The position numbers and the translations under genes were made by a program. From Flavobacteriaceae bacterium (GTDB lineage: Bacteria > Bacteroidota > Bacteroidia > Flavobacteriales > Flavobacteriaceae), in contig CBDFHN010000002.1 in the NCBI GenBank assembly GCA_965247735.1, positions 2,463,005 to 2,527,004 on the forward strand: 64,000 nucleotides of DNA, written 5' to 3'. Positions 1 to 64,000 of the stretch are shown piece after piece; positions within the stretch are counted from its first letter, which is position 1, and the number at the start of each line of letters is the position of its first letter. The notes under the pieces were generated by a model. It had not been told where the DNA came from, did no database searches, and worked only from the letters and a program-made list of their open reading frames with translations.

Positions 1-173
1 CCAATATAAGGATACCGTTCCCCAACCGATAAGTTGGCATCTCCAATAATTGGAAAGCGTTAATGGGTTTTTATTCTCCTTTTCGTTTAGCATAGCACAA
101 AGCAACAGAAAAGAAGTTACAATATAAACAAAAAGTACACAAACGTGGCTTTTAGCTCATGAGCGTGATTTTT

Positions 174-3100
174 TTAAAATGTTTCTAAATATGCTCCTGG
201 AATTCCCAAAAAAGAAAGGCCAGTTATAACAACTTGAGCTTTTTTAATTTTTTTTGAAATTGGAAATTCTACTGTAGCATTTCCATTTTTATCTGTTATA
301 ATTGATCCATTCCAAAATAAACCTGTATTGTTATTCTTGTCATTTTCAATATTATATTTAGGGGAGTAGAATTCTTTTTCCTTAGAAAATCCGTTGCTAG
401 TAAAATCGTGTGATGTGTTAATTTTCGACTTCGAATATGATCCTCTTTTAGTATAAATGGCAATAACACCTGAGGAGCCACTAAAGCCAAAAACAGCTCC
501 CTTCGCACCCTTTAACACCTCTACTCTTTCAATATTTTGCACATCTAAAGAAAAAATAGCTTTTGGAATTTTACTCGGTTTAATCATGGCCATCAATGTT
601 GGTGATACGATTCCTCCAAGATCTCCAGTTCCCTTAGCAAAAGGTTCTTTTGCTATGGGCATTCCATCAATAACCCATAAAGGGTTTCCTGACCCTCGCA
701 CTCTAACTCTTGCTACAGGAAAGTTTCCCGTTACGTTGATACCACTAAGTTTATTGATAACCTGTAATAAATCTATATCTGTATTTTTTACGTAAACCAT
801 GTCATCTGGCTCAACACCGTAAACAGAAGAAGAACTTTTTTTCCTTTTTATGTCCTTTTTCACAACCACTTCTTCAAGTATTATCTCTTTGGCTTCATCT
901 CTTTTTACCAAATCAAGCTTAGTATACTCCTGACTATCATTGTTCTTAGAAACATTTATTTCTTGCTTTGAAATCATTGTTGAGACATTGATTTCTTGCT
1001 TTGAAGTCATTGTTGGTAGTTGAGGAACTAAGTTTATTGATGTCTTGGGATCTAAAGAGACATGGACTTTTATAAGTTTCTTGTTTTCTTTATAGGCACT
1101 AAAAGAAAGATCTATTGGCCCAATATAATCCAAATTATCAAATTTAAAATGACCATTTACATCCGTTTTAGTCGTGTGCATCTTAATCTCATTCTCAGAT
1201 TTAACTATTAAGTGCAAAGAAGTGTTTGTCAAAAGAGCACCTTTCTTGCCTCGGGCAAATCCAGAAATTTTAAACCCTTGCGCAAAGGAAAGTTTTTTGT
1301 TACTTTCATGATTTTTGTGTTGCTGCCATTTAAAACGTCTCCAACCATGAGTCAGCATGATTAAATCTAGATTGTATTTTGTAGAACGTTTTTGATCTTT
1401 AAAAAATTGGTTGGGATTTTGCACATGCCCTTTAATATCCGATTCTAACAAAAAATAAGTTAGAATATTAGACATATTATCATTCTTTTCGTATTTGGAA
1501 GAATTGTTTATAGACATAGATAAGTTAGCGGAAACTGGTGTTCCATCGGGACAACTTACATGTATTTTTACTGTTGCTTTTCCTTTTTTCTTGAAGGTAT
1601 TAGCATCTATGGAGGTATTAATAACCAGTTCTTTTTGATTGTTGATAAATACTATCCGCTCACACCAAGGCTTCATGTTTTTATCGAAAAGTGTAAAAGT
1701 CATCACGCCGCTAGGAAATCTGTTTTTTGGAACTTCAAGATCAACAAAAGAGCTTCCATTAAAAGAATACTTTCCCTGGAAACATTTCTGATTTCTTATG
1801 GAACCAATTAAAAAAAATGGAGCATCATTTAAATTTTTACTAGCCTGAATTCTTATACGCATAAAGTCTGAAAAGATATTGTTAATTCGTACATTATATC
1901 CAGAAGCCAGTATTTCTGGAAGAGGGTATTCAGAATCATCATTCAGTATGGCCTTATATTTTGTACCAGCTTTGGGCGTTAAACTAAAAGAACCAATTCC
2001 TCTATTATTGGATTTAAATAGCGTAACGTCATTTCCTTGATTATCAATAATTTTGCCTTGAATCGCTTTACCTAATCCGTCGTTTCCTATAGCTTTAAAT
2101 GCTATAATACCAATTAATCCAGCGACAGAATTTCCTCCTTCTGGGAAAAACTGTAAATCAACATTGTTAGTCATTATTTTTATTGGCTTAACCTCAAGAT
2201 TCTGATGATTAACTTTTATCGTTTTTTTGAAAACAAAATCAGGGTCGTATCTCTCCATCCAATCTGTATAAGCTCTTAATTGGTAGTAATCCGACGGAAT
2301 GTCTTTAGGGATTGTTATATGTCCATTACTGGTTCCATCATAGAGTTTTTGTTTTTGATAGAAGATAATTTTGTTATTTCTATCTACGATAGTTACATGT
2401 AAAACCTTACTTGCAGCTGAATAATAATGTAATGGCCCTAATACGGTAAATGCACTATACCAAAGATCATTACCCGCATTAATGATATCCTTATCTGTAT
2501 GTAGATATACTTTTTCTATAGGATTATGTTTATTGTAATTATTTAAACTATTGTCTAATTCTTTAATGAATAGATCTTCAGAAATATTAGATTGAGTAAA
2601 TTCTATTTTATTTTTTCCGTTTAAAAAAATAGATTCAAAAGCATTTTTCTTTTCAAAAGCTTCAATAATCTCGTTTTCTACAGGATCTCGTTTTACTATT
2701 GGATTGTTTTCCCAGAACTGCTTATTATAACCGATTTTATCTAAATTCCCCCAATCACTTTTATTTCTTTTAAACTGTCCTCCCAGTTTCTTTCCAGAAC
2801 TAGGAATGTAATGCTCAAAGAAAGTAAGGTTTGAAGTAGAAGATACATGTGTGTAAAATATATCGTTTTTATAGTAATCGAATTTTTGATCAACTTTTAT
2901 ATAGTCTAGAATTGAATTTTGTAAACTATCTTTTTTAAATACTATTTCGTAAGATAGTTGATATTTTTTTTTAGTCGATTCTTTTTCTGAGAGCCTTAGT
3001 ATTTTATCTTTATCATGAGAAATGAAACCGGTAATTTTTAAAACCTCATTAGTGCTTGTGTTTACATATGCTTCACCCTCAAATATTGGTGTTTTTATTT

Positions 3101-4127
3101 TTTTCTTAGGGATGAATTTAAGAATGGCAACTTTGTCTTTCTCCAAGTGTATCATATTATCAATCGTAACATTATAATACCTATCAAGATTGGGGTGAAG
3201 TGGAAATATTATATCATGTGTTGGGGGTTGGAATGATTTTAATATTTGAGTAAATTTTGTAAAATTTTTATTGTTGACTTTCTCCTCATTTATAGCGTAT
3301 CTCCCTTCTTGTATGTCCCATTTCAAAATCCCACTATTGTTGTACTGAATGTCAAATATAATTTCGGAAAACTCACTATAATCATCATTGTTTTTGGTTT
3401 TTTGACGATAAAAAGCTCTTCCATATTTTTTCTTAGCGCTCGTTTCGGAGCTAATTTTTCTGTATGCCCTTTTAGCAAGTTTGGTGGCATATTTGTCATT
3501 TTCGTCTGATGACACTAACACAATCTCTTCCAGAACATTAACTACAGGAATTAGTTCAACAACCAATGCCTCTTTTGTATCTAAAATCGAAATCGTTTGT
3601 TTCTGATAATTTATATGAGAAAATGTTATTTCGGTTGGAAGAGAATCCGTTCTCACTTCGAATTCGCCAATTTCATTTGTAGATGTTCCAATATGTGAAT
3701 TTGTCACAGTAATATTACAATAAGGAATTGTTTCTCCTGATGTTTTATCAATTACTTTTCCTTGGATTTTCTGTAATTGTATTTTTTTATTTCGTTTTAT
3801 TACTACAAGACTCTTAATAACCTTATAACTTATTATCTTTTTATTAAAGACCTTGGACAAAACTAAATCAATCGATTGATTTTCAACCTTTAGGGTGACA
3901 AGCCGTTTTAGGTTAATCGTATTGTTTTCATAAAAAAAATTGAAATGACTTTGTAGCTCTATTTTTCGAAGAACCTCTTCTAATGGATCATTGGTGACAT
4001 TTAAGCTTATCCTGATTTTTTCTTTGGTGACAGAATATGCTTTTGTACTTATGGAAAAAAATACTAACACGGCAATGAATAGCCTTAAAAATGAAAAGAT
4101 CCTTTTTGTACGAGGTAATAATGACAT
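174..4127 (-). CDS. Signal-peptide protein with an N-terminal STN (secretin/TonB N-terminal) domain and a carboxypeptidase-regulatory-like domain, ~900 aa of unassigned sequence, and a TonB-dependent-receptor Plug-like domain at the extreme C-terminus. Atypical TonB-linked outer-membrane protein.
   Basis: Hydrophobic N-terminal leader. An STN-like block (ISLNVTNDPLEEVLRKIELQSHFNFFYENN...) followed by IQGKVIDKTSGETIPYCNITV (CarbopepD_reg-like). The last ~130 aa (DLLQVINKLSGINVTG...RVRGSGNPLWVIDGMPI...IERVEVLKGAKGAVFG..GVIAIYTKRG) match Plug-domain hallmarks. It lies immediately downstream of FecR and ECF sigma genes. Confidence 0.6.
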   Translation of the reverse strand: MSLLPRTKRIFSFLRLFIAVLVFFSISTKAYSVTKEKIRISLNVTNDPLEEVLRKIELQSHFNFFYENNTINLKRLVTLKVENQSIDLVLSKVFNKKIISYKVIKSLVVIKRNKKIQLQKIQGKVIDKTSGETIPYCNITVTNSHIGTSTNEIGEFEVRTDSLPTEITFSHINYQKQTISILDTKEALVVELIPVVNVLEEIVLVSSDENDKYATKLAKRAYRKISSETSAKKKYGRAFYRQKTKNNDDYSEFSEIIFDIQYNNSGILKWDIQEGRYAINEEKVNNKNFTKFTQILKSFQPPTHDIIFPLHPNLDRYYNVTIDNMIHLEKDKVAILKFIPKKKIKTPIFEGEAYVNTSTNEVLKITGFISHDKDKILRLSEKESTKKKYQLSYEIVFKKDSLQNSILDYIKVDQKFDYYKNDIFYTHVSSTSNLTFFEHYIPSSGKKLGGQFKRNKSDWGNLDKIGYNKQFWENNPIVKRDPVENEIIEAFEKKNAFESIFLNGKNKIEFTQSNISEDLFIKELDNSLNNYNKHNPIEKVYLHTDKDIINAGNDLWYSAFTVLGPLHYYSAASKVLHVTIVDRNNKIIFYQKQKLYDGTSNGHITIPKDIPSDYYQLRAYTDWMERYDPDFVFKKTIKVNHQNLEVKPIKIMTNNVDLQFFPEGGNSVAGLIGIIAFKAIGNDGLGKAIQGKIIDNQGNDVTLFKSNNRGIGSFSLTPKAGTKYKAILNDDSEYPLPEILASGYNVRINNIFSDFMRIRIQASKNLNDAPFFLIGSIRNQKCFQGKYSFNGSSFVDLEVPKNRFPSGVMTFTLFDKNMKPWCERIVFINNQKELVINTSIDANTFKKKGKATVKIHVSCPDGTPVSANLSMSINNSSKYEKNDNMSNILTYFLLESDIKGHVQNPNQFFKDQKRSTKYNLDLIMLTHGWRRFKWQQHKNHESNKKLSFAQGFKISGFARGKKGALLTNTSLHLIVKSENEIKMHTTKTDVNGHFKFDNLDYIGPIDLSFSAYKENKKLIKVHVSLDPKTSINLVPQLPTMTSKQEINVSTMISKQEINVSKNNDSQEYTKLDLVKRDEAKEIILEEVVVKKDIKRKKSSSSVYGVEPDDMVYVKNTDIDLLQVINKLSGINVTGNFPVARVRVRGSGNPLWVIDGMPIAKEPFAKGTGDLGGIVSPTLMAMIKPSKIPKAIFSLDVQNIERVEVLKGAKGAVFGFSGSSGVIAIYTKRGSYSKSKINTSHDFTSNGFSKEKEFYSPKYNIENDKNNNTGLFWNGSIITDKNGNATVEFPISKKIKKAQVVITGLSFLGIPGAYLETF

Positions 4128-4148
4128 AATTTTATTGAGGTTTAAAAA

Positions 4149-5288
4149 TTAATCCGACGACTTAGTAATGATTATAGAATTGTTGCTTATATTATAATTA
4201 AAATGTGATAGTTCCTTAAATACTTCTAAAGCTTCATCAATGGTCTCTGTAGTAAAGGTTCCAGTATATCTTCTTTTCTTTAGAGATGAAGAATTAATCT
4301 TAATAGTGATATCATAATACCGCTCCATTTCTTTTAGAATGTCTTCAAAACGGTCATTTTTAAAGAACAATTGTCTTTTTTTCCATGCTATATGTTTATC
4401 AATTGAAACTTTTTGAATGCTTTGTTTTTCTTTTGTGAAAACAAGCTGCTGATTAGGTTTTATAATTATGATTTTTTTTGGTTCATGACCTACCAAAACT
4501 TTGTTTACACTTACACTACCTTCTTCTAGTAATACAGAAGAGTTATCGTCATTTTGATAACTAGAAACATTAAACTTAGTTCCCAAAACTCTAATATCCA
4601 GGTCTTTTGTATGTACTATAAATGGCTGTTTTTCATTTTTTGCAACATTAAAATAAGCTTCACCACTCAGGTAGATATTTCTTGTCGTATCAAGATTAGA
4701 GCTGGTGTTAAAATATTTTAAGCTACTTCCTGAGTTAATAGTCACAATTGTACCATCATCAAGTATTACATTAAACAATTCGCCATTTGGAACATTCAAA
4801 GTATGATAATTTGATTTTCTGGGAATGCTATTTTTAAGATATAATAAGGTGTCGTTTTTTACATAAGCAATAATCCTTCCTTGGTTATCTTTTAATTCTA
4901 ATGCACTATTTTTTTTGATTTCATAGCTAGTCCCGTCATCTAGTTGTATAGATATCATTTTCTTTGGAGCTACAGTGTCAACATTTAAAATTGAATGGAA
5001 ACCAAAGAATAGCCCAAATGCCATCAAAATTACAGCGGCATACCTAAAGATTGATTTAAAAGTTTTTAGTGGAATAATGCGAGATCCACTTAATACATTC
5101 TGGATGTTATTATGGGCAGAGACAAGATCAATATCGTTCCTCTTGTAAACAGCATCTATCTTTTGGTTAGTTTTGACTATTGATTTGAATACTTCTTGAT
5201 TTTTTTTAGATTTTAACCACACCTTTAATGAAAGCTGCTCTTCTTCAGAAATAGAGTTGGTTAAATATTTGATAATTAAATGTTCCAA
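4149..5288 (-). CDS. FecR-family anti-sigma factor / transmembrane sensor
   Basis: 379 aa. Single transmembrane segment near residue 80-100 and a FecR-like periplasmic domain. Positioned between an ECF sigma gene and a TonB-linked outer-membrane protein gene. Confidence 0.8.
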   Translation of the reverse strand: MEHLIIKYLTNSISEEEQLSLKVWLKSKKNQEVFKSIVKTNQKIDAVYKRNDIDLVSAHNNIQNVLSGSRIIPLKTFKSIFRYAAVILMAFGLFFGFHSILNVDTVAPKKMISIQLDDGTSYEIKKNSALELKDNQGRIIAYVKNDTLLYLKNSIPRKSNYHTLNVPNGELFNVILDDGTIVTINSGSSLKYFNTSSNLDTTRNIYLSGEAYFNVAKNEKQPFIVHTKDLDIRVLGTKFNVSSYQNDDNSSVLLEEGSVSVNKVLVGHEPKKIIIIKPNQQLVFTKEKQSIQKVSIDKHIAWKKRQLFFKNDRFEDILKEMERYYDITIKINSSSLKKRRYTGTFTTETIDEALEVFKELSHFNYNISNNSIIITKSSD

Positions 5289-5398
5289 ATTACTTATTCT
5301 TTTATAGATGACGTTAAAATAAATGATAACCCCTAAGTTTTTTTAATTTTTTTTATATTTACACATAAAATTTATTTGTTTAACTCATTTTCTATATT

Positions 5399-5923
5399 TT
5401 GGACAGCGAAGAACTTTATAATAAAATATTAGAAGATGACACTAGGCATTTAAAACAATTATTTGATCTATACTATAATGACTTGTGTATCTATATCTTT
5501 CAGTTTACTAAGGATATGGCGGATGCAGAAGATATTGTTCAAAGTATATTTGTTAAATTATGGACTAGGAAGCATAGATTAAAAATCAAAACTTCTATTA
5601 AGGCTTATCTTTTCCGTTCGGCCTATAATCATTATATAGATCAATTAAGAAAGGAAAAACGAAAGAATTTGTTTTTACAAGAGTTACAGTATCAAGGCTT
5701 GCTTGCACAAATAGAAGAAGAAGAATCGGATCAAGAAGAAGAATTAAACCAACTCGAAAAATTTATTAACGAGCTTCCTCAAAAGTGTAAAGAGATACTT
5801 TTATTGAGTAAAAAAGAAGGATTGGCAAACAAAGAGATAGCCAGATGTCTAAACATTTCGGTAAAAACTGTGGAGTCTCAAATAAGCATTGCATTTCGAA
5901 AGATTAGAAAAAAATTTGAGTAG
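5399..5923 (+). CDS. RNA polymerase ECF-type sigma-70 factor
   Basis: 174 aa. Sigma-70 region 2 (DIVQSIFVKLW) and a C-terminal region 4 helix-turn-helix (ANKEIARCLNISVKTVESQISIAFRKIR). Divergent from the FecR gene. Confidence 0.85.
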   Translation: MDSEELYNKILEDDTRHLKQLFDLYYNDLCIYIFQFTKDMADAEDIVQSIFVKLWTRKHRLKIKTSIKAYLFRSAYNHYIDQLRKEKRKNLFLQELQYQGLLAQIEEEESDQEEELNQLEKFINELPQKCKEILLLSKKEGLANKEIARCLNISVKTVESQISIAFRKIRKKFE

Positions 5924-6025
5924 CCAAAATTATCATTAAAATTGTATAGAGTGGTGGAGAATAAATAACACTTGAACTAAATGCTCGGTTTGATAATATT
6001 TAGCCAGGCGCTTCTAATAAAACGC

Positions 6026-6061
6026 AAAAACCCTTTCCAAGCTAATGAAAAGGGTTTTTAT
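6026..6061. terminator. Bidirectional rho-independent terminator between the convergent sigma and rpmA genes
   Basis: aaaaaccctttc...gaaaagggttttt is a GC-containing stem flanked by an A-run and a T-run. Confidence 0.5.
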
Positions 6062-6080
6062 ATTTTAAAGAAAATATTTC

Positions 6081-6341
6081 TTAAGCCTCAAAAGGCTCTA
6101 TAGAAACATAAGATTTGTTATCTCTTTTCTTTTGAAACTTTACAATACCATCTACTCTGGCATGCAATGTATGATCTTTTCCTAAGTAAACATTGTTACC
6201 AGGATTGTGTTTTGTACCACGCTGTCTTACAATAATGTTTCCAGCGATAGCAGCTTGTCCACCAAATATCTTAACACCTAAACGTTTCGATTCTGATTCT
6301 CTACCGTTCTTGGAACTACCAACACCTTTCTTGTGAGCCAT
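6081..6341 (-). CDS. rpmA: 50S ribosomal protein L27
   Basis: [24 protein letters not shown]...[10 protein letters not shown] is canonical L27. Confidence 0.95.
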
Positions 6342-6391
6342 TTTATTTCGGTTTTATTTTATTATTAATATTTTTATAAATTAAAGGTCGA

Positions 6392-7075
6392 TTACTCGAT
6401 ACCTCCTTTAACGTTATCTTGCCATTCTTTTAGCTCATCCCATTTACCATCAGCAGCCATTTTAGCTTGCTTTGGCCATGAACCTGGGTTTTTAGAAGCA
6501 TATCTAGAACCAGCACCTTCTAAAATTTCTTTTAGCTTATCTACTTTAGTTCCTGCTAAATCAGCGAAAGTAACGATACCATTTTCAGCAAATATCTCTG
6601 CTATTTTTGGCCCAATACCTTCTACTTTTTTAAGATCATCTGCTTTAGTTGCTTTTTTAGGAGCCGCTTTTTTAGCAGTTTCTTTCTTTGGAGCAGCTTT
6701 TTCAGCTACTTTAGTTTCCTTCTTTGGAGCTGCTGCTTTTTTAGGAGCTGCTTTCTTTCCACCAGAAGCACTAATACTTTCAATTATGATTTCCGTTAAA
6801 GATTGACGGTGACCATTTTTTACACTATAGCCTTTACGTCTTTTCTTTTTGAAAACAATAACTTTATCACCCTTAAGGTGCTTTACGACTTTTGCCTCAA
6901 CAGAAGCTCCGTCTATAGCCGGGGCGCCGATAGTAACGTCACCTGAATTATCTAACATAAGAACGTTGTCGAAAGTAACTTTCTTTCCTTCTTCTGTAGC
7001 TAAACGGTGTACGAATACTTTCTGGTCTTTCGCAACTTTAAATTGCTGCCCTGCTATCTCTACAATTGCATACAT
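6392..7075 (-). CDS. rplU: 50S ribosomal protein L21 with a long Lys/Ala/Pro-rich C-terminal extension
   Basis: MYAIVEIAGQQFKVAKDQKVFV... is canonical L21. It is followed by repeated AAPKK/ETKK motifs and a ~50-aa C-terminal tail. The start is set at the internal ATG (7075) matching the L21 N-terminus. The track ORF extends to 7165 with no homology. Confidence 0.9.
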   Translation of the reverse strand: MYAIVEIAGQQFKVAKDQKVFVHRLATEEGKKVTFDNVLMLDNSGDVTIGAPAIDGASVEAKVVKHLKGDKVIVFKKKRRKGYSVKNGHRQSLTEIIIESISASGGKKAAPKKAAAPKKETKVAEKAAPKKETAKKAAPKKATKADDLKKVEGIGPKIAEIFAENGIVTFADLAGTKVDKLKEILEGAGSRYASKNPGSWPKQAKMAADGKWDELKEWQDNVKGGIE

Positions 7076-7191
7076 ACTGTATTCTTTATAATTATTATAT
7101 TGAAAAATGCACCCTTCAAAAAAGAAATGCGGGTGCAAATATAGTGCTAAATCATTAAAATACAAATGTTTTATGGCATATAAAGCTCTTT

Positions 7192-7635
7192 TTATGCTAG
7201 ATTCCTAGAACGTTTAAACTTTTGCATAAAGGTAAGTGATAATATTACTGAAGAGGACACGCCTTCTACCAAAAGAATAAACAGCAATATACCAGGTCCT
7301 TGATTATAGCCTTTCATCCATGTAGCCATTAGTTTTTCTGTAAACGCAGTATCTAAATGAAACATATAAATAGCCATAAATAACACAAAAATACCAGTAG
7401 CAAGTAGTCCTGTAGAGATCCCTGTTTTAAATCCAGAAAAATACTCAAAACTATCGCCCTCTATATCTTTTTTCTTTTTAATCACAGCATAAATACCGAA
7501 GGCAATAATGATAACGTTAAAAAGTCGTAGCCATGGATTATCGTGCCAGCCTAAAAACTTAACTAGCATAAAAAAAGAACTCATTGCTATTCCTATAAAC
7601 GCTCCATATTTAATATATAAACCTTTAGAATCCAT
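7192..7635 (-). CDS. Small multi-pass membrane protein (DUF4199-like)
   Basis: 147 aa with 3-4 predicted hydrophobic helices. Typical of Bacteroidetes DUF4199 proteins. Weak assignment. Confidence 0.45.
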   Translation of the reverse strand: MDSKGLYIKYGAFIGIAMSSFFMLVKFLGWHDNPWLRLFNVIIIAFGIYAVIKKKKDIEGDSFEYFSGFKTGISTGLLATGIFVLFMAIYMFHLDTAFTEKLMATWMKGYNQGPGILLFILLVEGVSSSVILSLTFMQKFKRSRNLA

Positions 7636-7691
7636 AACTTAACTGATTACTATTCAGTAGTAAGATACAAAAAAACTAAGCCTTTTAATAA

Positions 7692-8579
7692 CTACTCTAA
7701 CTTTTTTATTTGCTTTTTATTTACAAGAAAAACACCTAGAACAATAATTATTCCGCCAATTAACTGTGTCCTTCCCAATTTTTCACCATCAAGAAGCCCC
7801 CAGGCAATTGCTACCAATGGAATAAGATAATTTACAGATGCTGCAAATATTGGACTTGAAATTACTATTAGCTCATTAAAAACAACTTTAGAAATAGCAT
7901 TACCGAACAATGCAAAAAGACCCAAATAAATCAGACTTTGTTGCATTTCTAGATCTTGTAAAATATTATCAAAAAAACCAGAAAAATAAACTAGAATAAG
8001 TGCAGGGATCAGTATAGTTATAAAACTAGCAGTAATAACAGTTAATGAATCAATATGACTCAAATATTTTTTTACAATATTAATATTAAGCGCATAAGCT
8101 AGAGATGAAGCCAGTACGAAAATTCCATAATAATAGTTTTGATCTACACCATAACTATCAGAATAAAATAACAATAGCCCACCAAACATACCAATAAGTA
8201 CCCCGAAAATCTGAACTCTACTAATAAAAACGCCAAACAATACTACTCCAATTAGAACCGTATTTAATGGTGTTGATGAATTTATAATGGACGATACCGA
8301 ACTATTAATTCCTTGTTGGGCTAGCCCTAAAAACACTGGAGGTAAAAAAGAACTTAAAAAACCTATAATGGCTATCCAACACCACTCTCTCTTCTTTAAA
8401 TATTTACATTTTTTAATGCCAAAAGGCAGCAATAAAAAAGTAGTCATAATTATGCACAAACCTCCTATTTGATACGCCGAAAGTCCAAGCAGTGCTCTTT
8501 TAATGAGTATAAAAGTACTTCCCCAAATTACAGACACTATAATAAGGTAAATCCATTTCTTTTTATTCGTATCCATCAA
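7692..8579 (-). CDS. EamA/DMT-family transporter (10-TM drug/metabolite exporter)
   Basis: 295 aa. Two EamA-like halves. N-terminus KKKWIYLIIVSVIWGSTFILIKRAL. Confidence 0.75.
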   Translation of the reverse strand: MMDTNKKKWIYLIIVSVIWGSTFILIKRALLGLSAYQIGGLCIIMTTFLLLPFGIKKCKYLKKREWCWIAIIGFLSSFLPPVFLGLAQQGINSSVSSIINSSTPLNTVLIGVVLFGVFISRVQIFGVLIGMFGGLLLFYSDSYGVDQNYYYGIFVLASSLAYALNINIVKKYLSHIDSLTVITASFITILIPALILVYFSGFFDNILQDLEMQQSLIYLGLFALFGNAISKVVFNELIVISSPIFAASVNYLIPLVAIAWGLLDGEKLGRTQLIGGIIIVLGVFLVNKKQIKKLE

Positions 8580-8682
8580 TTTATAGCTTAAGGAGCAGTT
8601 AGATTAAGATCTAAACTTACGAATAAAAATTCAATTATATTTTATTTAAGAGTGTTTATAGCTAATAATACAGTTCGTATTA

Positions 8683-9594
8683 TTATTTTTTTAATGATTT
8701 AGAACTATTCTTCTTATTCACCAAATACACCCCGATCAATATTATTAATCCACCAATTAATTGATACAAATTTAATTGTTCACCATCTAAAACTCCCCAT
8801 AGCACGGCAACTAGTGGAATAACATAGGTAACAGAGGCTGAAAATACTGGACTAGAAATATGAATTAACTCATTAAATAATACTTTTGAAACTGCTGTAC
8901 CAAATAAAGACAATACGGAAAGATAAATTAGCGCCACATGCATCTCAGGAGACTCCCAAACAGTTTCAAAAAAACCTGTATAATACACTAATACAATAGC
9001 AGGAACTACAATTACGATAAAATTACCTGTAGTAATTGCTAATGCACTGATATGCCCTAAACGTTTTTTTATAATATTAATATTAAAGGCATAACCTAAT
9101 GATGATGCCAGCACAAAAAATGCATAATAATAGTTTTGATCTGGATTAAATTCTGCTCCCGCATAAATAAGCACAAAAGTTCCCAATAGTCCTATAATTA
9201 CTCCAATAATCTGTTTTTTCTTTATTACAAGCCCAAACAATAACACACCTACTAAAGTAGTGTTTAATGGTGTTAAAGAATTAAAAATAGATGTAACAGC
9301 GCTATCAATTTCTGTTTGTGCGAGTGCAAATAAAATAGGAGGAAAAAAAGAACTCAAAAAACCAGTTATAGCAATCCATTTCCATTCGCTTTTTTTAATT
9401 ACTGCGCAACTTTTTAAGCCCACTGGAAGCAAAAACAATGTTGTCATTAAAATTCGTAATCCTCCAACCTGAAATGCTGTTAAACCTACCAGTGATCTTT
9501 TTATAAGAATAAAAGAACTTCCCCATATAAGAGAAAGCACCACTAAATATATCCATTTTTTCTTTTGATTACTCATCCTACAAAAATCTAACAA
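8683..9594 (-). CDS. EamA/DMT-family transporter, tandem paralog of 7692..8579
   Basis: 303 aa. Aligns along its whole length with the neighbouring ORF (KKKWIYLVVLSLIWGSSFILIKRSL / ...DQNYYY...). Confidence 0.75.
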   Translation of the reverse strand: MLDFCRMSNQKKKWIYLVVLSLIWGSSFILIKRSLVGLTAFQVGGLRILMTTLFLLPVGLKSCAVIKKSEWKWIAITGFLSSFFPPILFALAQTEIDSAVTSIFNSLTPLNTTLVGVLLFGLVIKKKQIIGVIIGLLGTFVLIYAGAEFNPDQNYYYAFFVLASSLGYAFNINIIKKRLGHISALAITTGNFIVIVVPAIVLVYYTGFFETVWESPEMHVALIYLSVLSLFGTAVSKVLFNELIHISSPVFSASVTYVIPLVAVLWGVLDGEQLNLYQLIGGLIILIGVYLVNKKNSSKSLKK

Positions 9595-9728
9595 TATTTT
9601 AAATAAAATAACATCATTAAGGTTAAGTTTATCTATGCTTCTATAAACAAAATTTATTATAAAAAAAGGATATCATTGCAGCTATTATTAAACAAAGCTG
9701 TTTTATCTTTGTATAAAATTTACCTCCT

Positions 9729-10097
9729 TTGAAAATAGTACAAACATGGTTTTTTGTCTCTTTGTATCTTCTTGCAATGGCAAAACCTGTGCTACCACTT
9801 TTTCAATATTTAATAGATAAGGATTATATTGCAGAATTCCTTTGTGTCAACAAAGATAAACCTGAACTTAATTGTGATGGTAAGTGCTACCTTGCTAAAA
9901 TGCTTCAGAAAAAGAAAGAGGATAAAAAAAACAATCTTCCGAGCATTAACCTTCAAGATTATCCATTAGCATTAGTAGCTACTGATTCTTTTGAAAAAAC
10001 AACGATAACAAATACAGCAAATAAACGCAATAACTTCTACTCTAACTTATATAGATTAGACTTTGAGTTTGCTATTTTTCATCCACCTACCATTTAG
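9729..10097 (+). CDS. Hypothetical small secreted protein with 4 Cys
   Basis: 122 aa. N-terminal hydrophobic leader and a CVNKDKPELNCDGKCY motif. No recognisable family. Confidence 0.3.
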   Translation: MKIVQTWFFVSLYLLAMAKPVLPLFQYLIDKDYIAEFLCVNKDKPELNCDGKCYLAKMLQKKKEDKKNNLPSINLQDYPLALVATDSFEKTTITNTANKRNNFYSNLYRLDFEFAIFHPPTI

Positions 10098-10388
10098 TCT
10101 TCACATATAGACTAGTTACTAAAACTTATTTTAAACAACACTGTTGTTCTTCATTTTTATCAACTAAATCTGAAGAATATAACAGCACGTATCATCTAGC
10201 CTATATCTCCTGCTTTTATAAAGCAAATAACATGCTATCAATGACCCAGTTAAAGTACTAGGTTATATTCAAAACTAAGTAATATCATAACGATAAAGCT
10301 ACACTAGTAGTTGACTAAAAAAACCAGATCTATATCTCGTTTTTTTTAGACGTAACGCTCTTGTGGCATATAATAACTACATATTAAA

Positions 10389-12734
10389 ATGAAAAAAACA
10401 TTTTTTATACTTTTAGTATTTTTAAGTATCATTTCATCAACTGCACAGCAAAAACAGATCTACAAAGGTAAAATCACAGATACAAACAATACCCCATTAA
10501 TTGGTGCAGCAATTATTGCTACTATCGACTCAAAAACGGGAACTATTACCGACTCAGACGGATTATTTCAACTAGAACTTAATTCACCTAATGTAACCAT
10601 TAGTTACATGGGCTACAAAAACAGAACTGTTTCGCTTAAAACTAATTTTACAACTATTATTTTAGAAGAAGATATAGAAAACCTTGAAGGTGTGGTAATC
10701 TCTGCCAGTAGAGAAGAACAAAGAAGAGCTGAAGTTCCCGTTGCAATTACAGCCATTAGTGCAAAAAAAATAGCAGACACTAAAGCTTTCGGCATAGAAC
10801 AATTGGTAAACCAAGTACCAGGGGTTTTTATGTCTACTTCAAAAACAGCAAGTAACGAGCAACATTTTATGGCTGTAAGGACACCTATTTCTACCAAATC
10901 ATTGTTCTTATACATAGAAGATGGTATTCCAATACGTCCTACTGCGGTTTTTAATCATAATGCATTATTAGAAATGAATACTACTGCAATTGGAAGAATT
11001 GAAGTTATGAAAGGCCCTGCCTCTAGCATTTATGGAAGCGAAGCCATTGGTGGTAGCTTTAACTTTATCACCAAAAAGCCTACAAAAGAACTTAGCGGTA
11101 GCTTAGGATTTCAGATTAATGACTTAGGACTAACCCGTTATGAATTTGAAGTTTCTGACCATGTAAACGAAAATTTAGGGATATACCTAGGTACACATTA
11201 TGTACAACGCCAAGATGGACCAATTGCACATAGCAACTATGAAAAATTAGCACTTACTTTTAAAACTGTTCATAAATTTGGTCCATCTGCAGTTTGGACA
11301 AATGTTATTGACCTTGTAGACTTTAGATCAGATATGTCTGGCTCACTTAGTCAGGACGATTATACTAATGGTAATTACGAAAGCGATCAAACGTTTTCAG
11401 AAAGAGATGCGTTTTCTTTTCGTTTTAGAAGTACACTGCATAAATACTGGAACGACAACAACAAAACCGCCTTTAACCTTGTGTATAGAGACAATAGAAT
11501 GAACCAAATTCCTTCTTATAGAATTAGACAATCTAGAAACAAAGGAAAACTTACTGGTACAGGTAGTGGTGAAATTAACTCTAATCAATTTAATAGTTTT
11601 GTGGCACTTGTTCAACACAAGATAAATTTTAATGTTGCTAATTCTTCATTAATTATTGGAGCCAGCGCAGATTATTCTCCACAAGATTATGTTGCAGACA
11701 AAATTAAGGTTACTGTTGACCCTATTACTGGAAAAAACACAGATTACGACGCAAATATAAATGCACCAATACTTAATTATAATGCTGATATTTTTAACTA
11801 TGCTGGATATTTCCAATACGAGATTTCACCAATTGAAGCATTAAAAATTACTGCTGCGCTTAGATACGATCGTTTTGAATACAATTACGACAATAACATT
11901 GAAGGCACAGCAGGACCAAAGGACAGCAAAAATTACTACGATAATTTTTCTCCTAAAATAGGAATGAATTATAATTTCTCTTCCAAAGCAGGACTTTACA
12001 TCAACTATTCTAACGGATTTACACCTCCGCAAGTCTCCTCTTTATACAGAAACAAATTTGTAGGTGTTGGTGGTGATGTTTTCAACTTAAAACCTAGTAA
12101 CTATGACAACTACGAAATTGGCGGTTATGCCATGATTGCTAACAAATGGAAACTAGATGCTGCACTATATTTACTAGATGGCAAAAACACCCTGGTTACT
12201 ATGCGAGATGAAAACGACGCTTTTTTTAATGCTAATGCTGGTAAAACTAGATCTTATGGTATAGAATACGGCATTACCTATACGCCTACACCAGAACTTA
12301 GTATTAGCCACAATGGTAGCTTTGCAAAACATCGTTACATTAACTTCTTCGAAAAAGATATTGACTACAGCGATACCGATAGAAGTACTGCTCCTTCTTT
12401 ATTAGGAATGTCTAACATTACCTATAAACCCAATTTTATTAAAAACTTTGCTATTACTGCTGAGCACGAATTGGTAGGTTCTTACAATACTAGTTTTGAA
12501 AATCAGGTTAAAAACGCGGATGACACACGTAGTACAGCTACTTATGACGGACATAATATTATTAATCTACGTGCTTCATACCAATACAAAAGTTTTGAAA
12601 TATGGACACATGCTTTAAATATTTTTGACGATTTATACGCCGCAAGAGCTTCTTACAACCAATATAGAAAAGAAAACAGTTACACTATTGGTAACCCAAG
12701 AGCTTTTCATGCTGGTATAAAATTTAATTTCTAA
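10389..12734 (+). CDS. TonB-dependent outer-membrane receptor (siderophore/iron-type)
   Basis: 781 aa. Signal peptide, CarbopepD_reg-like N-terminal domain, Plug (EQLVNQVPGV...RTPISTKSLFLYIEDGIPI), a long beta-barrel region, and a C-terminal aromatic residue (ends ...KFNF). Confidence 0.85.
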   Translation: MKKTFFILLVFLSIISSTAQQKQIYKGKITDTNNTPLIGAAIIATIDSKTGTITDSDGLFQLELNSPNVTISYMGYKNRTVSLKTNFTTIILEEDIENLEGVVISASREEQRRAEVPVAITAISAKKIADTKAFGIEQLVNQVPGVFMSTSKTASNEQHFMAVRTPISTKSLFLYIEDGIPIRPTAVFNHNALLEMNTTAIGRIEVMKGPASSIYGSEAIGGSFNFITKKPTKELSGSLGFQINDLGLTRYEFEVSDHVNENLGIYLGTHYVQRQDGPIAHSNYEKLALTFKTVHKFGPSAVWTNVIDLVDFRSDMSGSLSQDDYTNGNYESDQTFSERDAFSFRFRSTLHKYWNDNNKTAFNLVYRDNRMNQIPSYRIRQSRNKGKLTGTGSGEINSNQFNSFVALVQHKINFNVANSSLIIGASADYSPQDYVADKIKVTVDPITGKNTDYDANINAPILNYNADIFNYAGYFQYEISPIEALKITAALRYDRFEYNYDNNIEGTAGPKDSKNYYDNFSPKIGMNYNFSSKAGLYINYSNGFTPPQVSSLYRNKFVGVGGDVFNLKPSNYDNYEIGGYAMIANKWKLDAALYLLDGKNTLVTMRDENDAFFNANAGKTRSYGIEYGITYTPTPELSISHNGSFAKHRYINFFEKDIDYSDTDRSTAPSLLGMSNITYKPNFIKNFAITAEHELVGSYNTSFENQVKNADDTRSTATYDGHNIINLRASYQYKSFEIWTHALNIFDDLYAARASYNQYRKENSYTIGNPRAFHAGIKFNF

Positions 12735-12793
12735 GCAAAAACACTACATGGGGAAACAGTATGTTTCTCCGTGTAGCTTTTAATAAACTAACG

Positions 12794-14032
12794 ATGAAAA
12801 AAAACGAACAACTTAACAAATGGTTGTGGAAATGGCATTTTATTGCTGGTCTTATATCACTTCCGTTTATTTTACTACTTTCTGTAACAGGGGTTATCTA
12901 TATGTTTAAAGCCGATTATGAGGCTCCAAAACAAAAGACGATTAAGGAAGTAGTAATACAAGAAAATGATACTAGCTTCCAAGACCAATGGGAAACGGCT
13001 AACAAACACGCAATAAAAAAGCCAAATGGAATGGTTATTCCTACCCAGGACAACCAAGCCACAGAGTTTGTTTCAGGGCGCTTTGGCGGAAAATCTAGTC
13101 TATATATTAACCCCTATAAAAATACTGTTTCTGGTGAAATTATCCCTAAAAACTCTTTAATGTTTAAGGTTAGAAAACTACATGGAGAATTACTATTAGG
13201 AAACTTCGGAACAAAAATAGTAGAACTTATTGCCAGTTGGATGGTAGTACTTATTCTTTCTGGTCTTTACATCTGGTGGCCAGCAAGAGGATGGAAACTT
13301 AAAGGTTTTTTTATTCCAAGATTTAAAGAAGACAAAAGAACTTTCTATAGAGATTTGCATGCTATTTTGGGATTCTGGTCATCAATAGTTCTTCTGCTAA
13401 TTTTAGCAGGTGGTTTTCCGTGGACTAGTGTTTTTGGAGATAATTTTAAACAGGTTCAAAAGATAACCAATACTGGATATCCAAGTACATGGAACGGCAA
13501 AGGCATTAACTCTTCCAAACTAACAAAAACACTTCAGTTAGATAAAGTTGTCCATATTGCAAAAAACCTAAAACTTGCTGGCGATGTAACCATTCAATTT
13601 CCGAAAGGAAAAAATGGTGTTTATCGTGTTTCTAACAGAACACCAGAACTGAATCTTCAAAAAGTACATCTTCTTGATCAATACACAGGAAAAGAAATTC
13701 TAAAACACAGCTGGGAAGACGTTGGTGTACTAATGCGTGGTAGGATGTGGCTAATGGCATTTCATCAAGGTGAATTTGGCCTCTGGAATTGGATCTTAAT
13801 TTTTAGTACAGGAATAGCGCTTATAATTTTGTGTGTGTCTGGTATTGTTTCTTATCTTCTTAGAAAAAGAAAAGGCAAATGGGGCGTACCTAAAGTGCCT
13901 GAAAATTTTAATATTGGTTACGGAATTATAAGCATTGTTCTACTACTAGGCATTGTTTTTCCATTATTCGGAATTAGTATTATTGTAATTTTTCTTATTG
14001 AGCTTTTAAGAAAAAAGCTGAGAGCTGTCTAA
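12794..14032 (+). CDS. PepSY-associated TM-helix protein (PiuB-like iron-uptake partner)
   Basis: N-terminal KWHFIAGLISLPF helix, periplasmic PepSY-like regions, and C-terminal TM helices. Immediately downstream of the TonB-dependent receptor. Start chosen at the MKKNEQ ATG (12794). Confidence 0.75.
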   Translation: MKKNEQLNKWLWKWHFIAGLISLPFILLLSVTGVIYMFKADYEAPKQKTIKEVVIQENDTSFQDQWETANKHAIKKPNGMVIPTQDNQATEFVSGRFGGKSSLYINPYKNTVSGEIIPKNSLMFKVRKLHGELLLGNFGTKIVELIASWMVVLILSGLYIWWPARGWKLKGFFIPRFKEDKRTFYRDLHAILGFWSSIVLLLILAGGFPWTSVFGDNFKQVQKITNTGYPSTWNGKGINSSKLTKTLQLDKVVHIAKNLKLAGDVTIQFPKGKNGVYRVSNRTPELNLQKVHLLDQYTGKEILKHSWEDVGVLMRGRMWLMAFHQGEFGLWNWILIFSTGIALIILCVSGIVSYLLRKRKGKWGVPKVPENFNIGYGIISIVLLLGIVFPLFGISIIVIFLIELLRKKLRAV

Positions 14033-14044
14033 AAACAAACAATA

Positions 14045-14081
14045 CAACCACATTTGATCTATTTTTGATTGGGTGTGGTTG
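14045..14081. terminator. Hairpin (caaccaca/tgtggttg) between the convergent PepSY-protein and gldD genes. Weak terminator candidate.
   Basis: 8-bp inverted repeat with a ~21-nt loop. Confidence 0.3.
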
Positions 14082-14143
14082 TTACTCATAATCAATCATT
14101 AAAAATTATTCCAATAAAAACAATACTCTTTTACTACCCAACC

Positions 14144-14701
14144 CTACTCCCTCCATCGCAAAGATTCCATAATAATACGCATGTCTTTTTTAAGATAGGC
14201 TGCGGCTGGTAAAATAGAATCGTAATTGGGTTTTGTATTAAAATACAATGCTCCTGTTAAAAAATGATTGGTACTATCTGTTACAAAAAACTGAGCTTGA
14301 GAAGCGGCATTACCATCTACTTCATGAAAAACCCCATATACCTTATCTTCTGGGTTTTCAAAAACTTCTGGACGGATTCCATCTGCTTTCACTGTATGGT
14401 CATAGGTTAGTTTTTCTGCATCAATAACCAGCTTTTTTAGATTACCATCAACCTTTTTATAGGTAATAAAAATAGTTCCATTCATATTAGGATATCTAAT
14501 CTCAATATCACAATTATTATTACTTTTGGTAACTGCTAAAGCATTAACATCAAAACTATAGTTACAATTCTGGCTAAGCTCCATATATTTAGCTTGAGGG
14601 TATTCTAGTCGTAATTGTGCTTTTGGTTTTGGCAAGGTATCTTCTTTGCAGCTAAATACTATACTAAGCACCAACAAGCAAACCAAGGTCTTAATTTTCA
14701 T
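14144..14701 (-). CDS. gldD: Gliding-motility lipoprotein GldD
   Basis: 185 aa. Lipoprotein signal (LSIVFSC). Located directly downstream of a CNNM/CorC-type protein in the published F. johnsoniae order mutY-ssb-gldE-gldD. Confidence 0.75.
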   Translation of the reverse strand: MKIKTLVCLLVLSIVFSCKEDTLPKPKAQLRLEYPQAKYMELSQNCNYSFDVNALAVTKSNNNCDIEIRYPNMNGTIFITYKKVDGNLKKLVIDAEKLTYDHTVKADGIRPEVFENPEDKVYGVFHEVDGNAASQAQFFVTDSTNHFLTGALYFNTKPNYDSILPAAAYLKKDMRIIMESLRWRE

Positions 14702-16004
14702 TTGGCAATGTGATTTTTATTTGTTTTATTCTTTTTTTAGTCAATGCTTCCACTTCAAAAACATAATCATCAAACAATATTTTATCTCCTTTTTTCGGGA
14801 AACTTCCTGCTATTTCTAATATCAACCCTGCTATAGTTTCTGATTCTCCTTTTTGCTCTTCAAACAAACTATCATCTTCTATTTTTAGCACTCGGTAAAA
14901 ATCTTTTAATGCTGTTTTCCCTTCAAAAATATAATTAAAATCATCTAGCTTAGAAAACACCAAATCTTCATCGTCAAACTCATCACTAATATCTCCAACA
15001 ATTTCTTCTATAATATCTTCCAAAGTTACCAAACCAGATGTTCCTCCGTATTCATCTACCACAATAGCTACATGGTTTTTCTTCTCTCTGAATTCTAGCA
15101 ATAAATCATCCAGTTTTTTGTTTTCAGGTATAAAATATGGGTCGCGTTTTAAGGCTACCCAATCAAACGCTTTTTCATCTAGATATGGCAATAAATCCTT
15201 AACATGCAACACTCCTGTAACGGTATCTATATTTTCTGCAAAAACTGGTATTCTAGAAAACCCTTGCCGTTTTACTTCTTGCAATACTTCTTCAAACTTC
15301 ATCTCTTCATTAAGCCCAAAAACATCTATTCTCGGACACATTACTTGTCTTGCATCTGTATTTCCAAAGGTAACTATGCCTTCTAACATTTTTTGCTCTT
15401 CCTTAGTAGTATCCCCTTTTGAAGCCAACTCTAAAGCTTGTGACAATTGATTTACCGATAAATTCTGCTTTTGTTTTCCTAGTCTTCTATTTAAAAATAA
15501 AATAGCAGTCTTCATAGGCCCGCTTAATGGAGTAAGCATTACATTTAGAATACTTAATGGATATGCCATAAAATAAGAAAAAGTAATACTATTTCTATTG
15601 GCATAAATTTTTGGAAGGATCTCTCCAAATATCAAAATTAAAAAAGCGATTACGACTACTTCCAATAAAAACTTTAGCCAGCTTATACTTATCGCTCCAA
15701 ACAAAACATCACCTAAAGATGCAAAAAGTAAAACTATAGCAATATTTATAAAATTATTGGCTACTAAGATTGTTGCTAGTAATTTTTTTGGCTTGCCAAG
15801 CAAACGCACTACAATATTTCCTTTAGTCGTATTTTTTTCTCTAATAGTATTGACATCGGTTACCGACAACGAAAAAAAAGCTACTTCTGCTCCAGAAATC
15901 AATGCAGAACAAAAAAGCAATATTAAAAGCGCCACAATTTTTAATATTACAATACTATCAACTATTAAAAACAAATAATACAAACTGTAGGGATCAGGAT
16001 CCAA
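14691..16004 (-). CDS. gldE: Gliding-motility protein GldE (DUF21-CBS-CorC_HlyC transporter-like)
   Basis: 437 aa. N-terminal DUF21 membrane domain, CBS pair, and a C-terminal CorC/HlyC transporter-associated domain. Overlaps gldD by 11 nt. Confidence 0.8.
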   Translation of the reverse strand: MDPDPYSLYYLFLIVDSIVILKIVALLILLFCSALISGAEVAFFSLSVTDVNTIREKNTTKGNIVVRLLGKPKKLLATILVANNFINIAIVLLFASLGDVLFGAISISWLKFLLEVVVIAFLILIFGEILPKIYANRNSITFSYFMAYPLSILNVMLTPLSGPMKTAILFLNRRLGKQKQNLSVNQLSQALELASKGDTTKEEQKMLEGIVTFGNTDARQVMCPRIDVFGLNEEMKFEEVLQEVKRQGFSRIPVFAENIDTVTGVLHVKDLLPYLDEKAFDWVALKRDPYFIPENKKLDDLLLEFREKKNHVAIVVDEYGGTSGLVTLEDIIEEIVGDISDEFDDEDLVFSKLDDFNYIFEGKTALKDFYRVLKIEDDSLFEEQKGESETIAGLILEIAGSFPKKGDKILFDDYVFEVEALTKKRIKQIKITLPNEN

Positions 16005-16025
16005 TAGCGCTAATTTTAGTTAAGT

Positions 16026-16487
16026 TTAAAAGGGAAGATCATCTTCTTCTTCCTTAGAATTGGGTTCAGTGTTTGTAGAAACATTTCCTGTATCTTTTGT
16101 TGAAACTTGTTGTTCTTTCGAAGAAGGAGCAGCTCCTTGTTGTCCATCTCCTTTTGTAGAAAGAAAAGTAAAATCTACAACATGTATCTCGGTAGAATAT
16201 CTATTATTACCATCTTCGCCTTGCCATTGTCTGGTTTTTAACCTGCCTTCTACATAAACCTTATCTCCTTTACTTAGGTATTTTTCACAAATTTCTGCAG
16301 CTTTATTTCTAACCACCACATTATGCCATTCTGTATTTGTAATACGCTCTCCAGTCTGCTTATTGGTATAAGATTCATTAGTTGCTATAGGAAAACGACC
16401 TAAGCAATTGCCACCATCAAAATAATGCATCTTAACTTCATCTCCTAAATGCCCTATTAGCATTACCTTATTTAGTGTACCACTCAT
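16026..16487 (-). CDS. ssb: Single-stranded DNA-binding protein
   Basis: OB-fold N-terminus (KVMLIGHLGDEV...), a Gly/Gln-rich linker, and the acidic C-terminal tail DDLPF. Confidence 0.9.
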   Translation of the reverse strand: MSGTLNKVMLIGHLGDEVKMHYFDGGNCLGRFPIATNESYTNKQTGERITNTEWHNVVVRNKAAEICEKYLSKGDKVYVEGRLKTRQWQGEDGNNRYSTEIHVVDFTFLSTKGDGQQGAAPSSKEQQVSTKDTGNVSTNTEPNSKEEEDDLPF

Positions 16488-16530
16488 AATTATATCTGTA
16501 TCATATCAAATGTACTAAATAATTGAAACA

Positions 16531-17571
16531 TTAAAAACCAAAAGCTGTTATAAAATTAGCAATCAATATTGGTACAGGTAATTCCTTAGCCATCTTTGTT
16601 GAAATACCATTGGGCAAGTCAGTTTTTACCTCTACTATCCAAAACCTGGTATGTATATGTTGATGCGATAATTTATGTATAATTACCTTATCATTATACA
16701 TACTAATATTTGTCTCAGCTATTAATTCATCATTTACGGCTAACAATAATTCTTCTTTTTCAACAGTATTAGTTGTTTCTACCAAAGGGAATTCGTACAA
16801 TTCCTGCCATATACCTTTCCCTTTTCGTTGGTTCATTAATGTATTTCCTAAAGCATCTCGAAACACCAAATAATTAAAAAAACGATTCTTAACTTTTACT
16901 TTTTTCAATTTTACAGGCAAATCATTTACCAACTTTTTTTGCAAAGACACACAACTATCATTTAAGGGACATACAGTACAATTTGGACTTTTGGGCTTAC
17001 ACTGTTTTGCCCCAAACTCCATTATTGCTTGATTGTATGTACCTGAAGATTTTACATCCAACATCTTAAAAGCTAATTTTTTAAAATATTTAATCCCTTC
17101 TGTGCTATTTATTGGAATAGCTACTCCAAAATAACGAGACAATACCCTATACACATTGCCATCTACAACAGATACTGCCTCTTCATAACATATAGATGCA
17201 ATGGCACTAGCAGTATAATCTCCTACTCCTTTTAACTCTAAAAGCTCTTTATAGCTACCGGGAAACACCCCTTTTAGTTCTTTTGAAATAAACTTTGCTG
17301 TAAAATGCAAATTTCTTGCTCTGGAGTAATAACCTAGTCCTTGCCACAATTTTAACACTTCTTCTTCGCCTGCATTAGCCAAATCATGAATAGTGGGAAA
17401 AGCAGACTCAAAAGCCAAATAATACGGCATACCCTGCTCTACTCTAGTTTGTTGCAGCATTATTTCTGACAACCAAATCTTATATGGATCGTTTGTTTTT
17501 CTCCATGGCAAATCACGTTTATTTATGGCGTACCATTTCATCAAAATCACTGAAAAATAAGGGCTTATCAA
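16531..17571 (-). CDS. mutY: A/G-specific adenine DNA glycosylase MutY
   Basis: HhH-GPD domain (WYAINKRDLPWR, LPGVGDYTA) and an FeS-cluster Cys loop (CKPKSPNCTVCPLNDSC). The true start may be the internal MKWY ATG at 17541. Confidence 0.85.
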   Translation of the reverse strand: MISPYFSVILMKWYAINKRDLPWRKTNDPYKIWLSEIMLQQTRVEQGMPYYLAFESAFPTIHDLANAGEEEVLKLWQGLGYYSRARNLHFTAKFISKELKGVFPGSYKELLELKGVGDYTASAIASICYEEAVSVVDGNVYRVLSRYFGVAIPINSTEGIKYFKKLAFKMLDVKSSGTYNQAIMEFGAKQCKPKSPNCTVCPLNDSCVSLQKKLVNDLPVKLKKVKVKNRFFNYLVFRDALGNTLMNQRKGKGIWQELYEFPLVETTNTVEKEELLLAVNDELIAETNISMYNDKVIIHKLSHQHIHTRFWIVEVKTDLPNGISTKMAKELPVPILIANFITAFGF

Positions 17572-17702
17572 AATATTTATTTACCTTTAAAGTTTATATA
17601 GTTAAAATTAAGTTGTTTAGGATACAAAGATGTCCAATTAATTCTTATATTTGCACACCTTTTTAAAAAATATAAATAGCGAACAAACAATTTATAACAA
17701 CA

Positions 17703-17993
17703 ATGACGAAAGCAGATATTGTAGCGAAAATTTCAGAGAAATTAGGAATGGAAAAAGGCGATGTACAGGCAACTGTAGAATCCTTTATGGACGAAGTTAA
17801 GACATCTTTAGAGAGTGGAGATAATGTTTACTTAAGAGGTTTTGGAAGTTTTATTATTAAAACTAGAGCCGAAAAAACTGGAAGAAACATTTCTAAAAAC
17901 ACAACTATTAAGATTCCAGCACATAACATTCCAGCATTTAAACCTGCAAAAGTGTTTATTGAAGGAGTAAAGAGTAATGTAACAATAAAATAA
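17703..17993 (+). CDS. HU/IHF-family nucleoid DNA-binding protein
   Basis: 96 aa. GFGSF beta-arm motif and RNPKTG-like region (RAEKTGRN). Confidence 0.9.
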   Translation: MTKADIVAKISEKLGMEKGDVQATVESFMDEVKTSLESGDNVYLRGFGSFIIKTRAEKTGRNISKNTTIKIPAHNIPAFKPAKVFIEGVKSNVTIK

Positions 17994-18019
17994 TATTAAC
18001 CATTTAAACTACACGCACT

Positions 18020-18109
18020 ATGCCAAGTGGTAAAAAAAGAAAAAGACATAAGGTAGCTACGCACAAGCGTAAGAAAAGAAGAAGAGCTAACCGCCACAAG
18101 AAAAAGTAG
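18020..18109 (+). CDS. 29-aa highly basic small ORF (MPSGKKRKRHKVATHKRKKRRRANRHKKK). Candidate bS22-like small ribosomal protein. Not in the ORF track.
   Basis: ATG at 18020, stop TAG at 18107. Sits between the HU gene and the RNase E/G gene, and its stop is embedded in a terminator hairpin. Composition matches the Arg/Lys-rich 30-33-aa bS22 proteins reported in mycobacterial and Bacteroidetes ribosomes. Confidence 0.4.
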   Translation: MPSGKKRKRHKVATHKRKKRRRANRHKKK

Positions 18110-18134
18110 TTTTAAACTACTTTTTCTTTTTTTT
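18101..18134 (+). terminator. Rho-independent terminator after the small basic ORF
   Basis: aaagtagttt/aaactacttt inverted repeat followed by a T-run. Confidence 0.4.
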
Positions 18135-18244
18135 AAGTTCATTGAAATAGAAACCAAAAAAAGGTTTCGACGGGTACAAACACCCGTGAAAATTTTGTTT
18201 AACCCTTTTATTCGATATTTCGAATAAATACAAATTGAATCAGA

Positions 18245-19792
18245 GTGAATAGAGAATTGATCGTAAGATCTGGTTCCTCTGACGTCGATTTTGCCTTACT
18301 CAAGGAAGGAAAACTAATAGAATTACACAAAGAAGAAGAACAAAACGGATTTGCCGTTGGCGATGTTATGATTGCCAAAATTCGGAAACCTGTTTCTGGG
18401 CTTAACGCTGCTTTTGTAAATGTAGGCTATGAAAAAGATGCCTTTTTACATTATCACGATTTAGGACCACAATTATCTTCAATGTTAAAATTTATCAAGC
18501 GTGTAAGCACTGGTAAATTAAAAGATTATTCGTTAACCAACTTTCCATTTGATGAAGATATAGATAAAAATGGTGCTATTAATGACGTCATTAAAGCCAA
18601 CCAATCTATATTAGTGCAAATTGTAAAAGAGCCAATATCAACAAAAGGACCACGTATAAGTTCAGAAATATCTATTGCTGGACGTTATATTGTTTTGGTT
18701 CCTTTTTCTAATCGTATTTCTGTCTCTCAAAAGATAGAAAGTAGAGAAGAAAAAGATCGTTTAAAAAGGCTTGTAAAAAGCATCAAACCAAAAGGTTTTG
18801 GTGTTATTATACGTACAGTTGCAGAAGGCAAAAAAGTCGCCGAACTAGACAAAGATTTACACGACCTTATTGAAAAATGGGGAAAAATGTGTAGCAAACT
18901 CTACAAAGCACCACATCCATCCAAAGTGATGAATGAGATGAATAGAGCAGCATCTATATTGAGAGATATATTTAATGACTCATTTACTGGAATACATGTA
19001 GACAACGAGACGCTTTTTTATCAGATAAAAGAATATCTGAGCGAAATAGCGCCTAAAAAAGAATCTATAGTTAAGTTGTATAGTTCAAATGTTCCAATTT
19101 ATGAAAAATTTGGAATTGAAAGACAAATTAAAACATCATTCGGAAAAACAGCTTCTATGCAAAAAGGAGCTTACCTTGTTATAGAACACACAGAAGCATT
19201 ACATGTTATTGATGTAAACAGCGGAAACCGTTCTAACAAAGCTAAAACCCAAGAAGGTACTGCCCTAGAGGTAAACATATTGGCAGCTTCAGAAATAGCA
19301 AGACAACTTCGTTTGAGAGACATGGGAGGGATTATTGTTGTTGATTTTATCGACATGACAAATCCTGACAACAGACGCGAACTCTTCAATCATCTTAAAG
19401 AAGAAATGAAAGATGATAGAGCTAAGCACAAAATTCTGCCCCCAAGTAAATTTGGACTTATACAAATTACTAGACAAAGAGTACGGCCAGAAGTAAATAT
19501 TAAAACTATGGAGAAGAACCCTAACGGGGCTCCAGGAGAAGTTGAAGCTCCAATAGTATTGATAGAAAAAATTGCTTCCGACCTAGACAAAATCATTAGT
19601 GGAAAAAGAGGTGATGATGGTATTATTTTAAATATACATCCATTTATTGCCGCTTATTTAACTAAAGGATATTCATCTATACGTTTTCAATGGTTTTTAG
19701 ACCATAAAAAATGGGTGAAAATAACACCTAGAGATGCGTATACATATCTAGAATACCGCTTTAAAAACAAAAGCGGAAAAACCATATACTAA
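18245..19792 (+). CDS. rng: Ribonuclease E/G family endoribonuclease (Rng/Rne catalytic-domain-only form)
   Basis: 515 aa. S1 domain, then DNase-I-like and Zn-link regions of RNase E/G (VDFIDM, ...). Confidence 0.85.
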   Translation: MNRELIVRSGSSDVDFALLKEGKLIELHKEEEQNGFAVGDVMIAKIRKPVSGLNAAFVNVGYEKDAFLHYHDLGPQLSSMLKFIKRVSTGKLKDYSLTNFPFDEDIDKNGAINDVIKANQSILVQIVKEPISTKGPRISSEISIAGRYIVLVPFSNRISVSQKIESREEKDRLKRLVKSIKPKGFGVIIRTVAEGKKVAELDKDLHDLIEKWGKMCSKLYKAPHPSKVMNEMNRAASILRDIFNDSFTGIHVDNETLFYQIKEYLSEIAPKKESIVKLYSSNVPIYEKFGIERQIKTSFGKTASMQKGAYLVIEHTEALHVIDVNSGNRSNKAKTQEGTALEVNILAASEIARQLRLRDMGGIIVVDFIDMTNPDNRRELFNHLKEEMKDDRAKHKILPPSKFGLIQITRQRVRPEVNIKTMEKNPNGAPGEVEAPIVLIEKIASDLDKIISGKRGDDGIILNIHPFIAAYLTKGYSSIRFQWFLDHKKWVKITPRDAYTYLEYRFKNKSGKTIY

Positions 19793-19796
19793 AAAA

Positions 19797-19828
19797 AACC
19801 ACGCCCTTAAAAGCGTGGTTTTTTTTTA
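19797..19828 (+). terminator. Rho-independent terminator of rng
   Basis: aaccacgc..gcgtggtt stem followed by T9. Confidence 0.7.
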
Positions 19829-19842
19829 CCTGACCACTACTA

Positions 19843-20319
19843 ATGCATTTAAAAAAAAATAGCTACACTGTAGCCGAAGCCACCAAAAAATTAGAGCACT
19901 ATTGTGCTTATCAGGATCGTTGCCATAAAGAAGTTACTCAAAAACTAAGGCAGCTAAACATGATCCCTGAGGCTATTGCTCATATTATTTCTCACCTCAT
20001 TCAACACAAATTCCTTAATGAAGAACGCTTCGCAAAAGCATTTGCCAGAGGTAAATTTCGTTTTAAAAAATGGGGAAGACAACGCATCACCAGAGAACTA
20101 AAATTTAGAGACATCTCCGCATACAATATTAAAACGGCACTTAAAGAAATTGACAATACCGAGTATCTAGAAACTTTAGAAGAAATAGCTCAAAAAAGAT
20201 TAGACAGTCTTAAAGAAACCGATATAAGAAAACGCAAAAAAAAACTATTTGACTATCTCGCATATCGAGGTTGGGAAACCCATCTCATTTATGAAATCAC
20301 CAACAGTCTTGTCAAATAA
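19843..20319 (+). CDS. recX: Recombination regulator RecX
   Basis: 158 aa. Three-helix RecX repeats (CAYQDRCHKEV, RFAKAFARGKFRFKKWGRQRI..). Confidence 0.8.
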   Translation: MHLKKNSYTVAEATKKLEHYCAYQDRCHKEVTQKLRQLNMIPEAIAHIISHLIQHKFLNEERFAKAFARGKFRFKKWGRQRITRELKFRDISAYNIKTALKEIDNTEYLETLEEIAQKRLDSLKETDIRKRKKKLFDYLAYRGWETHLIYEITNSLVK

Positions 20320-20334
20320 AAAAATTAGACGCAT

Positions 20335-20370
20335 AAAAAAAGAGACCAATTACTTAGTCTCTTTTCTCTA
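20335..20370. terminator. Bidirectional terminator hairpin between the convergent recX and bioB genes
   Basis: aaagagac...gtctcttt stem flanked by A/T runs. Confidence 0.45.
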
Positions 20371-20405
20371 TTTTATTTCAACGAAAAACGCCAAAGCCAA
20401 GTTAT

Positions 20406-21530
20406 TTATTTAACAGCAATCTTGTCTTTTTCTGCCTTTATAATATCCAAACGGTTTTGTTTAGCCGTTTCGTTACGTTCTATTTTATGTCCTGGACGCG
20501 TCCATTTTGGTTTTTCACCAAGTGCATTAAACTCAGAATCCACCTCTTCAACCGTCCTTGGCTGTACCTTTTTTGTAAATGGCTTTTGAGGGTTCATTCC
20601 TAACATTTCAAACATCTTCATATCCTCATTTACATCAGGGTTTGGAGTCGTTAGCAACTTATCACCTGCAAAAATAGAATTGGCACCCGCAAAGAAGCAC
20701 ATTGCCTGCCCCTCTCTACTCATTTGTGTTCTTCCAGCAGATAAACGCACCTGTGTTTCTGGCATTACAATTCTAGAAGCAGCCACCATACGAATCATTT
20801 CCCAAATCTCTACAGGCTTCTCCCCTTCCATTGGCGTACCATCCACCGCTACCAACGCATTTATAGGAGTAGATTCTGGTTGAGGATCCAATGTAGACAA
20901 CGCAACTAACATCCCCGCTCTATCTTCTACCTCTTCTCCCATTCCAATAATTCCTCCACTACATACCGTAACATTAGTTTTCCTAACATTTGCAATAGTA
21001 TCCAAACGGTCCTCATAACCACGAGTAGAAATCACTTTTTTATAATATTCTTCTGACGTATCTAAATTATGGTTATACGCATATAAACCCGCTTCTGCCA
21101 AACGTTGTGCTTGGTTTTCAGTAACCATACCCAAGGTACAGCATACCTCCATATCTAACTTATTAATAGTACGCACCATCTCTAAAACCTGATCAAACTC
21201 TGGCCCATCCTTTACATTTCTCCATGATGCTCCCATACAAACACGAGAACTACCCGAAGATTTAGCACGCAAAGCCTGTGCTTTTACCTGCCGTACACTC
21301 ATCAAATCATTTCCTTCAATATCGGTATGGTAACGTGCAGCCTGTGGGCAATATCCACAATCCTCAGAACATCCTCCTGTTTTTACAGATAGCAATGTAC
21401 TTACCTGTACCACATTAGGATCATGATGCAAACGGTGTATTGTTGCCGCTTCGTAAAGCAACTCCATTAATGGTTTGTTATATATCGCTAGTATCTCTTC
21501 TTTTGTCCAATTGTGTCTAATCTCACTCAT
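20406..21530 (-). CDS. bioB: Biotin synthase (radical SAM) with a ~50-aa C-terminal extension
   Basis: CSEDCGYCPQ radical-SAM motif and a BioB core. 374 aa. Confidence 0.95.
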   Translation of the reverse strand: MSEIRHNWTKEEILAIYNKPLMELLYEAATIHRLHHDPNVVQVSTLLSVKTGGCSEDCGYCPQAARYHTDIEGNDLMSVRQVKAQALRAKSSGSSRVCMGASWRNVKDGPEFDQVLEMVRTINKLDMEVCCTLGMVTENQAQRLAEAGLYAYNHNLDTSEEYYKKVISTRGYEDRLDTIANVRKTNVTVCSGGIIGMGEEVEDRAGMLVALSTLDPQPESTPINALVAVDGTPMEGEKPVEIWEMIRMVAASRIVMPETQVRLSAGRTQMSREGQAMCFFAGANSIFAGDKLLTTPNPDVNEDMKMFEMLGMNPQKPFTKKVQPRTVEEVDSEFNALGEKPKWTRPGHKIERNETAKQNRLDIIKAEKDKIAVK

Positions 21531-21963
21531 AAATCATTGATCTAATTGATTGCCAAAAATAGTAAAAAGGATTTACCCAATAAGCAAAAATCAATTAAAA
21601 GACTTTTTCTTATGCTGTTTTTGGTTATCATTTTAGAACCGCTTATTGCCAGTTTTCGGTAGACTGCCATCAAGATCATTCTTACCTATAACGCGAATAC
21701 TTCTTTTACCTATTATATTTTCTCTTTTTTTTCCGAAGCTATTCGCGCTATCCACTGTAGTTTTTGAGGTAAACACCTCAAAAAGCTGCCGCTGCTATCA
21801 CGGCTAAAATGTTGAAATAGTATTGAGAATTTAGGTTTTAGTATTGATACCAAAAACACTTTCACAATATATAGTCAAACTATAACAACAACAGCCCCAA
21901 ACACAACATCTATTTTTCTTACTTTAGCTAACACACTAGTTTTGAAAACAAACGATAGTTATT

Positions 21964-23361
21964 ATGAAAATCCACACCCTATTCAATCCTAGATACAAAA
22001 TTGTTATTCACGCTCTAATCCTAATTGGATATTTAGCCATCATAATCCCTACATTTTTTTTAACTGAAACAAAAATTAGCAGCTTTATAACATCAGTAAG
22101 CTTAGAACTTATTTCCTTATACATATTAGCATTATGGATAATACCTCAACTTATTTCAAATACAAAAAAAGGAATCTTACTACTCTTTGGTTTTCTAATC
22201 ATATACTTTAATCCTTATACATTTTTTAAAAACTACAACAACCTTAATTTCTTAGAAGAGATACACAACCTTTTTACTCAAATTACCCCAATAGCCATAA
22301 TGTCATTTTTTTATAGCATTATTATTTTTGACTCAGAAAAACTAAAACCATTATTCTTAAACAAAAAATTCGAAATTCTTATTCACACACTAATCATAGC
22401 CCTAATAACTGCTTTTACCTTTAGTCCAAGCATAAACATGGGCAAAATATTTTTCACAGCAATCCCAGTTTACGCCTGCGCAATCTTCTACTATATTCAT
22501 ACTTTTCTTTTACTTCCAACGCTAATAACCCATAAAAAAAACTACAAATACACTGTTTACCTTACCATATGTCTTATTACATACTACGGAAGCATTATCT
22601 ATTTTTCAAAAAACACTTCCGATTTCCACAATCAACCCCTATATCTATTTATCAAAAATAACTTCCATTCCACTACCATTGTACTCATCGCAATATTAAT
22701 TCCATCCTACCTATACGGATACAAAAGAGCAAAATCCAAAAAAGAACAAAACATGCTTACTACACAACTAGCAGCTAAAAACACAGAGCTTCAATTGCTA
22801 AAATCACAAGTAAACCCTCATTTCTTATTCAACTCGCTCAATACATTGTACGCAACTGCTCTTAACGAAAAAGCAGATAAAACCGCGGAAAGCATTACAA
22901 ATTTAGCTAGCCTTATTAGGTACATGCAAGAAGACATTAACAAAAATCTCATCGTTTTAGACACAGAAATTCAATACATTAAAGACTATATTAGCATTCA
23001 AGAACTCCGTTGTAAAACCCCTCCTAACATCACCACAAATTTCAAAAACATCAAAAACCATACAATAAGTCCAGGAATATTGATGCCATTTATTGAAAAC
23101 GCGTTTAAATACGGAATAAACCCCAACAAAAATTCATCTTTAGATATCTCTATTATCGGAAAAGAAAAAACAATACTATTTGAATGCACTAATACTTTTA
23201 ACAAAAACAAAGTTTACCACCAAGAACAAGGTTTCGGAATCGGAATTAAAAACACCAAACAACGCCTGAATCTTATCTACCCTAATACTCACCAACTAGA
23301 CATCTCTAACGAAAATGGTGTTTTCAAAATATCACTTAACATAAATATTACAAAATCATGA
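21964..23361 (+). CDS. LytS/YehU-type sensor histidine kinase (multi-TM N-terminus, His_kinase domain)
   Basis: NPHFLFNSLNTLY H-box typical of the LytS family. ~6 TM helices upstream of it. Confidence 0.85.
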   Translation: MKIHTLFNPRYKIVIHALILIGYLAIIIPTFFLTETKISSFITSVSLELISLYILALWIIPQLISNTKKGILLLFGFLIIYFNPYTFFKNYNNLNFLEEIHNLFTQITPIAIMSFFYSIIIFDSEKLKPLFLNKKFEILIHTLIIALITAFTFSPSINMGKIFFTAIPVYACAIFYYIHTFLLLPTLITHKKNYKYTVYLTICLITYYGSIIYFSKNTSDFHNQPLYLFIKNNFHSTTIVLIAILIPSYLYGYKRAKSKKEQNMLTTQLAAKNTELQLLKSQVNPHFLFNSLNTLYATALNEKADKTAESITNLASLIRYMQEDINKNLIVLDTEIQYIKDYISIQELRCKTPPNITTNFKNIKNHTISPGILMPFIENAFKYGINPNKNSSLDISIIGKEKTILFECTNTFNKNKVYHQEQGFGIGIKNTKQRLNLIYPNTHQLDISNENGVFKISLNINITKS

Positions 23362-24041
23362 TGATAAACGCAATAGCCATAGATGACGAACCTAAAGCTA
23401 TAGAAGTAATACAACATCTTATCAACCGTATTGATTACCTTTCTTTAATTCATCATTTTCACAACTCAGAAGACGCCATCACTTTTTTAAACGAACAACC
23501 TGTAGATTTAGTTTTCTTAGACATTAACATGCCTGAAAAATCGGGATTGGACTTATTAAAAGAAATAGATCGTCCTGTAAACATTATTTTTACCACTGCC
23601 TATACAGAACACGCCCTCGAAAGCTATAACTACAACGCAATAGACTACCTCTTAAAACCTTTTTCCTTTAGCCGATTTTTGTCCGCAATAGAAAAAGCAA
23701 GAAATAAAATTAAAAGTAAACAACTCTCTCAACCATTTTTCTTTATTAAAGATGGATTTAAAAACATAAAAATAACTTTTAAAGACATCCTTTTCATTAA
23801 AGGATCAGGAAACTATTTAGAAATACACACTGTAGGTAAAATTCATATTTCAAGAATGACATTTAAAAACATTATTGAAAAAATACCTGCTGCTGACTTT
23901 ATTAGAACTCATCAATCATACCTCGTTAATACACAACACATAGATAAGATTGAAAACAACAAAATACACATCAACACAACCAGAATTCCCATAAGTGAAA
24001 AATATAAAAACACCCTTTACAAAAAACTAAATCTAACATAA
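23358..24041 (+). CDS. LytTR-family response regulator
   Basis: N-terminal receiver domain (DDEP...FLDINMP...) and a C-terminal LytTR DNA-binding domain. Overlaps the kinase gene by 4 nt. Confidence 0.9.
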   Translation: MMINAIAIDDEPKAIEVIQHLINRIDYLSLIHHFHNSEDAITFLNEQPVDLVFLDINMPEKSGLDLLKEIDRPVNIIFTTAYTEHALESYNYNAIDYLLKPFSFSRFLSAIEKARNKIKSKQLSQPFFFIKDGFKNIKITFKDILFIKGSGNYLEIHTVGKIHISRMTFKNIIEKIPAADFIRTHQSYLVNTQHIDKIENNKIHINTTRIPISEKYKNTLYKKLNLT

Positions 24042-24127
24042 AACAAACTGTTAAAAACAATTAATTTCTCCATTTATAGAATTAAAACACCTATATTGTT
24101 TACTGTATTCAACGAACTATCATTATC

Positions 24128-25402
24128 ATGACAACAGTAGACTTAAAAAACATTGAATGGAATAGTATCGAAAAATTTACTTTTCGATTCCTATTCGTAT
24201 ATTACTTTTTTATCATATTCCCTTTTCCTTTCGGAAAAATGCCTTTTAATATTGGACTTGTTATTTTTGATTGGATCACTAAGTTTTGGGAAATTACCAC
24301 ACCTCTATTTGGTAAATATATCTTACAACTTTCCAGTGACGCTAATGTAACAACTTATGCCTCTAGTGACACACATTTTCATTATGCTTTGCTAATATTT
24401 CAACCCTTTTTAGCACTAGTAATTGCAACATTATGGACAGCAATTGACAGAAAAAGAAAGCAGTACAAAAAACTATACCTATATCTAATAACCGCACTAC
24501 GATACTACCTTGCTATAACCATGATTTCTTATGGCTTTTCCAAAATATTCCCTTCTCAGTTTGGAATCATGCAACAAACAACATATTTAACAACATACGG
24601 AGACAGTAGCCCCATGAACATGTTATGGGCTTTTATGAGCCACTCTACCAATTACCAACAATTTGGCGGGTATCTAGAGCTCATAGGAGGACTATTACTA
24701 CTACACAGAAAAACATACATTCTTGGCGCAATTAGTTCTTTTGGCGTAATGCTAAATGTATTTGCACTTAACCTAGCTTTTAATGTTTGGGTAAAATTAT
24801 ATTCTGGAAGCCTACTACTAATGAGTATTGTTATTATTACGCCTGAACTTAAAAAACTCGTTAAACTCTTTGTTTTCAATAAATCCGTTAGTTTTTCTTC
24901 TATTCAACCCTATTTTAAAGAAAAAAAATGGAATAGAGTTGCACTAGCTATAAAAATAGTATTTATCATAACCATTTTAATAAGCAAAACACAAGACCAT
25001 ATTAAACGTAGCAAAAACGTTACCTCGGCAACACCGCTTTTTGGCATTCAAAACGTACAACAATTTTCACTCAACAAAAACACCACACTTTCTTCTGCCA
25101 AAGATAGCATCCGATGGAAACACCTTTTAATAGACAAACGATCTGGTATCATTATTACCATGGACGATAAAAAGCATCGTTTTGCCCAAAAAATTGATAC
25201 CCTAAAAAAAACCATAACCTTTGAAAGCTATAGAGACAGCACCAATAACTACAAGTTTAACTACACAAAAACTGGCGACCTCTTAAAACTTAGCGGAATT
25301 CACAGAAGTGATACGCTAAATATTATCCTTAAAGAAAAAAAGAAAAACGAATTTAAGTTAGAAAAAGAAAGATTTAACTGGGTAACAGATTTCTTTTTCT
25401 AA
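24128..25402 (+). CDS. Multi-pass membrane protein (DoxX/HTTM-like N-terminal domain plus a C-terminal soluble domain). Possible target of the LytS/LytTR system.
   Basis: 424 aa. ~6-7 hydrophobic helices followed by a ~150-aa hydrophilic tail. Same strand, 86 nt downstream of the response regulator. Confidence 0.4.
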   Translation: MTTVDLKNIEWNSIEKFTFRFLFVYYFFIIFPFPFGKMPFNIGLVIFDWITKFWEITTPLFGKYILQLSSDANVTTYASSDTHFHYALLIFQPFLALVIATLWTAIDRKRKQYKKLYLYLITALRYYLAITMISYGFSKIFPSQFGIMQQTTYLTTYGDSSPMNMLWAFMSHSTNYQQFGGYLELIGGLLLLHRKTYILGAISSFGVMLNVFALNLAFNVWVKLYSGSLLLMSIVIITPELKKLVKLFVFNKSVSFSSIQPYFKEKKWNRVALAIKIVFIITILISKTQDHIKRSKNVTSATPLFGIQNVQQFSLNKNTTLSSAKDSIRWKHLLIDKRSGIIITMDDKKHRFAQKIDTLKKTITFESYRDSTNNYKFNYTKTGDLLKLSGIHRSDTLNIILKEKKKNEFKLEKERFNWVTDFFF

Positions 25403-25417
25403 CTTTTTTGCACAAAA

Positions 25418-25468
25418 AACCGTTTTGCACACAGAAACCAAGGCAAAACGGTTTTAAATATCATATAA
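25418..25468. terminator. Bidirectional rho-independent terminator between the convergent genes at 24128..25402 and 25480..30360
   Basis: aaaaccgttttgc...gcaaaacggtttt is a perfect 13-bp inverted repeat flanked by A/T runs. Confidence 0.6.
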
Positions 25469-25479
25469 CCACAATTTAA

Positions 25480-28400
25480 CTACTTCTCTAACCCTCTTTT
25501 CAATACTTCTTGAATCCCTTCTAAGTGCTCGCTAAATTGTATCATCTGAGACAATATCTGTCCCATATCATTTTTATTTCCTAATCCTTTTAGCTTGTTA
25601 TTTTTTATAAATGTGGTTTTTATAACATCCCAACGCTCTTGCTCTGTTATGGTCAACACATCCGAAAGTTCTTTATACTTTAAAAGATTGGCTTCAGCGG
25701 CACTTGTTAATGTCTGAGATTCATTATTATAATGCGATTGCAATACGGTTTCTAATTCTTCATCATTCATTACCGTTACTACTTTACTCACCAACTTATT
25801 CATATCCCTATACGAACCTTGTAGCTTAAAAGACGGTTCTGTCCTATCAGCATCTTCCATTGCTGCCGATTTTATATAATTAGCATTTACCAGCATTACT
25901 CGATCTCGTATGGTAATCACCTTTTTCAACACCGAAATATAATCCTCTACCTCCTGCTTAGCGTAATTACCTTTTAACTCTATTCCTTCTCTTGTTCCTG
26001 ATGCTACCATATTGATAAAACCATAAATATCCTCAAAATACTTGCTGCTCAACTGATGCAACACTGGATTGGAAGTCAAAGAATTCTCAATTAAACTCAA
26101 CTTAAATAAATCGGCAGTATCGCCAATAATATCTCCTAAATTATAAATATCAGCACGATTGGCTAACATATCTGGAATCTGAAATTTATCTCCGCTTTCG
26201 GTATATGGATTCCCTGCCATAATAACACAGAACTTCTTAGACTTAAAGTCGTATGTCTTTGGCCTTCCATTATATACTCCTTCAATTTTTCGTGTCCCAT
26301 CAGCAAGAGAAATAAATTTCTGCAAAAACTCTGGATTACAATGCTGAATATCATCTAAATACAACATCACATTATTTCCCATTTCAAAAGCTAAATTCAG
26401 CTTTTTTAACTCTTCTCTAGTAGCTGCATTTTTTGCCGCCATAGGATCAACAGATGTTACTTCGTGCCCAATAGCTGGTCCATTTATTTTCATAAACACC
26501 AAGCCTAATCTATTGGCCAAATACTCCATTAATGTAGTTTTTCCATACCCGGGAGGGGAGACCAACAACAACATCCCCATACGGTCCGTACGCTTGGTTT
26601 CACCAACACTTCCCAATTGCTTGGATAAATTATCACCAAACAATGGCAAATACACCTGGTCTATTAACTTATTACGAACAAAAGAAGACAATACTCTTGG
26701 CATAAACTCATTAAGACGTAATTCCTCTTTAAGGGTATCCGTAACCTTATGCTTCGCCTCTTTGTATGCTAAATACGCAGGTACTTCTACCTCCACAAAT
26801 AAAGACATCTCTACTATAAACTGATGATAATTAAAACTAAAACTGCTTTCAATTATAGTATTGTGACTGCCATTCAATTTGTTTATCTCTTGAGAAGGCG
26901 ATATGTTTTTTACTTCAAAAACCACATGTTCTCTAAATAAAAGCAAGGAAATAATTTCATATAAATACTGTTCTTTTTCTGGTGCATTAACCTCCAGATA
27001 AGAACTTACCCATTGCTTTAATAAGCCAATTTTTGCCCCTAAATTTATTGCTGACTCTAAATGAGTTTCTAATTTTACAAATACTTTATTTTTTTTAAGT
27101 GACTTTACAAAAGCCTCAAATTGTTCTTGTGCTACTGAGCTCACACAAAAAGTATTATCAACACTCAATTCTACAAATAAATATTCAGCAGCCAAGGCAA
27201 CTTCATCCTCAGAAAACACCTCTATTCCAAAAAACATATCTTCTAAAACAGGCTTCATCTCTAATAACATTTTGCCAATTAGCTGCTCATAAGCCATGCT
27301 TTTGGGATACATTTTTAAGACCTCTCCTGAGGCTTTTATATTTGCATTCCATGTTGCCTTATTTCCGTTTTGCAGGTTATTCCAAAAACAGATGGCCAAC
27401 GCTCTTATTTTTGCCGAAAAACGCAACAAGCCCAAATCATGATGTTTTTCTATCAAAACCTTTAACACTTGTACTGCATCTACATCATGAACCCCCTTTA
27501 CATAACCTTCAGAATACAACTTGCTGCTTTCCTCTTTTACAAGAGCCAATATGCTTTCTTGATTTAGGTTGCGCAACTCTTCCCCATCAAACTTTTTAAA
27601 TATTTTATAAGCTAGATAATTAGCACGATAGATTTTATCATTTTCAGAAACCAATTCTTGATCCCAATATTTTTGAGAAGACACTAGGGTTTCATCTACT
27701 ATTTTTTGATAAAAATCGGTTCCGGTAAGGTGATAATACAACTCTTCATCTTTATAAACTATGGTTAAATCTAAAGGCTGCTTGTTTACTCCAAATTTAT
27801 GTTTCCCTAACTTTATTATATTCTCCCCATCTTCATATAAATCTTGTCGATCTTTTAACTTCCGAATAGCATCTTCCTTGGCAGATTTTAGTTGAGTTTC
27901 TATCATTTCTGCCTTTCCACCATCATCTAAATCCTGCAATTGAGAAACAATATCTCTAAGCTTACTTATCATTAAATCAGCAGCAAAATACCCATTAATA
28001 TCCACTGTTGAATCAAAACTTAAAGCCTTAGTTCCTACTCCTTTTAATATTCTTTTAGCAGCTTTCTCTAGGGCTACTGCTTTTTTGTTTCGCCCTTCAA
28101 CAATACTGTTTTTACGAGCTTCAAAAGCATTATATACTTCCTCTCGTTTTTCAATAATCTGCACAATAAAGTCTTCAAAATCGGCAAATCTAGCTTCTAA
28201 TTCTTCTAACTGGATTGAGACTTTATTAAGTAACTCTTCCGTTTTTTCAGGAGTATCAGAAATATCCAAATAATTGATAATACTCTGATCTACCAATTTT
28301 AATTGTGCAGCAAACTCTGCAGTAGCTTCTTTTCCCCCTAATGATTTGATGCTGTTTTTGATCCCTGCCTTCAACTGGTTTATTGTTGCGAAAATCAAAG

Positions 28401-30360
28401 AAATATTGTCAATAATCTTGGTGGATTGTGAGGTGTCTTCAATTTTTAAATTGGATACAATCTCTATCAGCATTTCTAGATCCACAACCACTTGGTTAAC
28501 CTCTGTTTCTAGCTTTTTAGCATCAATAACCTTTGTTATATCTGCAAGTTCTTTTTCTTTTGCTATTACTCTTGTTTGATAAGGCACCAAAGCCTTATCA
28601 TCTAATAAAAACTGTACACAACGCTCTGATATCTTATCGTTTTGGGCTGTAATTTGTACTTCTATATCTTCTATAAAAGCAGTATCTACATACCGAATCT
28701 CGTTTAATCCAATAACTTCTCCTCTTAAGGTACGCAATTGCGATAATACACCCACAAAATCATCAATAGTCCTAAAAGAAGTGCTATTTATTTTTCCAAA
28801 AAGCGCTGTACTCTTGTCTGCAACTTCATTAGTGATATTTGATGCCGTTTTTCTAAGCTGAACTACCTTTTCGAACTCATCTATTGCCGCATTAGCAGCA
28901 TTATTAATTTCTTGCAACGGAAGTACTAACTCCTGAGTCTCTGATTCCCGAATCCAATAATAACTATCAATTACATCTAAAGACTGCTTTGCAACATCAT
29001 CATACAAACCATCATAATTATCTTCTTTATTCAATAATGTAATTAGCCCTTGACATTCCGCCATCGCTTTTACAATATCCTTATTTCCGATTTTATATAA
29101 TAACGAATCTTTATGTTCCGATGGCAATACATCTGCTTTTACAAAAGGGGTTTGCCAAATTTGAATTACATGGTGTTTTGTTTGTTCTTCTTCAGTTTTA
29201 AAATAACACAATTCTCCTCCTTCCAAAAAGGTAAATCCATTGCAAATAATTGGTGTTTTTACCTCTTGAGAGATTACATTATAGGACATTAGAATATTGA
29301 TTCCTTTTTCTGCATGATAAAAAACATAGATATAATCTTCTCCATTAGGAGATACTATTTTTTTCTGAAAATTAAGATTAGAAATACCATGATCAAAAAG
29401 CTTAAATGTACCTGATTGCAGATAATATCCATTTGGATAAATTATACCTTGGTCGTCTGGAAGTAAAATAGCAGCATCACCAATACTTTGTATTTTTTTT
29501 ATTTCTTGAATTTTATGATTGTAGACAAAATAACGTGATGTTTCTTGAAATGGTTTGATTTCTAAAACGATTAGATTTCCTAAATCAGCATAACGATATT
29601 GGCCGTCATCTAAGGTCTGATCTACATGTGTTACCGCTTCACTAAAAACCCCTTTTCCATCGTCTGTATTGTCTTCTATTTTGATAGTTAAATCCCCACC
29701 TACAGTTTCAACAAATACTTTATCAAGAATAGAAATATGAGGATGGGTTCCATATCGATGCATATCTCTACTAACTTCTTTCCAATTAAAATCGTACTGA
29801 TTTGGATAACGAAATTCATTTTCGCTTCTATTATCAACATATTTTAAACCATCGTCTGTAATCAACCATTTGAAGGTCTTAATATCGGTAACACTATCAC
29901 TTAATTGAAAAACCAAGTGCAAATAATTACCAATTACAGCAAACTTTGAGAATATAGTATTCCTATAATACTTATATAGATTTGTAAAATCAGAAATAAA
30001 GATCTCGTCTTGAAACAGGGCTAAAGATTGTGTTGTAAAATGATCTCCATCATATTTACATACTTCAAACACATCGGATAACAGTATCTCTGTTCGCAAT
30101 CCAAAATGCACATTATAGCCAAAAATACAGAGGTTATTAATAGTTATAATATCTCTTGCGATACAACTACTTTTGGTATTGATTCTATTATTGGCAATTA
30201 ACTTAGTTTCTACGCTTCCAAAAACAGTTGCTCTCGCCAAATTTAGCTTCCCTAGTCGATCTTGCAACTCTACTTTTTGTTTCTGCAAGCGCCCTTGGAT
30301 AATCTCATAAGTACCTCCATCGAGCTGAACAACATTCTTCGACATTTCTTTATCCTGCAT
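25480..30360 (-). CDS. 1626-aa multidomain protein with a C-terminal MoxR/dynein-like AAA_5-type ATPase domain. Function unknown.
   Basis: Walker A VSPPGYGKTTLMEY, Walker B MLYLDDIQHC, sensor-like VIMAGNPYTE, and ANRADIY resembling the MoxR xLLDRF motif, all within the last ~400 aa. The N-terminal ~1100 aa have no motif I can assign. Same strand and immediately downstream of the flotillin/PspA cluster. Confidence 0.55.
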   Translation of the reverse strand: MQDKEMSKNVVQLDGGTYEIIQGRLQKQKVELQDRLGKLNLARATVFGSVETKLIANNRINTKSSCIARDIITINNLCIFGYNVHFGLRTEILLSDVFEVCKYDGDHFTTQSLALFQDEIFISDFTNLYKYYRNTIFSKFAVIGNYLHLVFQLSDSVTDIKTFKWLITDDGLKYVDNRSENEFRYPNQYDFNWKEVSRDMHRYGTHPHISILDKVFVETVGGDLTIKIEDNTDDGKGVFSEAVTHVDQTLDDGQYRYADLGNLIVLEIKPFQETSRYFVYNHKIQEIKKIQSIGDAAILLPDDQGIIYPNGYYLQSGTFKLFDHGISNLNFQKKIVSPNGEDYIYVFYHAEKGINILMSYNVISQEVKTPIICNGFTFLEGGELCYFKTEEEQTKHHVIQIWQTPFVKADVLPSEHKDSLLYKIGNKDIVKAMAECQGLITLLNKEDNYDGLYDDVAKQSLDVIDSYYWIRESETQELVLPLQEINNAANAAIDEFEKVVQLRKTASNITNEVADKSTALFGKINSTSFRTIDDFVGVLSQLRTLRGEVIGLNEIRYVDTAFIEDIEVQITAQNDKISERCVQFLLDDKALVPYQTRVIAKEKELADITKVIDAKKLETEVNQVVVDLEMLIEIVSNLKIEDTSQSTKIIDNISLIFATINQLKAGIKNSIKSLGGKEATAEFAAQLKLVDQSIINYLDISDTPEKTEELLNKVSIQLEELEARFADFEDFIVQIIEKREEVYNAFEARKNSIVEGRNKKAVALEKAAKRILKGVGTKALSFDSTVDINGYFAADLMISKLRDIVSQLQDLDDGGKAEMIETQLKSAKEDAIRKLKDRQDLYEDGENIIKLGKHKFGVNKQPLDLTIVYKDEELYYHLTGTDFYQKIVDETLVSSQKYWDQELVSENDKIYRANYLAYKIFKKFDGEELRNLNQESILALVKEESSKLYSEGYVKGVHDVDAVQVLKVLIEKHHDLGLLRFSAKIRALAICFWNNLQNGNKATWNANIKASGEVLKMYPKSMAYEQLIGKMLLEMKPVLEDMFFGIEVFSEDEVALAAEYLFVELSVDNTFCVSSVAQEQFEAFVKSLKKNKVFVKLETHLESAINLGAKIGLLKQWVSSYLEVNAPEKEQYLYEIISLLLFREHVVFEVKNISPSQEINKLNGSHNTIIESSFSFNYHQFIVEMSLFVEVEVPAYLAYKEAKHKVTDTLKEELRLNEFMPRVLSSFVRNKLIDQVYLPLFGDNLSKQLGSVGETKRTDRMGMLLLVSPPGYGKTTLMEYLANRLGLVFMKINGPAIGHEVTSVDPMAAKNAATREELKKLNLAFEMGNNVMLYLDDIQHCNPEFLQKFISLADGTRKIEGVYNGRPKTYDFKSKKFCVIMAGNPYTESGDKFQIPDMLANRADIYNLGDIIGDTADLFKLSLIENSLTSNPVLHQLSSKYFEDIYGFINMVASGTREGIELKGNYAKQEVEDYISVLKKVITIRDRVMLVNANYIKSAAMEDADRTEPSFKLQGSYRDMNKLVSKVVTVMNDEELETVLQSHYNNESQTLTSAAEANLLKYKELSDVLTITEQERWDVIKTTFIKNNKLKGLGNKNDMGQILSQMIQFSEHLEGIQEVLKRGLEK

Positions 30361-30384
30361 TTATCTTTATTGTTTTTTAAAAAC

Positions 30385-30443
30385 TTGTTCTCGATACTAT
30401 TTCACTTCCGTTTCTCTTTGGCAAAATCACTCGAACTGACATT
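30385..30443. repeat. ~59-nt intergenic repeat, copy A (TTGTTCTCGATACTATTTCAC...GGCAAAATCACTCGAACTGACA)
   Basis: One of three near-identical copies within 600 nt. Confidence 0.85.
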
Positions 30444-30547
30444 CAATTCCTCATCAACTATACACACTACAACTCAACTGTCACATCGAGTGAATTTGAA
30501 TAATGCAATGGAGCAAATTTGTATCGAGATGTTTCACTTACCCAATC

Positions 30548-30604
30548 CTGTTCTCGATACTATTTCACCTTCGCTACTCTTTGGCAAAATCACGAACTGA
30601 CAAG
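30548..30604. repeat. ~57-nt intergenic repeat, copy B. Abuts the stop of the GIY-YIG gene.
   Basis: CTGTTCTCGATACTATTTCACCTTCGCTACTCTTTGGCAAAATCACGAACTGACA. Confidence 0.85.
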
Positions 30605-30608
30605 ACAG

Positions 30609-30899
30609 TTACTTAAAATTCTTCTTCGCTAAATTTACTAAACTTTCATAATCGCCATTTATCAAAGCAATTTTCTTCGCTCTTGACCACTTTTTTATCT
30701 GCTTTTCTTTCTCAATAGCTACCTCAACATTTGTAAACTCGCAATAAAAAACTAACTCAACCGGTCTTCGCCTAAATGTATAGCTCTCCTTATGTTTTCC
30801 TTTTTGATGTTCAACCATCCTCATTTCCATTCGAGAAGTAACACCTGTATAAAAAGTATTATCTGAGCATCTTAATATGTATACATAATAAATTTTCAT
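30609..30899 (-). CDS. GIY-YIG nuclease-superfamily small protein (stand-alone, ~96 aa)
   Basis: KIYYVYILRCSDNTFYTGVTSRMEMRMVEHQ is the GIY..YIG core with the conserved R and E. Flanked on both sides by the 59-nt repeats. Confidence 0.85.
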   Translation of the reverse strand: MKIYYVYILRCSDNTFYTGVTSRMEMRMVEHQKGKHKESYTFRRRPVELVFYCEFTNVEVAIEKEKQIKKWSRAKKIALINGDYESLVNLAKKNFK

Positions 30900-30903
30900 T
30901 TCA

Positions 30904-30963
30904 TTGTTCTCGATACTATTTCACCTACGCTTCTCTTCGGTAAAATCACTCGAACTGACATTT
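30904..30963. repeat. ~60-nt intergenic repeat, copy C. Begins 5 nt upstream of the GIY-YIG start and abuts the flotillin stop.
   Basis: TTGTTCTCGATACTATTTCACCTACGCTTCTCTTCGGTAAAATCACTCGAACTGACA. Confidence 0.85.
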
Positions 30964-30965
30964 AA

Positions 30966-33035
30966 CTAACTAATCTTCTTATCTCCCATCCCTAATCCAT
31001 TAGCAAGGTTTAGGAGATTTGTAAATAAGTTGTTTTCGTCTGCACTTGTTGTTTTCTGCTTCAAATCCATTAAAATATTGGCAATGCTTAAGTTTTTGAT
31101 ATCTTCAGATGATACACCATACTTATCAGCAAACTCCTTTACTTTTCCAAGCAAGTTTCCTTTTACATCTTCACTTCCCAAAATAGCATCTTTTACCTCT
31201 TGAACAGTATCTGAATGCTTCACCAATCTATCATATCCTTTGGCTTTAGTAATCTGCCCAATTATCTGATCGAAGAACATTGTTTCTCCACCAACAATAT
31301 CAATATTAGAAGCCCTAAGCGCTTCTCCAATTACCTGTGCCTGTGCATCTGCGATATCTTTTTGGATATTGATTTCTGCTAAATCTACTTGTAATTCTTT
31401 TTCTAATCGCAATTTAAATTCTTCATGTTCTTTTCCAACACCATTTAGCTTCTTCATTGCTTCAGCCTTTTCTTCTATTCCTGCTGCATCTGCCAGCGCT
31501 TTTTCTTTAATCACTTCTGCTTCTGCTATTCCTTCTTTCTTAAGCGCTGCTGCTCTTGCTTCTATTCCTGCCGCCTCAGCTTTTGCTTTCTTCTCTATAA
31601 TTAAAGCCTCAACTATACCTTCTCTTTCTACAGCATCCGCTTTTGCATGCATTACTTGCGCTTCTGACATTCCCACAGTTGCCTCTTCTTTTGCCTGAGC
31701 TTCTGCTAATATTTTTCTAGCTTCTGCTTCTTTTTCACTTGCTTGCTTTTTAGCTAAAGCTTCTATATTAATTTCCTCGGCTTGTTGTTTTGCAGCTTCT
31801 TTTTGTGCTTCTGCTGATTTAATTACTCTAACCAACGCTTGCTCTGCTTCACCTTCTGCTACTGTAATTTTCACCTGCTTATCACGATCTGCAGTTTTAA
31901 AAGCCTCAATATCTTTCATACTCTCTCGCTCTTCTACCACACCTTTCTCTAACATTACACGATCGCGAATAACATCTTGAATATTTTTCTTTTCTACTTC
32001 TACAACCTTTTCTTTCTCTATTTGTGCTAGTGTTACAATTCGTTCTCTTTCGGTAGCCTCCAACATTCTGTCTTTTTCAACTCTTTCGGTTTCTACAACA
32101 TCGGTACGTTCTTTATTTTTTGATGCTACAATAACCTGACGTTGCTTATTTTCTTCAGCTACTTGCAATTTTTCCTCTGTTGCTATTCTTGCCGTTTCAG
32201 ATTTAAGACGCTCTTCTTCTCCCACTTTTAGTATTTCTGCCTCTTCCCTAGACATAATATTAGCAATCTCCCTCTTCTGCTGCTCTTCTTTTTCCGCTAA
32301 CTGCTTGTCCAATTCTAATATAGCTTCTCTTGCCTCAACATCCTGCTTACGGATTATTTTTTCTTCGTCTCTTTTAATTAAATTTGACTTTACATTCTGA
32401 GCTGCAGTTAATTCTGTAATCTTCTTTATCCCTTCTGCATCCAATATATTATCGGCCTTTAAAAACGATACTGGTGTCTGCTCTAAATAATCAATAGCAC
32501 AATCTTCTAACGTATAACCATTAAGATCTGTACCTATAATATCTACAATCTCGTCTCTAAACTCGCGCCTAGCCTCATACAATTCTATAAATTGGAATTT
32601 TTTCCCAACAGTCTTTAATGCTTCCGAAAATTTGGCTTCAAACAACTCCTCTAATGTAGTATGGTGTGATGCTCTTTCGCAACCAATAGTTTGAGCTACT
32701 TTTTTAATAAATTCCACTTCATTATTAACACGAACAAAAAAGGCAACCTTAATATCTGCTCTCATGTTATCCTTACACACCAAACCATCATTACCTAGCC
32801 GTTCTATCTGAATTTTCTTTACAGAAATATCCATAATCTCTACCCGATGAAATACTGGAACCACATACATTCCTCTATCTGTTGCCACTTTTGTACCCTT
32901 AAAACCGGTACGCACCAAAGCTTGACCTTGAGGTACCTTTTTATAGAACATTGCAACTATTGCAAAGTATAAAATGATTAAGAAAAGGAGCAATCCAATA
33001 CCCATTCCTACTATTTGAAGTAAACTATCTGCCAT
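30966..33035 (-). CDS. Flotillin-family (SPFH/band 7) membrane-microdomain protein with a long C-terminal coiled-coil (YqiK-like)
   Basis: N-terminal TM helix, an SPFH domain (VPQGQALVRTGFKGTKV...), and an EA/KE-rich repeat coiled-coil. Confidence 0.85.
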   Translation of the reverse strand: MADSLLQIVGMGIGLLLFLIILYFAIVAMFYKKVPQGQALVRTGFKGTKVATDRGMYVVPVFHRVEIMDISVKKIQIERLGNDGLVCKDNMRADIKVAFFVRVNNEVEFIKKVAQTIGCERASHHTTLEELFEAKFSEALKTVGKKFQFIELYEARREFRDEIVDIIGTDLNGYTLEDCAIDYLEQTPVSFLKADNILDAEGIKKITELTAAQNVKSNLIKRDEEKIIRKQDVEAREAILELDKQLAEKEEQQKREIANIMSREEAEILKVGEEERLKSETARIATEEKLQVAEENKQRQVIVASKNKERTDVVETERVEKDRMLEATERERIVTLAQIEKEKVVEVEKKNIQDVIRDRVMLEKGVVEERESMKDIEAFKTADRDKQVKITVAEGEAEQALVRVIKSAEAQKEAAKQQAEEINIEALAKKQASEKEAEARKILAEAQAKEEATVGMSEAQVMHAKADAVEREGIVEALIIEKKAKAEAAGIEARAAALKKEGIAEAEVIKEKALADAAGIEEKAEAMKKLNGVGKEHEEFKLRLEKELQVDLAEINIQKDIADAQAQVIGEALRASNIDIVGGETMFFDQIIGQITKAKGYDRLVKHSDTVQEVKDAILGSEDVKGNLLGKVKEFADKYGVSSEDIKNLSIANILMDLKQKTTSADENNLFTNLLNLANGLGMGDKKIS

Positions 33036-33050
33036 ATTATTTGTGTTTAT

Positions 33051-33767
33051 TTATTTGTGTTTTTGTGCGTAATAAAACGCCTTATCACTACTCTGTTTTA
33101 TAATTAGTATTTCATCTTTATACGCTATTTGCTCTCCATCATAAGACTTAATGTATATTGACAGATTATTTCCTTCAGCAACCACTTCTGCCGACCCCAT
33201 TTTTTCCTTACTGATAGTAGACAACGAAAGCCCTCTTCTGCCCACAATATCTATTGGCTCATCTCCATCTTGATTCAAATTTTTAAAGAAACTTTTAAAT
33301 GGAGTAGTAAATATTTTGGTAATAATTAGAGACGGTATAATACCAACCAACATTAATACAAAACCAAAACTATTGTTATAACTTAAAGTCAATACTGTAC
33401 TTACTGTGGTACATATCCACCAGATAAAAATCCAACTTGTAAACGTAAACATAAAAGGCAATCCTACAAAATTGAAGTAAATAAGTATTACTTGCCACCA
33501 TTTTAATGGCTTTTTCCTATACTCTCCAACTACGTCTTCTTTATTAATTTCTGCATTGGCTATATCATGAAAATCAACATTGCCACCCTCAATACCCATA
33601 TCTACATCTGCATCGATATCTACATCAATGTCCACATCAACATCAAAATCTAAGTCAAAATCAATTCCTGAAAACATGGTAACAATCCAGTACAGGATTA
33701 GGATAATCACCAATAGTGTTAAGGTAATATTTACTGTTGAAAAAATTATGTCTATAATGGAATCCAA
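33051..33767 (-). CDS. YqiJ/NfeD-like inner-membrane protein (flotillin partner) with an acidic DxD repeat tract
   Basis: TM helices, a C-terminal beta-rich (OB-like) domain, and the positional equivalent of E. coli yqiJ upstream of yqiK. Low-complexity DFDLDFDVDVDIDVDIDADVD region. Confidence 0.55.
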   Translation of the reverse strand: MDSIIDIIFSTVNITLTLLVIILILYWIVTMFSGIDFDLDFDVDVDIDVDIDADVDMGIEGGNVDFHDIANAEINKEDVVGEYRKKPLKWWQVILIYFNFVGLPFMFTFTSWIFIWWICTTVSTVLTLSYNNSFGFVLMLVGIIPSLIITKIFTTPFKSFFKNLNQDGDEPIDIVGRRGLSLSTISKEKMGSAEVVAEGNNLSIYIKSYDGEQIAYKDEILIIKQSSDKAFYYAQKHK

Positions 33768-33770
33768 TTC

Positions 33771-34487
33771 TTATTCTTTTTTATCTTGATTAAACCCTAA
33801 TTGTTCTTTTAATTTTGCCAACTCATCTTCGGCAGTTGTATCGGTAATATCGACAGCATTGTCTATTTCTTGATCTATACTTTTAGACGCATCGGCAATA
33901 TCACCATAAGCCTCAGCCAAAGCTTCTTCCTGACTTACCTTGTCCTTCATTCTTTCTAGCATGGCAACAGTACTTGAACTATCAATTTCTGCCATTTGCT
34001 TATTCAAGTCCTTGGTTGCTTTAGACACTTTTACTCTTGCCTTAAGTGTTTTTAATTCACTTTCCCATTTGCTAATATTCTTTTTTACCTCTGCAATATT
34101 TTTGTCCAATTTGGCAATAGAATCCTCAAACTTAGTTTCATTTTCTTTTGCCAGTACCACATGTTTTTGATTTTCTTCCTTTTTAATCAATGCTTCTTTG
34201 GCCAAACGATCTGCTTCTGGGCTATCCAGAGCTCCACTATGTCCTTTTTTTAATATCAACATTGCTTTTTGTTGATAATCTTCAGCTTTTGCAGAAAATT
34301 CTTCTACCTCATTTTTTGCCCGTATTGCAAGTGCCTTTACCTGAGCTAAAGATTCTAAGCTTTTATTTAAATCGCCTTTCATATCTCTAATGCCTTGTTC
34401 GGTCATCTTAATTGGGTCTTCCATACCATCTACAGTTGCATGCGCCTCTGCTTGTCCTATTTTAAACAATCTTTTGAAAAAATTCAT
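33771..34487 (-). CDS. pspA: PspA/IM30 (Vipp1/ESCRT-III-like) family protein
   Basis: 238 aa, all-helical coiled-coil. N-terminal MNFFKRLFKIGQAEAHATVDGMEDPIKMTEQGIRDMKGDL is typical of PspA. Confidence 0.85.
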   Translation of the reverse strand: MNFFKRLFKIGQAEAHATVDGMEDPIKMTEQGIRDMKGDLNKSLESLAQVKALAIRAKNEVEEFSAKAEDYQQKAMLILKKGHSGALDSPEADRLAKEALIKKEENQKHVVLAKENETKFEDSIAKLDKNIAEVKKNISKWESELKTLKARVKVSKATKDLNKQMAEIDSSSTVAMLERMKDKVSQEEALAEAYGDIADASKSIDQEIDNAVDITDTTAEDELAKLKEQLGFNQDKKE

Positions 34488-34491
34488 CCTA

Positions 34492-34887
34492 CTAATATTT
34501 TGAAAAATTTATAATTTGCTCCGAATATTCGCTCAACAACAATCCAAGCGAGTTAAGCGAAGCTTCTAACTCGTTAAGGTCTAAATGCTCTACTTGTAAT
34601 GTATCTCTAAAAATAACTTTTCTACCAGAAGCGTCTAAAACAAATGCCCCATGCACAATATCTCTATTTTTTTGAAGTAAACTTCTAAATACATCTTCAC
34701 TTTTATTACGGATATCAAAAATGTGTTGTTCCATAATTAAAATGGGAGAAGCTACTCCTATAATTAAATTCTTAATTCCTTCACTTTCTCTGCTAATCAT
34801 TAACACTCCATCCGCAACATTCTCATAAGTAATATCATATTGAAGTTGCATTACATACTCCTTAACCATCTTAAAATGTGCTTCCAT
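34492..34887 (-). CDS. YbjN-like small cytoplasmic protein (putative sensory/chaperone-like). First gene of the PspA-flotillin operon.
   Basis: 131 aa. Weak resemblance to YbjN-domain proteins. The 4-nt spacing to pspA suggests co-transcription. Confidence 0.35.
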   Translation of the reverse strand: MEAHFKMVKEYVMQLQYDITYENVADGVLMISRESEGIKNLIIGVASPILIMEQHIFDIRNKSEDVFRSLLQKNRDIVHGAFVLDASGRKVIFRDTLQVEHLDLNELEASLNSLGLLLSEYSEQIINFSKY

Positions 34888-35037
34888 AAATCGTAAACGT
34901 TATATTTTGATTATTATTTTCGTTATTGACACTATCAATATTACAAAACTTACACTAAACTCAGCACTAATTTAAACACAAAAGCTATGATAATATATAT
35001 TACATGGATCATTTTTATATTGGAGTTAATTTAGTCT

Positions 35038-35060
35038 AATTGCTAAAATTTTTAGCAATT
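35038..35060. promoter_or_regulatory. Perfect 11+1+11 palindrome AATTGCTAAAA-T-TTTTAGCAATT. Candidate operator for the adjacent XRE/S24 repressor. Related TTAGCAA/TTAGCTAA half-sites lie at 35111 and 35178..35190.
   Basis: Seen directly in the divergent promoter region between the YbjN-like and XRE genes. Confidence 0.4.
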
Positions 35061-35194
35061 ATTACTTTTTGTGCCAAAAAAAGTAGCTGATTAATAAAAA
35101 TCTATTTATATTAGCTAAACACAAATGCAATAACTAATATTATTAGCGTAAATATACAAATAAAATCTTTAATTGCAAATTAAATTAGCAAAAT

Positions 35195-35953
35195 ATGTCG
35201 TTTTTCGGAAAAAACATCAAAAAAATAAGACACGTTAAAGGATTAAGCCAACAGGCTTTCGCAGAGCTATTTGAGCTAAAAAGAGGTACTCTTGGGGCTT
35301 ACGAAGAAGGAAGAAGTGAACCAAAAATAGAAACTATCATTAAAATTGCTAATTATTTTAGCATTAAAATTGACAATCTGCTTACTAATGACATCACCGT
35401 TAATCAATTATTAAAATTTAAAGGCGATCTAACTACTTATGCTGAAAATGCAAGTACCATACAGTTTTCCAAAATACCATGCATTAACGAAAACAACCTA
35501 AACGAATACCTACTTTCACACAAAAACCCTGAATACATAACCGAGTTACCTTATTTGCAGCTTCCATTAAATCTTACTAAAAACTTTAGGGCATATACTG
35601 TTAGTAGTTTAGAAATGACCAAACACGATAGTGGTTTTTATCCAAAAGACATTGTAATTGGAGAAGAAGTGCCCAATAACATTATAAAAAAACTAACAAA
35701 TGGTACTCTTGTTTTTGCTCTTGTAAACAACAGTATTATTTTTAGAAGACTATATATTACTGGAAATACTATTATACTAAGAGCAGATCATAAAAATATT
35801 GAAGATGAAACATTTCCAATTAAAGAACTAAAAGAATTATGGCGTGTGCGCTATGTGTTCTGTAAACGTATTCCTGAATTTGGAAATGATTATAATGACA
35901 AGCTACAAAACATTGAAATTGAATTACAAAAGATCAAAAATCAAATCAATTAA
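35195..35953 (+). CDS. XRE-family HTH transcriptional regulator with a C-terminal LexA/CI-like S24 peptidase domain
   Basis: N-terminal HTH_3 (IKKIRHVKGLSQQAFAELFELKRGTLGAYEEGRSEPKIETIIKIANYF). C-terminal region with S24-like topology (VSSLEM ... IIFRRLYITGNTIILRADHKN). Confidence 0.7.
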   Translation: MSFFGKNIKKIRHVKGLSQQAFAELFELKRGTLGAYEEGRSEPKIETIIKIANYFSIKIDNLLTNDITVNQLLKFKGDLTTYAENASTIQFSKIPCINENNLNEYLLSHKNPEYITELPYLQLPLNLTKNFRAYTVSSLEMTKHDSGFYPKDIVIGEEVPNNIIKKLTNGTLVFALVNNSIIFRRLYITGNTIILRADHKNIEDETFPIKELKELWRVRYVFCKRIPEFGNDYNDKLQNIEIELQKIKNQIN

Positions 35954-35961
35954 ACCCCGAT

Positions 35962-37155
35962 TTAAGCCTTTGTTAGCAATACACTTACTGCATTACCACC
36001 AAAACCAACGGCGTTAACTAAAATATGCTTTATTTTATTCGGCTCTTTACTTTGAAGATAAGGCACATCAATAAATTCTTGACGCTGTAACATCAATACT
36101 GCAAGTTCCAAACTCAATATACCCGAAGCACCAAAAGTGTGCCCTATTTTCCATTTATTAGTGGTTAAAGCAGGTAATTTTTCACCAAAAACCTTTTTTA
36201 TAGCATTATATTCAGATAAATCTCCCTTTACCGTTCCTGGAGCATGCATCACAACAACATCTAAGTCATCTGGACTCAAATCTCCCAATGCCATCTTCAT
36301 TGATTCTTGAAAACATTCTGCTTCTTTGGTTACTGAAACCGAATGCGTTAACACTTCTGTAGCATAACCTACACCCACAATATATGCAAGTGCATTTGTG
36401 TTATCACCAATTTCCAAGCAAGCAACTCCTGCTCCTTCCCCCAAAACCATTGTATTTTCGGTTTTATCTAAATTTAATGCCTGACACGGATATGCTTCCT
36501 CATTTTTAGCATATACTTTTAAAGCCTGCATTTGCGCAATAGTAAATGCCGTTAGTGGCGCTTCACTACCACCGATCATAAATTTATTTGCCATACCTGA
36601 TTGCAACCAAGCAACACCATTTAGCAACGAATGCAATGCTGTAGAACAGGTTATGGAATGGCTAATATTTGGTCCTTTGCTTTGCAAGTCATGAGCCAAC
36701 CATGAAGAGATATTACCTAGGGTTGTTGTTGGAGAACTTAACGTAGAAGACTTTTTTTTTACCAAAAACTCCTCATAATATTCTTCAAACAAGGCCGTAG
36801 CCCCTCTTGAAGACCCAATATTAATCCCAAAATCATCTCCTACACGCCACCCAGCCTGGTCTATAGCTTTTCTTGCCGAATACATCGCAAAAAGCACTGT
36901 ATCATCCAAAAATTTGTACTTTATGTCAGAATTTCTTAATATTCTAATTTCTTCTTTTATACTTGCGGTAACAGTAACACCTAAAACCGTCTGATCTTTT
37001 AAATCCAATTCGGACAGACAATGTTGTGCTTGTTTATAATTGGCCCACACTTCATCTTGTGAGTTTCCCAATGCAGAAACCGAACTCATGCCCGTAATAG
37101 CTATAATTTGCTTCATCATATATTTTTCGAATACCGAAGCCGCAAAGGTCTGCAT
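35962..37155 (-). CDS. Beta-ketoacyl-ACP synthase family protein (KAS I/II-like), orphan
   Basis: Thiolase-fold condensing enzyme with an active-site Cys region (HSITCSTALHSL), His/His motifs, and C-terminal NAVGFGGNAVSVLL. The probable start is the internal MMKQ ATG (~37119). Confidence 0.8.
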   Translation of the reverse strand: MQTFAASVFEKYMMKQIIAITGMSSVSALGNSQDEVWANYKQAQHCLSELDLKDQTVLGVTVTASIKEEIRILRNSDIKYKFLDDTVLFAMYSARKAIDQAGWRVGDDFGINIGSSRGATALFEEYYEEFLVKKKSSTLSSPTTTLGNISSWLAHDLQSKGPNISHSITCSTALHSLLNGVAWLQSGMANKFMIGGSEAPLTAFTIAQMQALKVYAKNEEAYPCQALNLDKTENTMVLGEGAGVACLEIGDNTNALAYIVGVGYATEVLTHSVSVTKEAECFQESMKMALGDLSPDDLDVVVMHAPGTVKGDLSEYNAIKKVFGEKLPALTTNKWKIGHTFGASGILSLELAVLMLQRQEFIDVPYLQSKEPNKIKHILVNAVGFGGNAVSVLLTKA

Positions 37156-37273
37156 TTTTTAACGCTCTTGGAAAGATAATTTGTGAAAATTAAACGGTAA
37201 TTAGTACAATTATAACATACACAAGTATGGTTTAGTCGAAATTTACTAAGTTAGCTAATATAGACTCCAATAA

Positions 37274-39985
37274 ATGTTGAACAATTATATTTCGTACTTT
37301 ACTGATTGCTACAAAGCAGACAATAGGGCATTTTCTATTTTAAATTTCTTTTCTTCCAAATACGAAAGCCAACTTATTATTAAACAAAAAGAAGAACTTG
37401 TTAATGATGAACTTCCTTTTCAGTATTTACCGATAGAAATTGGTAAATCTATTCAGCAAAATTTAGAACTTTACAACCATGACAAAGAGCTTTTGTATTG
37501 CTCTTTATTTTTTATCGGCAAAAGAAAAAATTTCCAAAGCCGTATTACAAATATCATTGCTCCGTTATTTTACTACCACGCAGAAGTTATAACCCATGAT
37601 GATCTGCCTTTTGTAAAACTAAATCTTGAAAAAGAAAGAACGCTAAACATTGCCTTTTTAAAAACACTCTCCTACAAGACAAACTTTAATGTTTTTTATA
37701 ATGAACTAGAAGAACTTCTTATAAAACATCCTTGTATTAACAATGACTTTATCCTCTCACTAAAAGAACTACTAGAATTTCATATCGATAATCTAAAAAC
37801 GCAAATACTAGATTTTCCAAAACTAAAATCTGCTTCTTTTCTAAAAAAGAACGCAACAGAAACAATCGAAATAGAACAGTTTGAACTACATTCCGCATCA
37901 GGAGTTTTAATCTCAAGCAAAGCTAACAATATCAACGGAGTTGTTAATGAGTTAAATATCCTTAGCCATGAAAACAATCTTTCTACAGGGCTTAACTATT
38001 TTTTCTCTAAAGAAAAGGAAATTCCAAATTTCTCTAAGACTGATTTTAAGATCCCAGCATTACTAAATGTGGCACAAGAACATATTGTTTACAACGCCAA
38101 CTCTTATTATAAATCTGTTATTTTTGGCCCATCAGGAACTGGTAAATCTTATACAATATCTGCAATTGCTCAAGATTATATTAGCAAAGGAAAAAGTGTA
38201 CTCATAGTTACCAAAACCAGTCAAGCCCTAAATGTCTTAGAGGAGAAATTGAATGCCTTCAAAATAGGTCAATTTGCAGTAAAAATTGGAGGTGATTACT
38301 ACAAAAGAAGTATCAAGAGCTATTTAAACAAAATTGCGAATGGTTTTTTTCATAAGAAGTATTCTGCTAGTAAACATCAAATCATAAGAAAGCAATACCA
38401 TGAACTTTATGATAAAATAACAGCTTTTGAGAAACAATTCAATCAAAAAATAATAAAAGAAGGCAAACGGGTCGAAAGCATCTTTGACAAAAGCTTCTTT
38501 TCAAAAATCACAAATAGCATAGATCTCATTTTTTTTAGATCCTTTGAGCAAAAAGAATGGGAAATTATTGAAGAATACTATCAGCTACTTCAAGATTTTG
38601 AAAAAACAGCTGATGCCTTTTTATTTCAATCAGTTCTTAGCGATATTGTTAAACATGCTAATGAAAACAGGCTTGAGCTCTTAAAACTTGTTAATGTTTT
38701 TGAAAGTAAAGACAAAGCGGAAGCAAACAATCAACTAAGAACAATAAACCCAAAACTCCTCGTAAAATTTCTTCCGTTATGGCTAGTAAAAATTGATGAG
38801 ATATCTAATGCAATCCCCTTAAAAAAAGAACTCTATGATATTGCTATTGTTGACGAAGCAACGCAATGTGATATTGCATCTTGTTTGCCTGTTTTCCAAA
38901 GAGCAAAAAAAGTAATTGTAGCCGGTGACACCAACCAACTTAGGCACATTAGCTTTCTGTCTAAAACACAAATGTTTAACTTTCAGAAAAAGCATAAATT
39001 AACAACTAATAATAATTTTGACTATAGAAAAAATAGTCTGTTAGATTTCATTTTAGCAAACACCCCAGATGGCAAACAAGTAGTTCTTCTTGATGAACAT
39101 TATAGATCGCTTCCTGAAATCATAAATTTTAGCAATAAGCAATTTTATCATAATTCTTTACGGATTATGACTGATATTCCAAAAAACAAAAACAAACGAG
39201 CCGTTTTTATTAAAAAAATCAAAGGAAAGCAACTAAACTCTGGTACTAATGAGCATGAAGCCAAACAGATATTAAAAAAAGTAAAACAGATTATTTCAAA
39301 AGAAGAATCATTTACAAAAAAACAAGCCAGCACTATAGGAGTTCTCTCTCCTTTTAGACAACAAACAGATTATTTAACAAAACTTATAAAACAAGAGCTA
39401 AACCTTAACCAAATAAAAAAACACAAATTAAGACTAGGTACTCCATACCATTTTCAAGGTGAAGAAAAAGACTATATGTTTATCTCAATGACAGTTGATA
39501 ACAATTCTCATTTTGCTAGTCTTAATTACCTTAACAAAACTGATGTTTTTAATGTAGCCATTACTAGAGCAAAACACGAACAACATGTTTTTATATCAGT
39601 AGACACAAAACTACTAAACCATAACTCTTTGCTTAGGATATTCCTAGAAACCTACAGCGACACAGATACATCATGCAACTCACTCCCAATACAAGATAAA
39701 TTTAGCAAAGAAGTTATCGCCTTTTTAACCACAAAAAAAGTCAATATTCATCCAGGCTATCATATTGCAGGTCTATCTATTGATATTCTTATAGAAAAGG
39801 AAGGCAAATATTTAGGAATTGATCTTATTGGTTATCCCGGTGATTTCAAAGCTGCTTTTTCTATAGAACGCTATAAAATTCTGAATAGAGTAGGTATAGA
39901 AATACTTCCGATCTCATATATATCTTGGGAACACCAAAAAGAAGTCATCATCCAAAAACTAGAAAATAAAATATTCTTCCTCTAA
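37274..39985 (+). CDS. Superfamily-1 Upf1/DNA2-like helicase (AAA_11/AAA_12) with a DUF4011-like N-terminal domain and a C-terminal restriction-endonuclease-like (DUF559/Vsr-like) domain
   Basis: Walker A GPSGTGKSYTISAIA, motif II IVDEATQC, VIVAGDTNQL, and a C-terminal helicase domain GTPYHFQGEEKDYMFISMTV. The last ~90 aa resemble REase-like DUF559. Confidence 0.8.
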   Translation: MLNNYISYFTDCYKADNRAFSILNFFSSKYESQLIIKQKEELVNDELPFQYLPIEIGKSIQQNLELYNHDKELLYCSLFFIGKRKNFQSRITNIIAPLFYYHAEVITHDDLPFVKLNLEKERTLNIAFLKTLSYKTNFNVFYNELEELLIKHPCINNDFILSLKELLEFHIDNLKTQILDFPKLKSASFLKKNATETIEIEQFELHSASGVLISSKANNINGVVNELNILSHENNLSTGLNYFFSKEKEIPNFSKTDFKIPALLNVAQEHIVYNANSYYKSVIFGPSGTGKSYTISAIAQDYISKGKSVLIVTKTSQALNVLEEKLNAFKIGQFAVKIGGDYYKRSIKSYLNKIANGFFHKKYSASKHQIIRKQYHELYDKITAFEKQFNQKIIKEGKRVESIFDKSFFSKITNSIDLIFFRSFEQKEWEIIEEYYQLLQDFEKTADAFLFQSVLSDIVKHANENRLELLKLVNVFESKDKAEANNQLRTINPKLLVKFLPLWLVKIDEISNAIPLKKELYDIAIVDEATQCDIASCLPVFQRAKKVIVAGDTNQLRHISFLSKTQMFNFQKKHKLTTNNNFDYRKNSLLDFILANTPDGKQVVLLDEHYRSLPEIINFSNKQFYHNSLRIMTDIPKNKNKRAVFIKKIKGKQLNSGTNEHEAKQILKKVKQIISKEESFTKKQASTIGVLSPFRQQTDYLTKLIKQELNLNQIKKHKLRLGTPYHFQGEEKDYMFISMTVDNNSHFASLNYLNKTDVFNVAITRAKHEQHVFISVDTKLLNHNSLLRIFLETYSDTDTSCNSLPIQDKFSKEVIAFLTTKKVNIHPGYHIAGLSIDILIEKEGKYLGIDLIGYPGDFKAAFSIERYKILNRVGIEILPISYISWEHQKEVIIQKLENKIFFL

Positions 39986-40025
39986 TTCATTCATTTTTGT
40001 ATATTCATAGCTCAATACACTTAAC

Positions 40026-40448
40026 ATGACAGAACACCATCAAAAAAGTTGGTTTGCCAGAAATTGGCCATGGGCAATTCCTCTTGGAGGATGCCTAACC
40101 TTTATAATTGTAATTATCGTATTTGCCAGCTCTGTTATTTTTGGAGTGAATTCTTTGATTAAAAGTTCTACTCCGTATCAAGACGCCATAATAAAAGCCA
40201 ATACCAACGAATATGTAGATGACCTATTTGGCACACCTATAGAAAGTGACGGAATGCCCATGGGAAATATTTCACTAAATAATGACGATGGGGAAATTGA
40301 CATGGAAGTACCTATAAAAGGGAAGAAAAAAAGTGGAACCCTCCATATTAAAGGCACAAAAACCGATGGGGACTGGAACTACGAATACCTATACCTCGCT
40401 TCAGAAAGTGGCAATGAGGAAATTAACCTCTTAAACGATGAATATTGA
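40026..40448 (+). CDS. Small single-TM protein, Coa1-like (cytochrome oxidase assembly factor 1 family)
   Basis: WFARNWPWAIPLGG plus a TM helix, followed by a ~100-aa soluble domain. Confidence 0.4.
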   Translation: MTEHHQKSWFARNWPWAIPLGGCLTFIIVIIVFASSVIFGVNSLIKSSTPYQDAIIKANTNEYVDDLFGTPIESDGMPMGNISLNNDDGEIDMEVPIKGKKKSGTLHIKGTKTDGDWNYEYLYLASESGNEEINLLNDEY

Positions 40449-40466
40449 TTTACTTGCTGTCAAAAA

Positions 40467-41735
40467 CTATAACATTTCTAACAAATCTTCAATAGTTTTA
40501 TACACTTTTTGAAGTTCTTTATCAGTAATCACAAAAGGTGCTAAAATATAAATAGTATTTCCCAATGGTCTTAAAAACACACCATTATTCATAAAATGGG
40601 CAAACATCTTATCTCGCAAATCCCCGTACCTATCCATTTCTATATTTAGATCTAAAGCATAGATAATCCCAGTTTGTCGAGTAGATTTTACCTTAGGGTG
40701 ATTTTTAACACGACTATCAAAAGCTTGATGTGATCTTATAACTCGTTTTATATTGTCTTGCATTTCTGCAGACTTCAACAATTCTATTCCAGCTAAAGCA
40801 GCAGTACACGCCAACGGATTAGCAGAATAAGTATGTCCATGAAAAAAACCCTTGCTTATCTCATCATCATAAAAAGCATCGTATATTTCTTGAGTACAGG
40901 ATGTAATTGCCATAGGTACCAAGCCTGCCGTTAGGGCTTTACTCATGCAAATAATATCCGGTTTAGTTGCTACTAGATCAGAAGCAAAATAAGTTCCTGT
41001 TTTTCCAAAGCCAGTCATCACCTCATCTGCAACGGTAACAATATTTGCTGTATTACAATATTCTAAAAGCATATTTAAACCAATAGCATCATGCATTTTC
41101 ATAGCAGCAGCACCTTGCACCAAAGGTTCGTATACAAAGGCCGCTATAGTTCCAGTCGCATTTATTGTTTCTAATGCAGCCAACACTTCATCATTATTAG
41201 TCCCATTCGGTACCGGAATACGCTTAACTTCTAAAAAAAACTCTTCAAAAGGTCCATTATACACCGATAAGCCTGAGACACTCATTGCTCCAAAAGTATC
41301 ACCATGAAAACCATCTTCAAATGCCACAAGTACATTTTTTCGTTCTCCTTTATTGAAATGATATTGCAATGCCATTTTCACCCCTATCTCAACACTCGTA
41401 GAACCATTATCACTAAAAAATAGTTTTTGTTGATTTTTTGGCAATATTTCTATTAACGCTTCAGAAAGTTTTACCGCAGGCTCATGAGTAAACCCACAAA
41501 AAACCACCTGATCCAACTCTTGCATTTGCACATATACCTTAGCAATAATTTCATCATTGCAATGCCCATACATACAGGTATACCAAGATGCTATTCCGTC
41601 TATATACTCATTTCCATCCTCATCATACAAGGTTGTCCCTTTTGCTTTCTTAAGCGCAATACTAGACGGGTGTAACTTGTGCTGTGTTAATGGATGCCAC
41701 AAATATTGCTGATCTCTCTCTGAAATTTTTTTCAA
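40467..41735 (-). CDS. bioA: Adenosylmethionine-8-amino-7-oxononanoate aminotransferase
   Basis: Class-III aminotransferase. YLWHP motif, PLP-lysine region (MSKALTAG), and DEVMTGFG. Confidence 0.9.
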   Translation of the reverse strand: MKKISERDQQYLWHPLTQHKLHPSSIALKKAKGTTLYDEDGNEYIDGIASWYTCMYGHCNDEIIAKVYVQMQELDQVVFCGFTHEPAVKLSEALIEILPKNQQKLFFSDNGSTSVEIGVKMALQYHFNKGERKNVLVAFEDGFHGDTFGAMSVSGLSVYNGPFEEFFLEVKRIPVPNGTNNDEVLAALETINATGTIAAFVYEPLVQGAAAMKMHDAIGLNMLLEYCNTANIVTVADEVMTGFGKTGTYFASDLVATKPDIICMSKALTAGLVPMAITSCTQEIYDAFYDDEISKGFFHGHTYSANPLACTAALAGIELLKSAEMQDNIKRVIRSHQAFDSRVKNHPKVKSTRQTGIIYALDLNIEMDRYGDLRDKMFAHFMNNGVFLRPLGNTIYILAPFVITDKELQKVYKTIEDLLEML

Positions 41736-41775
41736 ACCTTTTTATTTAAAATACCTTTTTTACTACCTTGCAAAG

Positions 41776-43398
41776 ATGAATAAAAACATCTTTTCCACCT
41801 TCAGTAATACTGATAATTTTTTCTTTAAATTCTCCATTTTCCTCCTAATAGCATTTGCATTCTCCCTGTTTTTTAATTTAGACGTCATTACATTAGGTCA
41901 AGAAGAACCAAGAAGAGCTCTTGTTGCCTTAGAAATGATCTTTAACAACAACTATATTGTAACCACTTTATTTGACGAAACTTTTTACGACCATCCTCCT
42001 TTGTGGAATATTGTATTGGCTTATAGCGCAGAATTGTTTGGTTATTCTACCGAATTTGCATTCCGTTTTCCTTCGGCTTTATCTTTATTACTAACTGGGT
42101 TATTGGTCTTTTTTGTGACAAAAAAATATGTTAACATTAGGGTTGGAGTTCTAAGCGCATTCTATTATATGGTTTCGGTAGACCTTTATTTTTTCTTTTC
42201 GGCTACAGCAGAAATAGATATCTTCTTCTCCCTTTTAATTTTCTTAAGTATTCTTAGTGTTTTTCACTTTTATGAAAAGAAAAAATACATCCTATTATTT
42301 GTATTTACTTATCTCTTTGGCGTTTTAGGTTTTTTCACCAAAGGCGTTGCAGCATTGGCATTTGTTGGTATTACCTTAAGTGTATTTTTCTTGTATAAAA
42401 AAGATTTCAAACGCCTTTTTTCATTAGCACATATTGGTACTGCTATTATTAGTCTTGCTATTATTGCTTTATATTTTTATTGGTACAATCAATATGAAGA
42501 TGTTACTGCATTTATCGAAAAAATGTGGGGATTAACAAGCAATAGATCAATAACAAGTGATAAATTTGGAAGCCTATTTGTTCATATTTTCTTTTTCCCA
42601 GCCAATTTGCTTGCAAATCTTTTTCCAGCAACTCTATTTTTACTTTTTGCTTTTGACAAAAAGATGGTGACCAAAATCAAAAACAATAAATACATCTTAT
42701 TCTTATTGATCGCTTTTGCTGCCAACTTTATTATTTACCTAATTTCTCCTGGAGCAAGAGCTAGATACACTTATATGTTCTATCCAATGGTAATCAGCAT
42801 ACTTGTTTACCTGTATTCTTTAAAAATTGATATAAAAAACTGGAAGCACAAAACCTTCTTTGGCATCATAAGCGGCATTATTGTATTGGTTAGCATTGCA
42901 TGTTTTGTTATTCCCTTTGTAGCATTTTTTGATAGAATTCCATATTTAAAATATACCACTCCTTTCTTCGGAATTCTTTTTATTGCTCTTTTTATCAGCA
43001 CACAAAAAACTACCAATAGCTGGAACAAAAACTTGCTTGTTATTTGCTTTTTTATTTTTACAAGAATACTATACACTGTTGTAGCTTATCCTCTAAAAGC
43101 AGAACTTGCTTCTGGTGCAGAACGAAAGCAACATGCTAAAGAAATTTTTAAAATCACAAAAAACCAACCAATATATTTGCTCTCACAAGACCCTATGAAT
43201 GTTTTTATAGACACTCCATTTCGATTTTATGAAACAGGTATTTACTTACAAATGCATCAAAAGCAACTCCTAGAAAAGAAAGCTACATTAAGCGATAAAG
43301 GCTATTATATTGCTAATGTTTTGTGTTTTGAAAACCAAAAAAAACTCTATCAATTTACTATTCAAGGTGTTGATTTAGCATTGATTAAAAAAGAATAA
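41776..43398 (+). CDS. GT39/ArnT-like membrane glycosyltransferase (undecaprenyl-phosphate-sugar dependent)
   Basis: 540 aa with ~12 TM helices. The N-terminal periplasmic loop has a DE-type motif (EEPRRAL). Confidence 0.65.
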   Translation: MNKNIFSTFSNTDNFFFKFSIFLLIAFAFSLFFNLDVITLGQEEPRRALVALEMIFNNNYIVTTLFDETFYDHPPLWNIVLAYSAELFGYSTEFAFRFPSALSLLLTGLLVFFVTKKYVNIRVGVLSAFYYMVSVDLYFFFSATAEIDIFFSLLIFLSILSVFHFYEKKKYILLFVFTYLFGVLGFFTKGVAALAFVGITLSVFFLYKKDFKRLFSLAHIGTAIISLAIIALYFYWYNQYEDVTAFIEKMWGLTSNRSITSDKFGSLFVHIFFFPANLLANLFPATLFLLFAFDKKMVTKIKNNKYILFLLIAFAANFIIYLISPGARARYTYMFYPMVISILVYLYSLKIDIKNWKHKTFFGIISGIIVLVSIACFVIPFVAFFDRIPYLKYTTPFFGILFIALFISTQKTTNSWNKNLLVICFFIFTRILYTVVAYPLKAELASGAERKQHAKEIFKITKNQPIYLLSQDPMNVFIDTPFRFYETGIYLQMHQKQLLEKKATLSDKGYYIANVLCFENQKKLYQFTIQGVDLALIKKE

Positions 43399-43455
43399 CA
43401 AAAAAATATCACAAACAACATTTTATACTTATTTCAAACGCTATTTACTCCATAA

Positions 43456-44064
43456 CTATAATTTTTCTCTAAATATATCTGCATATTCTAATACCACATT
43501 TTTATCAAAATATGGCTCCTCATCTATACGACCAATTACAACCGCATCTGTCATTTCTTTAATGATATTTTCTGTTGTTGGATGTTCTGCACCACTAAAA
43601 ACAATACGTGGAGAAAACCCTCTATCCTGAAGTGCTTTTACTGTTAATAAGGTATGATTAATACTTCCCAAATAGTGTCTAGACACTACAATAACTTCAT
43701 AATCTGATGCAATTATATCTAGAATAGTAGCTGTATTATTTATAGGAACATAAAGACCACCCGCTCCCTCAATAACCAAATGGTTTTTGGTCTCAGGAGT
43801 TTTAATAGCAGTTAGTTTTACCTCAACCCCATCAATAGCTGCAGCAGCATGTGGACTCATCGGCGTTTCCAATGCATAACTATTGGGATGGAATACTGAA
43901 AGGGTATTAGAAACCAACTCCTTTACTTTATCGGTATCGGAATACTCAAGCTCTCCTGCTTGTATTGGCTTCCAATAATCTGCTTGCAACGCTTCCGTTA
44001 CAATTGCAGCAACAACGGTTTTTCCCACCTCAGTTCCTATACCTGTTATAAATACTTTTTTCAA
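43456..44064 (-). CDS. bioD: Dethiobiotin synthetase
   Basis: P-loop ITGIGTEVGKT; ~200 aa. Confidence 0.9.
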   Translation of the reverse strand: MKKVFITGIGTEVGKTVVAAIVTEALQADYWKPIQAGELEYSDTDKVKELVSNTLSVFHPNSYALETPMSPHAAAAIDGVEVKLTAIKTPETKNHLVIEGAGGLYVPINNTATILDIIASDYEVIVVSRHYLGSINHTLLTVKALQDRGFSPRIVFSGAEHPTTENIIKEMTDAVVIGRIDEEPYFDKNVVLEYADIFREKL

Positions 44065-44074
44065 TTGTTATTTT

Positions 44075-44482
44075 TTATTTAATTGATAAATGCGTTTTTT
44101 GATACTTAAATACCTTTTTACAATCCAAACATACATATCTTGTTTTTTCGAAAAACGGAAATAACATGTAAAATATATTTTTACGCTCTCGAGGAGCCGC
44201 TAACGTTTTAGAAGAGTTACAAGCCGTACAAAAAATAGGATTCTCATCTATATCTCTAGCATATGTCCTAATCTCATTATAAATAATCATTGCTCTTTCT
44301 ACATCTTCGGTAAAAACCTGAAGCTTTACTCCTCCAATAGCCTGACTTGTAAGTGGATCTGAATCTATCGTCTTTTCATCTACTAAAAAAACCTGAATCC
44401 TTTCCATCTCCAATCTTAACTTTACAACTTGCGCTTCTGCTGTATAATCGAAGGTATCTAAAATCGTATACTTATTACTCAT
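44075..44482 (-). CDS. DUF2007-like small protein with a C-terminal Cys4 zinc ribbon
   Basis: 135 aa. CTACNSS...CLDCKK pairs. Confidence 0.4.
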   Translation of the reverse strand: MSNKYTILDTFDYTAEAQVVKLRLEMERIQVFLVDEKTIDSDPLTSQAIGGVKLQVFTEDVERAMIIYNEIRTYARDIDENPIFCTACNSSKTLAAPRERKNIFYMLFPFFEKTRYVCLDCKKVFKYQKTHLSIK

Positions 44483-45631
44483 TTATTTATTAGTATTTTT
44501 AAGATGTATTAGCAATAACTGCAACACTTTGGCAATCTCCGTACTAGTATTATAACTGTGTAGACAAAAACGCAAACGCTCTTCTCCTTCAGCTACCGTT
44601 GGAGCCAATATTGGTTTTACATCAAAACCATCTTTTTTAAGATTTCTTGAAATTGTTTTTACCCGTTTATTACCGCCAATAACACAACACTGAATAGCTG
44701 CACTGCTTTCTACAAATTTATTATTTAAACCTAAACGTTTAATTTCATTTTTAAAAAATGAGATATTCGTAATTAAATCGTGCTGTCCATCTTGCTGTCT
44801 TAACAGCTCGTAGCTCCCTTTTATTGTCGCCAATGAATGCATAGGCAATGCCGTTGTATAAATAAAACTTCTTGTGAAATTAATAAGATACATCCTTAAA
44901 TCAGCAGAGCCCAATATTGCAGCTCCATGACAACCCAATGCTTTCCCAAAAGTAACTACAGTTGCAAAAACGTCTTTTTGGAGCTTCAAATTTGCCACAA
45001 TCCCCTTTCCATATACACCTAAACTATGTGCTTCATCAATAATTAATCTCGCATTATGCTTCTTACAAACTACTATCATCTTTTCCAAATCTGGAGCATC
45101 ACCATCCATAGAAAACACCGCCTCTGTTACCACATAAACTTCTTTTGAGCTCCCTTCTTTATCTACATTTAGCAATCGTTGCTCTAGATCACCTAAATTA
45201 TTATGCTTAAACTTATAAGATTTTGCATTTGACAATTGCATGCCATCTCTAACAGAAGCATGTATATACTCATCATACAACACAATATCTCCTCGTTGTG
45301 GAATAGTACTTAACAGTCCAAGATTAGCATCGTAACCAGAATTAAATATTAATGCAGCTTCCTCTTGATGAAATTCAGCAATTTCCAATTCTAGCACTTC
45401 ACAAAACTTAGTGTTTCCAGATAGTAATCGAGAACCTGTTGCTCCATTAGCTTTTGAATCATTAGCCTGAACCAACTCCTGTACACGCTCAAAAATATAT
45501 TCTGATTTTGAAAATCCTAAATAATCATTAGATGAAAAATCTATTAATCCAGAAGAAAATGTAAGCTGCCTTAGCGCTTCATTTTCTTTTCTATGTTCAA
45601 TTTTTTTTTTTAATTTTTCTGGAAAATTCAT
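44483..45631 (-). CDS. bioF: 8-amino-7-oxononanoate synthase
   Basis: Class-II aminotransferase fold. PLP-lysine region TFGKALG. In an operon with bioD. Confidence 0.85.
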   Translation of the reverse strand: MNFPEKLKKKIEHRKENEALRQLTFSSGLIDFSSNDYLGFSKSEYIFERVQELVQANDSKANGATGSRLLSGNTKFCEVLELEIAEFHQEEAALIFNSGYDANLGLLSTIPQRGDIVLYDEYIHASVRDGMQLSNAKSYKFKHNNLGDLEQRLLNVDKEGSSKEVYVVTEAVFSMDGDAPDLEKMIVVCKKHNARLIIDEAHSLGVYGKGIVANLKLQKDVFATVVTFGKALGCHGAAILGSADLRMYLINFTRSFIYTTALPMHSLATIKGSYELLRQQDGQHDLITNISFFKNEIKRLGLNNKFVESSAAIQCCVIGGNKRVKTISRNLKKDGFDVKPILAPTVAEGEERLRFCLHSYNTSTEIAKVLQLLLIHLKNTNK

Positions 45632-45814
45632 TTGATAAAGATACGCTAAAAAACAATTTTAGTTAATCTCATTTTGCTAAGCACCATATTCAGAAATACT
45701 TTGAAAAACAATCATGCTTTTAAACCAAAAAATGCTCAATAATTGATAATATAGAACCGTTAAATATTTAGTACAACATTTTTATATATTGTATATTGCC
45801 CGCAATAAAAACTA

Positions 45815-47587
45815 TTGAAAATGAAAAAAATCCTCTCTTTTATTGCATTTATCGCAATCTCATCTCTTTTTGCACAAAGCACTACTTATACCATAAGTTT
45901 TGAGAATGCCGCACATCATGAAGCAAACATAAAAGCTACCTACAACAACCTTTCTGGAAAAAACTTAGATTTACGTATGAGTAGAACTTCACCAGGAAGA
46001 TACGCTATTCATGATTTTGCTAAAAACGTATACGGAGTAAAAGCTGTAGACAGCAAAGGTAATTCATTAAAAATAGCCCGTAAAAACACTCAGGTATGGA
46101 CCGTTTTAAATCATGATGGAACGGTAACATTTAGCTATACACTATTTGCGAATAGAGGAGATGGTACCTATAGCCAGATTGATGAGACACATGCACACCT
46201 TAATATTCCTTCTGTTTTTATTTACGCACCATCACTTAGCGATAAAAATATTGAAGCAACTTTTGTGCCTAGAACTGATTTAGGATGGAAAGTAGCCACA
46301 CAATTACAACATAAAAAGGGAAACACCTATACTGCTCCTAATTTACAGTATTTTATGGATAGTCCAACTGAAGTAAGTAACCATAGTGTTCGTAAATTTG
46401 ATGTGGATGGTAAAACTATCGAATTTGTACTTCATGATACTGCTACTGAAGCTGAATTAGACACTTATTTTGAAAAAGTAAAAAAGATTGTCCTTGCTGA
46501 AAAGGCTGTTTTTGGAGAACTTCCAAATTTTGATTACAATAGATATACTTTTTTAGCCTGCTATATTGCTAATGCAAGTGGTGACGGAATGGAACATAGA
46601 AATTCTACCATATTAACAAGTACAAGAGGACTTGCCAATGGAGGTATGAACAGAAATCTAGGTACTGTTTCTCATGAACTTTTTCATGCTTGGAACGTAG
46701 AACGAATAAGACCACAATCATTAGAGCCTTTTAATTTTGAGGAATCAAATATGAGCGGCGAACTTTGGTTTGCTGAAGGTTTTACCAGCTACTACACCAA
46801 CCTTATTTTATGTAGAGCAGGATTAATGACTCCAAAAAAATACGTAAAAGGACTTGCTGGAGGACTTAATTATGTATGGAACTCTCCTGCCAGACAGTTT
46901 TTTAACCCTATTGAAATGAGCTACCAAGCTCCTTTTGTAGATGCTGCTACCGCTCTAGACCCTGTAAATAGAAATAATACTTTTATCTCTTATTATACTT
47001 ACGGAAGTGTTTTAGGCCTTGCTTTAGATCTATCCTTAAGAGAAAAAGGATTAAACTTAGACGATTATATGAAGCTGGTATGGAATACCTATGGTAAAAA
47101 AGAAATCCCTTATACAATAGATAATCTACACCAGACATTAAATACTTTTGCAGGAAAATCTTTTGCAGACGATTTTTTCAACAATTACATCTATAATAGT
47201 AGCAAAATTCCAGACTACAACAGCTATTTTAATGCTGTAGGCGTAACCATTTCTCAGAATACAACAACGGCATATCTTGGAGCGTATACCAAAGGAAACA
47301 AAATTGCAACAAATGCAACAATAGGCTCACCTGCATATATTGCTGGTTTAGAAAAAGGCGATGTTGTTACTAAAATAAATGAGACTATACTTAGCGATGA
47401 AAACAACATAAAAAAAATATTAGCTAATTTTAAATCTGGAGATACCTTTACCTTAGCATATACCAGACATAACACTGCAAAAAAAGCTACTATTATACTT
47501 ACAAAAAACCCAAAATACACCACATCATTATCTGAATCTCCTTCTAAAAAAGAATTGAAAAACAGAAATGATTGGCTGAAACGATAA
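45815..47587 (+). CDS. M61 glycyl-aminopeptidase-family metallopeptidase with a C-terminal PDZ domain, secreted
   Basis: Signal peptide. HELFHAWNVERIRP contains HExxH. PDZ-like GLEKGDVVTKINE. Confidence 0.8.
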   Translation: MKMKKILSFIAFIAISSLFAQSTTYTISFENAAHHEANIKATYNNLSGKNLDLRMSRTSPGRYAIHDFAKNVYGVKAVDSKGNSLKIARKNTQVWTVLNHDGTVTFSYTLFANRGDGTYSQIDETHAHLNIPSVFIYAPSLSDKNIEATFVPRTDLGWKVATQLQHKKGNTYTAPNLQYFMDSPTEVSNHSVRKFDVDGKTIEFVLHDTATEAELDTYFEKVKKIVLAEKAVFGELPNFDYNRYTFLACYIANASGDGMEHRNSTILTSTRGLANGGMNRNLGTVSHELFHAWNVERIRPQSLEPFNFEESNMSGELWFAEGFTSYYTNLILCRAGLMTPKKYVKGLAGGLNYVWNSPARQFFNPIEMSYQAPFVDAATALDPVNRNNTFISYYTYGSVLGLALDLSLREKGLNLDDYMKLVWNTYGKKEIPYTIDNLHQTLNTFAGKSFADDFFNNYIYNSSKIPDYNSYFNAVGVTISQNTTTAYLGAYTKGNKIATNATIGSPAYIAGLEKGDVVTKINETILSDENNIKKILANFKSGDTFTLAYTRHNTAKKATIILTKNPKYTTSLSESPSKKELKNRNDWLKR

Positions 47588-48117
47588 CATATACTACTGT
47601 AACTACAGTAACAGAACTGCAACAGATTCTGGCATTACAGCAAAACAATTTGCCAAAGTCTGTTTCTGAATTTGAAAAAAATAAAGAAGGGTTTGTTACT
47701 GTGGTTCACACATTAGATATCTTAACTGAAATGAATACAAAATGTGCGCATATTATTGCCAAATCTTCAGAGAAAGTAATTGCATATGCGCTTTGTATGC
47801 ATCCCGATTTTAAAGATGAGATTGCAGCTTTAAAACCTATGTTTACTCAAATAGAACGTTCTATCGCTCCAAAAACCAACTATATGGTTATGGGACAAAT
47901 CTGTGTTGCCAAAGATTTTAGAAAAAAAGGCGTTTTTAGACAACTATATCAGTATATGGCAGATAGTTTAGCTGCAAATTATGATTGTATTGTTACCGAA
48001 ATAGCAATCAAAAACACCCGTTCTATAAATGCCCATTATGCAATTGGTTTTGAAAAACTTAAAACATATTTGCATGAGCAACAGGAATGGGAAATTGTAA
48101 GTTTGAAAACCATTTAA
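47572..48117 (+). CDS. GNAT-family N-acetyltransferase
   Basis: 181 aa. Acetyl-CoA binding motif-A-like region QICVAKDFRKKGVFRQL. Confidence 0.6.
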   Translation: MAETITYTTVTTVTELQQILALQQNNLPKSVSEFEKNKEGFVTVVHTLDILTEMNTKCAHIIAKSSEKVIAYALCMHPDFKDEIAALKPMFTQIERSIAPKTNYMVMGQICVAKDFRKKGVFRQLYQYMADSLAANYDCIVTEIAIKNTRSINAHYAIGFEKLKTYLHEQQEWEIVSLKTI

Positions 48118-48418
48118 AAAGTAATCTGCAAAGAACAATAGCTCTCATTTTATTTTATATTTGAATAATTAACCTTCACAAAGAACTAGCATAAGCCTGA
48201 ACAAGTTTTAAGTTTTGTTTTTCTTATCCTATAGTTTTTTAAGTACTAATTAGCAATCTTCCAATAAAAGCTGTACCTTCTTTCTTTTAACAAAGACCTA
48301 TACAAGGTGTTGCTCTTATCTTACTAGATTTATTCTTAATTGTGGCACTCTAATTAATTTAATTCAGCATTAAAAACTCAAGATTAACTAGCATTATTAA
48401 TGAAATAATTACCGTAAA

Positions 48419-48865
48419 ATGATACTAAAAGACACTGCTACAGCTGCACTTACATTTTTTACCCCAGAACAATCTGATGGGCTAGGCGCTCTTTTTATAG
48501 ACACAGGTATTTCTGCTGGATTCCCTGCTCCTGCAGATGATTTTAACGAACAACGCATTAGCCTAGATCGCGAGCTTATAAAAAACAAAGAAGCAACCTT
48601 TTTTGCCAAAGTAAGTGGACAATCTATGATTGGCGCTGGATTAGACGACAGAGACCTATTGGTTATCGATAGAAGTTTAGCTCCTGAACATAACAAAATA
48701 GCAGTCTGTTTTATAGATGGTGAATTTACTGTAAAACGACTTAAAGTAGAAGCAGATGGTATATGGCTACAACCAGAAAACCCAAAATATCAGCCTATAA
48801 AAGTTACTGATGAGACCAATTTTATGATTTGGGGTATTGTTACCAATGTGATCAAGAAAGTCTAA
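48419..48865 (+). CDS. umuD: UmuD-like S24 self-cleaving peptidase (LexA C-terminal-domain homolog lacking an HTH)
   Basis: 148 aa. GFPAPADD cleavage-site-like region, Ser nucleophile motif VSGQSMIGAGL, and Lys in FTVKRLK. No umuC follows. Confidence 0.8.
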   Translation: MILKDTATAALTFFTPEQSDGLGALFIDTGISAGFPAPADDFNEQRISLDRELIKNKEATFFAKVSGQSMIGAGLDDRDLLVIDRSLAPEHNKIAVCFIDGEFTVKRLKVEADGIWLQPENPKYQPIKVTDETNFMIWGIVTNVIKKV

Positions 48866-49283
48866 AAATAGTATTAAGCACAAAGTATGGAGTATTAAGA
48901 TTAAGGATTCGCACCTAAATAACATTAAGACAATAGTAGTGATATTTTTTAGTATTGGTACTTAATAAGTTGATAGTTTTGTGTTTTCAGATTCCCACAC
49001 CTTTAATTTAACTCTTTTACTAATTCCCTTCTTAACTCTATTATGAATGATTAACTTTTTTCTTCCGTGTAAAGGATAAAGGCTTTGTTGGAGCTCTCTG
49101 CGTTTTTCTCGCAGAAGCGACTGCCGAAAGCCTGACCCGTAGTTTACGCAGGGATACACCCAAAAAAAACATGAAGCACTAAGTATGAAGTAGTATTAGG
49201 ACCTTTAGAATTTACATCTAATCTATTACCTATTTTGAGTCGCCAATGACTCAGCTCCTAGCTCATTAACTTTTTACTCATTG

Positions 49284-49323
49284 TCTCACTTTTTTCAAAA
49301 GAAAAAGCCATCAAACAAAACTG
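49284..49323 (-). terminator. Rho-independent terminator of atpC
   Basis: gccatcaa....ttgatggc stem. On the minus strand it is followed by TTTTTCTTTT. Confidence 0.6.
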
Positions 49324-49360
49324 CTTGATGGCTCTTAAAATATTATAAAAATAATAACTA

Positions 49361-49639
49361 CTAGTCTGCTAGTACAATTATTTTATTGTCTTTCATTTCT
49401 AGTGTACCAGAATTAATTGCTAATAGTGTTTCATCAGCATCTCCTTTGGTAAACTTACTTTCGAAAGCTTTATCAATTGTGATATCACCTTTAATTTTCA
49501 CTGTTCCTTTACCTAACAATGAAACTATTGGCGCGTGATCATTTAACATCTGAAATCCACCATTAACACCTGGAACACTTACCGAAGTAACTTCTCCACT
49601 AAATAATGTAGCTTCTGGTGATACAATTTCTAAAAACAT
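49361..49639 (-). CDS. atpC: F0F1 ATP synthase epsilon subunit (short form)
   Basis: 92 aa. N-terminal beta-sandwich domain only. Confidence 0.9.
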   Translation of the reverse strand: MFLEIVSPEATLFSGEVTSVSVPGVNGGFQMLNDHAPIVSLLGKGTVKIKGDITIDKAFESKFTKGDADETLLAINSGTLEMKDNKIIVLAD

Positions 49640-49663
49640 ACGCTCTATTGTTAATTGTTATGA

Positions 49664-51172
<1,509 letters not shown>

Positions 51173-51461
51173 TTACCTGTTTTAATTTATGTGTTTACTG
51201 TATCGAAAAACAGCATATTTTTCTGGGCGCAAAGATATGTTTTTCTTCTTGAAAAGGAAACATAATTAAAATGAAATTTTATATAATATCTTTTTAACTT
51301 AAAAATGAAATAAAAAAAACACTTCTCTTTTTGCGTCATCATCTCATTTTACTGACTAACAGCACCATTATACCTCAAAGCATTCTAAACTTTAACAACA
51401 CATTAATACCTTACAACAATAGCATTATATATGTTTGTTTTTATAAAAACGAAAAACACTA

Positions 51462-51890
51462 TTGATTATGAACCTTTCAAAGACAATATTAGCATCTCTT
51501 ATTTTGTTCCTGACTACTAATGCAATCATTGCCCAACAAACAACCGATAAAGAAGCGATTACTGCAACCATAAACAATTATTTCGAAGGCTCACGTACCG
51601 ATAATCCAGAATTGCTGAAAAAAGCATTCCACCCTGAAGCAACCTTAAAATACATTAATGCTAATGAATATAAGATGCTTCCTATTCAAAAATTCTTTAG
51701 CTTTTTTACAAATACAAAAACCAGAACTTTTGAAGATAAAATTTTCTTTATTGACATTACAGGAAATGCCGCAAATGTTAAGCTTTCTACAAAATATAAG
51801 ACGTACCAATACACCGACTATATGAATATGCTGAAAACAAAAGATGGCTGGAAAATAGTAAGCAAAATTTCTTACAAAGAAGTATTTTAG
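51462..51890 (+). CDS. NTF2-fold/SnoaL-like secreted protein (putative lumazine-binding family)
   Basis: Signal peptide then INNYFEGSRTDNPELLKKAFHPEA, typical of nuclear-transport-factor-2-like proteins. Confidence 0.45.
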   Translation: MIMNLSKTILASLILFLTTNAIIAQQTTDKEAITATINNYFEGSRTDNPELLKKAFHPEATLKYINANEYKMLPIQKFFSFFTNTKTRTFEDKIFFIDITGNAANVKLSTKYKTYQYTDYMNMLKTKDGWKIVSKISYKEVF

Positions 51891-52221
51891 GCAATAGCAT
51901 TTGCTTGTTTACACCACTGATTTCGCTTATCTATATTAGCAATAAACACACAAATAGGTCACATATTTTCCTCTTATACATGCTACCATTTTGGGCGTAT
52001 CCCTAAAAGGGTCGGGCTATCACTACTCGCTTCTAAATCAAAAAAGATCTAGAGAGCTCAAACATGCCGTTCTATCCCTTACGCGAAGATCTTGAGTATC
52101 TACAACTTTATCATTCAAAAGAAAAACACAAATCAATACTATATTCCTCACTACACATATTATTTTACTTCATCACCAACTCCAATACCATAATCCTTGC
52201 AGATTTATTTACTTTTACTAC

Positions 52222-53184
52222 ATGGATAACATCACACAAATAAGTGCAGCTTTCATTGAAAAAAACACCAATTTCCCGGAACTAATCGCCGAACTTAAGC
52301 AAAACTTCGCTTCCAATGAAGTACTAGTACCTATGCGCCATCATCACGACTTTCCAAATCCTGAGGCGCAAGCTGACTCTACTTTGTTATTAATGCCAGC
52401 ATGGAATCCTAGTAAAAATGCTGGAGTAAAAATTGTAACAGTAAGTCCAGAAAATGCACAATTTGATATGCCATCCATTCAAGGCACCTATATCTATTTT
52501 GATGCCATAAAAGGAACTATCAAAGCCATATTAGAAGCCAAAAGCCTAACTGTAAAAAGAACAGCTGCCGCTTCCGCCCTTGCCTCTTCATTTTTATCAC
52601 GTGAAGACGCTGACTCCTTATTAATGATAGGTACTGGAGCACTATCTAGCAACCTTATTAAGGCTCATACAAGTGTACGCCCTATCAAAAATGTATATAT
52701 CTGGGGACGGAATTATAAAAAAGCAAAAGCAATTTCCAATCAATTAAAAAATGAACAATTTAGCTGCACCCCAATTGAAACCATCGCAGAAAAAATAAGC
52801 GAAGTCGCTATTGTGTCCTGTGCAACACTTTCTAAAATCCCTTTGGTATTAGGCAAATACTTAAGCGATGGTCAGCATATAGATTTGGTAGGTGCTTATA
52901 AAAAAGATATGCGAGAATCCGATGATGAAGCCATCACTAAAGCAACTGTTTTTGTAGATACTTTTCAAGGTGGTCTTAAAGAAAGTGGAGATATTGTTAT
53001 TCCACTTTCAAAAGGCATCCTCAAAGAAGAGGATATTAAAGCCGATTTATTCTCCTTATCTTCCAATAAGGAAACAGGAAGAACAAACAGCAAACAAATT
53101 ACTCTTTTTAAATCTGTAGGGCATGCCTTAGAAGATCTAACTGCAGCTACTTATTATTACAATAAACACAACAACAATGGCTAA
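52222..53184 (+). CDS. Ornithine cyclodeaminase/mu-crystallin family protein, probably delta1-pyrroline-2-carboxylate reductase
   Basis: Rossmann motif LLMIGTGALS. OCD-family length. Paired with a proline-racemase-family gene. Confidence 0.8.
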   Translation: MDNITQISAAFIEKNTNFPELIAELKQNFASNEVLVPMRHHHDFPNPEAQADSTLLLMPAWNPSKNAGVKIVTVSPENAQFDMPSIQGTYIYFDAIKGTIKAILEAKSLTVKRTAAASALASSFLSREDADSLLMIGTGALSSNLIKAHTSVRPIKNVYIWGRNYKKAKAISNQLKNEQFSCTPIETIAEKISEVAIVSCATLSKIPLVLGKYLSDGQHIDLVGAYKKDMRESDDEAITKATVFVDTFQGGLKESGDIVIPLSKGILKEEDIKADLFSLSSNKETGRTNSKQITLFKSVGHALEDLTAATYYYNKHNNNG

Positions 53185-54244
53185 TACATATAACAACATT
53201 CTTAACAACAGCTCTTTTACACCAAACAAAGAATGCTTGCAAATAAAAACTATTGACATGCATACTGGCGGCGAACCACTACGTGTTATTATTGATGGTT
53301 TTCCTGAATTAAAAGGAGATTCTGTTTTAGAATACCGTAGGTATTGTAAAGACAATTTTGACCACCTACGTACTGCACTCATGTTTGAGCCTCGTGGTCA
53401 TGCAGATATGTATGGATGTATCCTATTACCTCCTAATGATGATGAAGGTGATTTTGGAATTATTTTTTTACATAATGAAGGTTATTCTACCATGTGTGGT
53501 CATGCCATTATCGCCATTTCTACTTTGGCAGTTGAAATGAATTGGATTGCGGTAAATGAAGGTGACAATATTATAAAAATTGATGCTCCTTGTGGCAGAA
53601 TTACCTCTTTTGCAAATGTAAAAGATGGTAAAGTTACTGGAGTTCGTTTTCATTGCGTGCCTAGTTTTGTTGTTGGACTGGACAGAACGGTACATGTAGA
53701 CGGATTGGGAATGGTAACCTATGATCTTGCCTATGGTGGCGCTTTTTATGCCTATGTGGATCTTGCAAAAAACAACTTTGATTTTGATTTAAGTACTGGC
53801 TCATATCGCCAACTCATTACAAAAGGAATGGATATAAAACATGCAGTAATAGATGCTGACAAAGAAATAACTCATCCATTTGAAGATGACTTAAGTTTTC
53901 TATACGGTACCATATTTATTGACAACAATAAACAACCGTCTGGTGTGGACAGCAGAAATGTATGTATGTTTGCCGAAGGTGAAATAGATCGTTGCCCAAC
54001 AGGATCTGGAGTTTCTGGACGTATGGCTATACACAAGGCTAGAAACGAAATTAACTATGGCGAAACAATGACCATAGAAAGCATTACCGATTCTGTTTTT
54101 AAAGGATCTGTAATTTCTGAAGAAAAATATGGTCCATTTACTGCTGTTATTCCGCAAGTAGAAGGAACCGCATATATCACAGGGACACAAACTTTTATTA
54201 TAGATCCTAATGACCCTATGAAAGATGGTTTTATTTTGAGATAG
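53177..54244 (+). CDS. Proline racemase-family enzyme of the Cys/Thr type, probably trans-3-hydroxy-L-proline dehydratase
   Basis: First catalytic motif STMCGHA (Cys). Second motif DRCPTGSG has Thr where racemases/epimerases have Cys. Confidence 0.75.
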   Translation: MANTYNNILNNSSFTPNKECLQIKTIDMHTGGEPLRVIIDGFPELKGDSVLEYRRYCKDNFDHLRTALMFEPRGHADMYGCILLPPNDDEGDFGIIFLHNEGYSTMCGHAIIAISTLAVEMNWIAVNEGDNIIKIDAPCGRITSFANVKDGKVTGVRFHCVPSFVVGLDRTVHVDGLGMVTYDLAYGGAFYAYVDLAKNNFDFDLSTGSYRQLITKGMDIKHAVIDADKEITHPFEDDLSFLYGTIFIDNNKQPSGVDSRNVCMFAEGEIDRCPTGSGVSGRMAIHKARNEINYGETMTIESITDSVFKGSVISEEKYGPFTAVIPQVEGTAYITGTQTFIIDPNDPMKDGFILR

Positions 54245-54259
54245 TCTTTTACTTCTTAC

Positions 54260-55304
54260 TCTTTATTCTCATAATCTAGTAGTAAACCTTCTGAAATCCA
54301 TTTGGCAAGTGCATCCCTATTTTCAGGATCTAAAATACGTTTTTGATCTTTTTTATTTCTAATATTTCCTATTTCAATATAGGTCATCACCGGATATGTA
54401 TTATCAATAACATATAAACTTCTATCCGAAATTGCCCTGAATATTCACGATTAGGTTGGTGTTTTTTGTATTTCTTTAAAAACGTTGTATGAATACTTTC
54501 TGCCAGCAGTTTTCCTTTTTTACTTTTTTTATGATGGTAAAAAAACACATCTATATTTTTACTTTTACTACGACTATCAATATGAGTTACGATTAAACGT
54601 TGGTACTGTCCTTTATGTTTTAGATATAATCCATTCACTGCTAATGTCCGTTGTTTTAACCGCCCTAATTGACTTAAAGGCAATTCATCTTCTGGGTAAC
54701 ACAACTCATCTCTATCTACAGCTAATATCCGTTCTGAACGGATACCATCATCCTCATCTTTAATAATCAAATAGACCAATGCACCATGAGCAACCAATTC
54801 TCTTGCCAAACGTAATGTAATATCATAGGCATATTCATCTTCAGCAAGCACTACTCCATCGGAATCTTCAACTGCACCTGGATCTGGACCACCATGTCCT
54901 GAAACCAAGTAGTACACTGTTCCTGCTAATCGCTTGCTCTTTCGTAAAACTTTTGCATGCTCTTTTCCAAAAATAGGATATTCATCTTTTAAATAATCTA
55001 GTAACTCATCAGGTTTTTGGATTGAATCTATAGCTGAAACTATCATTACACTATCTTTTACCAAAGTAGGAATCAAATAAGATTTCCCCTGATATAACCC
55101 AATACTATCTTTAAGGTTTTCCTTATTCAGTTCAATAAAAGCTTTGTAATATTTTATAGGATCTAAGCCTTGCTTTCGTAGTAGCCCATAGATTCCATCT
55201 CCTTTTGTTGCAATAACCGTCTGCAAACTATCTTGTGCGCTGCTTTTTTCGCAAAAAACAAACAAAATTAACACAAACACTAAAAACCTATTACTATACA
55301 ACAT
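54260..55304 (-). pseudogene. N-acetylmuramoyl-L-alanine amidase (Amidase_3 family) carrying a 1-nt frameshift near 54430
   Basis: The track ORF 54387..55304 ends abnormally (..YSGQFRIEVYMLLIIHIR). The genuine amidase C-terminus (ISDRSLYVIDNTYPVMTYIEIGNIRNKKDQKRILDPENRDALAKWISEGLLLDYENKE, stop at 54257..54259) is encoded in another frame directly downstream. Confidence 0.6.
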
Positions 55305-55533
55305 TTCAACTGTTTAGCACAATATTACAAAAACAGCGATTATATCCAAAACAAAAAAGGATACTCTGTAAGCATCCTCTTTCCAATTATTTAATATCAT
55401 ATGGATTATTTCACAATAATTTTCCTCACCTGGCTTCCTTTTGGCGTTTCTAATACCAGAAAATACAATCCTGCTGCCAATGATGGGATCTCATAATTAG
55501 TGCCTGAACGGAAATTGATAAATTTCAATTAAT

Positions 55534-57903
55534 TCAAAAAAAAGATTGGCTGTGATATAGTTCAGCAAATTCAATTTCTAAATAATTATAAATTTCCAAT
55601 TCTGGTTTTTTCTCTTCTAGCATTTTAAAAATGGTAGAAATATGTTCGTCTTTAAAATTGGCTAAAACACCCGTTTCTGCTTTTAAATCATCATAATGCA
55701 GGTCTTTTAATTGTGATATCATCCAATTATGTGCTTTAAAAGCTTTTTCTTTTAAGGCTAGGTTTTCTTTATCTCTTTTATTTTTAGTTGTATTGTATCT
55801 TGCTTGCGCACTGGTATATTCTTTTTCTGTTCTGGTATTTAGTCTAATGGCATCTGCATATAATTTTTTAAGACTTCTAAAAGAAGTGATATAGTAGGTT
55901 TCTAAAAACTGTTGATGACTATAAAGGTATTTTAAATAGGAAATAGCAGCATCTTTATATTTTTGATTTGATACATCTTCTTTTTCTAATAAGATAATCT
56001 CTAATTCATTTAACCTTTGATGTATCCCTTCAATTTTCAACAATTCTTTAAAAATTTGAAGATTAGAAACAGCAAGTACTTCTGGACTGATGCTACTAGG
56101 TTCTCCCTCAAAAACATGTGTTTTATAAGAGAAATTAAAAACCTTAGGTTCTTTTATCTTTTCACGTTTAGGGAATTTTCGTTTTACCGATAAATCAAAA
56201 GCATAATTGTATCCAAAAGTAATGGTAAGTTCTTGGGAATTACTATCGGGGTTGGATTTGAATAACTGTATAGCATTAAGGTTAAAATTGTGTTTTTCTT
56301 TATAAATATAAGAGGCATTGGCTCTAATATTAGTAGTTGCATTTATACTGGTTTTATTGGTGCTACTATTGTATGATGACCCTAATGTAGTATTTAACTT
56401 ATTGTCTAAAAACTTTTTACTAATATTTAATGTTGGACCCCAAGTAGTAGATTCTTCTCTACCAATGGTATTATAAGTACCATTAATAGCTGTAGTAATA
56501 TTCATCTTCTTTTTTGGGAAACCAATAGTATAGGCAATATTAGAATTATGAAAAGTAGAACCATCACCAATTCTTACAATTCCTCCTTGTTCGTTAGCGG
56601 CAGTGGCTAATGCATAGTTAAAATTAATATTCTGACTTTTGGTTTCTGAATTTGACATTGCATAATTAATCCCTAGATTGGCATTTTGGGAGAGTTGTCT
56701 ATAATCAAATTGATCTGCCTGATTGTCTAATAGATTGTCATCATTTATAAGATCAAACTGGTTGAGTTTGGTATTGGTAAAGGTGGTAAAATTAGAATAA
56801 GCAGCAGTAATATTTATCTTTTTACTAGCAGCATAAGTAGCATTAACACTACCAACAGTTCTACTGGTAGCACTTTCTTTTTGGTTTTCTAAATCGTCAC
56901 GTTGGTATCCAATATTAAAGGCTAGGTTAATTTTGTTTTTTAGTAATGAGGTATTCAGTTTTAAGGTGATGTTTTCAAAATCGTTATTAAAATAATAAGC
57001 ACCTAGTGTTTGGTATCCAGGGTCTATACGTTCATATCCAAGTCCAAAACTGGCTGCCTCAAAACTATATTCTAATTCCGTTTTTATGGCTTTGTAGTAT
57101 TCTGTTGAAGCTGTATTGTTAAAAAGTAGGCTTGCTAAACCACTGCCATTTGCTGATTCTTCTGCTCTTAGGTCTTGAGTGATAGCAGTAGAAGCATATT
57201 CTGCTTTAAATTGCAGGTCTTTTATGATTTTTAGGGAAACTTCTGCACTGAGCACTAAATTTTCTTTGGGAAGAACATTCCGCTCTTCTGGTACCAACAG
57301 AATAGAATTTAACTCGTCTTTTGCATAAAAAGCAATAAGGCTTAGGTTATATTTTTTTTGTTGGAATCCTATTTTGGCTCCATATCCCATTCGTTTAAAG
57401 GCAGGTTGTGTTTGTGCATTGCCATCATCTTCCGTGGCTTTTAGTAGCCGTCCATACATGGCACTAAATTTAAGTGGCCCTTTTGGTGTTAGGTCTATAC
57501 CTCCTCCAGTAAATTGATGTCCACTAAGGGTATATGGAGAAAAACTCATATTTATATCTCCAATATGTGCTTGTATCCATTTGTATTTTGGATGCAGGCT
57601 TAGCCTGTTAAAACTAAAAGGCAATTGGTACCCTAAATCCGAACCTAAATTAGAATAGCTATAATTTACAGGAATAGAAAACTCATAAAGACTAAAATTT
57701 AAATTCCCTTGTAAAAAATAAGTAAAAGGATCTCTGGCATTATTTTGATCCGAAGAATAAAATACAGAATTTGCAGCTACACTACCACTAACCTTAAATG
57801 GTTTTCCCTTACCAATATTCCCGAAATCTATATTTTGGGAACTTACCATGCTTGCCGTTAGGCACAGGAATAGTATGAGTTGTATGTTGTGTAGGTATTT
57901 CAA
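55534..57903 (-). CDS. Hypothetical outer-membrane protein (probable large beta-barrel, N/S/T/Y-rich) with a C-terminal helical domain
   Basis: Signal peptide. ~550 aa of alternating beta-strand-like N/T/S/Y-rich sequence. The last ~200 aa are helical and charged. Confidence 0.4.
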   Translation of the reverse strand: MKYLHNIQLILFLCLTASMVSSQNIDFGNIGKGKPFKVSGSVAANSVFYSSDQNNARDPFTYFLQGNLNFSLYEFSIPVNYSYSNLGSDLGYQLPFSFNRLSLHPKYKWIQAHIGDINMSFSPYTLSGHQFTGGGIDLTPKGPLKFSAMYGRLLKATEDDGNAQTQPAFKRMGYGAKIGFQQKKYNLSLIAFYAKDELNSILLVPEERNVLPKENLVLSAEVSLKIIKDLQFKAEYASTAITQDLRAEESANGSGLASLLFNNTASTEYYKAIKTELEYSFEAASFGLGYERIDPGYQTLGAYYFNNDFENITLKLNTSLLKNKINLAFNIGYQRDDLENQKESATSRTVGSVNATYAASKKINITAAYSNFTTFTNTKLNQFDLINDDNLLDNQADQFDYRQLSQNANLGINYAMSNSETKSQNINFNYALATAANEQGGIVRIGDGSTFHNSNIAYTIGFPKKKMNITTAINGTYNTIGREESTTWGPTLNISKKFLDNKLNTTLGSSYNSSTNKTSINATTNIRANASYIYKEKHNFNLNAIQLFKSNPDSNSQELTITFGYNYAFDLSVKRKFPKREKIKEPKVFNFSYKTHVFEGEPSSISPEVLAVSNLQIFKELLKIEGIHQRLNELEIILLEKEDVSNQKYKDAAISYLKYLYSHQQFLETYYITSFRSLKKLYADAIRLNTRTEKEYTSAQARYNTTKNKRDKENLALKEKAFKAHNWMISQLKDLHYDDLKAETGVLANFKDEHISTIFKMLEEKKPELEIYNYLEIEFAELYHSQSFF

Positions 57904-58079
57904 GCTTTTAATCTCTTATTTTTTGTTTTTTAATATGTTGGGCAAAGTATCCTGACGTTGAGCCTTATTCTTTTCTGATACTATTATTGCTGTTTTTTAT
58001 TTTTGTTTTTTCTTACGTTTTTCGAGCTCGCTTTCGTTTGATTTGATTACTAAGTTGGGAGATTTTGGTGAGCAGGGCG

Positions 58080-58445
58080 TTATTTTTTAATCCTTTTCAA
58101 ATACTCTTCTTTACTCCAATCTGCTCCTGTACCCCAATATTTAGATATTACTTTTTTCATTATATCATCTATATTTGGTTCCTTTTCCTTAACGGATCTA
58201 TACCAGTCTAGGCTATATATAGAATATGGATCATCCCCATCTTCTTCCAACCACCTCATATTACGGTGTAATGTAGACCCCCAAAATTTAACTTTTTTTT
58301 CAAAACTATAATTTGGATATTCTACTTGTTTGAAACGAAGTTCCTCTTTGAAATTCTCTCCTCGTTCAAACTCCATTAATTTATCGATCTCTTCATCAGT
58401 CATTTTTGAAAACTCATCTTGGGTATAGTCTTTTAACCTTTTCAC
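58080..58445 (-). CDS. Small acidic cytoplasmic protein. Candidate immunity/antitoxin partner of the upstream ADP-ribosyltransferase-like protein.
   Basis: 121 aa, D/E-rich, no signal peptide. 6 nt downstream of the ADP-ribosyltransferase-like gene. Confidence 0.3.
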   Translation of the reverse strand: MKRLKDYTQDEFSKMTDEEIDKLMEFERGENFKEELRFKQVEYPNYSFEKKVKFWGSTLHRNMRWLEEDGDDPYSIYSLDWYRSVKEKEPNIDDIMKKVISKYWGTGADWSKEEYLKRIKK

Positions 58446-58451
58446 AATTTG

Positions 58452-59420
58452 TTATTTTATTTGAATTAACTCAATAATAGGCTTCCCTGTTGAAACATCT
58501 ATTTTATGATTTGACTTTACTTTAAATTCACTCCCAGATTTAATGAGAAGCTCAGAACGTGGGTAATCTCTAAATTTAATTCCATCTGCGAAATCAGAAA
58601 TATCCTTAGCATCTAAATGTCTAATTTCAAATATCACATCAGCTTTATCTATAAAAGAAGCTTTATGACTACTTCCGCAAGACGTAAAAGCACTCCAAGT
58701 ATGCTTTGTACCTGGAATATACTCATTCAAATACTTTGAAACATCTCCGCTTCTTCCAATCCCTCTATAAATAATAGGTTGTCTAAAATTATCCATTTTA
58801 CTCAAAGTAGAATTTAATAATTCTTTTATACTTTTTGTTTTAGAAACATTGGTAGCTTCTCTAAGCCAAAGATTCAGATTCTTGTAAAAAATATTAGTCG
58901 TATATCCCCAAAGTAAATTTACATCTGTTTTATTAAGTTGAGGATATTTCTTCATTAAGCCCCCAACTTCATTAAAAAATCTAAAATCATTGTCATTGTG
59001 ATACTTAGCGAAGCTCTCTAATATTTTATCTTCTGTAAAATCCATTTTCTTAAGAGCATTCACAAAATCCGTTGGAAGTTCTTGTTTTGCAATGTCTTTC
59101 GTTACTTCCTTAAAAACTCTCCCTCCATTAGCCAACTTCCAAGCCTGATACCCTCCTTTGAAATCTTCAATTTCTCCAATATTGTCAGCTACATTTTTTA
59201 GCTTCTCTAAAGAGAGATTAGCACTAGCTTCACCTGCTTCATAAAGCACATCCCATGCTTGTTTAGAAACTTTGGTGTTTGCCTGCAAGTATTCTTCTAA
59301 TTCTCCCCCTGACTCAGCTATATACTTTATGTAATCAGATGTAGAACACTGCCCAATAGCTGCCTGAAGCGCAAAAATACTTAGTAGTACTACTATTGCA
59401 TATTTTTTAATTATACTCAT
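58452..59420 (-). CDS. Secreted protein with a C-terminal C3/iota/Vip2-like ADP-ribosyltransferase fold
   Basis: Signal peptide (MSIIKKYAIVVLLSIFALQAAIG). Aromatic-Arg motif IIYRG. STS-like FTSCGSS ~30 aa later. ARTT-loop-like region DYPRSELLIKSGSEFKVK paralleling iota EYEVLLNHGSKFKI and C3 QLEMLLPRHSTYHI. The first ARTT position is R instead of Q/E. Confidence 0.55.
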   Translation of the reverse strand: MSIIKKYAIVVLLSIFALQAAIGQCSTSDYIKYIAESGGELEEYLQANTKVSKQAWDVLYEAGEASANLSLEKLKNVADNIGEIEDFKGGYQAWKLANGGRVFKEVTKDIAKQELPTDFVNALKKMDFTEDKILESFAKYHNDNDFRFFNEVGGLMKKYPQLNKTDVNLLWGYTTNIFYKNLNLWLREATNVSKTKSIKELLNSTLSKMDNFRQPIIYRGIGRSGDVSKYLNEYIPGTKHTWSAFTSCGSSHKASFIDKADVIFEIRHLDAKDISDFADGIKFRDYPRSELLIKSGSEFKVKSNHKIDVSTGKPIIELIQIK

Positions 59421-60229
59421 AAGTCACTACTTTTTCTTTTTATAGTTACATTTTCTAAAGAACAAAAATTGGTATCTACAGATAGGTCAACTATTCTATA
59501 TTTTTCTTCTAATAAATCTACTATGTCTTCGTAATAAATAACTTCTCCATCAAACAAAATACCATGCTTGCTTACGCTTTCTTTTTCATCCCAAATATCA
59601 AACTCAAGCGTACCTCCATAACTAACACACAACTTTTTTAAATCTCTTAAAAAGCTATTAAACCGTGGTGCATTTAAATACGCTAGTTCTGAATTATCTA
59701 TACTATTATTATCAAAATCATTCCAAACTTTTCTATTGCTTAAAGAAGGGAATAATGCGTCGTTTTGGATACTTATATATATTGCACCAATATCATCGTA
59801 ATGGCTAAAATTTATTGGACCCTCGAAAGTTTTTCCCACGGACAAACCTATTTCGTCCAAAAAAACAAGTTCATTTACATCTAATACTTCTTTCTTTACA
59901 ATTTCTCCATCAATTTTTACAAAAAGAGCAATTGGAAGAATTATATTATTCACAACATATATCCAGTTCAAATGTGTACTTCTATGTTCATCACATATAC
60001 TTAAATAATATTCGTATAAATTTTCTATATCTAATTCTTCTTTTAATAGATCGACCGTGGGCACTAATATTTGATATTTTCTTGTTAACGAAAGGTATTT
60101 ATAAAAGAAACCTTCGCTGTCTTTTTCCATACCTTTTTTTAGCCCTTCAAAATACCAATAGGCAACATCCCATTCGTCATGGTAATACCAATAATCGCTA
60201 CTGTTTTTTACTTTTAAATCTACAGACAT
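59417..60229 (-). CDS. Hypothetical acidic cytoplasmic protein (270 aa), translationally coupled between the large HExxH protein and the ADP-ribosyltransferase-like gene. Candidate immunity/accessory protein.
   Basis: Overlaps the upstream gene by 10 nt and the downstream gene by 4 nt (ATGA). No signal peptide. D/E/Y-rich. Confidence 0.3.
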   Translation of the reverse strand: MSVDLKVKNSSDYWYYHDEWDVAYWYFEGLKKGMEKDSEGFFYKYLSLTRKYQILVPTVDLLKEELDIENLYEYYLSICDEHRSTHLNWIYVVNNIILPIALFVKIDGEIVKKEVLDVNELVFLDEIGLSVGKTFEGPINFSHYDDIGAIYISIQNDALFPSLSNRKVWNDFDNNSIDNSELAYLNAPRFNSFLRDLKKLCVSYGGTLEFDIWDEKESVSKHGILFDGEVIYYEDIVDLLEEKYRIVDLSVDTNFCSLENVTIKRKSSDL

Positions 60230-63200
60230 AATGGTTGTGTTGGGAAAGATTTTCTATATAATTGCCATGCTGAAAGCCCTTTAGGGTTATTAACTATTTT
60301 TCTAAGACTTGCGCTATTCTCTATATCTTCACTTAACTTTGTTAAAACAGCCCCATCTAGTCCATATAATTTTTCTAAATAACTTTGTTTCAAATCACTT
60401 TCTTTTATCCACTTCTTTAGTATATCTGCATTTTTCTTTTTAATTAATTTCTCTAATGGGTGCAGCCAATCTTCTGCTTTAATTATAATTCTTCCTTTAT
60501 TGTTAATCACGTGAAATTCTTTTAGAATAGATAAATCTCTTGTATATCTATAAACTAAATTACTCGTTTCCATTTTTGAAAAATAATCCTTCATTTGATC
60601 CACAATCTGCTGTTTGTCAAGATTTTTAAACGGCACATCTCCATCTATTCTAATTTGCCCAATAGATATGGGATATTGCTGTTTCGCCTCAGCGGTAAGC
60701 TTCCCTTCATCAATAAATTTTTGATAAATCTTTCCTATTCTCTGATACATAGTTTTCTCGCTATCTGAATGTACTCTCTTACACTCTACAATTATTCTTT
60801 CTTCTTTAAGAAGTACATCAATTTCATTAGTATCTTTATTAAGTTTCTTAGAAATATTCACCTTTTTCCCTGATTTTAAATAATGAATTCCTTCTTCTAT
60901 TTCGTTTATTAAATCGTAAGCTGCTTCTTTCTTAAGGACTCCTTTTTTACTACCATAATCAATAATCGAGGTATTTAACCAATCGTTTACATTCTTAGGG
61001 TTTTCAAAATTATCGTATGAAAGCAGTCTATCCAAAATATCAGACATTTTTTTGTTTCCTAATCCTTTATTAATGTCATCAACTTTAATAAGGATATCAT
61101 TAATATGTGGAACTTTTAAATCTGCAAGTTTTTTTCTTAAAATAGGAAATAAATCATCGGAAACTTTATTAATTCCATCAGTAACTTTTTCTAATGCTTT
61201 TTTAAGAGTATTAGTATCAATATTTGCTCCGTCAAAATCTTTTATATCTCTAACCAATAACTCAATAGTTCCATTAATTTCCTTTTCGTTTAATTTTGCT
61301 ATTGTACTCGCATTTTTTGGATCATTTATATAGGCTGCTAATGCTTTGGTTCTTTCTACAACATTGGCATCAGTATCAATAATATCGGTTATTTTTTTCG
61401 TTTTGATTTTGGCTCCAGCAAAAATGCTAACGGCAGAAGTAGCTCCAGCTGCAGCACTTAACATGTTTAGATAAGCACTTACCTCAGGATGATCTTCTCT
61501 TGTAGCAGTACCAACTATACTACTAATAGAACTTACTTTATCCGCATAATACAAAAACTTCCCAAAACTATTCAATGAGCTTGTTCCTCCAGAGCCAATT
61601 AAGGTAGCTATATCAATTGTGGTTACAATAATATCTTCCTGTGTCTGTAAACGATCTACTTCACTTGCATAATAAACAGCTAAAGCAGGTAAGAACTGAG
61701 GAATATGTTTTCCTTTTGAGTCTGTTAGGACATAATCTTTTAAAAGGCGACTTTTGGAAAGATTAAGAAAAGAAACCATTTTAAACGGATCTAATGTTTC
61801 TGTTTTTTGAAAATCACCAGGTAAAAGTCCTCTTTTAATTATTTGTTGAAGTACAATCTTATGATCTGCTATAGAAGCATCAACACTTTTATAATAGTCA
61901 TTACTTTCATAATTCATAAACAATGGATGTGCACCAATATCACTCCATGCTCTTCTTATTATATTTTGATAATCGTTTATATAAGTCCCTGTATGTTCAT
62001 GTAATTTTTCAAGCTGATCAAAAGTTAATGTTGTTTGAATATTATCTAACTCTTTTATCTTTTCTTTTAATTGCTCTTTAAATGTGTCTGAGTTAAGATA
62101 GATTTTGTTTATTGACCCAAATACACCTTGTTTATTGTTTTCTCCCCAGAAAACTACCTCATCCTGTATAACTTTAGCTAAAACTTCCCACAAAGGATAA
62201 ACCTGATCTTTTATCTTAGGCTCACGTGAATCTCTTTTAATTATATGTCCTTTAACAGTGATTTTCTCATTTATGAGATCGAATAAGGCCATGTTAGCAG
62301 CATTAGGGTTCTTTGCAATAGACTTAAGCAGCCTTGCTATCTCTATTTCTTCAGTATCTGATAAAACATCATCTTGAATTATTTTTATTATGGCATCAAT
62401 TTTTTTAGAAACTTCTAATGCATCAATTTCTTTGATACTTGCTCTTCTAATACATTCAAAAACTTCTTCTATAGTTTTTGAATTAAAATTACTTGATAAG
62501 CAATCCCTGTTATCTTTAGCCTTTTTTGTAATAAATACTAAAAGCTCTTTTAAAAATTGATTGTAAAAATCATACAACTCCTCACTGGGCTCATTTGAAA
62601 TATTATTTTTCCATTTTTGATATTCTGGGCTCTTAGAACGCATTATGTTTTTTTCGTCCCAATAACCTATAGTGAAATCATATCTATCGGGTAGTCCAAA
62701 ATCCCAATTATCAAAAAACTTTGTAAAATCAGTAAATATATGAGGATAACGATTATATATCTCAGCAATCTTAATAATTAAGAACACTTCTGGTTTCTCA
62801 TTATGTGAAACTATAACATTATTCCTATTTGAGTTTTCAAGCAAATTTTTAGTAACAGCAGCCCAATCTATATTATAATCTCCTCTAAGTAATGATAATT
62901 CTTTTTCTGAAACACTTAATTGAGAATTGCCTATTAATTTATCAACTCCACCAATTGGTTTTGAAGTCAAAACATCGCCATTTTCAAAAAAGGCTAATTC
63001 TTTAAATGTTTCTGATGTTATTTTTAAAATATTTTTGCTTCCGGAATATGAGCTTAACGCTTTTTTAAATTTATAATTTTTCCAGAATAATTGACTCTTC
63101 CCTCCATAAGGAAGCCCAATTACCACAGAATTATCATCTCCTTCTATTTTAATTTCTTGATACTGATACTCATCATAACCAGAAAAAACCTCTTTATCAA

Positions 63201-64000
63201 TTGTCGCCCAATACCTTTTGGCATTTTTCTTATCCTGATTCTTCTCCTTAAACCCTATCAAACATCCTGACACGATTTCATTATACTTATCATTACTAAT
63301 TCCATGATAAAAAATTGGAATAAAGTCTTCAGGTAAAATAATTCTATCTCCGCTTGGAGTTAAAAAGCCATAGTAGTATTTCCCATCCTTGTTATTATCA
63401 CTTACTTTTCTACATTTACCATTATCACAGATATATTTTTTTTCATTAATAGCAAACTTTTTCCCTAGGGAAGATGATACATGTTCCCCAGCACTTTCAC
63501 TCTGAAACAAATAGAACTGTAATCCTGGCTCATGTAATTTCTGCCAATCCATATGAGAAAAAGCAGTACCAGTGCCATAATCCATTAAGAGCTTTGTATT
63601 GCCTTGTTTGGTATTGTATTCTGTAAATGGATGTTTTAATCCAAATACCCCATGGCCAAGTTCGTGTGCTATAGTACGTTCTTGTTTATTTTGGTTAAAA
63701 ACAAAGCCATATTGGCGTTTTAGGGGCATAAAACCATCAATAGCTTCTTTTGTAGTTGGCATATCCGTTAAGAAGATATAATACATCTCTGCCTTTGTGC
63801 CTTTTTGTTTTTGATAATAGCTAAAAATGGCACGTTCTTCTACAGTATAATTGGCCAAAGTATTACTATCTCCAATATCAAGTTTGCCATTTACATTTTC
63901 AGTATCCCAAGCACTTTCTGGAATGGAAAGCGGATCGGCAACGGTGATATTAAAATTAATTCCAGCCTTATTGTAAATTTCATTTACTGTAGTTTTTATG
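60220..64000 (-). CDS. Very large (>1259 aa) protein with a zincin-like HExxH metallopeptidase motif near its N-terminal part. The 5' end lies beyond the window.
   Basis: IAHELGHGVFGLKHPF (HExxHxxxGxxH). The reading frame stays open from 63858 to the window edge (IKTTVNEIYNKAGINFNITVADPLSIPESAWDTENVNGKLDIGDSNTLANYTVEERA...). The rest is long, alpha-helical and K/E/D-rich. Confidence 0.6.
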   Translation of the reverse strand, partial: IKTTVNEIYNKAGINFNITVADPLSIPESAWDTENVNGKLDIGDSNTLANYTVEERAIFSYYQKQKGTKAEMYYIFLTDMPTTKEAIDGFMPLKRQYGFVFNQNKQERTIAHELGHGVFGLKHPFTEYNTKQGNTKLLMDYGTGTAFSHMDWQKLHEPGLQFYLFQSESAGEHVSSSLGKKFAINEKKYICDNGKCRKVSDNNKDGKYYYGFLTPSGDRIILPEDFIPIFYHGISNDKYNEIVSGCLIGFKEKNQDKKNAKRYWATIDKEVFSGYDEYQYQEIKIEGDDNSVVIGLPYGGKSQLFWKNYKFKKALSSYSGSKNILKITSETFKELAFFENGDVLTSKPIGGVDKLIGNSQLSVSEKELSLLRGDYNIDWAAVTKNLLENSNRNNVIVSHNEKPEVFLIIKIAEIYNRYPHIFTDFTKFFDNWDFGLPDRYDFTIGYWDEKNIMRSKSPEYQKWKNNISNEPSEELYDFYNQFLKELLVFITKKAKDNRDCLSSNFNSKTIEEVFECIRRASIKEIDALEVSKKIDAIIKIIQDDVLSDTEEIEIARLLKSIAKNPNAANMALFDLINEKITVKGHIIKRDSREPKIKDQVYPLWEVLAKVIQDEVVFWGENNKQGVFGSINKIYLNSDTFKEQLKEKIKELDNIQTTLTFDQLEKLHEHTGTYINDYQNIIRRAWSDIGAHPLFMNYESNDYYKSVDASIADHKIVLQQIIKRGLLPGDFQKTETLDPFKMVSFLNLSKSRLLKDYVLTDSKGKHIPQFLPALAVYYASEVDRLQTQEDIIVTTIDIATLIGSGGTSSLNSFGKFLYYADKVSSISSIVGTATREDHPEVSAYLNMLSAAAGATSAVSIFAGAKIKTKKITDIIDTDANVVERTKALAAYINDPKNASTIAKLNEKEINGTIELLVRDIKDFDGANIDTNTLKKALEKVTDGINKVSDDLFPILRKKLADLKVPHINDILIKVDDINKGLGNKKMSDILDRLLSYDNFENPKNVNDWLNTSIIDYGSKKGVLKKEAAYDLINEIEEGIHYLKSGKKVNISKKLNKDTNEIDVLLKEERIIVECKRVHSDSEKTMYQRIGKIYQKFIDEGKLTAEAKQQYPISIGQIRIDGDVPFKNLDKQQIVDQMKDYFSKMETSNLVYRYTRDLSILKEFHVINNKGRIIIKAEDWLHPLEKLIKKKNADILKKWIKESDLKQSYLEKLYGLDGAVLTKLSEDIENSASLRKIVNNPKGLSAWQLYRKSFPTQPLCL

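Follow-up and report, generated by a model that had tools for sequence, protein, structure and literature searches.

The giant ATPase gene in the 64,000-nt stretch of flavobacterial DNA analysed here (the window) is a true, conserved member of a PspA-flotillin gene cluster. Its core is a YqiJ-flotillin-ATPase module, to which a CesT-PspA pair and a divergent HTH/S24-like regulator are added in Bacteroidota. The operon type is already known, having been published in 2024, and the window adds no new kind of system. What we add are counts that make flotillin and YqiJ, not PspA, the constant partners of the ATPase, a structural placement of its AAA+ module beside the MoxR proteins, the finding of a DD Walker B throughout the family, and the observation that the intergenic slot between flotillin and ATPase gathers unrelated insertions.

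An ORF check of the window confirmed, at the same coordinates, the six minus-strand ORFs called by an earlier sequence-only reading of this DNA. The first four are separated by gaps of 4, 3 and 15 nt, bearing out the tight spacing on one strand described there, and the ATPase gene is parted from flotillin by a 605-nt gap that holds an inserted gene. The genes of the cluster, together with the regulator and the palindrome that lie beyond its first gene, are as follows:

34492..34887, minus strand: CesT/Tir-like chaperone, 131 aa, first gene of the putative operon (Pfam CesT_Tir_1, 8.4e-56, full length)
33771..34487, minus strand: PspA/IM30 protein of the ESCRT-III superfamily, 238 aa (Pfam PspA_IM30, 6.8e-45)
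33051..33767, minus strand: YqiJ/YuaF (NfeD-like) membrane protein, 238 aa, with three transmembrane (TM) segments and a C-terminal soluble domain
30966..33035, minus strand: YqiK-type flotillin, 689 aa, with an N-terminal TM segment, an SPFH domain and a long coiled coil rich in Glu, Ala and Lys
30609..30899, minus strand: stand-alone small GIY-YIG nuclease-family ORF, 96 aa (Pfam GIY-YIG, 8e-17)
25480..30360, minus strand: giant soluble AAA+ protein, 1626 aa, DUF3686-DUF7902-AAA (Pfam)
35195..35953, plus strand: divergent regulator, 252 aa, with an XRE-type HTH and a peptidase-S24-like C-terminal domain (Pfam)
35037..35061, no strand: perfect palindrome of 12+1+12, TAATTGCTAAAA-A-TTTTAGCAATTA, in the divergent intergenic region, a candidate operator

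We surveyed the neighbourhoods of 72 homologous loci, from at least eight phyla, in which the sequence upstream of the ATPase gene spans 5 kb or more. Bacteroidota, Planctomycetota, Verrucomicrobiota, Kiritimatiellota, Omnitrophota, Desulfobacterota, Pseudomonadota, Actinomycetota, Deinococcota and Bacillota are represented. A YqiK-type flotillin gene lies directly upstream of the ATPase on the same strand in 69 of the 72 loci, and a YqiJ/NfeD-like gene immediately upstream, again on the same strand, in 68. The gap between flotillin and ATPase is often below 130 nt, and the two genes overlap in Nonomuraea, at the flotillin stop and the ATPase start; three loci (L028, L058 and L061) have no adjacent flotillin despite ample upstream sequence. 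PspA is present in 37/72 loci, and the CesT-like gene is found together with it in 35/72, all except one within Bacteroidota. Outside this phylum, every sampled locus consists of YqiJ, flotillin and ATPase without PspA, the sole exception being the plasmid pQBR103. Because order and strand are the same in 69/72 loci across many phyla, the link between ATPase and flotillin is not incidental, as the sequence-only reading had allowed it might be. The question it raised, whether homologues of the large ATPase co-occur with pspA and flotillin genes, can thus be answered in the affirmative, almost throughout for flotillin and in about half of the loci for PspA; and since flotillin (69/72) and YqiJ (68/72) far outnumber PspA (37/72) and CesT (35/72), we regard YqiJ-flotillin-ATPase as the core. 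The idea of the ATPase as a dedicated PspA partner does not fit the loci, about half of the total, in which this core stands without PspA.

The same class of operon was described by Ravi et al. 2024 (mSystems, PMC11237479), with Dokdonia donghaensis ANH61663.1 as an example. Section 19 and Table S3 of that paper give the order CesT_Tir, PspA, YqiJ/YuaF, Band-7/flotillin and a protein with beta-propeller, coiled-coil and AAA-ATPase, and Table S3 enters the divergent gene as 'cHTH+Protease'. Content, order, orientation and divergent regulator are the same in the window, with the CesT_Tir_1 gene directly upstream of the PspA_IM30 gene at a distance of 4 nt, and Dokdonia also belongs to the Flavobacteriaceae; the only difference is the extra GIY-YIG gene with three 62-nt repeats. 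The AAA+ partner encoded with PspA and flotillin, put forward in the sequence-only reading as mechanistically interesting, had therefore already been reported. Our literature search found no experimental study on DUF3686, on 'DNA repair ATPase' with flotillin or on MoxR with flotillin.

The ATPase has full-length homologues of 33-73% identity in many phyla, the closest being from Aquimarina (73%), and no TM segments are predicted. Its N-terminal 1100 aa, previously considered unassignable, contain DUF3686 (residues 31-468, 5.5e-175) and DUF7902 (589-672) by Pfam, and DUF3686 forms the N-terminus of full-length matches of 1.6-1.9 kaa. Three parts were distinguished in the predicted structure:

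29152..30204, minus strand: propeller-like beta-rich domain, the DUF3686 core, residues 53-403
27838..29103, minus strand: long helical rods and three-helix bundles including DUF7902, residues 420-841
25861..26688, minus strand: MoxR-like AAA+ module, residues 1225-1500

The propeller-like and spectrin-like parts were predicted with a pLDDT of 86, and the similarity of the beta domain to propellers is weak (TM-score at most 0.43). In the AAA+ module, weak Pfam matches to AAA_5 (7.6e-8) and AAA (2.9e-7) at 1264-1387 score about equally. The module carries Walker A at 1268-1275, Walker B at 1333-1340, sensor-1 N1384 and R1402. Among 323 homologues, Walker A (SPPGYGKTT) and Walker B (LYLDDIQH) are at least 95% conserved, so that the AAA-like motifs recognised from the sequence were confirmed. 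For their assignment to a MoxR/AAA_5 type there are features on both sides: the closest folds are those of the MoxR proteins CbbQ and NorQ, and the predicted model has a beta-hairpin at 1358-1371, before sensor 1, with a conserved loop, not a hairpin, at the helix-2 position; against it, Walker B reads DD family-wide instead of the canonical hhhhDE, and none of the cluster proteins is a VWA/MIDAS partner of the kind typical of MoxR systems (Pfam). Because of this DD, ATP hydrolysis may be slow or unusual, as judged from sequence. Known MoxR proteins (CbbQ, NorQ and RavA) also differ in size, with ~270-500 aa compared to 1626 aa here, of which ~1200 aa are N-terminal propeller and rods. PDB sequence searches with the ATPase, run as a profile and with just the AAA domain, returned matches to RuvB, p97 and AFG2 confined to the P-loop region and a weaker ClpE match over ~130 residues, and assigned no clade.

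The YqiJ and flotillin assignments rest on orthologue profiles, since neither the 238-aa TM protein nor the 689-aa protein of the window itself has a match in Pfam (even at E=10) or NCBIfam. With these profiles, the former aligned to E. coli YqiJ (hhalign probability 95.8, E 7.8e-9) and the latter to E. coli YqiK (probability 100, E 1.1e-40, 412 columns), in agreement with the identities first proposed. Among 23 orthologues of the YqiJ-like protein, YqiJ_N matched in 8 and NfeD in 2, and the similarity to YuaF (PDB 2k14) was weak (E 0.019); TM segments are predicted at 7-25, 93-118 and 134-152. The flotillin has a single predicted TM segment (12-30), its orthologues match Band_7 in 4/25 cases with QmcA scoring 7e-4, and NCBI names them 'flotillin family' or 'SPFH domain-containing'. 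In the homologous E. coli yqiJ-yqiK operon the order is the same, whereas the giant ATPase is not downstream and PspA/CesT are not upstream.

The proteins of the part found almost exclusively in Bacteroidota were likewise examined. The first gene, called YbjN-like in the sequence-only reading, belongs more precisely to the CesT_Tir_1 family, and its product has no BLASTP similarity to E. coli YjfI. The PspA protein matches PF04012 over its full length (153.8 bits, gathering cut-off 33.9) and shares 23% identity with E. coli YjfJ (E 4e-7). A canonical Psp system, as in E. coli with PspA and PspF/B/C, was considered and rejected: the protein scores 64.9 bits against the 243-bit cut-off of the NCBIfam PspA equivalog TIGR02977, the cluster showed neither PspB nor PspC, and a search of all frames of the window for a sigma-54 activator motif of the GAFTGA type came back empty, which agrees with the earlier observation that no PspF is encoded there. 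The divergent regulator matches HTH_3/HTH_19 at 1e-10 and Peptidase_S24 below the cut-off (7e-4), while an orthologue in Hymenobacter exceeds it (7.7e-7). Orthologues are divergently placed in 36 loci, namely all 35 CesT-PspA loci and L065, and this regulator probably controls the operon. Among 37 sequences, none of the residues in its C-terminal domain reaches 97% conservation, and a Ser/Lys dyad is therefore not supported. Other loci do not share the palindrome of the divergent region in this form, so its reading as an operator is speculative. An exact Bacteroidetes TAnnTTTG box is absent upstream of the CesT, GIY-YIG and ATPase genes, and a scan of the region for sigma-70 promoters and terminators gave nothing above shuffled sequence.

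A conserved ATPase whose gene accompanies flotillin and YqiJ in many phyla is an obvious candidate motor for building, opening and recycling bacterial flotillin assemblies and PspA polymers. The reading we favour, which we consider about evenly poised between right and wrong, is that the cluster is the published membrane-stress or membrane-remodelling cluster, made of two joined modules, and that its ATPase would remodel the flotillin scaffold. From gene context and fold alone, we infer that the flotillin, with its N-terminal TM segment as anchor and YqiJ as partner, would oligomerise into a cage- or dome-shaped assembly on the cytoplasmic side of the inner membrane, and that the cytosolic ATPase might dock on it via its propeller and rod arms. 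ATP could then power the building, opening or dismantling of the scaffold, or the removal of clients from it, a MoxR-style remodelling of complexes that would parallel HflK/C-FtsH, an SPFH cage with an AAA+ protein. In Bacteroidota, PspA may be brought to the flotillin patch to repair the membrane there, restrained by the CesT-like chaperone, and any action of the ATPase on PspA polymers would be a possible secondary, lineage-specific use. The more specific proposal, that the DUF3686 ATPase is dedicated to the ATP-driven remodelling of cytoplasmic YqiK flotillin cages and in Bacteroidota also couples them to PspA/ESCRT-III repair under HTH/S24-like control, is tentative, and we give it somewhat better than one chance in three.

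Known systems offer partial parallels to this reading. SPFH cages cooperate with AAA+ machines (PMC12048511, PMC11348225), and in HflK/C-FtsH and prohibitin-m-AAA an SPFH scaffold is paired with an AAA+ protein both genetically and functionally (PMC12048511). FtsH, however, is a membrane-anchored classical-clade AAA+ protease, whereas the giant ATPase is soluble, MoxR-like and devoid of a protease domain; if it does remodel flotillin cages, it would be the first AAA+ machine other than a protease to be assigned to an SPFH scaffold. In B. subtilis ydjFGHI, PspA and the SPFH protein YdjI are likewise encoded together, and PspA reaches the membrane only with YdjI (PMC8581546), but that operon has neither an AAA+ ATPase nor a CesT-like chaperone and has the membrane partners YdjG/H instead.

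Among the alternatives, the one that survives best, although we consider it unlikely at about one chance in five, is that the ATPase is a dedicated motor for the disassembly or remodelling of PspA polymers, analogous to Vps4 on ESCRT-III, with flotillin and YqiJ as a mere platform. PspA belongs to the ESCRT-III superfamily, is co-oriented with the ATPase in one cluster in 37/72 loci and stands beside a CesT-like chaperone that hints at regulated assembly; moreover, Ravi et al. suggest that PspA-AAA+ associations in general involve ATP-dependent remodelling (PMC11237479). As with Vps4/CdvC, an AAA+ gene is found beside a gene of the ESCRT-III superfamily, and ATP-driven remodelling of a polymer is conceivable. 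The giant ATPase does not have the make-up of Vps4/CdvC, a classical-clade AAA+ protein with an N-terminal MIT domain.

Far less probable is that the cluster is a mobile stress or anti-phage defence island with the ATPase as sensor or effector. Homologous clusters do occur on plasmids and megaplasmids (pQBR103 and replicons of Hymenobacter, Streptomyces and Deinococcus), the slot between flotillin and ATPase holds variable cargo, and a nearby helicase (37274-39985) has a restriction-endonuclease-like domain. The loci are nevertheless mostly chromosomal, conservation within families looks vertical, and PADLOC on all six proteins yielded nothing significant, mad8 alone appearing at E 0.005 in the P-loop region.

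Slightly less probable still is that the database name is right and the protein is a DNA-repair ATPase, possibly SOS-linked via a LexA-like regulator, with its membrane neighbours reflecting co-regulation only. This would accord with the Pfam text for DUF3686 ('ATPase involved in DNA repair'), the PGAP name 'DNA repair ATPase', the 'LexA family' name of the neighbouring regulator in Hymenobacter and the weak RuvB matches at the P-loop. The RuvB similarity is, however, confined to ~40 residues there, no DNA-binding, repair or nuclease domain was found in the ATPase, its constant neighbours are flotillin and YqiJ and not repair genes, the S24-like domain has no residue at 97% conservation, and the literature search returned nothing on DUF3686 or on a 'DNA repair ATPase' tied to flotillin; we consider the family misnamed in public annotation. 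Least probable of all is that the adjacency is incidental and the ATPase forms an independent downstream transcription unit parted from the operon by a mobile GIY-YIG element, since the 605-nt gap with its inserted gene and repeats, and the variability of the slot in other genomes, are set against the same order and strand in 69/72 loci from many phyla, gaps that are usually below 130 nt, and a scan that detected no minus-strand terminator-like site between flotillin and ATPase.

The insertion itself had been described as a repeat-flanked GIY-YIG element, and three copies of a 62-nt direct repeat were located around the gene:

30904..30965, minus strand: copy 1, upstream of GIY-YIG
30548..30609, minus strand: copy 2, abutting the GIY-YIG stop codon
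30385..30446, minus strand: copy 3, 25 nt upstream of the ATPase start codon

A shuffled sequence control gave no matches like these, the repeat was found neither in the other loci nor elsewhere in the window, and Rfam returned nothing for it, even at E<=1. The GIY-YIG gene is absent from the flotillin-ATPase slot in 88/88 other loci. The gene and its three repeats are thus an unrelated, lineage-specific insertion in a permissive intergenic slot, which carries unrelated cargo in ~25 other loci.

To ask which genes accompany the 1626-aa ATPase beyond the window, we gathered 88 loci (8 plasmid or chromid records and 80 contigs, one genome per species), each encoding a full-length homologue with 33-73% identity, and searched their ORFs by jackhmmer with the window's proteins as seeds. 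Genes upstream on the same strand were counted in the 72 loci whose sequence extends 5 kb or more beyond the start of the ATPase gene.

Genes upstream of the ATPase gene, same strand
YqiK-type flotillin, directly upstream: 69/72 loci
YqiJ-like gene: 68/72 loci
PspA: 37/72 loci
CesT-like gene: 35/72 loci

These counts, together with Nonomuraea, where the stop codon of the flotillin gene and the start codon of the ATPase gene overlap, indicate that the flotillin-ATPase adjacency is conserved and not incidental, a possibility that the sequence-only reading had allowed; its proposed neighbourhood comparison found homologues adjoining flotillin in nearly all of these loci and co-occurring with PspA in about half. 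The idea of a dedicated PspA partner is not supported in that form, since PspA is present in far fewer loci than flotillin or YqiJ. The PspA and CesT cases are confined to Bacteroidota, the sole exception being the P. fluorescens plasmid pQBR103, in which a YjfI-PspA pair lies farther upstream in a polyamine-type operon with the YqiJ-flotillin-ATPase cluster fused downstream. Only YqiJ-flotillin-ATPase was found in Planctomycetota, Verrucomicrobiota, Kiritimatiellota, Omnitrophota, Desulfobacterota, Actinomycetota and Deinococcota, and likewise in a Bacillota MAG, Proteus, Vibrio and Halomonas. Flotillin and YqiJ are thus the constant partners of the ATPase, and PspA is an add-on. Large plasmids of Pseudomonas, Hymenobacter, Streptomyces and Deinococcus (L001-L004) also carry the YqiJ-flotillin-ATPase cluster.

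In the window itself, all six minus-strand ORFs proposed between 25480 and 34887 were recovered, and the GAFTGA motif of PspF-type activators occurs nowhere in it, in agreement with the reported absence of PspF.

Features of the window cluster
35195-35953, divergent: regulator, 252 aa, XRE-type HTH and a weak peptidase-S24-like C-terminal domain
35037-35061, between the divergent regulator gene and the CesT gene: perfect 25-bp palindrome, TAATTGCTAAAA-A-TTTTAGCAATTA
34492-34887, minus: CesT-like protein, 131 aa (Pfam CesT_Tir_1, 8e-56)
33771-34487, minus: PspA, 238 aa (Pfam PspA_IM30, 7e-45)
33051-33767, minus: YqiJ-like membrane protein, 238 aa
30966-33035, minus: flotillin, 689 aa
30904-30965, 30548-30609 and 30385-30446: three copies of a 62-nt direct repeat
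30609-30899, minus: GIY-YIG protein, 96 aa (Pfam GIY-YIG, 8e-17)
25480-30360, minus: ATPase, 1626 aa (Pfam DUF3686, residues 31-468, 5.5e-175; DUF7902, 589-672; weak AAA_5/AAA, 1264-1387)

The first gene of the operon is present as described, but its Pfam assignment makes CesT/Tir-like a better name than YbjN-like. Searched singly, the 689-aa protein and its 238-aa membrane neighbour matched no Pfam or NCBIfam model, and orthologue alignments from related loci were therefore made for both families. Comparison of these with E. coli proteins matched the 689-aa family to the flotillin YqiK (probability 100, E 1e-40) and the membrane family to YqiJ (probability 95.8, E 8e-9). Hydropathy gave one transmembrane segment for flotillin, three for the YqiJ-like protein and none for the ATPase.

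The N-terminal 1100 residues of the ATPase, previously thought to lack any assignable motif, contain DUF3686 and DUF7902. The family comprises 668 cluster representatives at E<=1e-3, and DUF3686 is N-terminal in the full-length matches of 1.6-1.9 kaa. One full-length homologue of 1711 aa (P0208) came from a eukaryotic protein set ('eukprot') and could be contamination or horizontal transfer. AlphaFold2 modelling from a 79-sequence alignment gave mean pLDDT values of 86.0 (residues 1-880) and 86.5 (841-1626), and predicted a single N-terminal helix followed by a domain (53-403) with about 27 strands and by long helical rods (420-841). For the beta domain, Foldseek gave matches to WD40 and other propellers that combine a high probability with a low TM-score (<=0.43). 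The Walker A motif, the Walker B motif with its DD, the sensor-1 Asn and the Arg in 'NRAD' each show at least 95% conservation across 323 homologues. Walker B (1333-1340) reads hhhhDD(IQH) rather than DE, and the family may accordingly show atypical hydrolysis kinetics. The earlier MoxR/AAA_5 assignment has support at the level of the fold, while two MoxR hallmarks are missing, namely the VWA partner and a Walker B with DE; sequence-only PDB searches matched mainly the P-loop region, and no clade could be assigned from them. The database name 'DNA repair ATPase' finds no support in the domains or the gene context.

In the best-supported reading, the ATPase would work with the flotillin/YqiJ scaffold at the cytoplasmic face of the membrane, probably as an ATP-driven remodeller. 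Any Vps4-like action on PspA could at most be a secondary function. On the same reading, Bacteroidota have joined a regulated CesT-PspA repair module onto a YqiJ-flotillin-ATPase core. There are related precedents, in that B. subtilis PspA is recruited by the SPFH protein YdjI (PMC8581546) and SPFH cages pair with the AAA+ protease FtsH (PMC12048511). The association is genuine but not new: precisely the same gene arrangement was described by Ravi et al. 2024 (PMC11237479), who noted a wider distribution for shorter operons lacking PspA and included a divergent 'cHTH+Protease' gene in the Dokdonia donghaensis row of their Table S3. The literature searched yielded no experimental work on the ATPase, and what remains of value is a well-defined candidate flotillin-remodelling motor.

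A divergent regulator orthologue is present in 36 loci, namely all 35 CesT-PspA loci and one other, at 8-540 nt from the first operon gene. At the 97% level, conservation is confined to its HTH part, with no such residue in the S24-like domain, so that LexA-like self-cleavage is unsupported. The palindrome may be an operator; it is not conserved as such in other loci, several of which have TTTGCAAA-type palindromes in its place.

The GIY-YIG ORF is indeed repeat-flanked, being bracketed by the three 62-nt copies, and a scan of the minus strand between the flotillin and ATPase genes found no terminator-like site. In about 25 other loci (including L005, L006, L017, L022, L056, L066, L073 and L081) this intergenic position (30361-30965 in the window) is 0.5-2.4 kb long and is occupied by ORFs unrelated to one another, encoding a beta-lactamase-fold protein, an esterase, a DMP19-like protein, an M54-like peptidase, an IS200-like Y1 transposase and several products without a family match. 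The position therefore tolerates insertions and looks like a recurrent hot spot within an otherwise rigid operon; the GIY-YIG gene and its repeats are this genome's own version of such an insert.

Downstream of the ATPase gene, a convergent 424-aa ORF (24128-25402, plus strand) matched none of the Pfam families above threshold, and none of the fetched loci has a homologue of it. The ATPase gene has a LytTR-type two-component pair (His_kinase and response regulator/LytTR) within about 1.5-4 kb of its 3′ end in the window (21964-24041, plus strand), in the Hymenobacter plasmid L001 (14912-16631) and in locus L071 (15720-17517); in most loci the pair is missing or more than 5 kb away. The sole Rfam match in the window is a Flavo-1 RNA (RF01705; 21737-21809, minus strand; 58.5 bits, gathering score 42); just 5′ of it, a 17-nt stretch (21813-21829) resembles part of the 62-nt repeat (E 0.04), probably by chance. 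On the other side of the cluster, a 903-aa protein (37274-39985, plus strand) combines an AAA_11/AAA_12 superfamily-1 helicase with a C-terminal MTES_1575 restriction-endonuclease-like domain and is unrelated to the operon.
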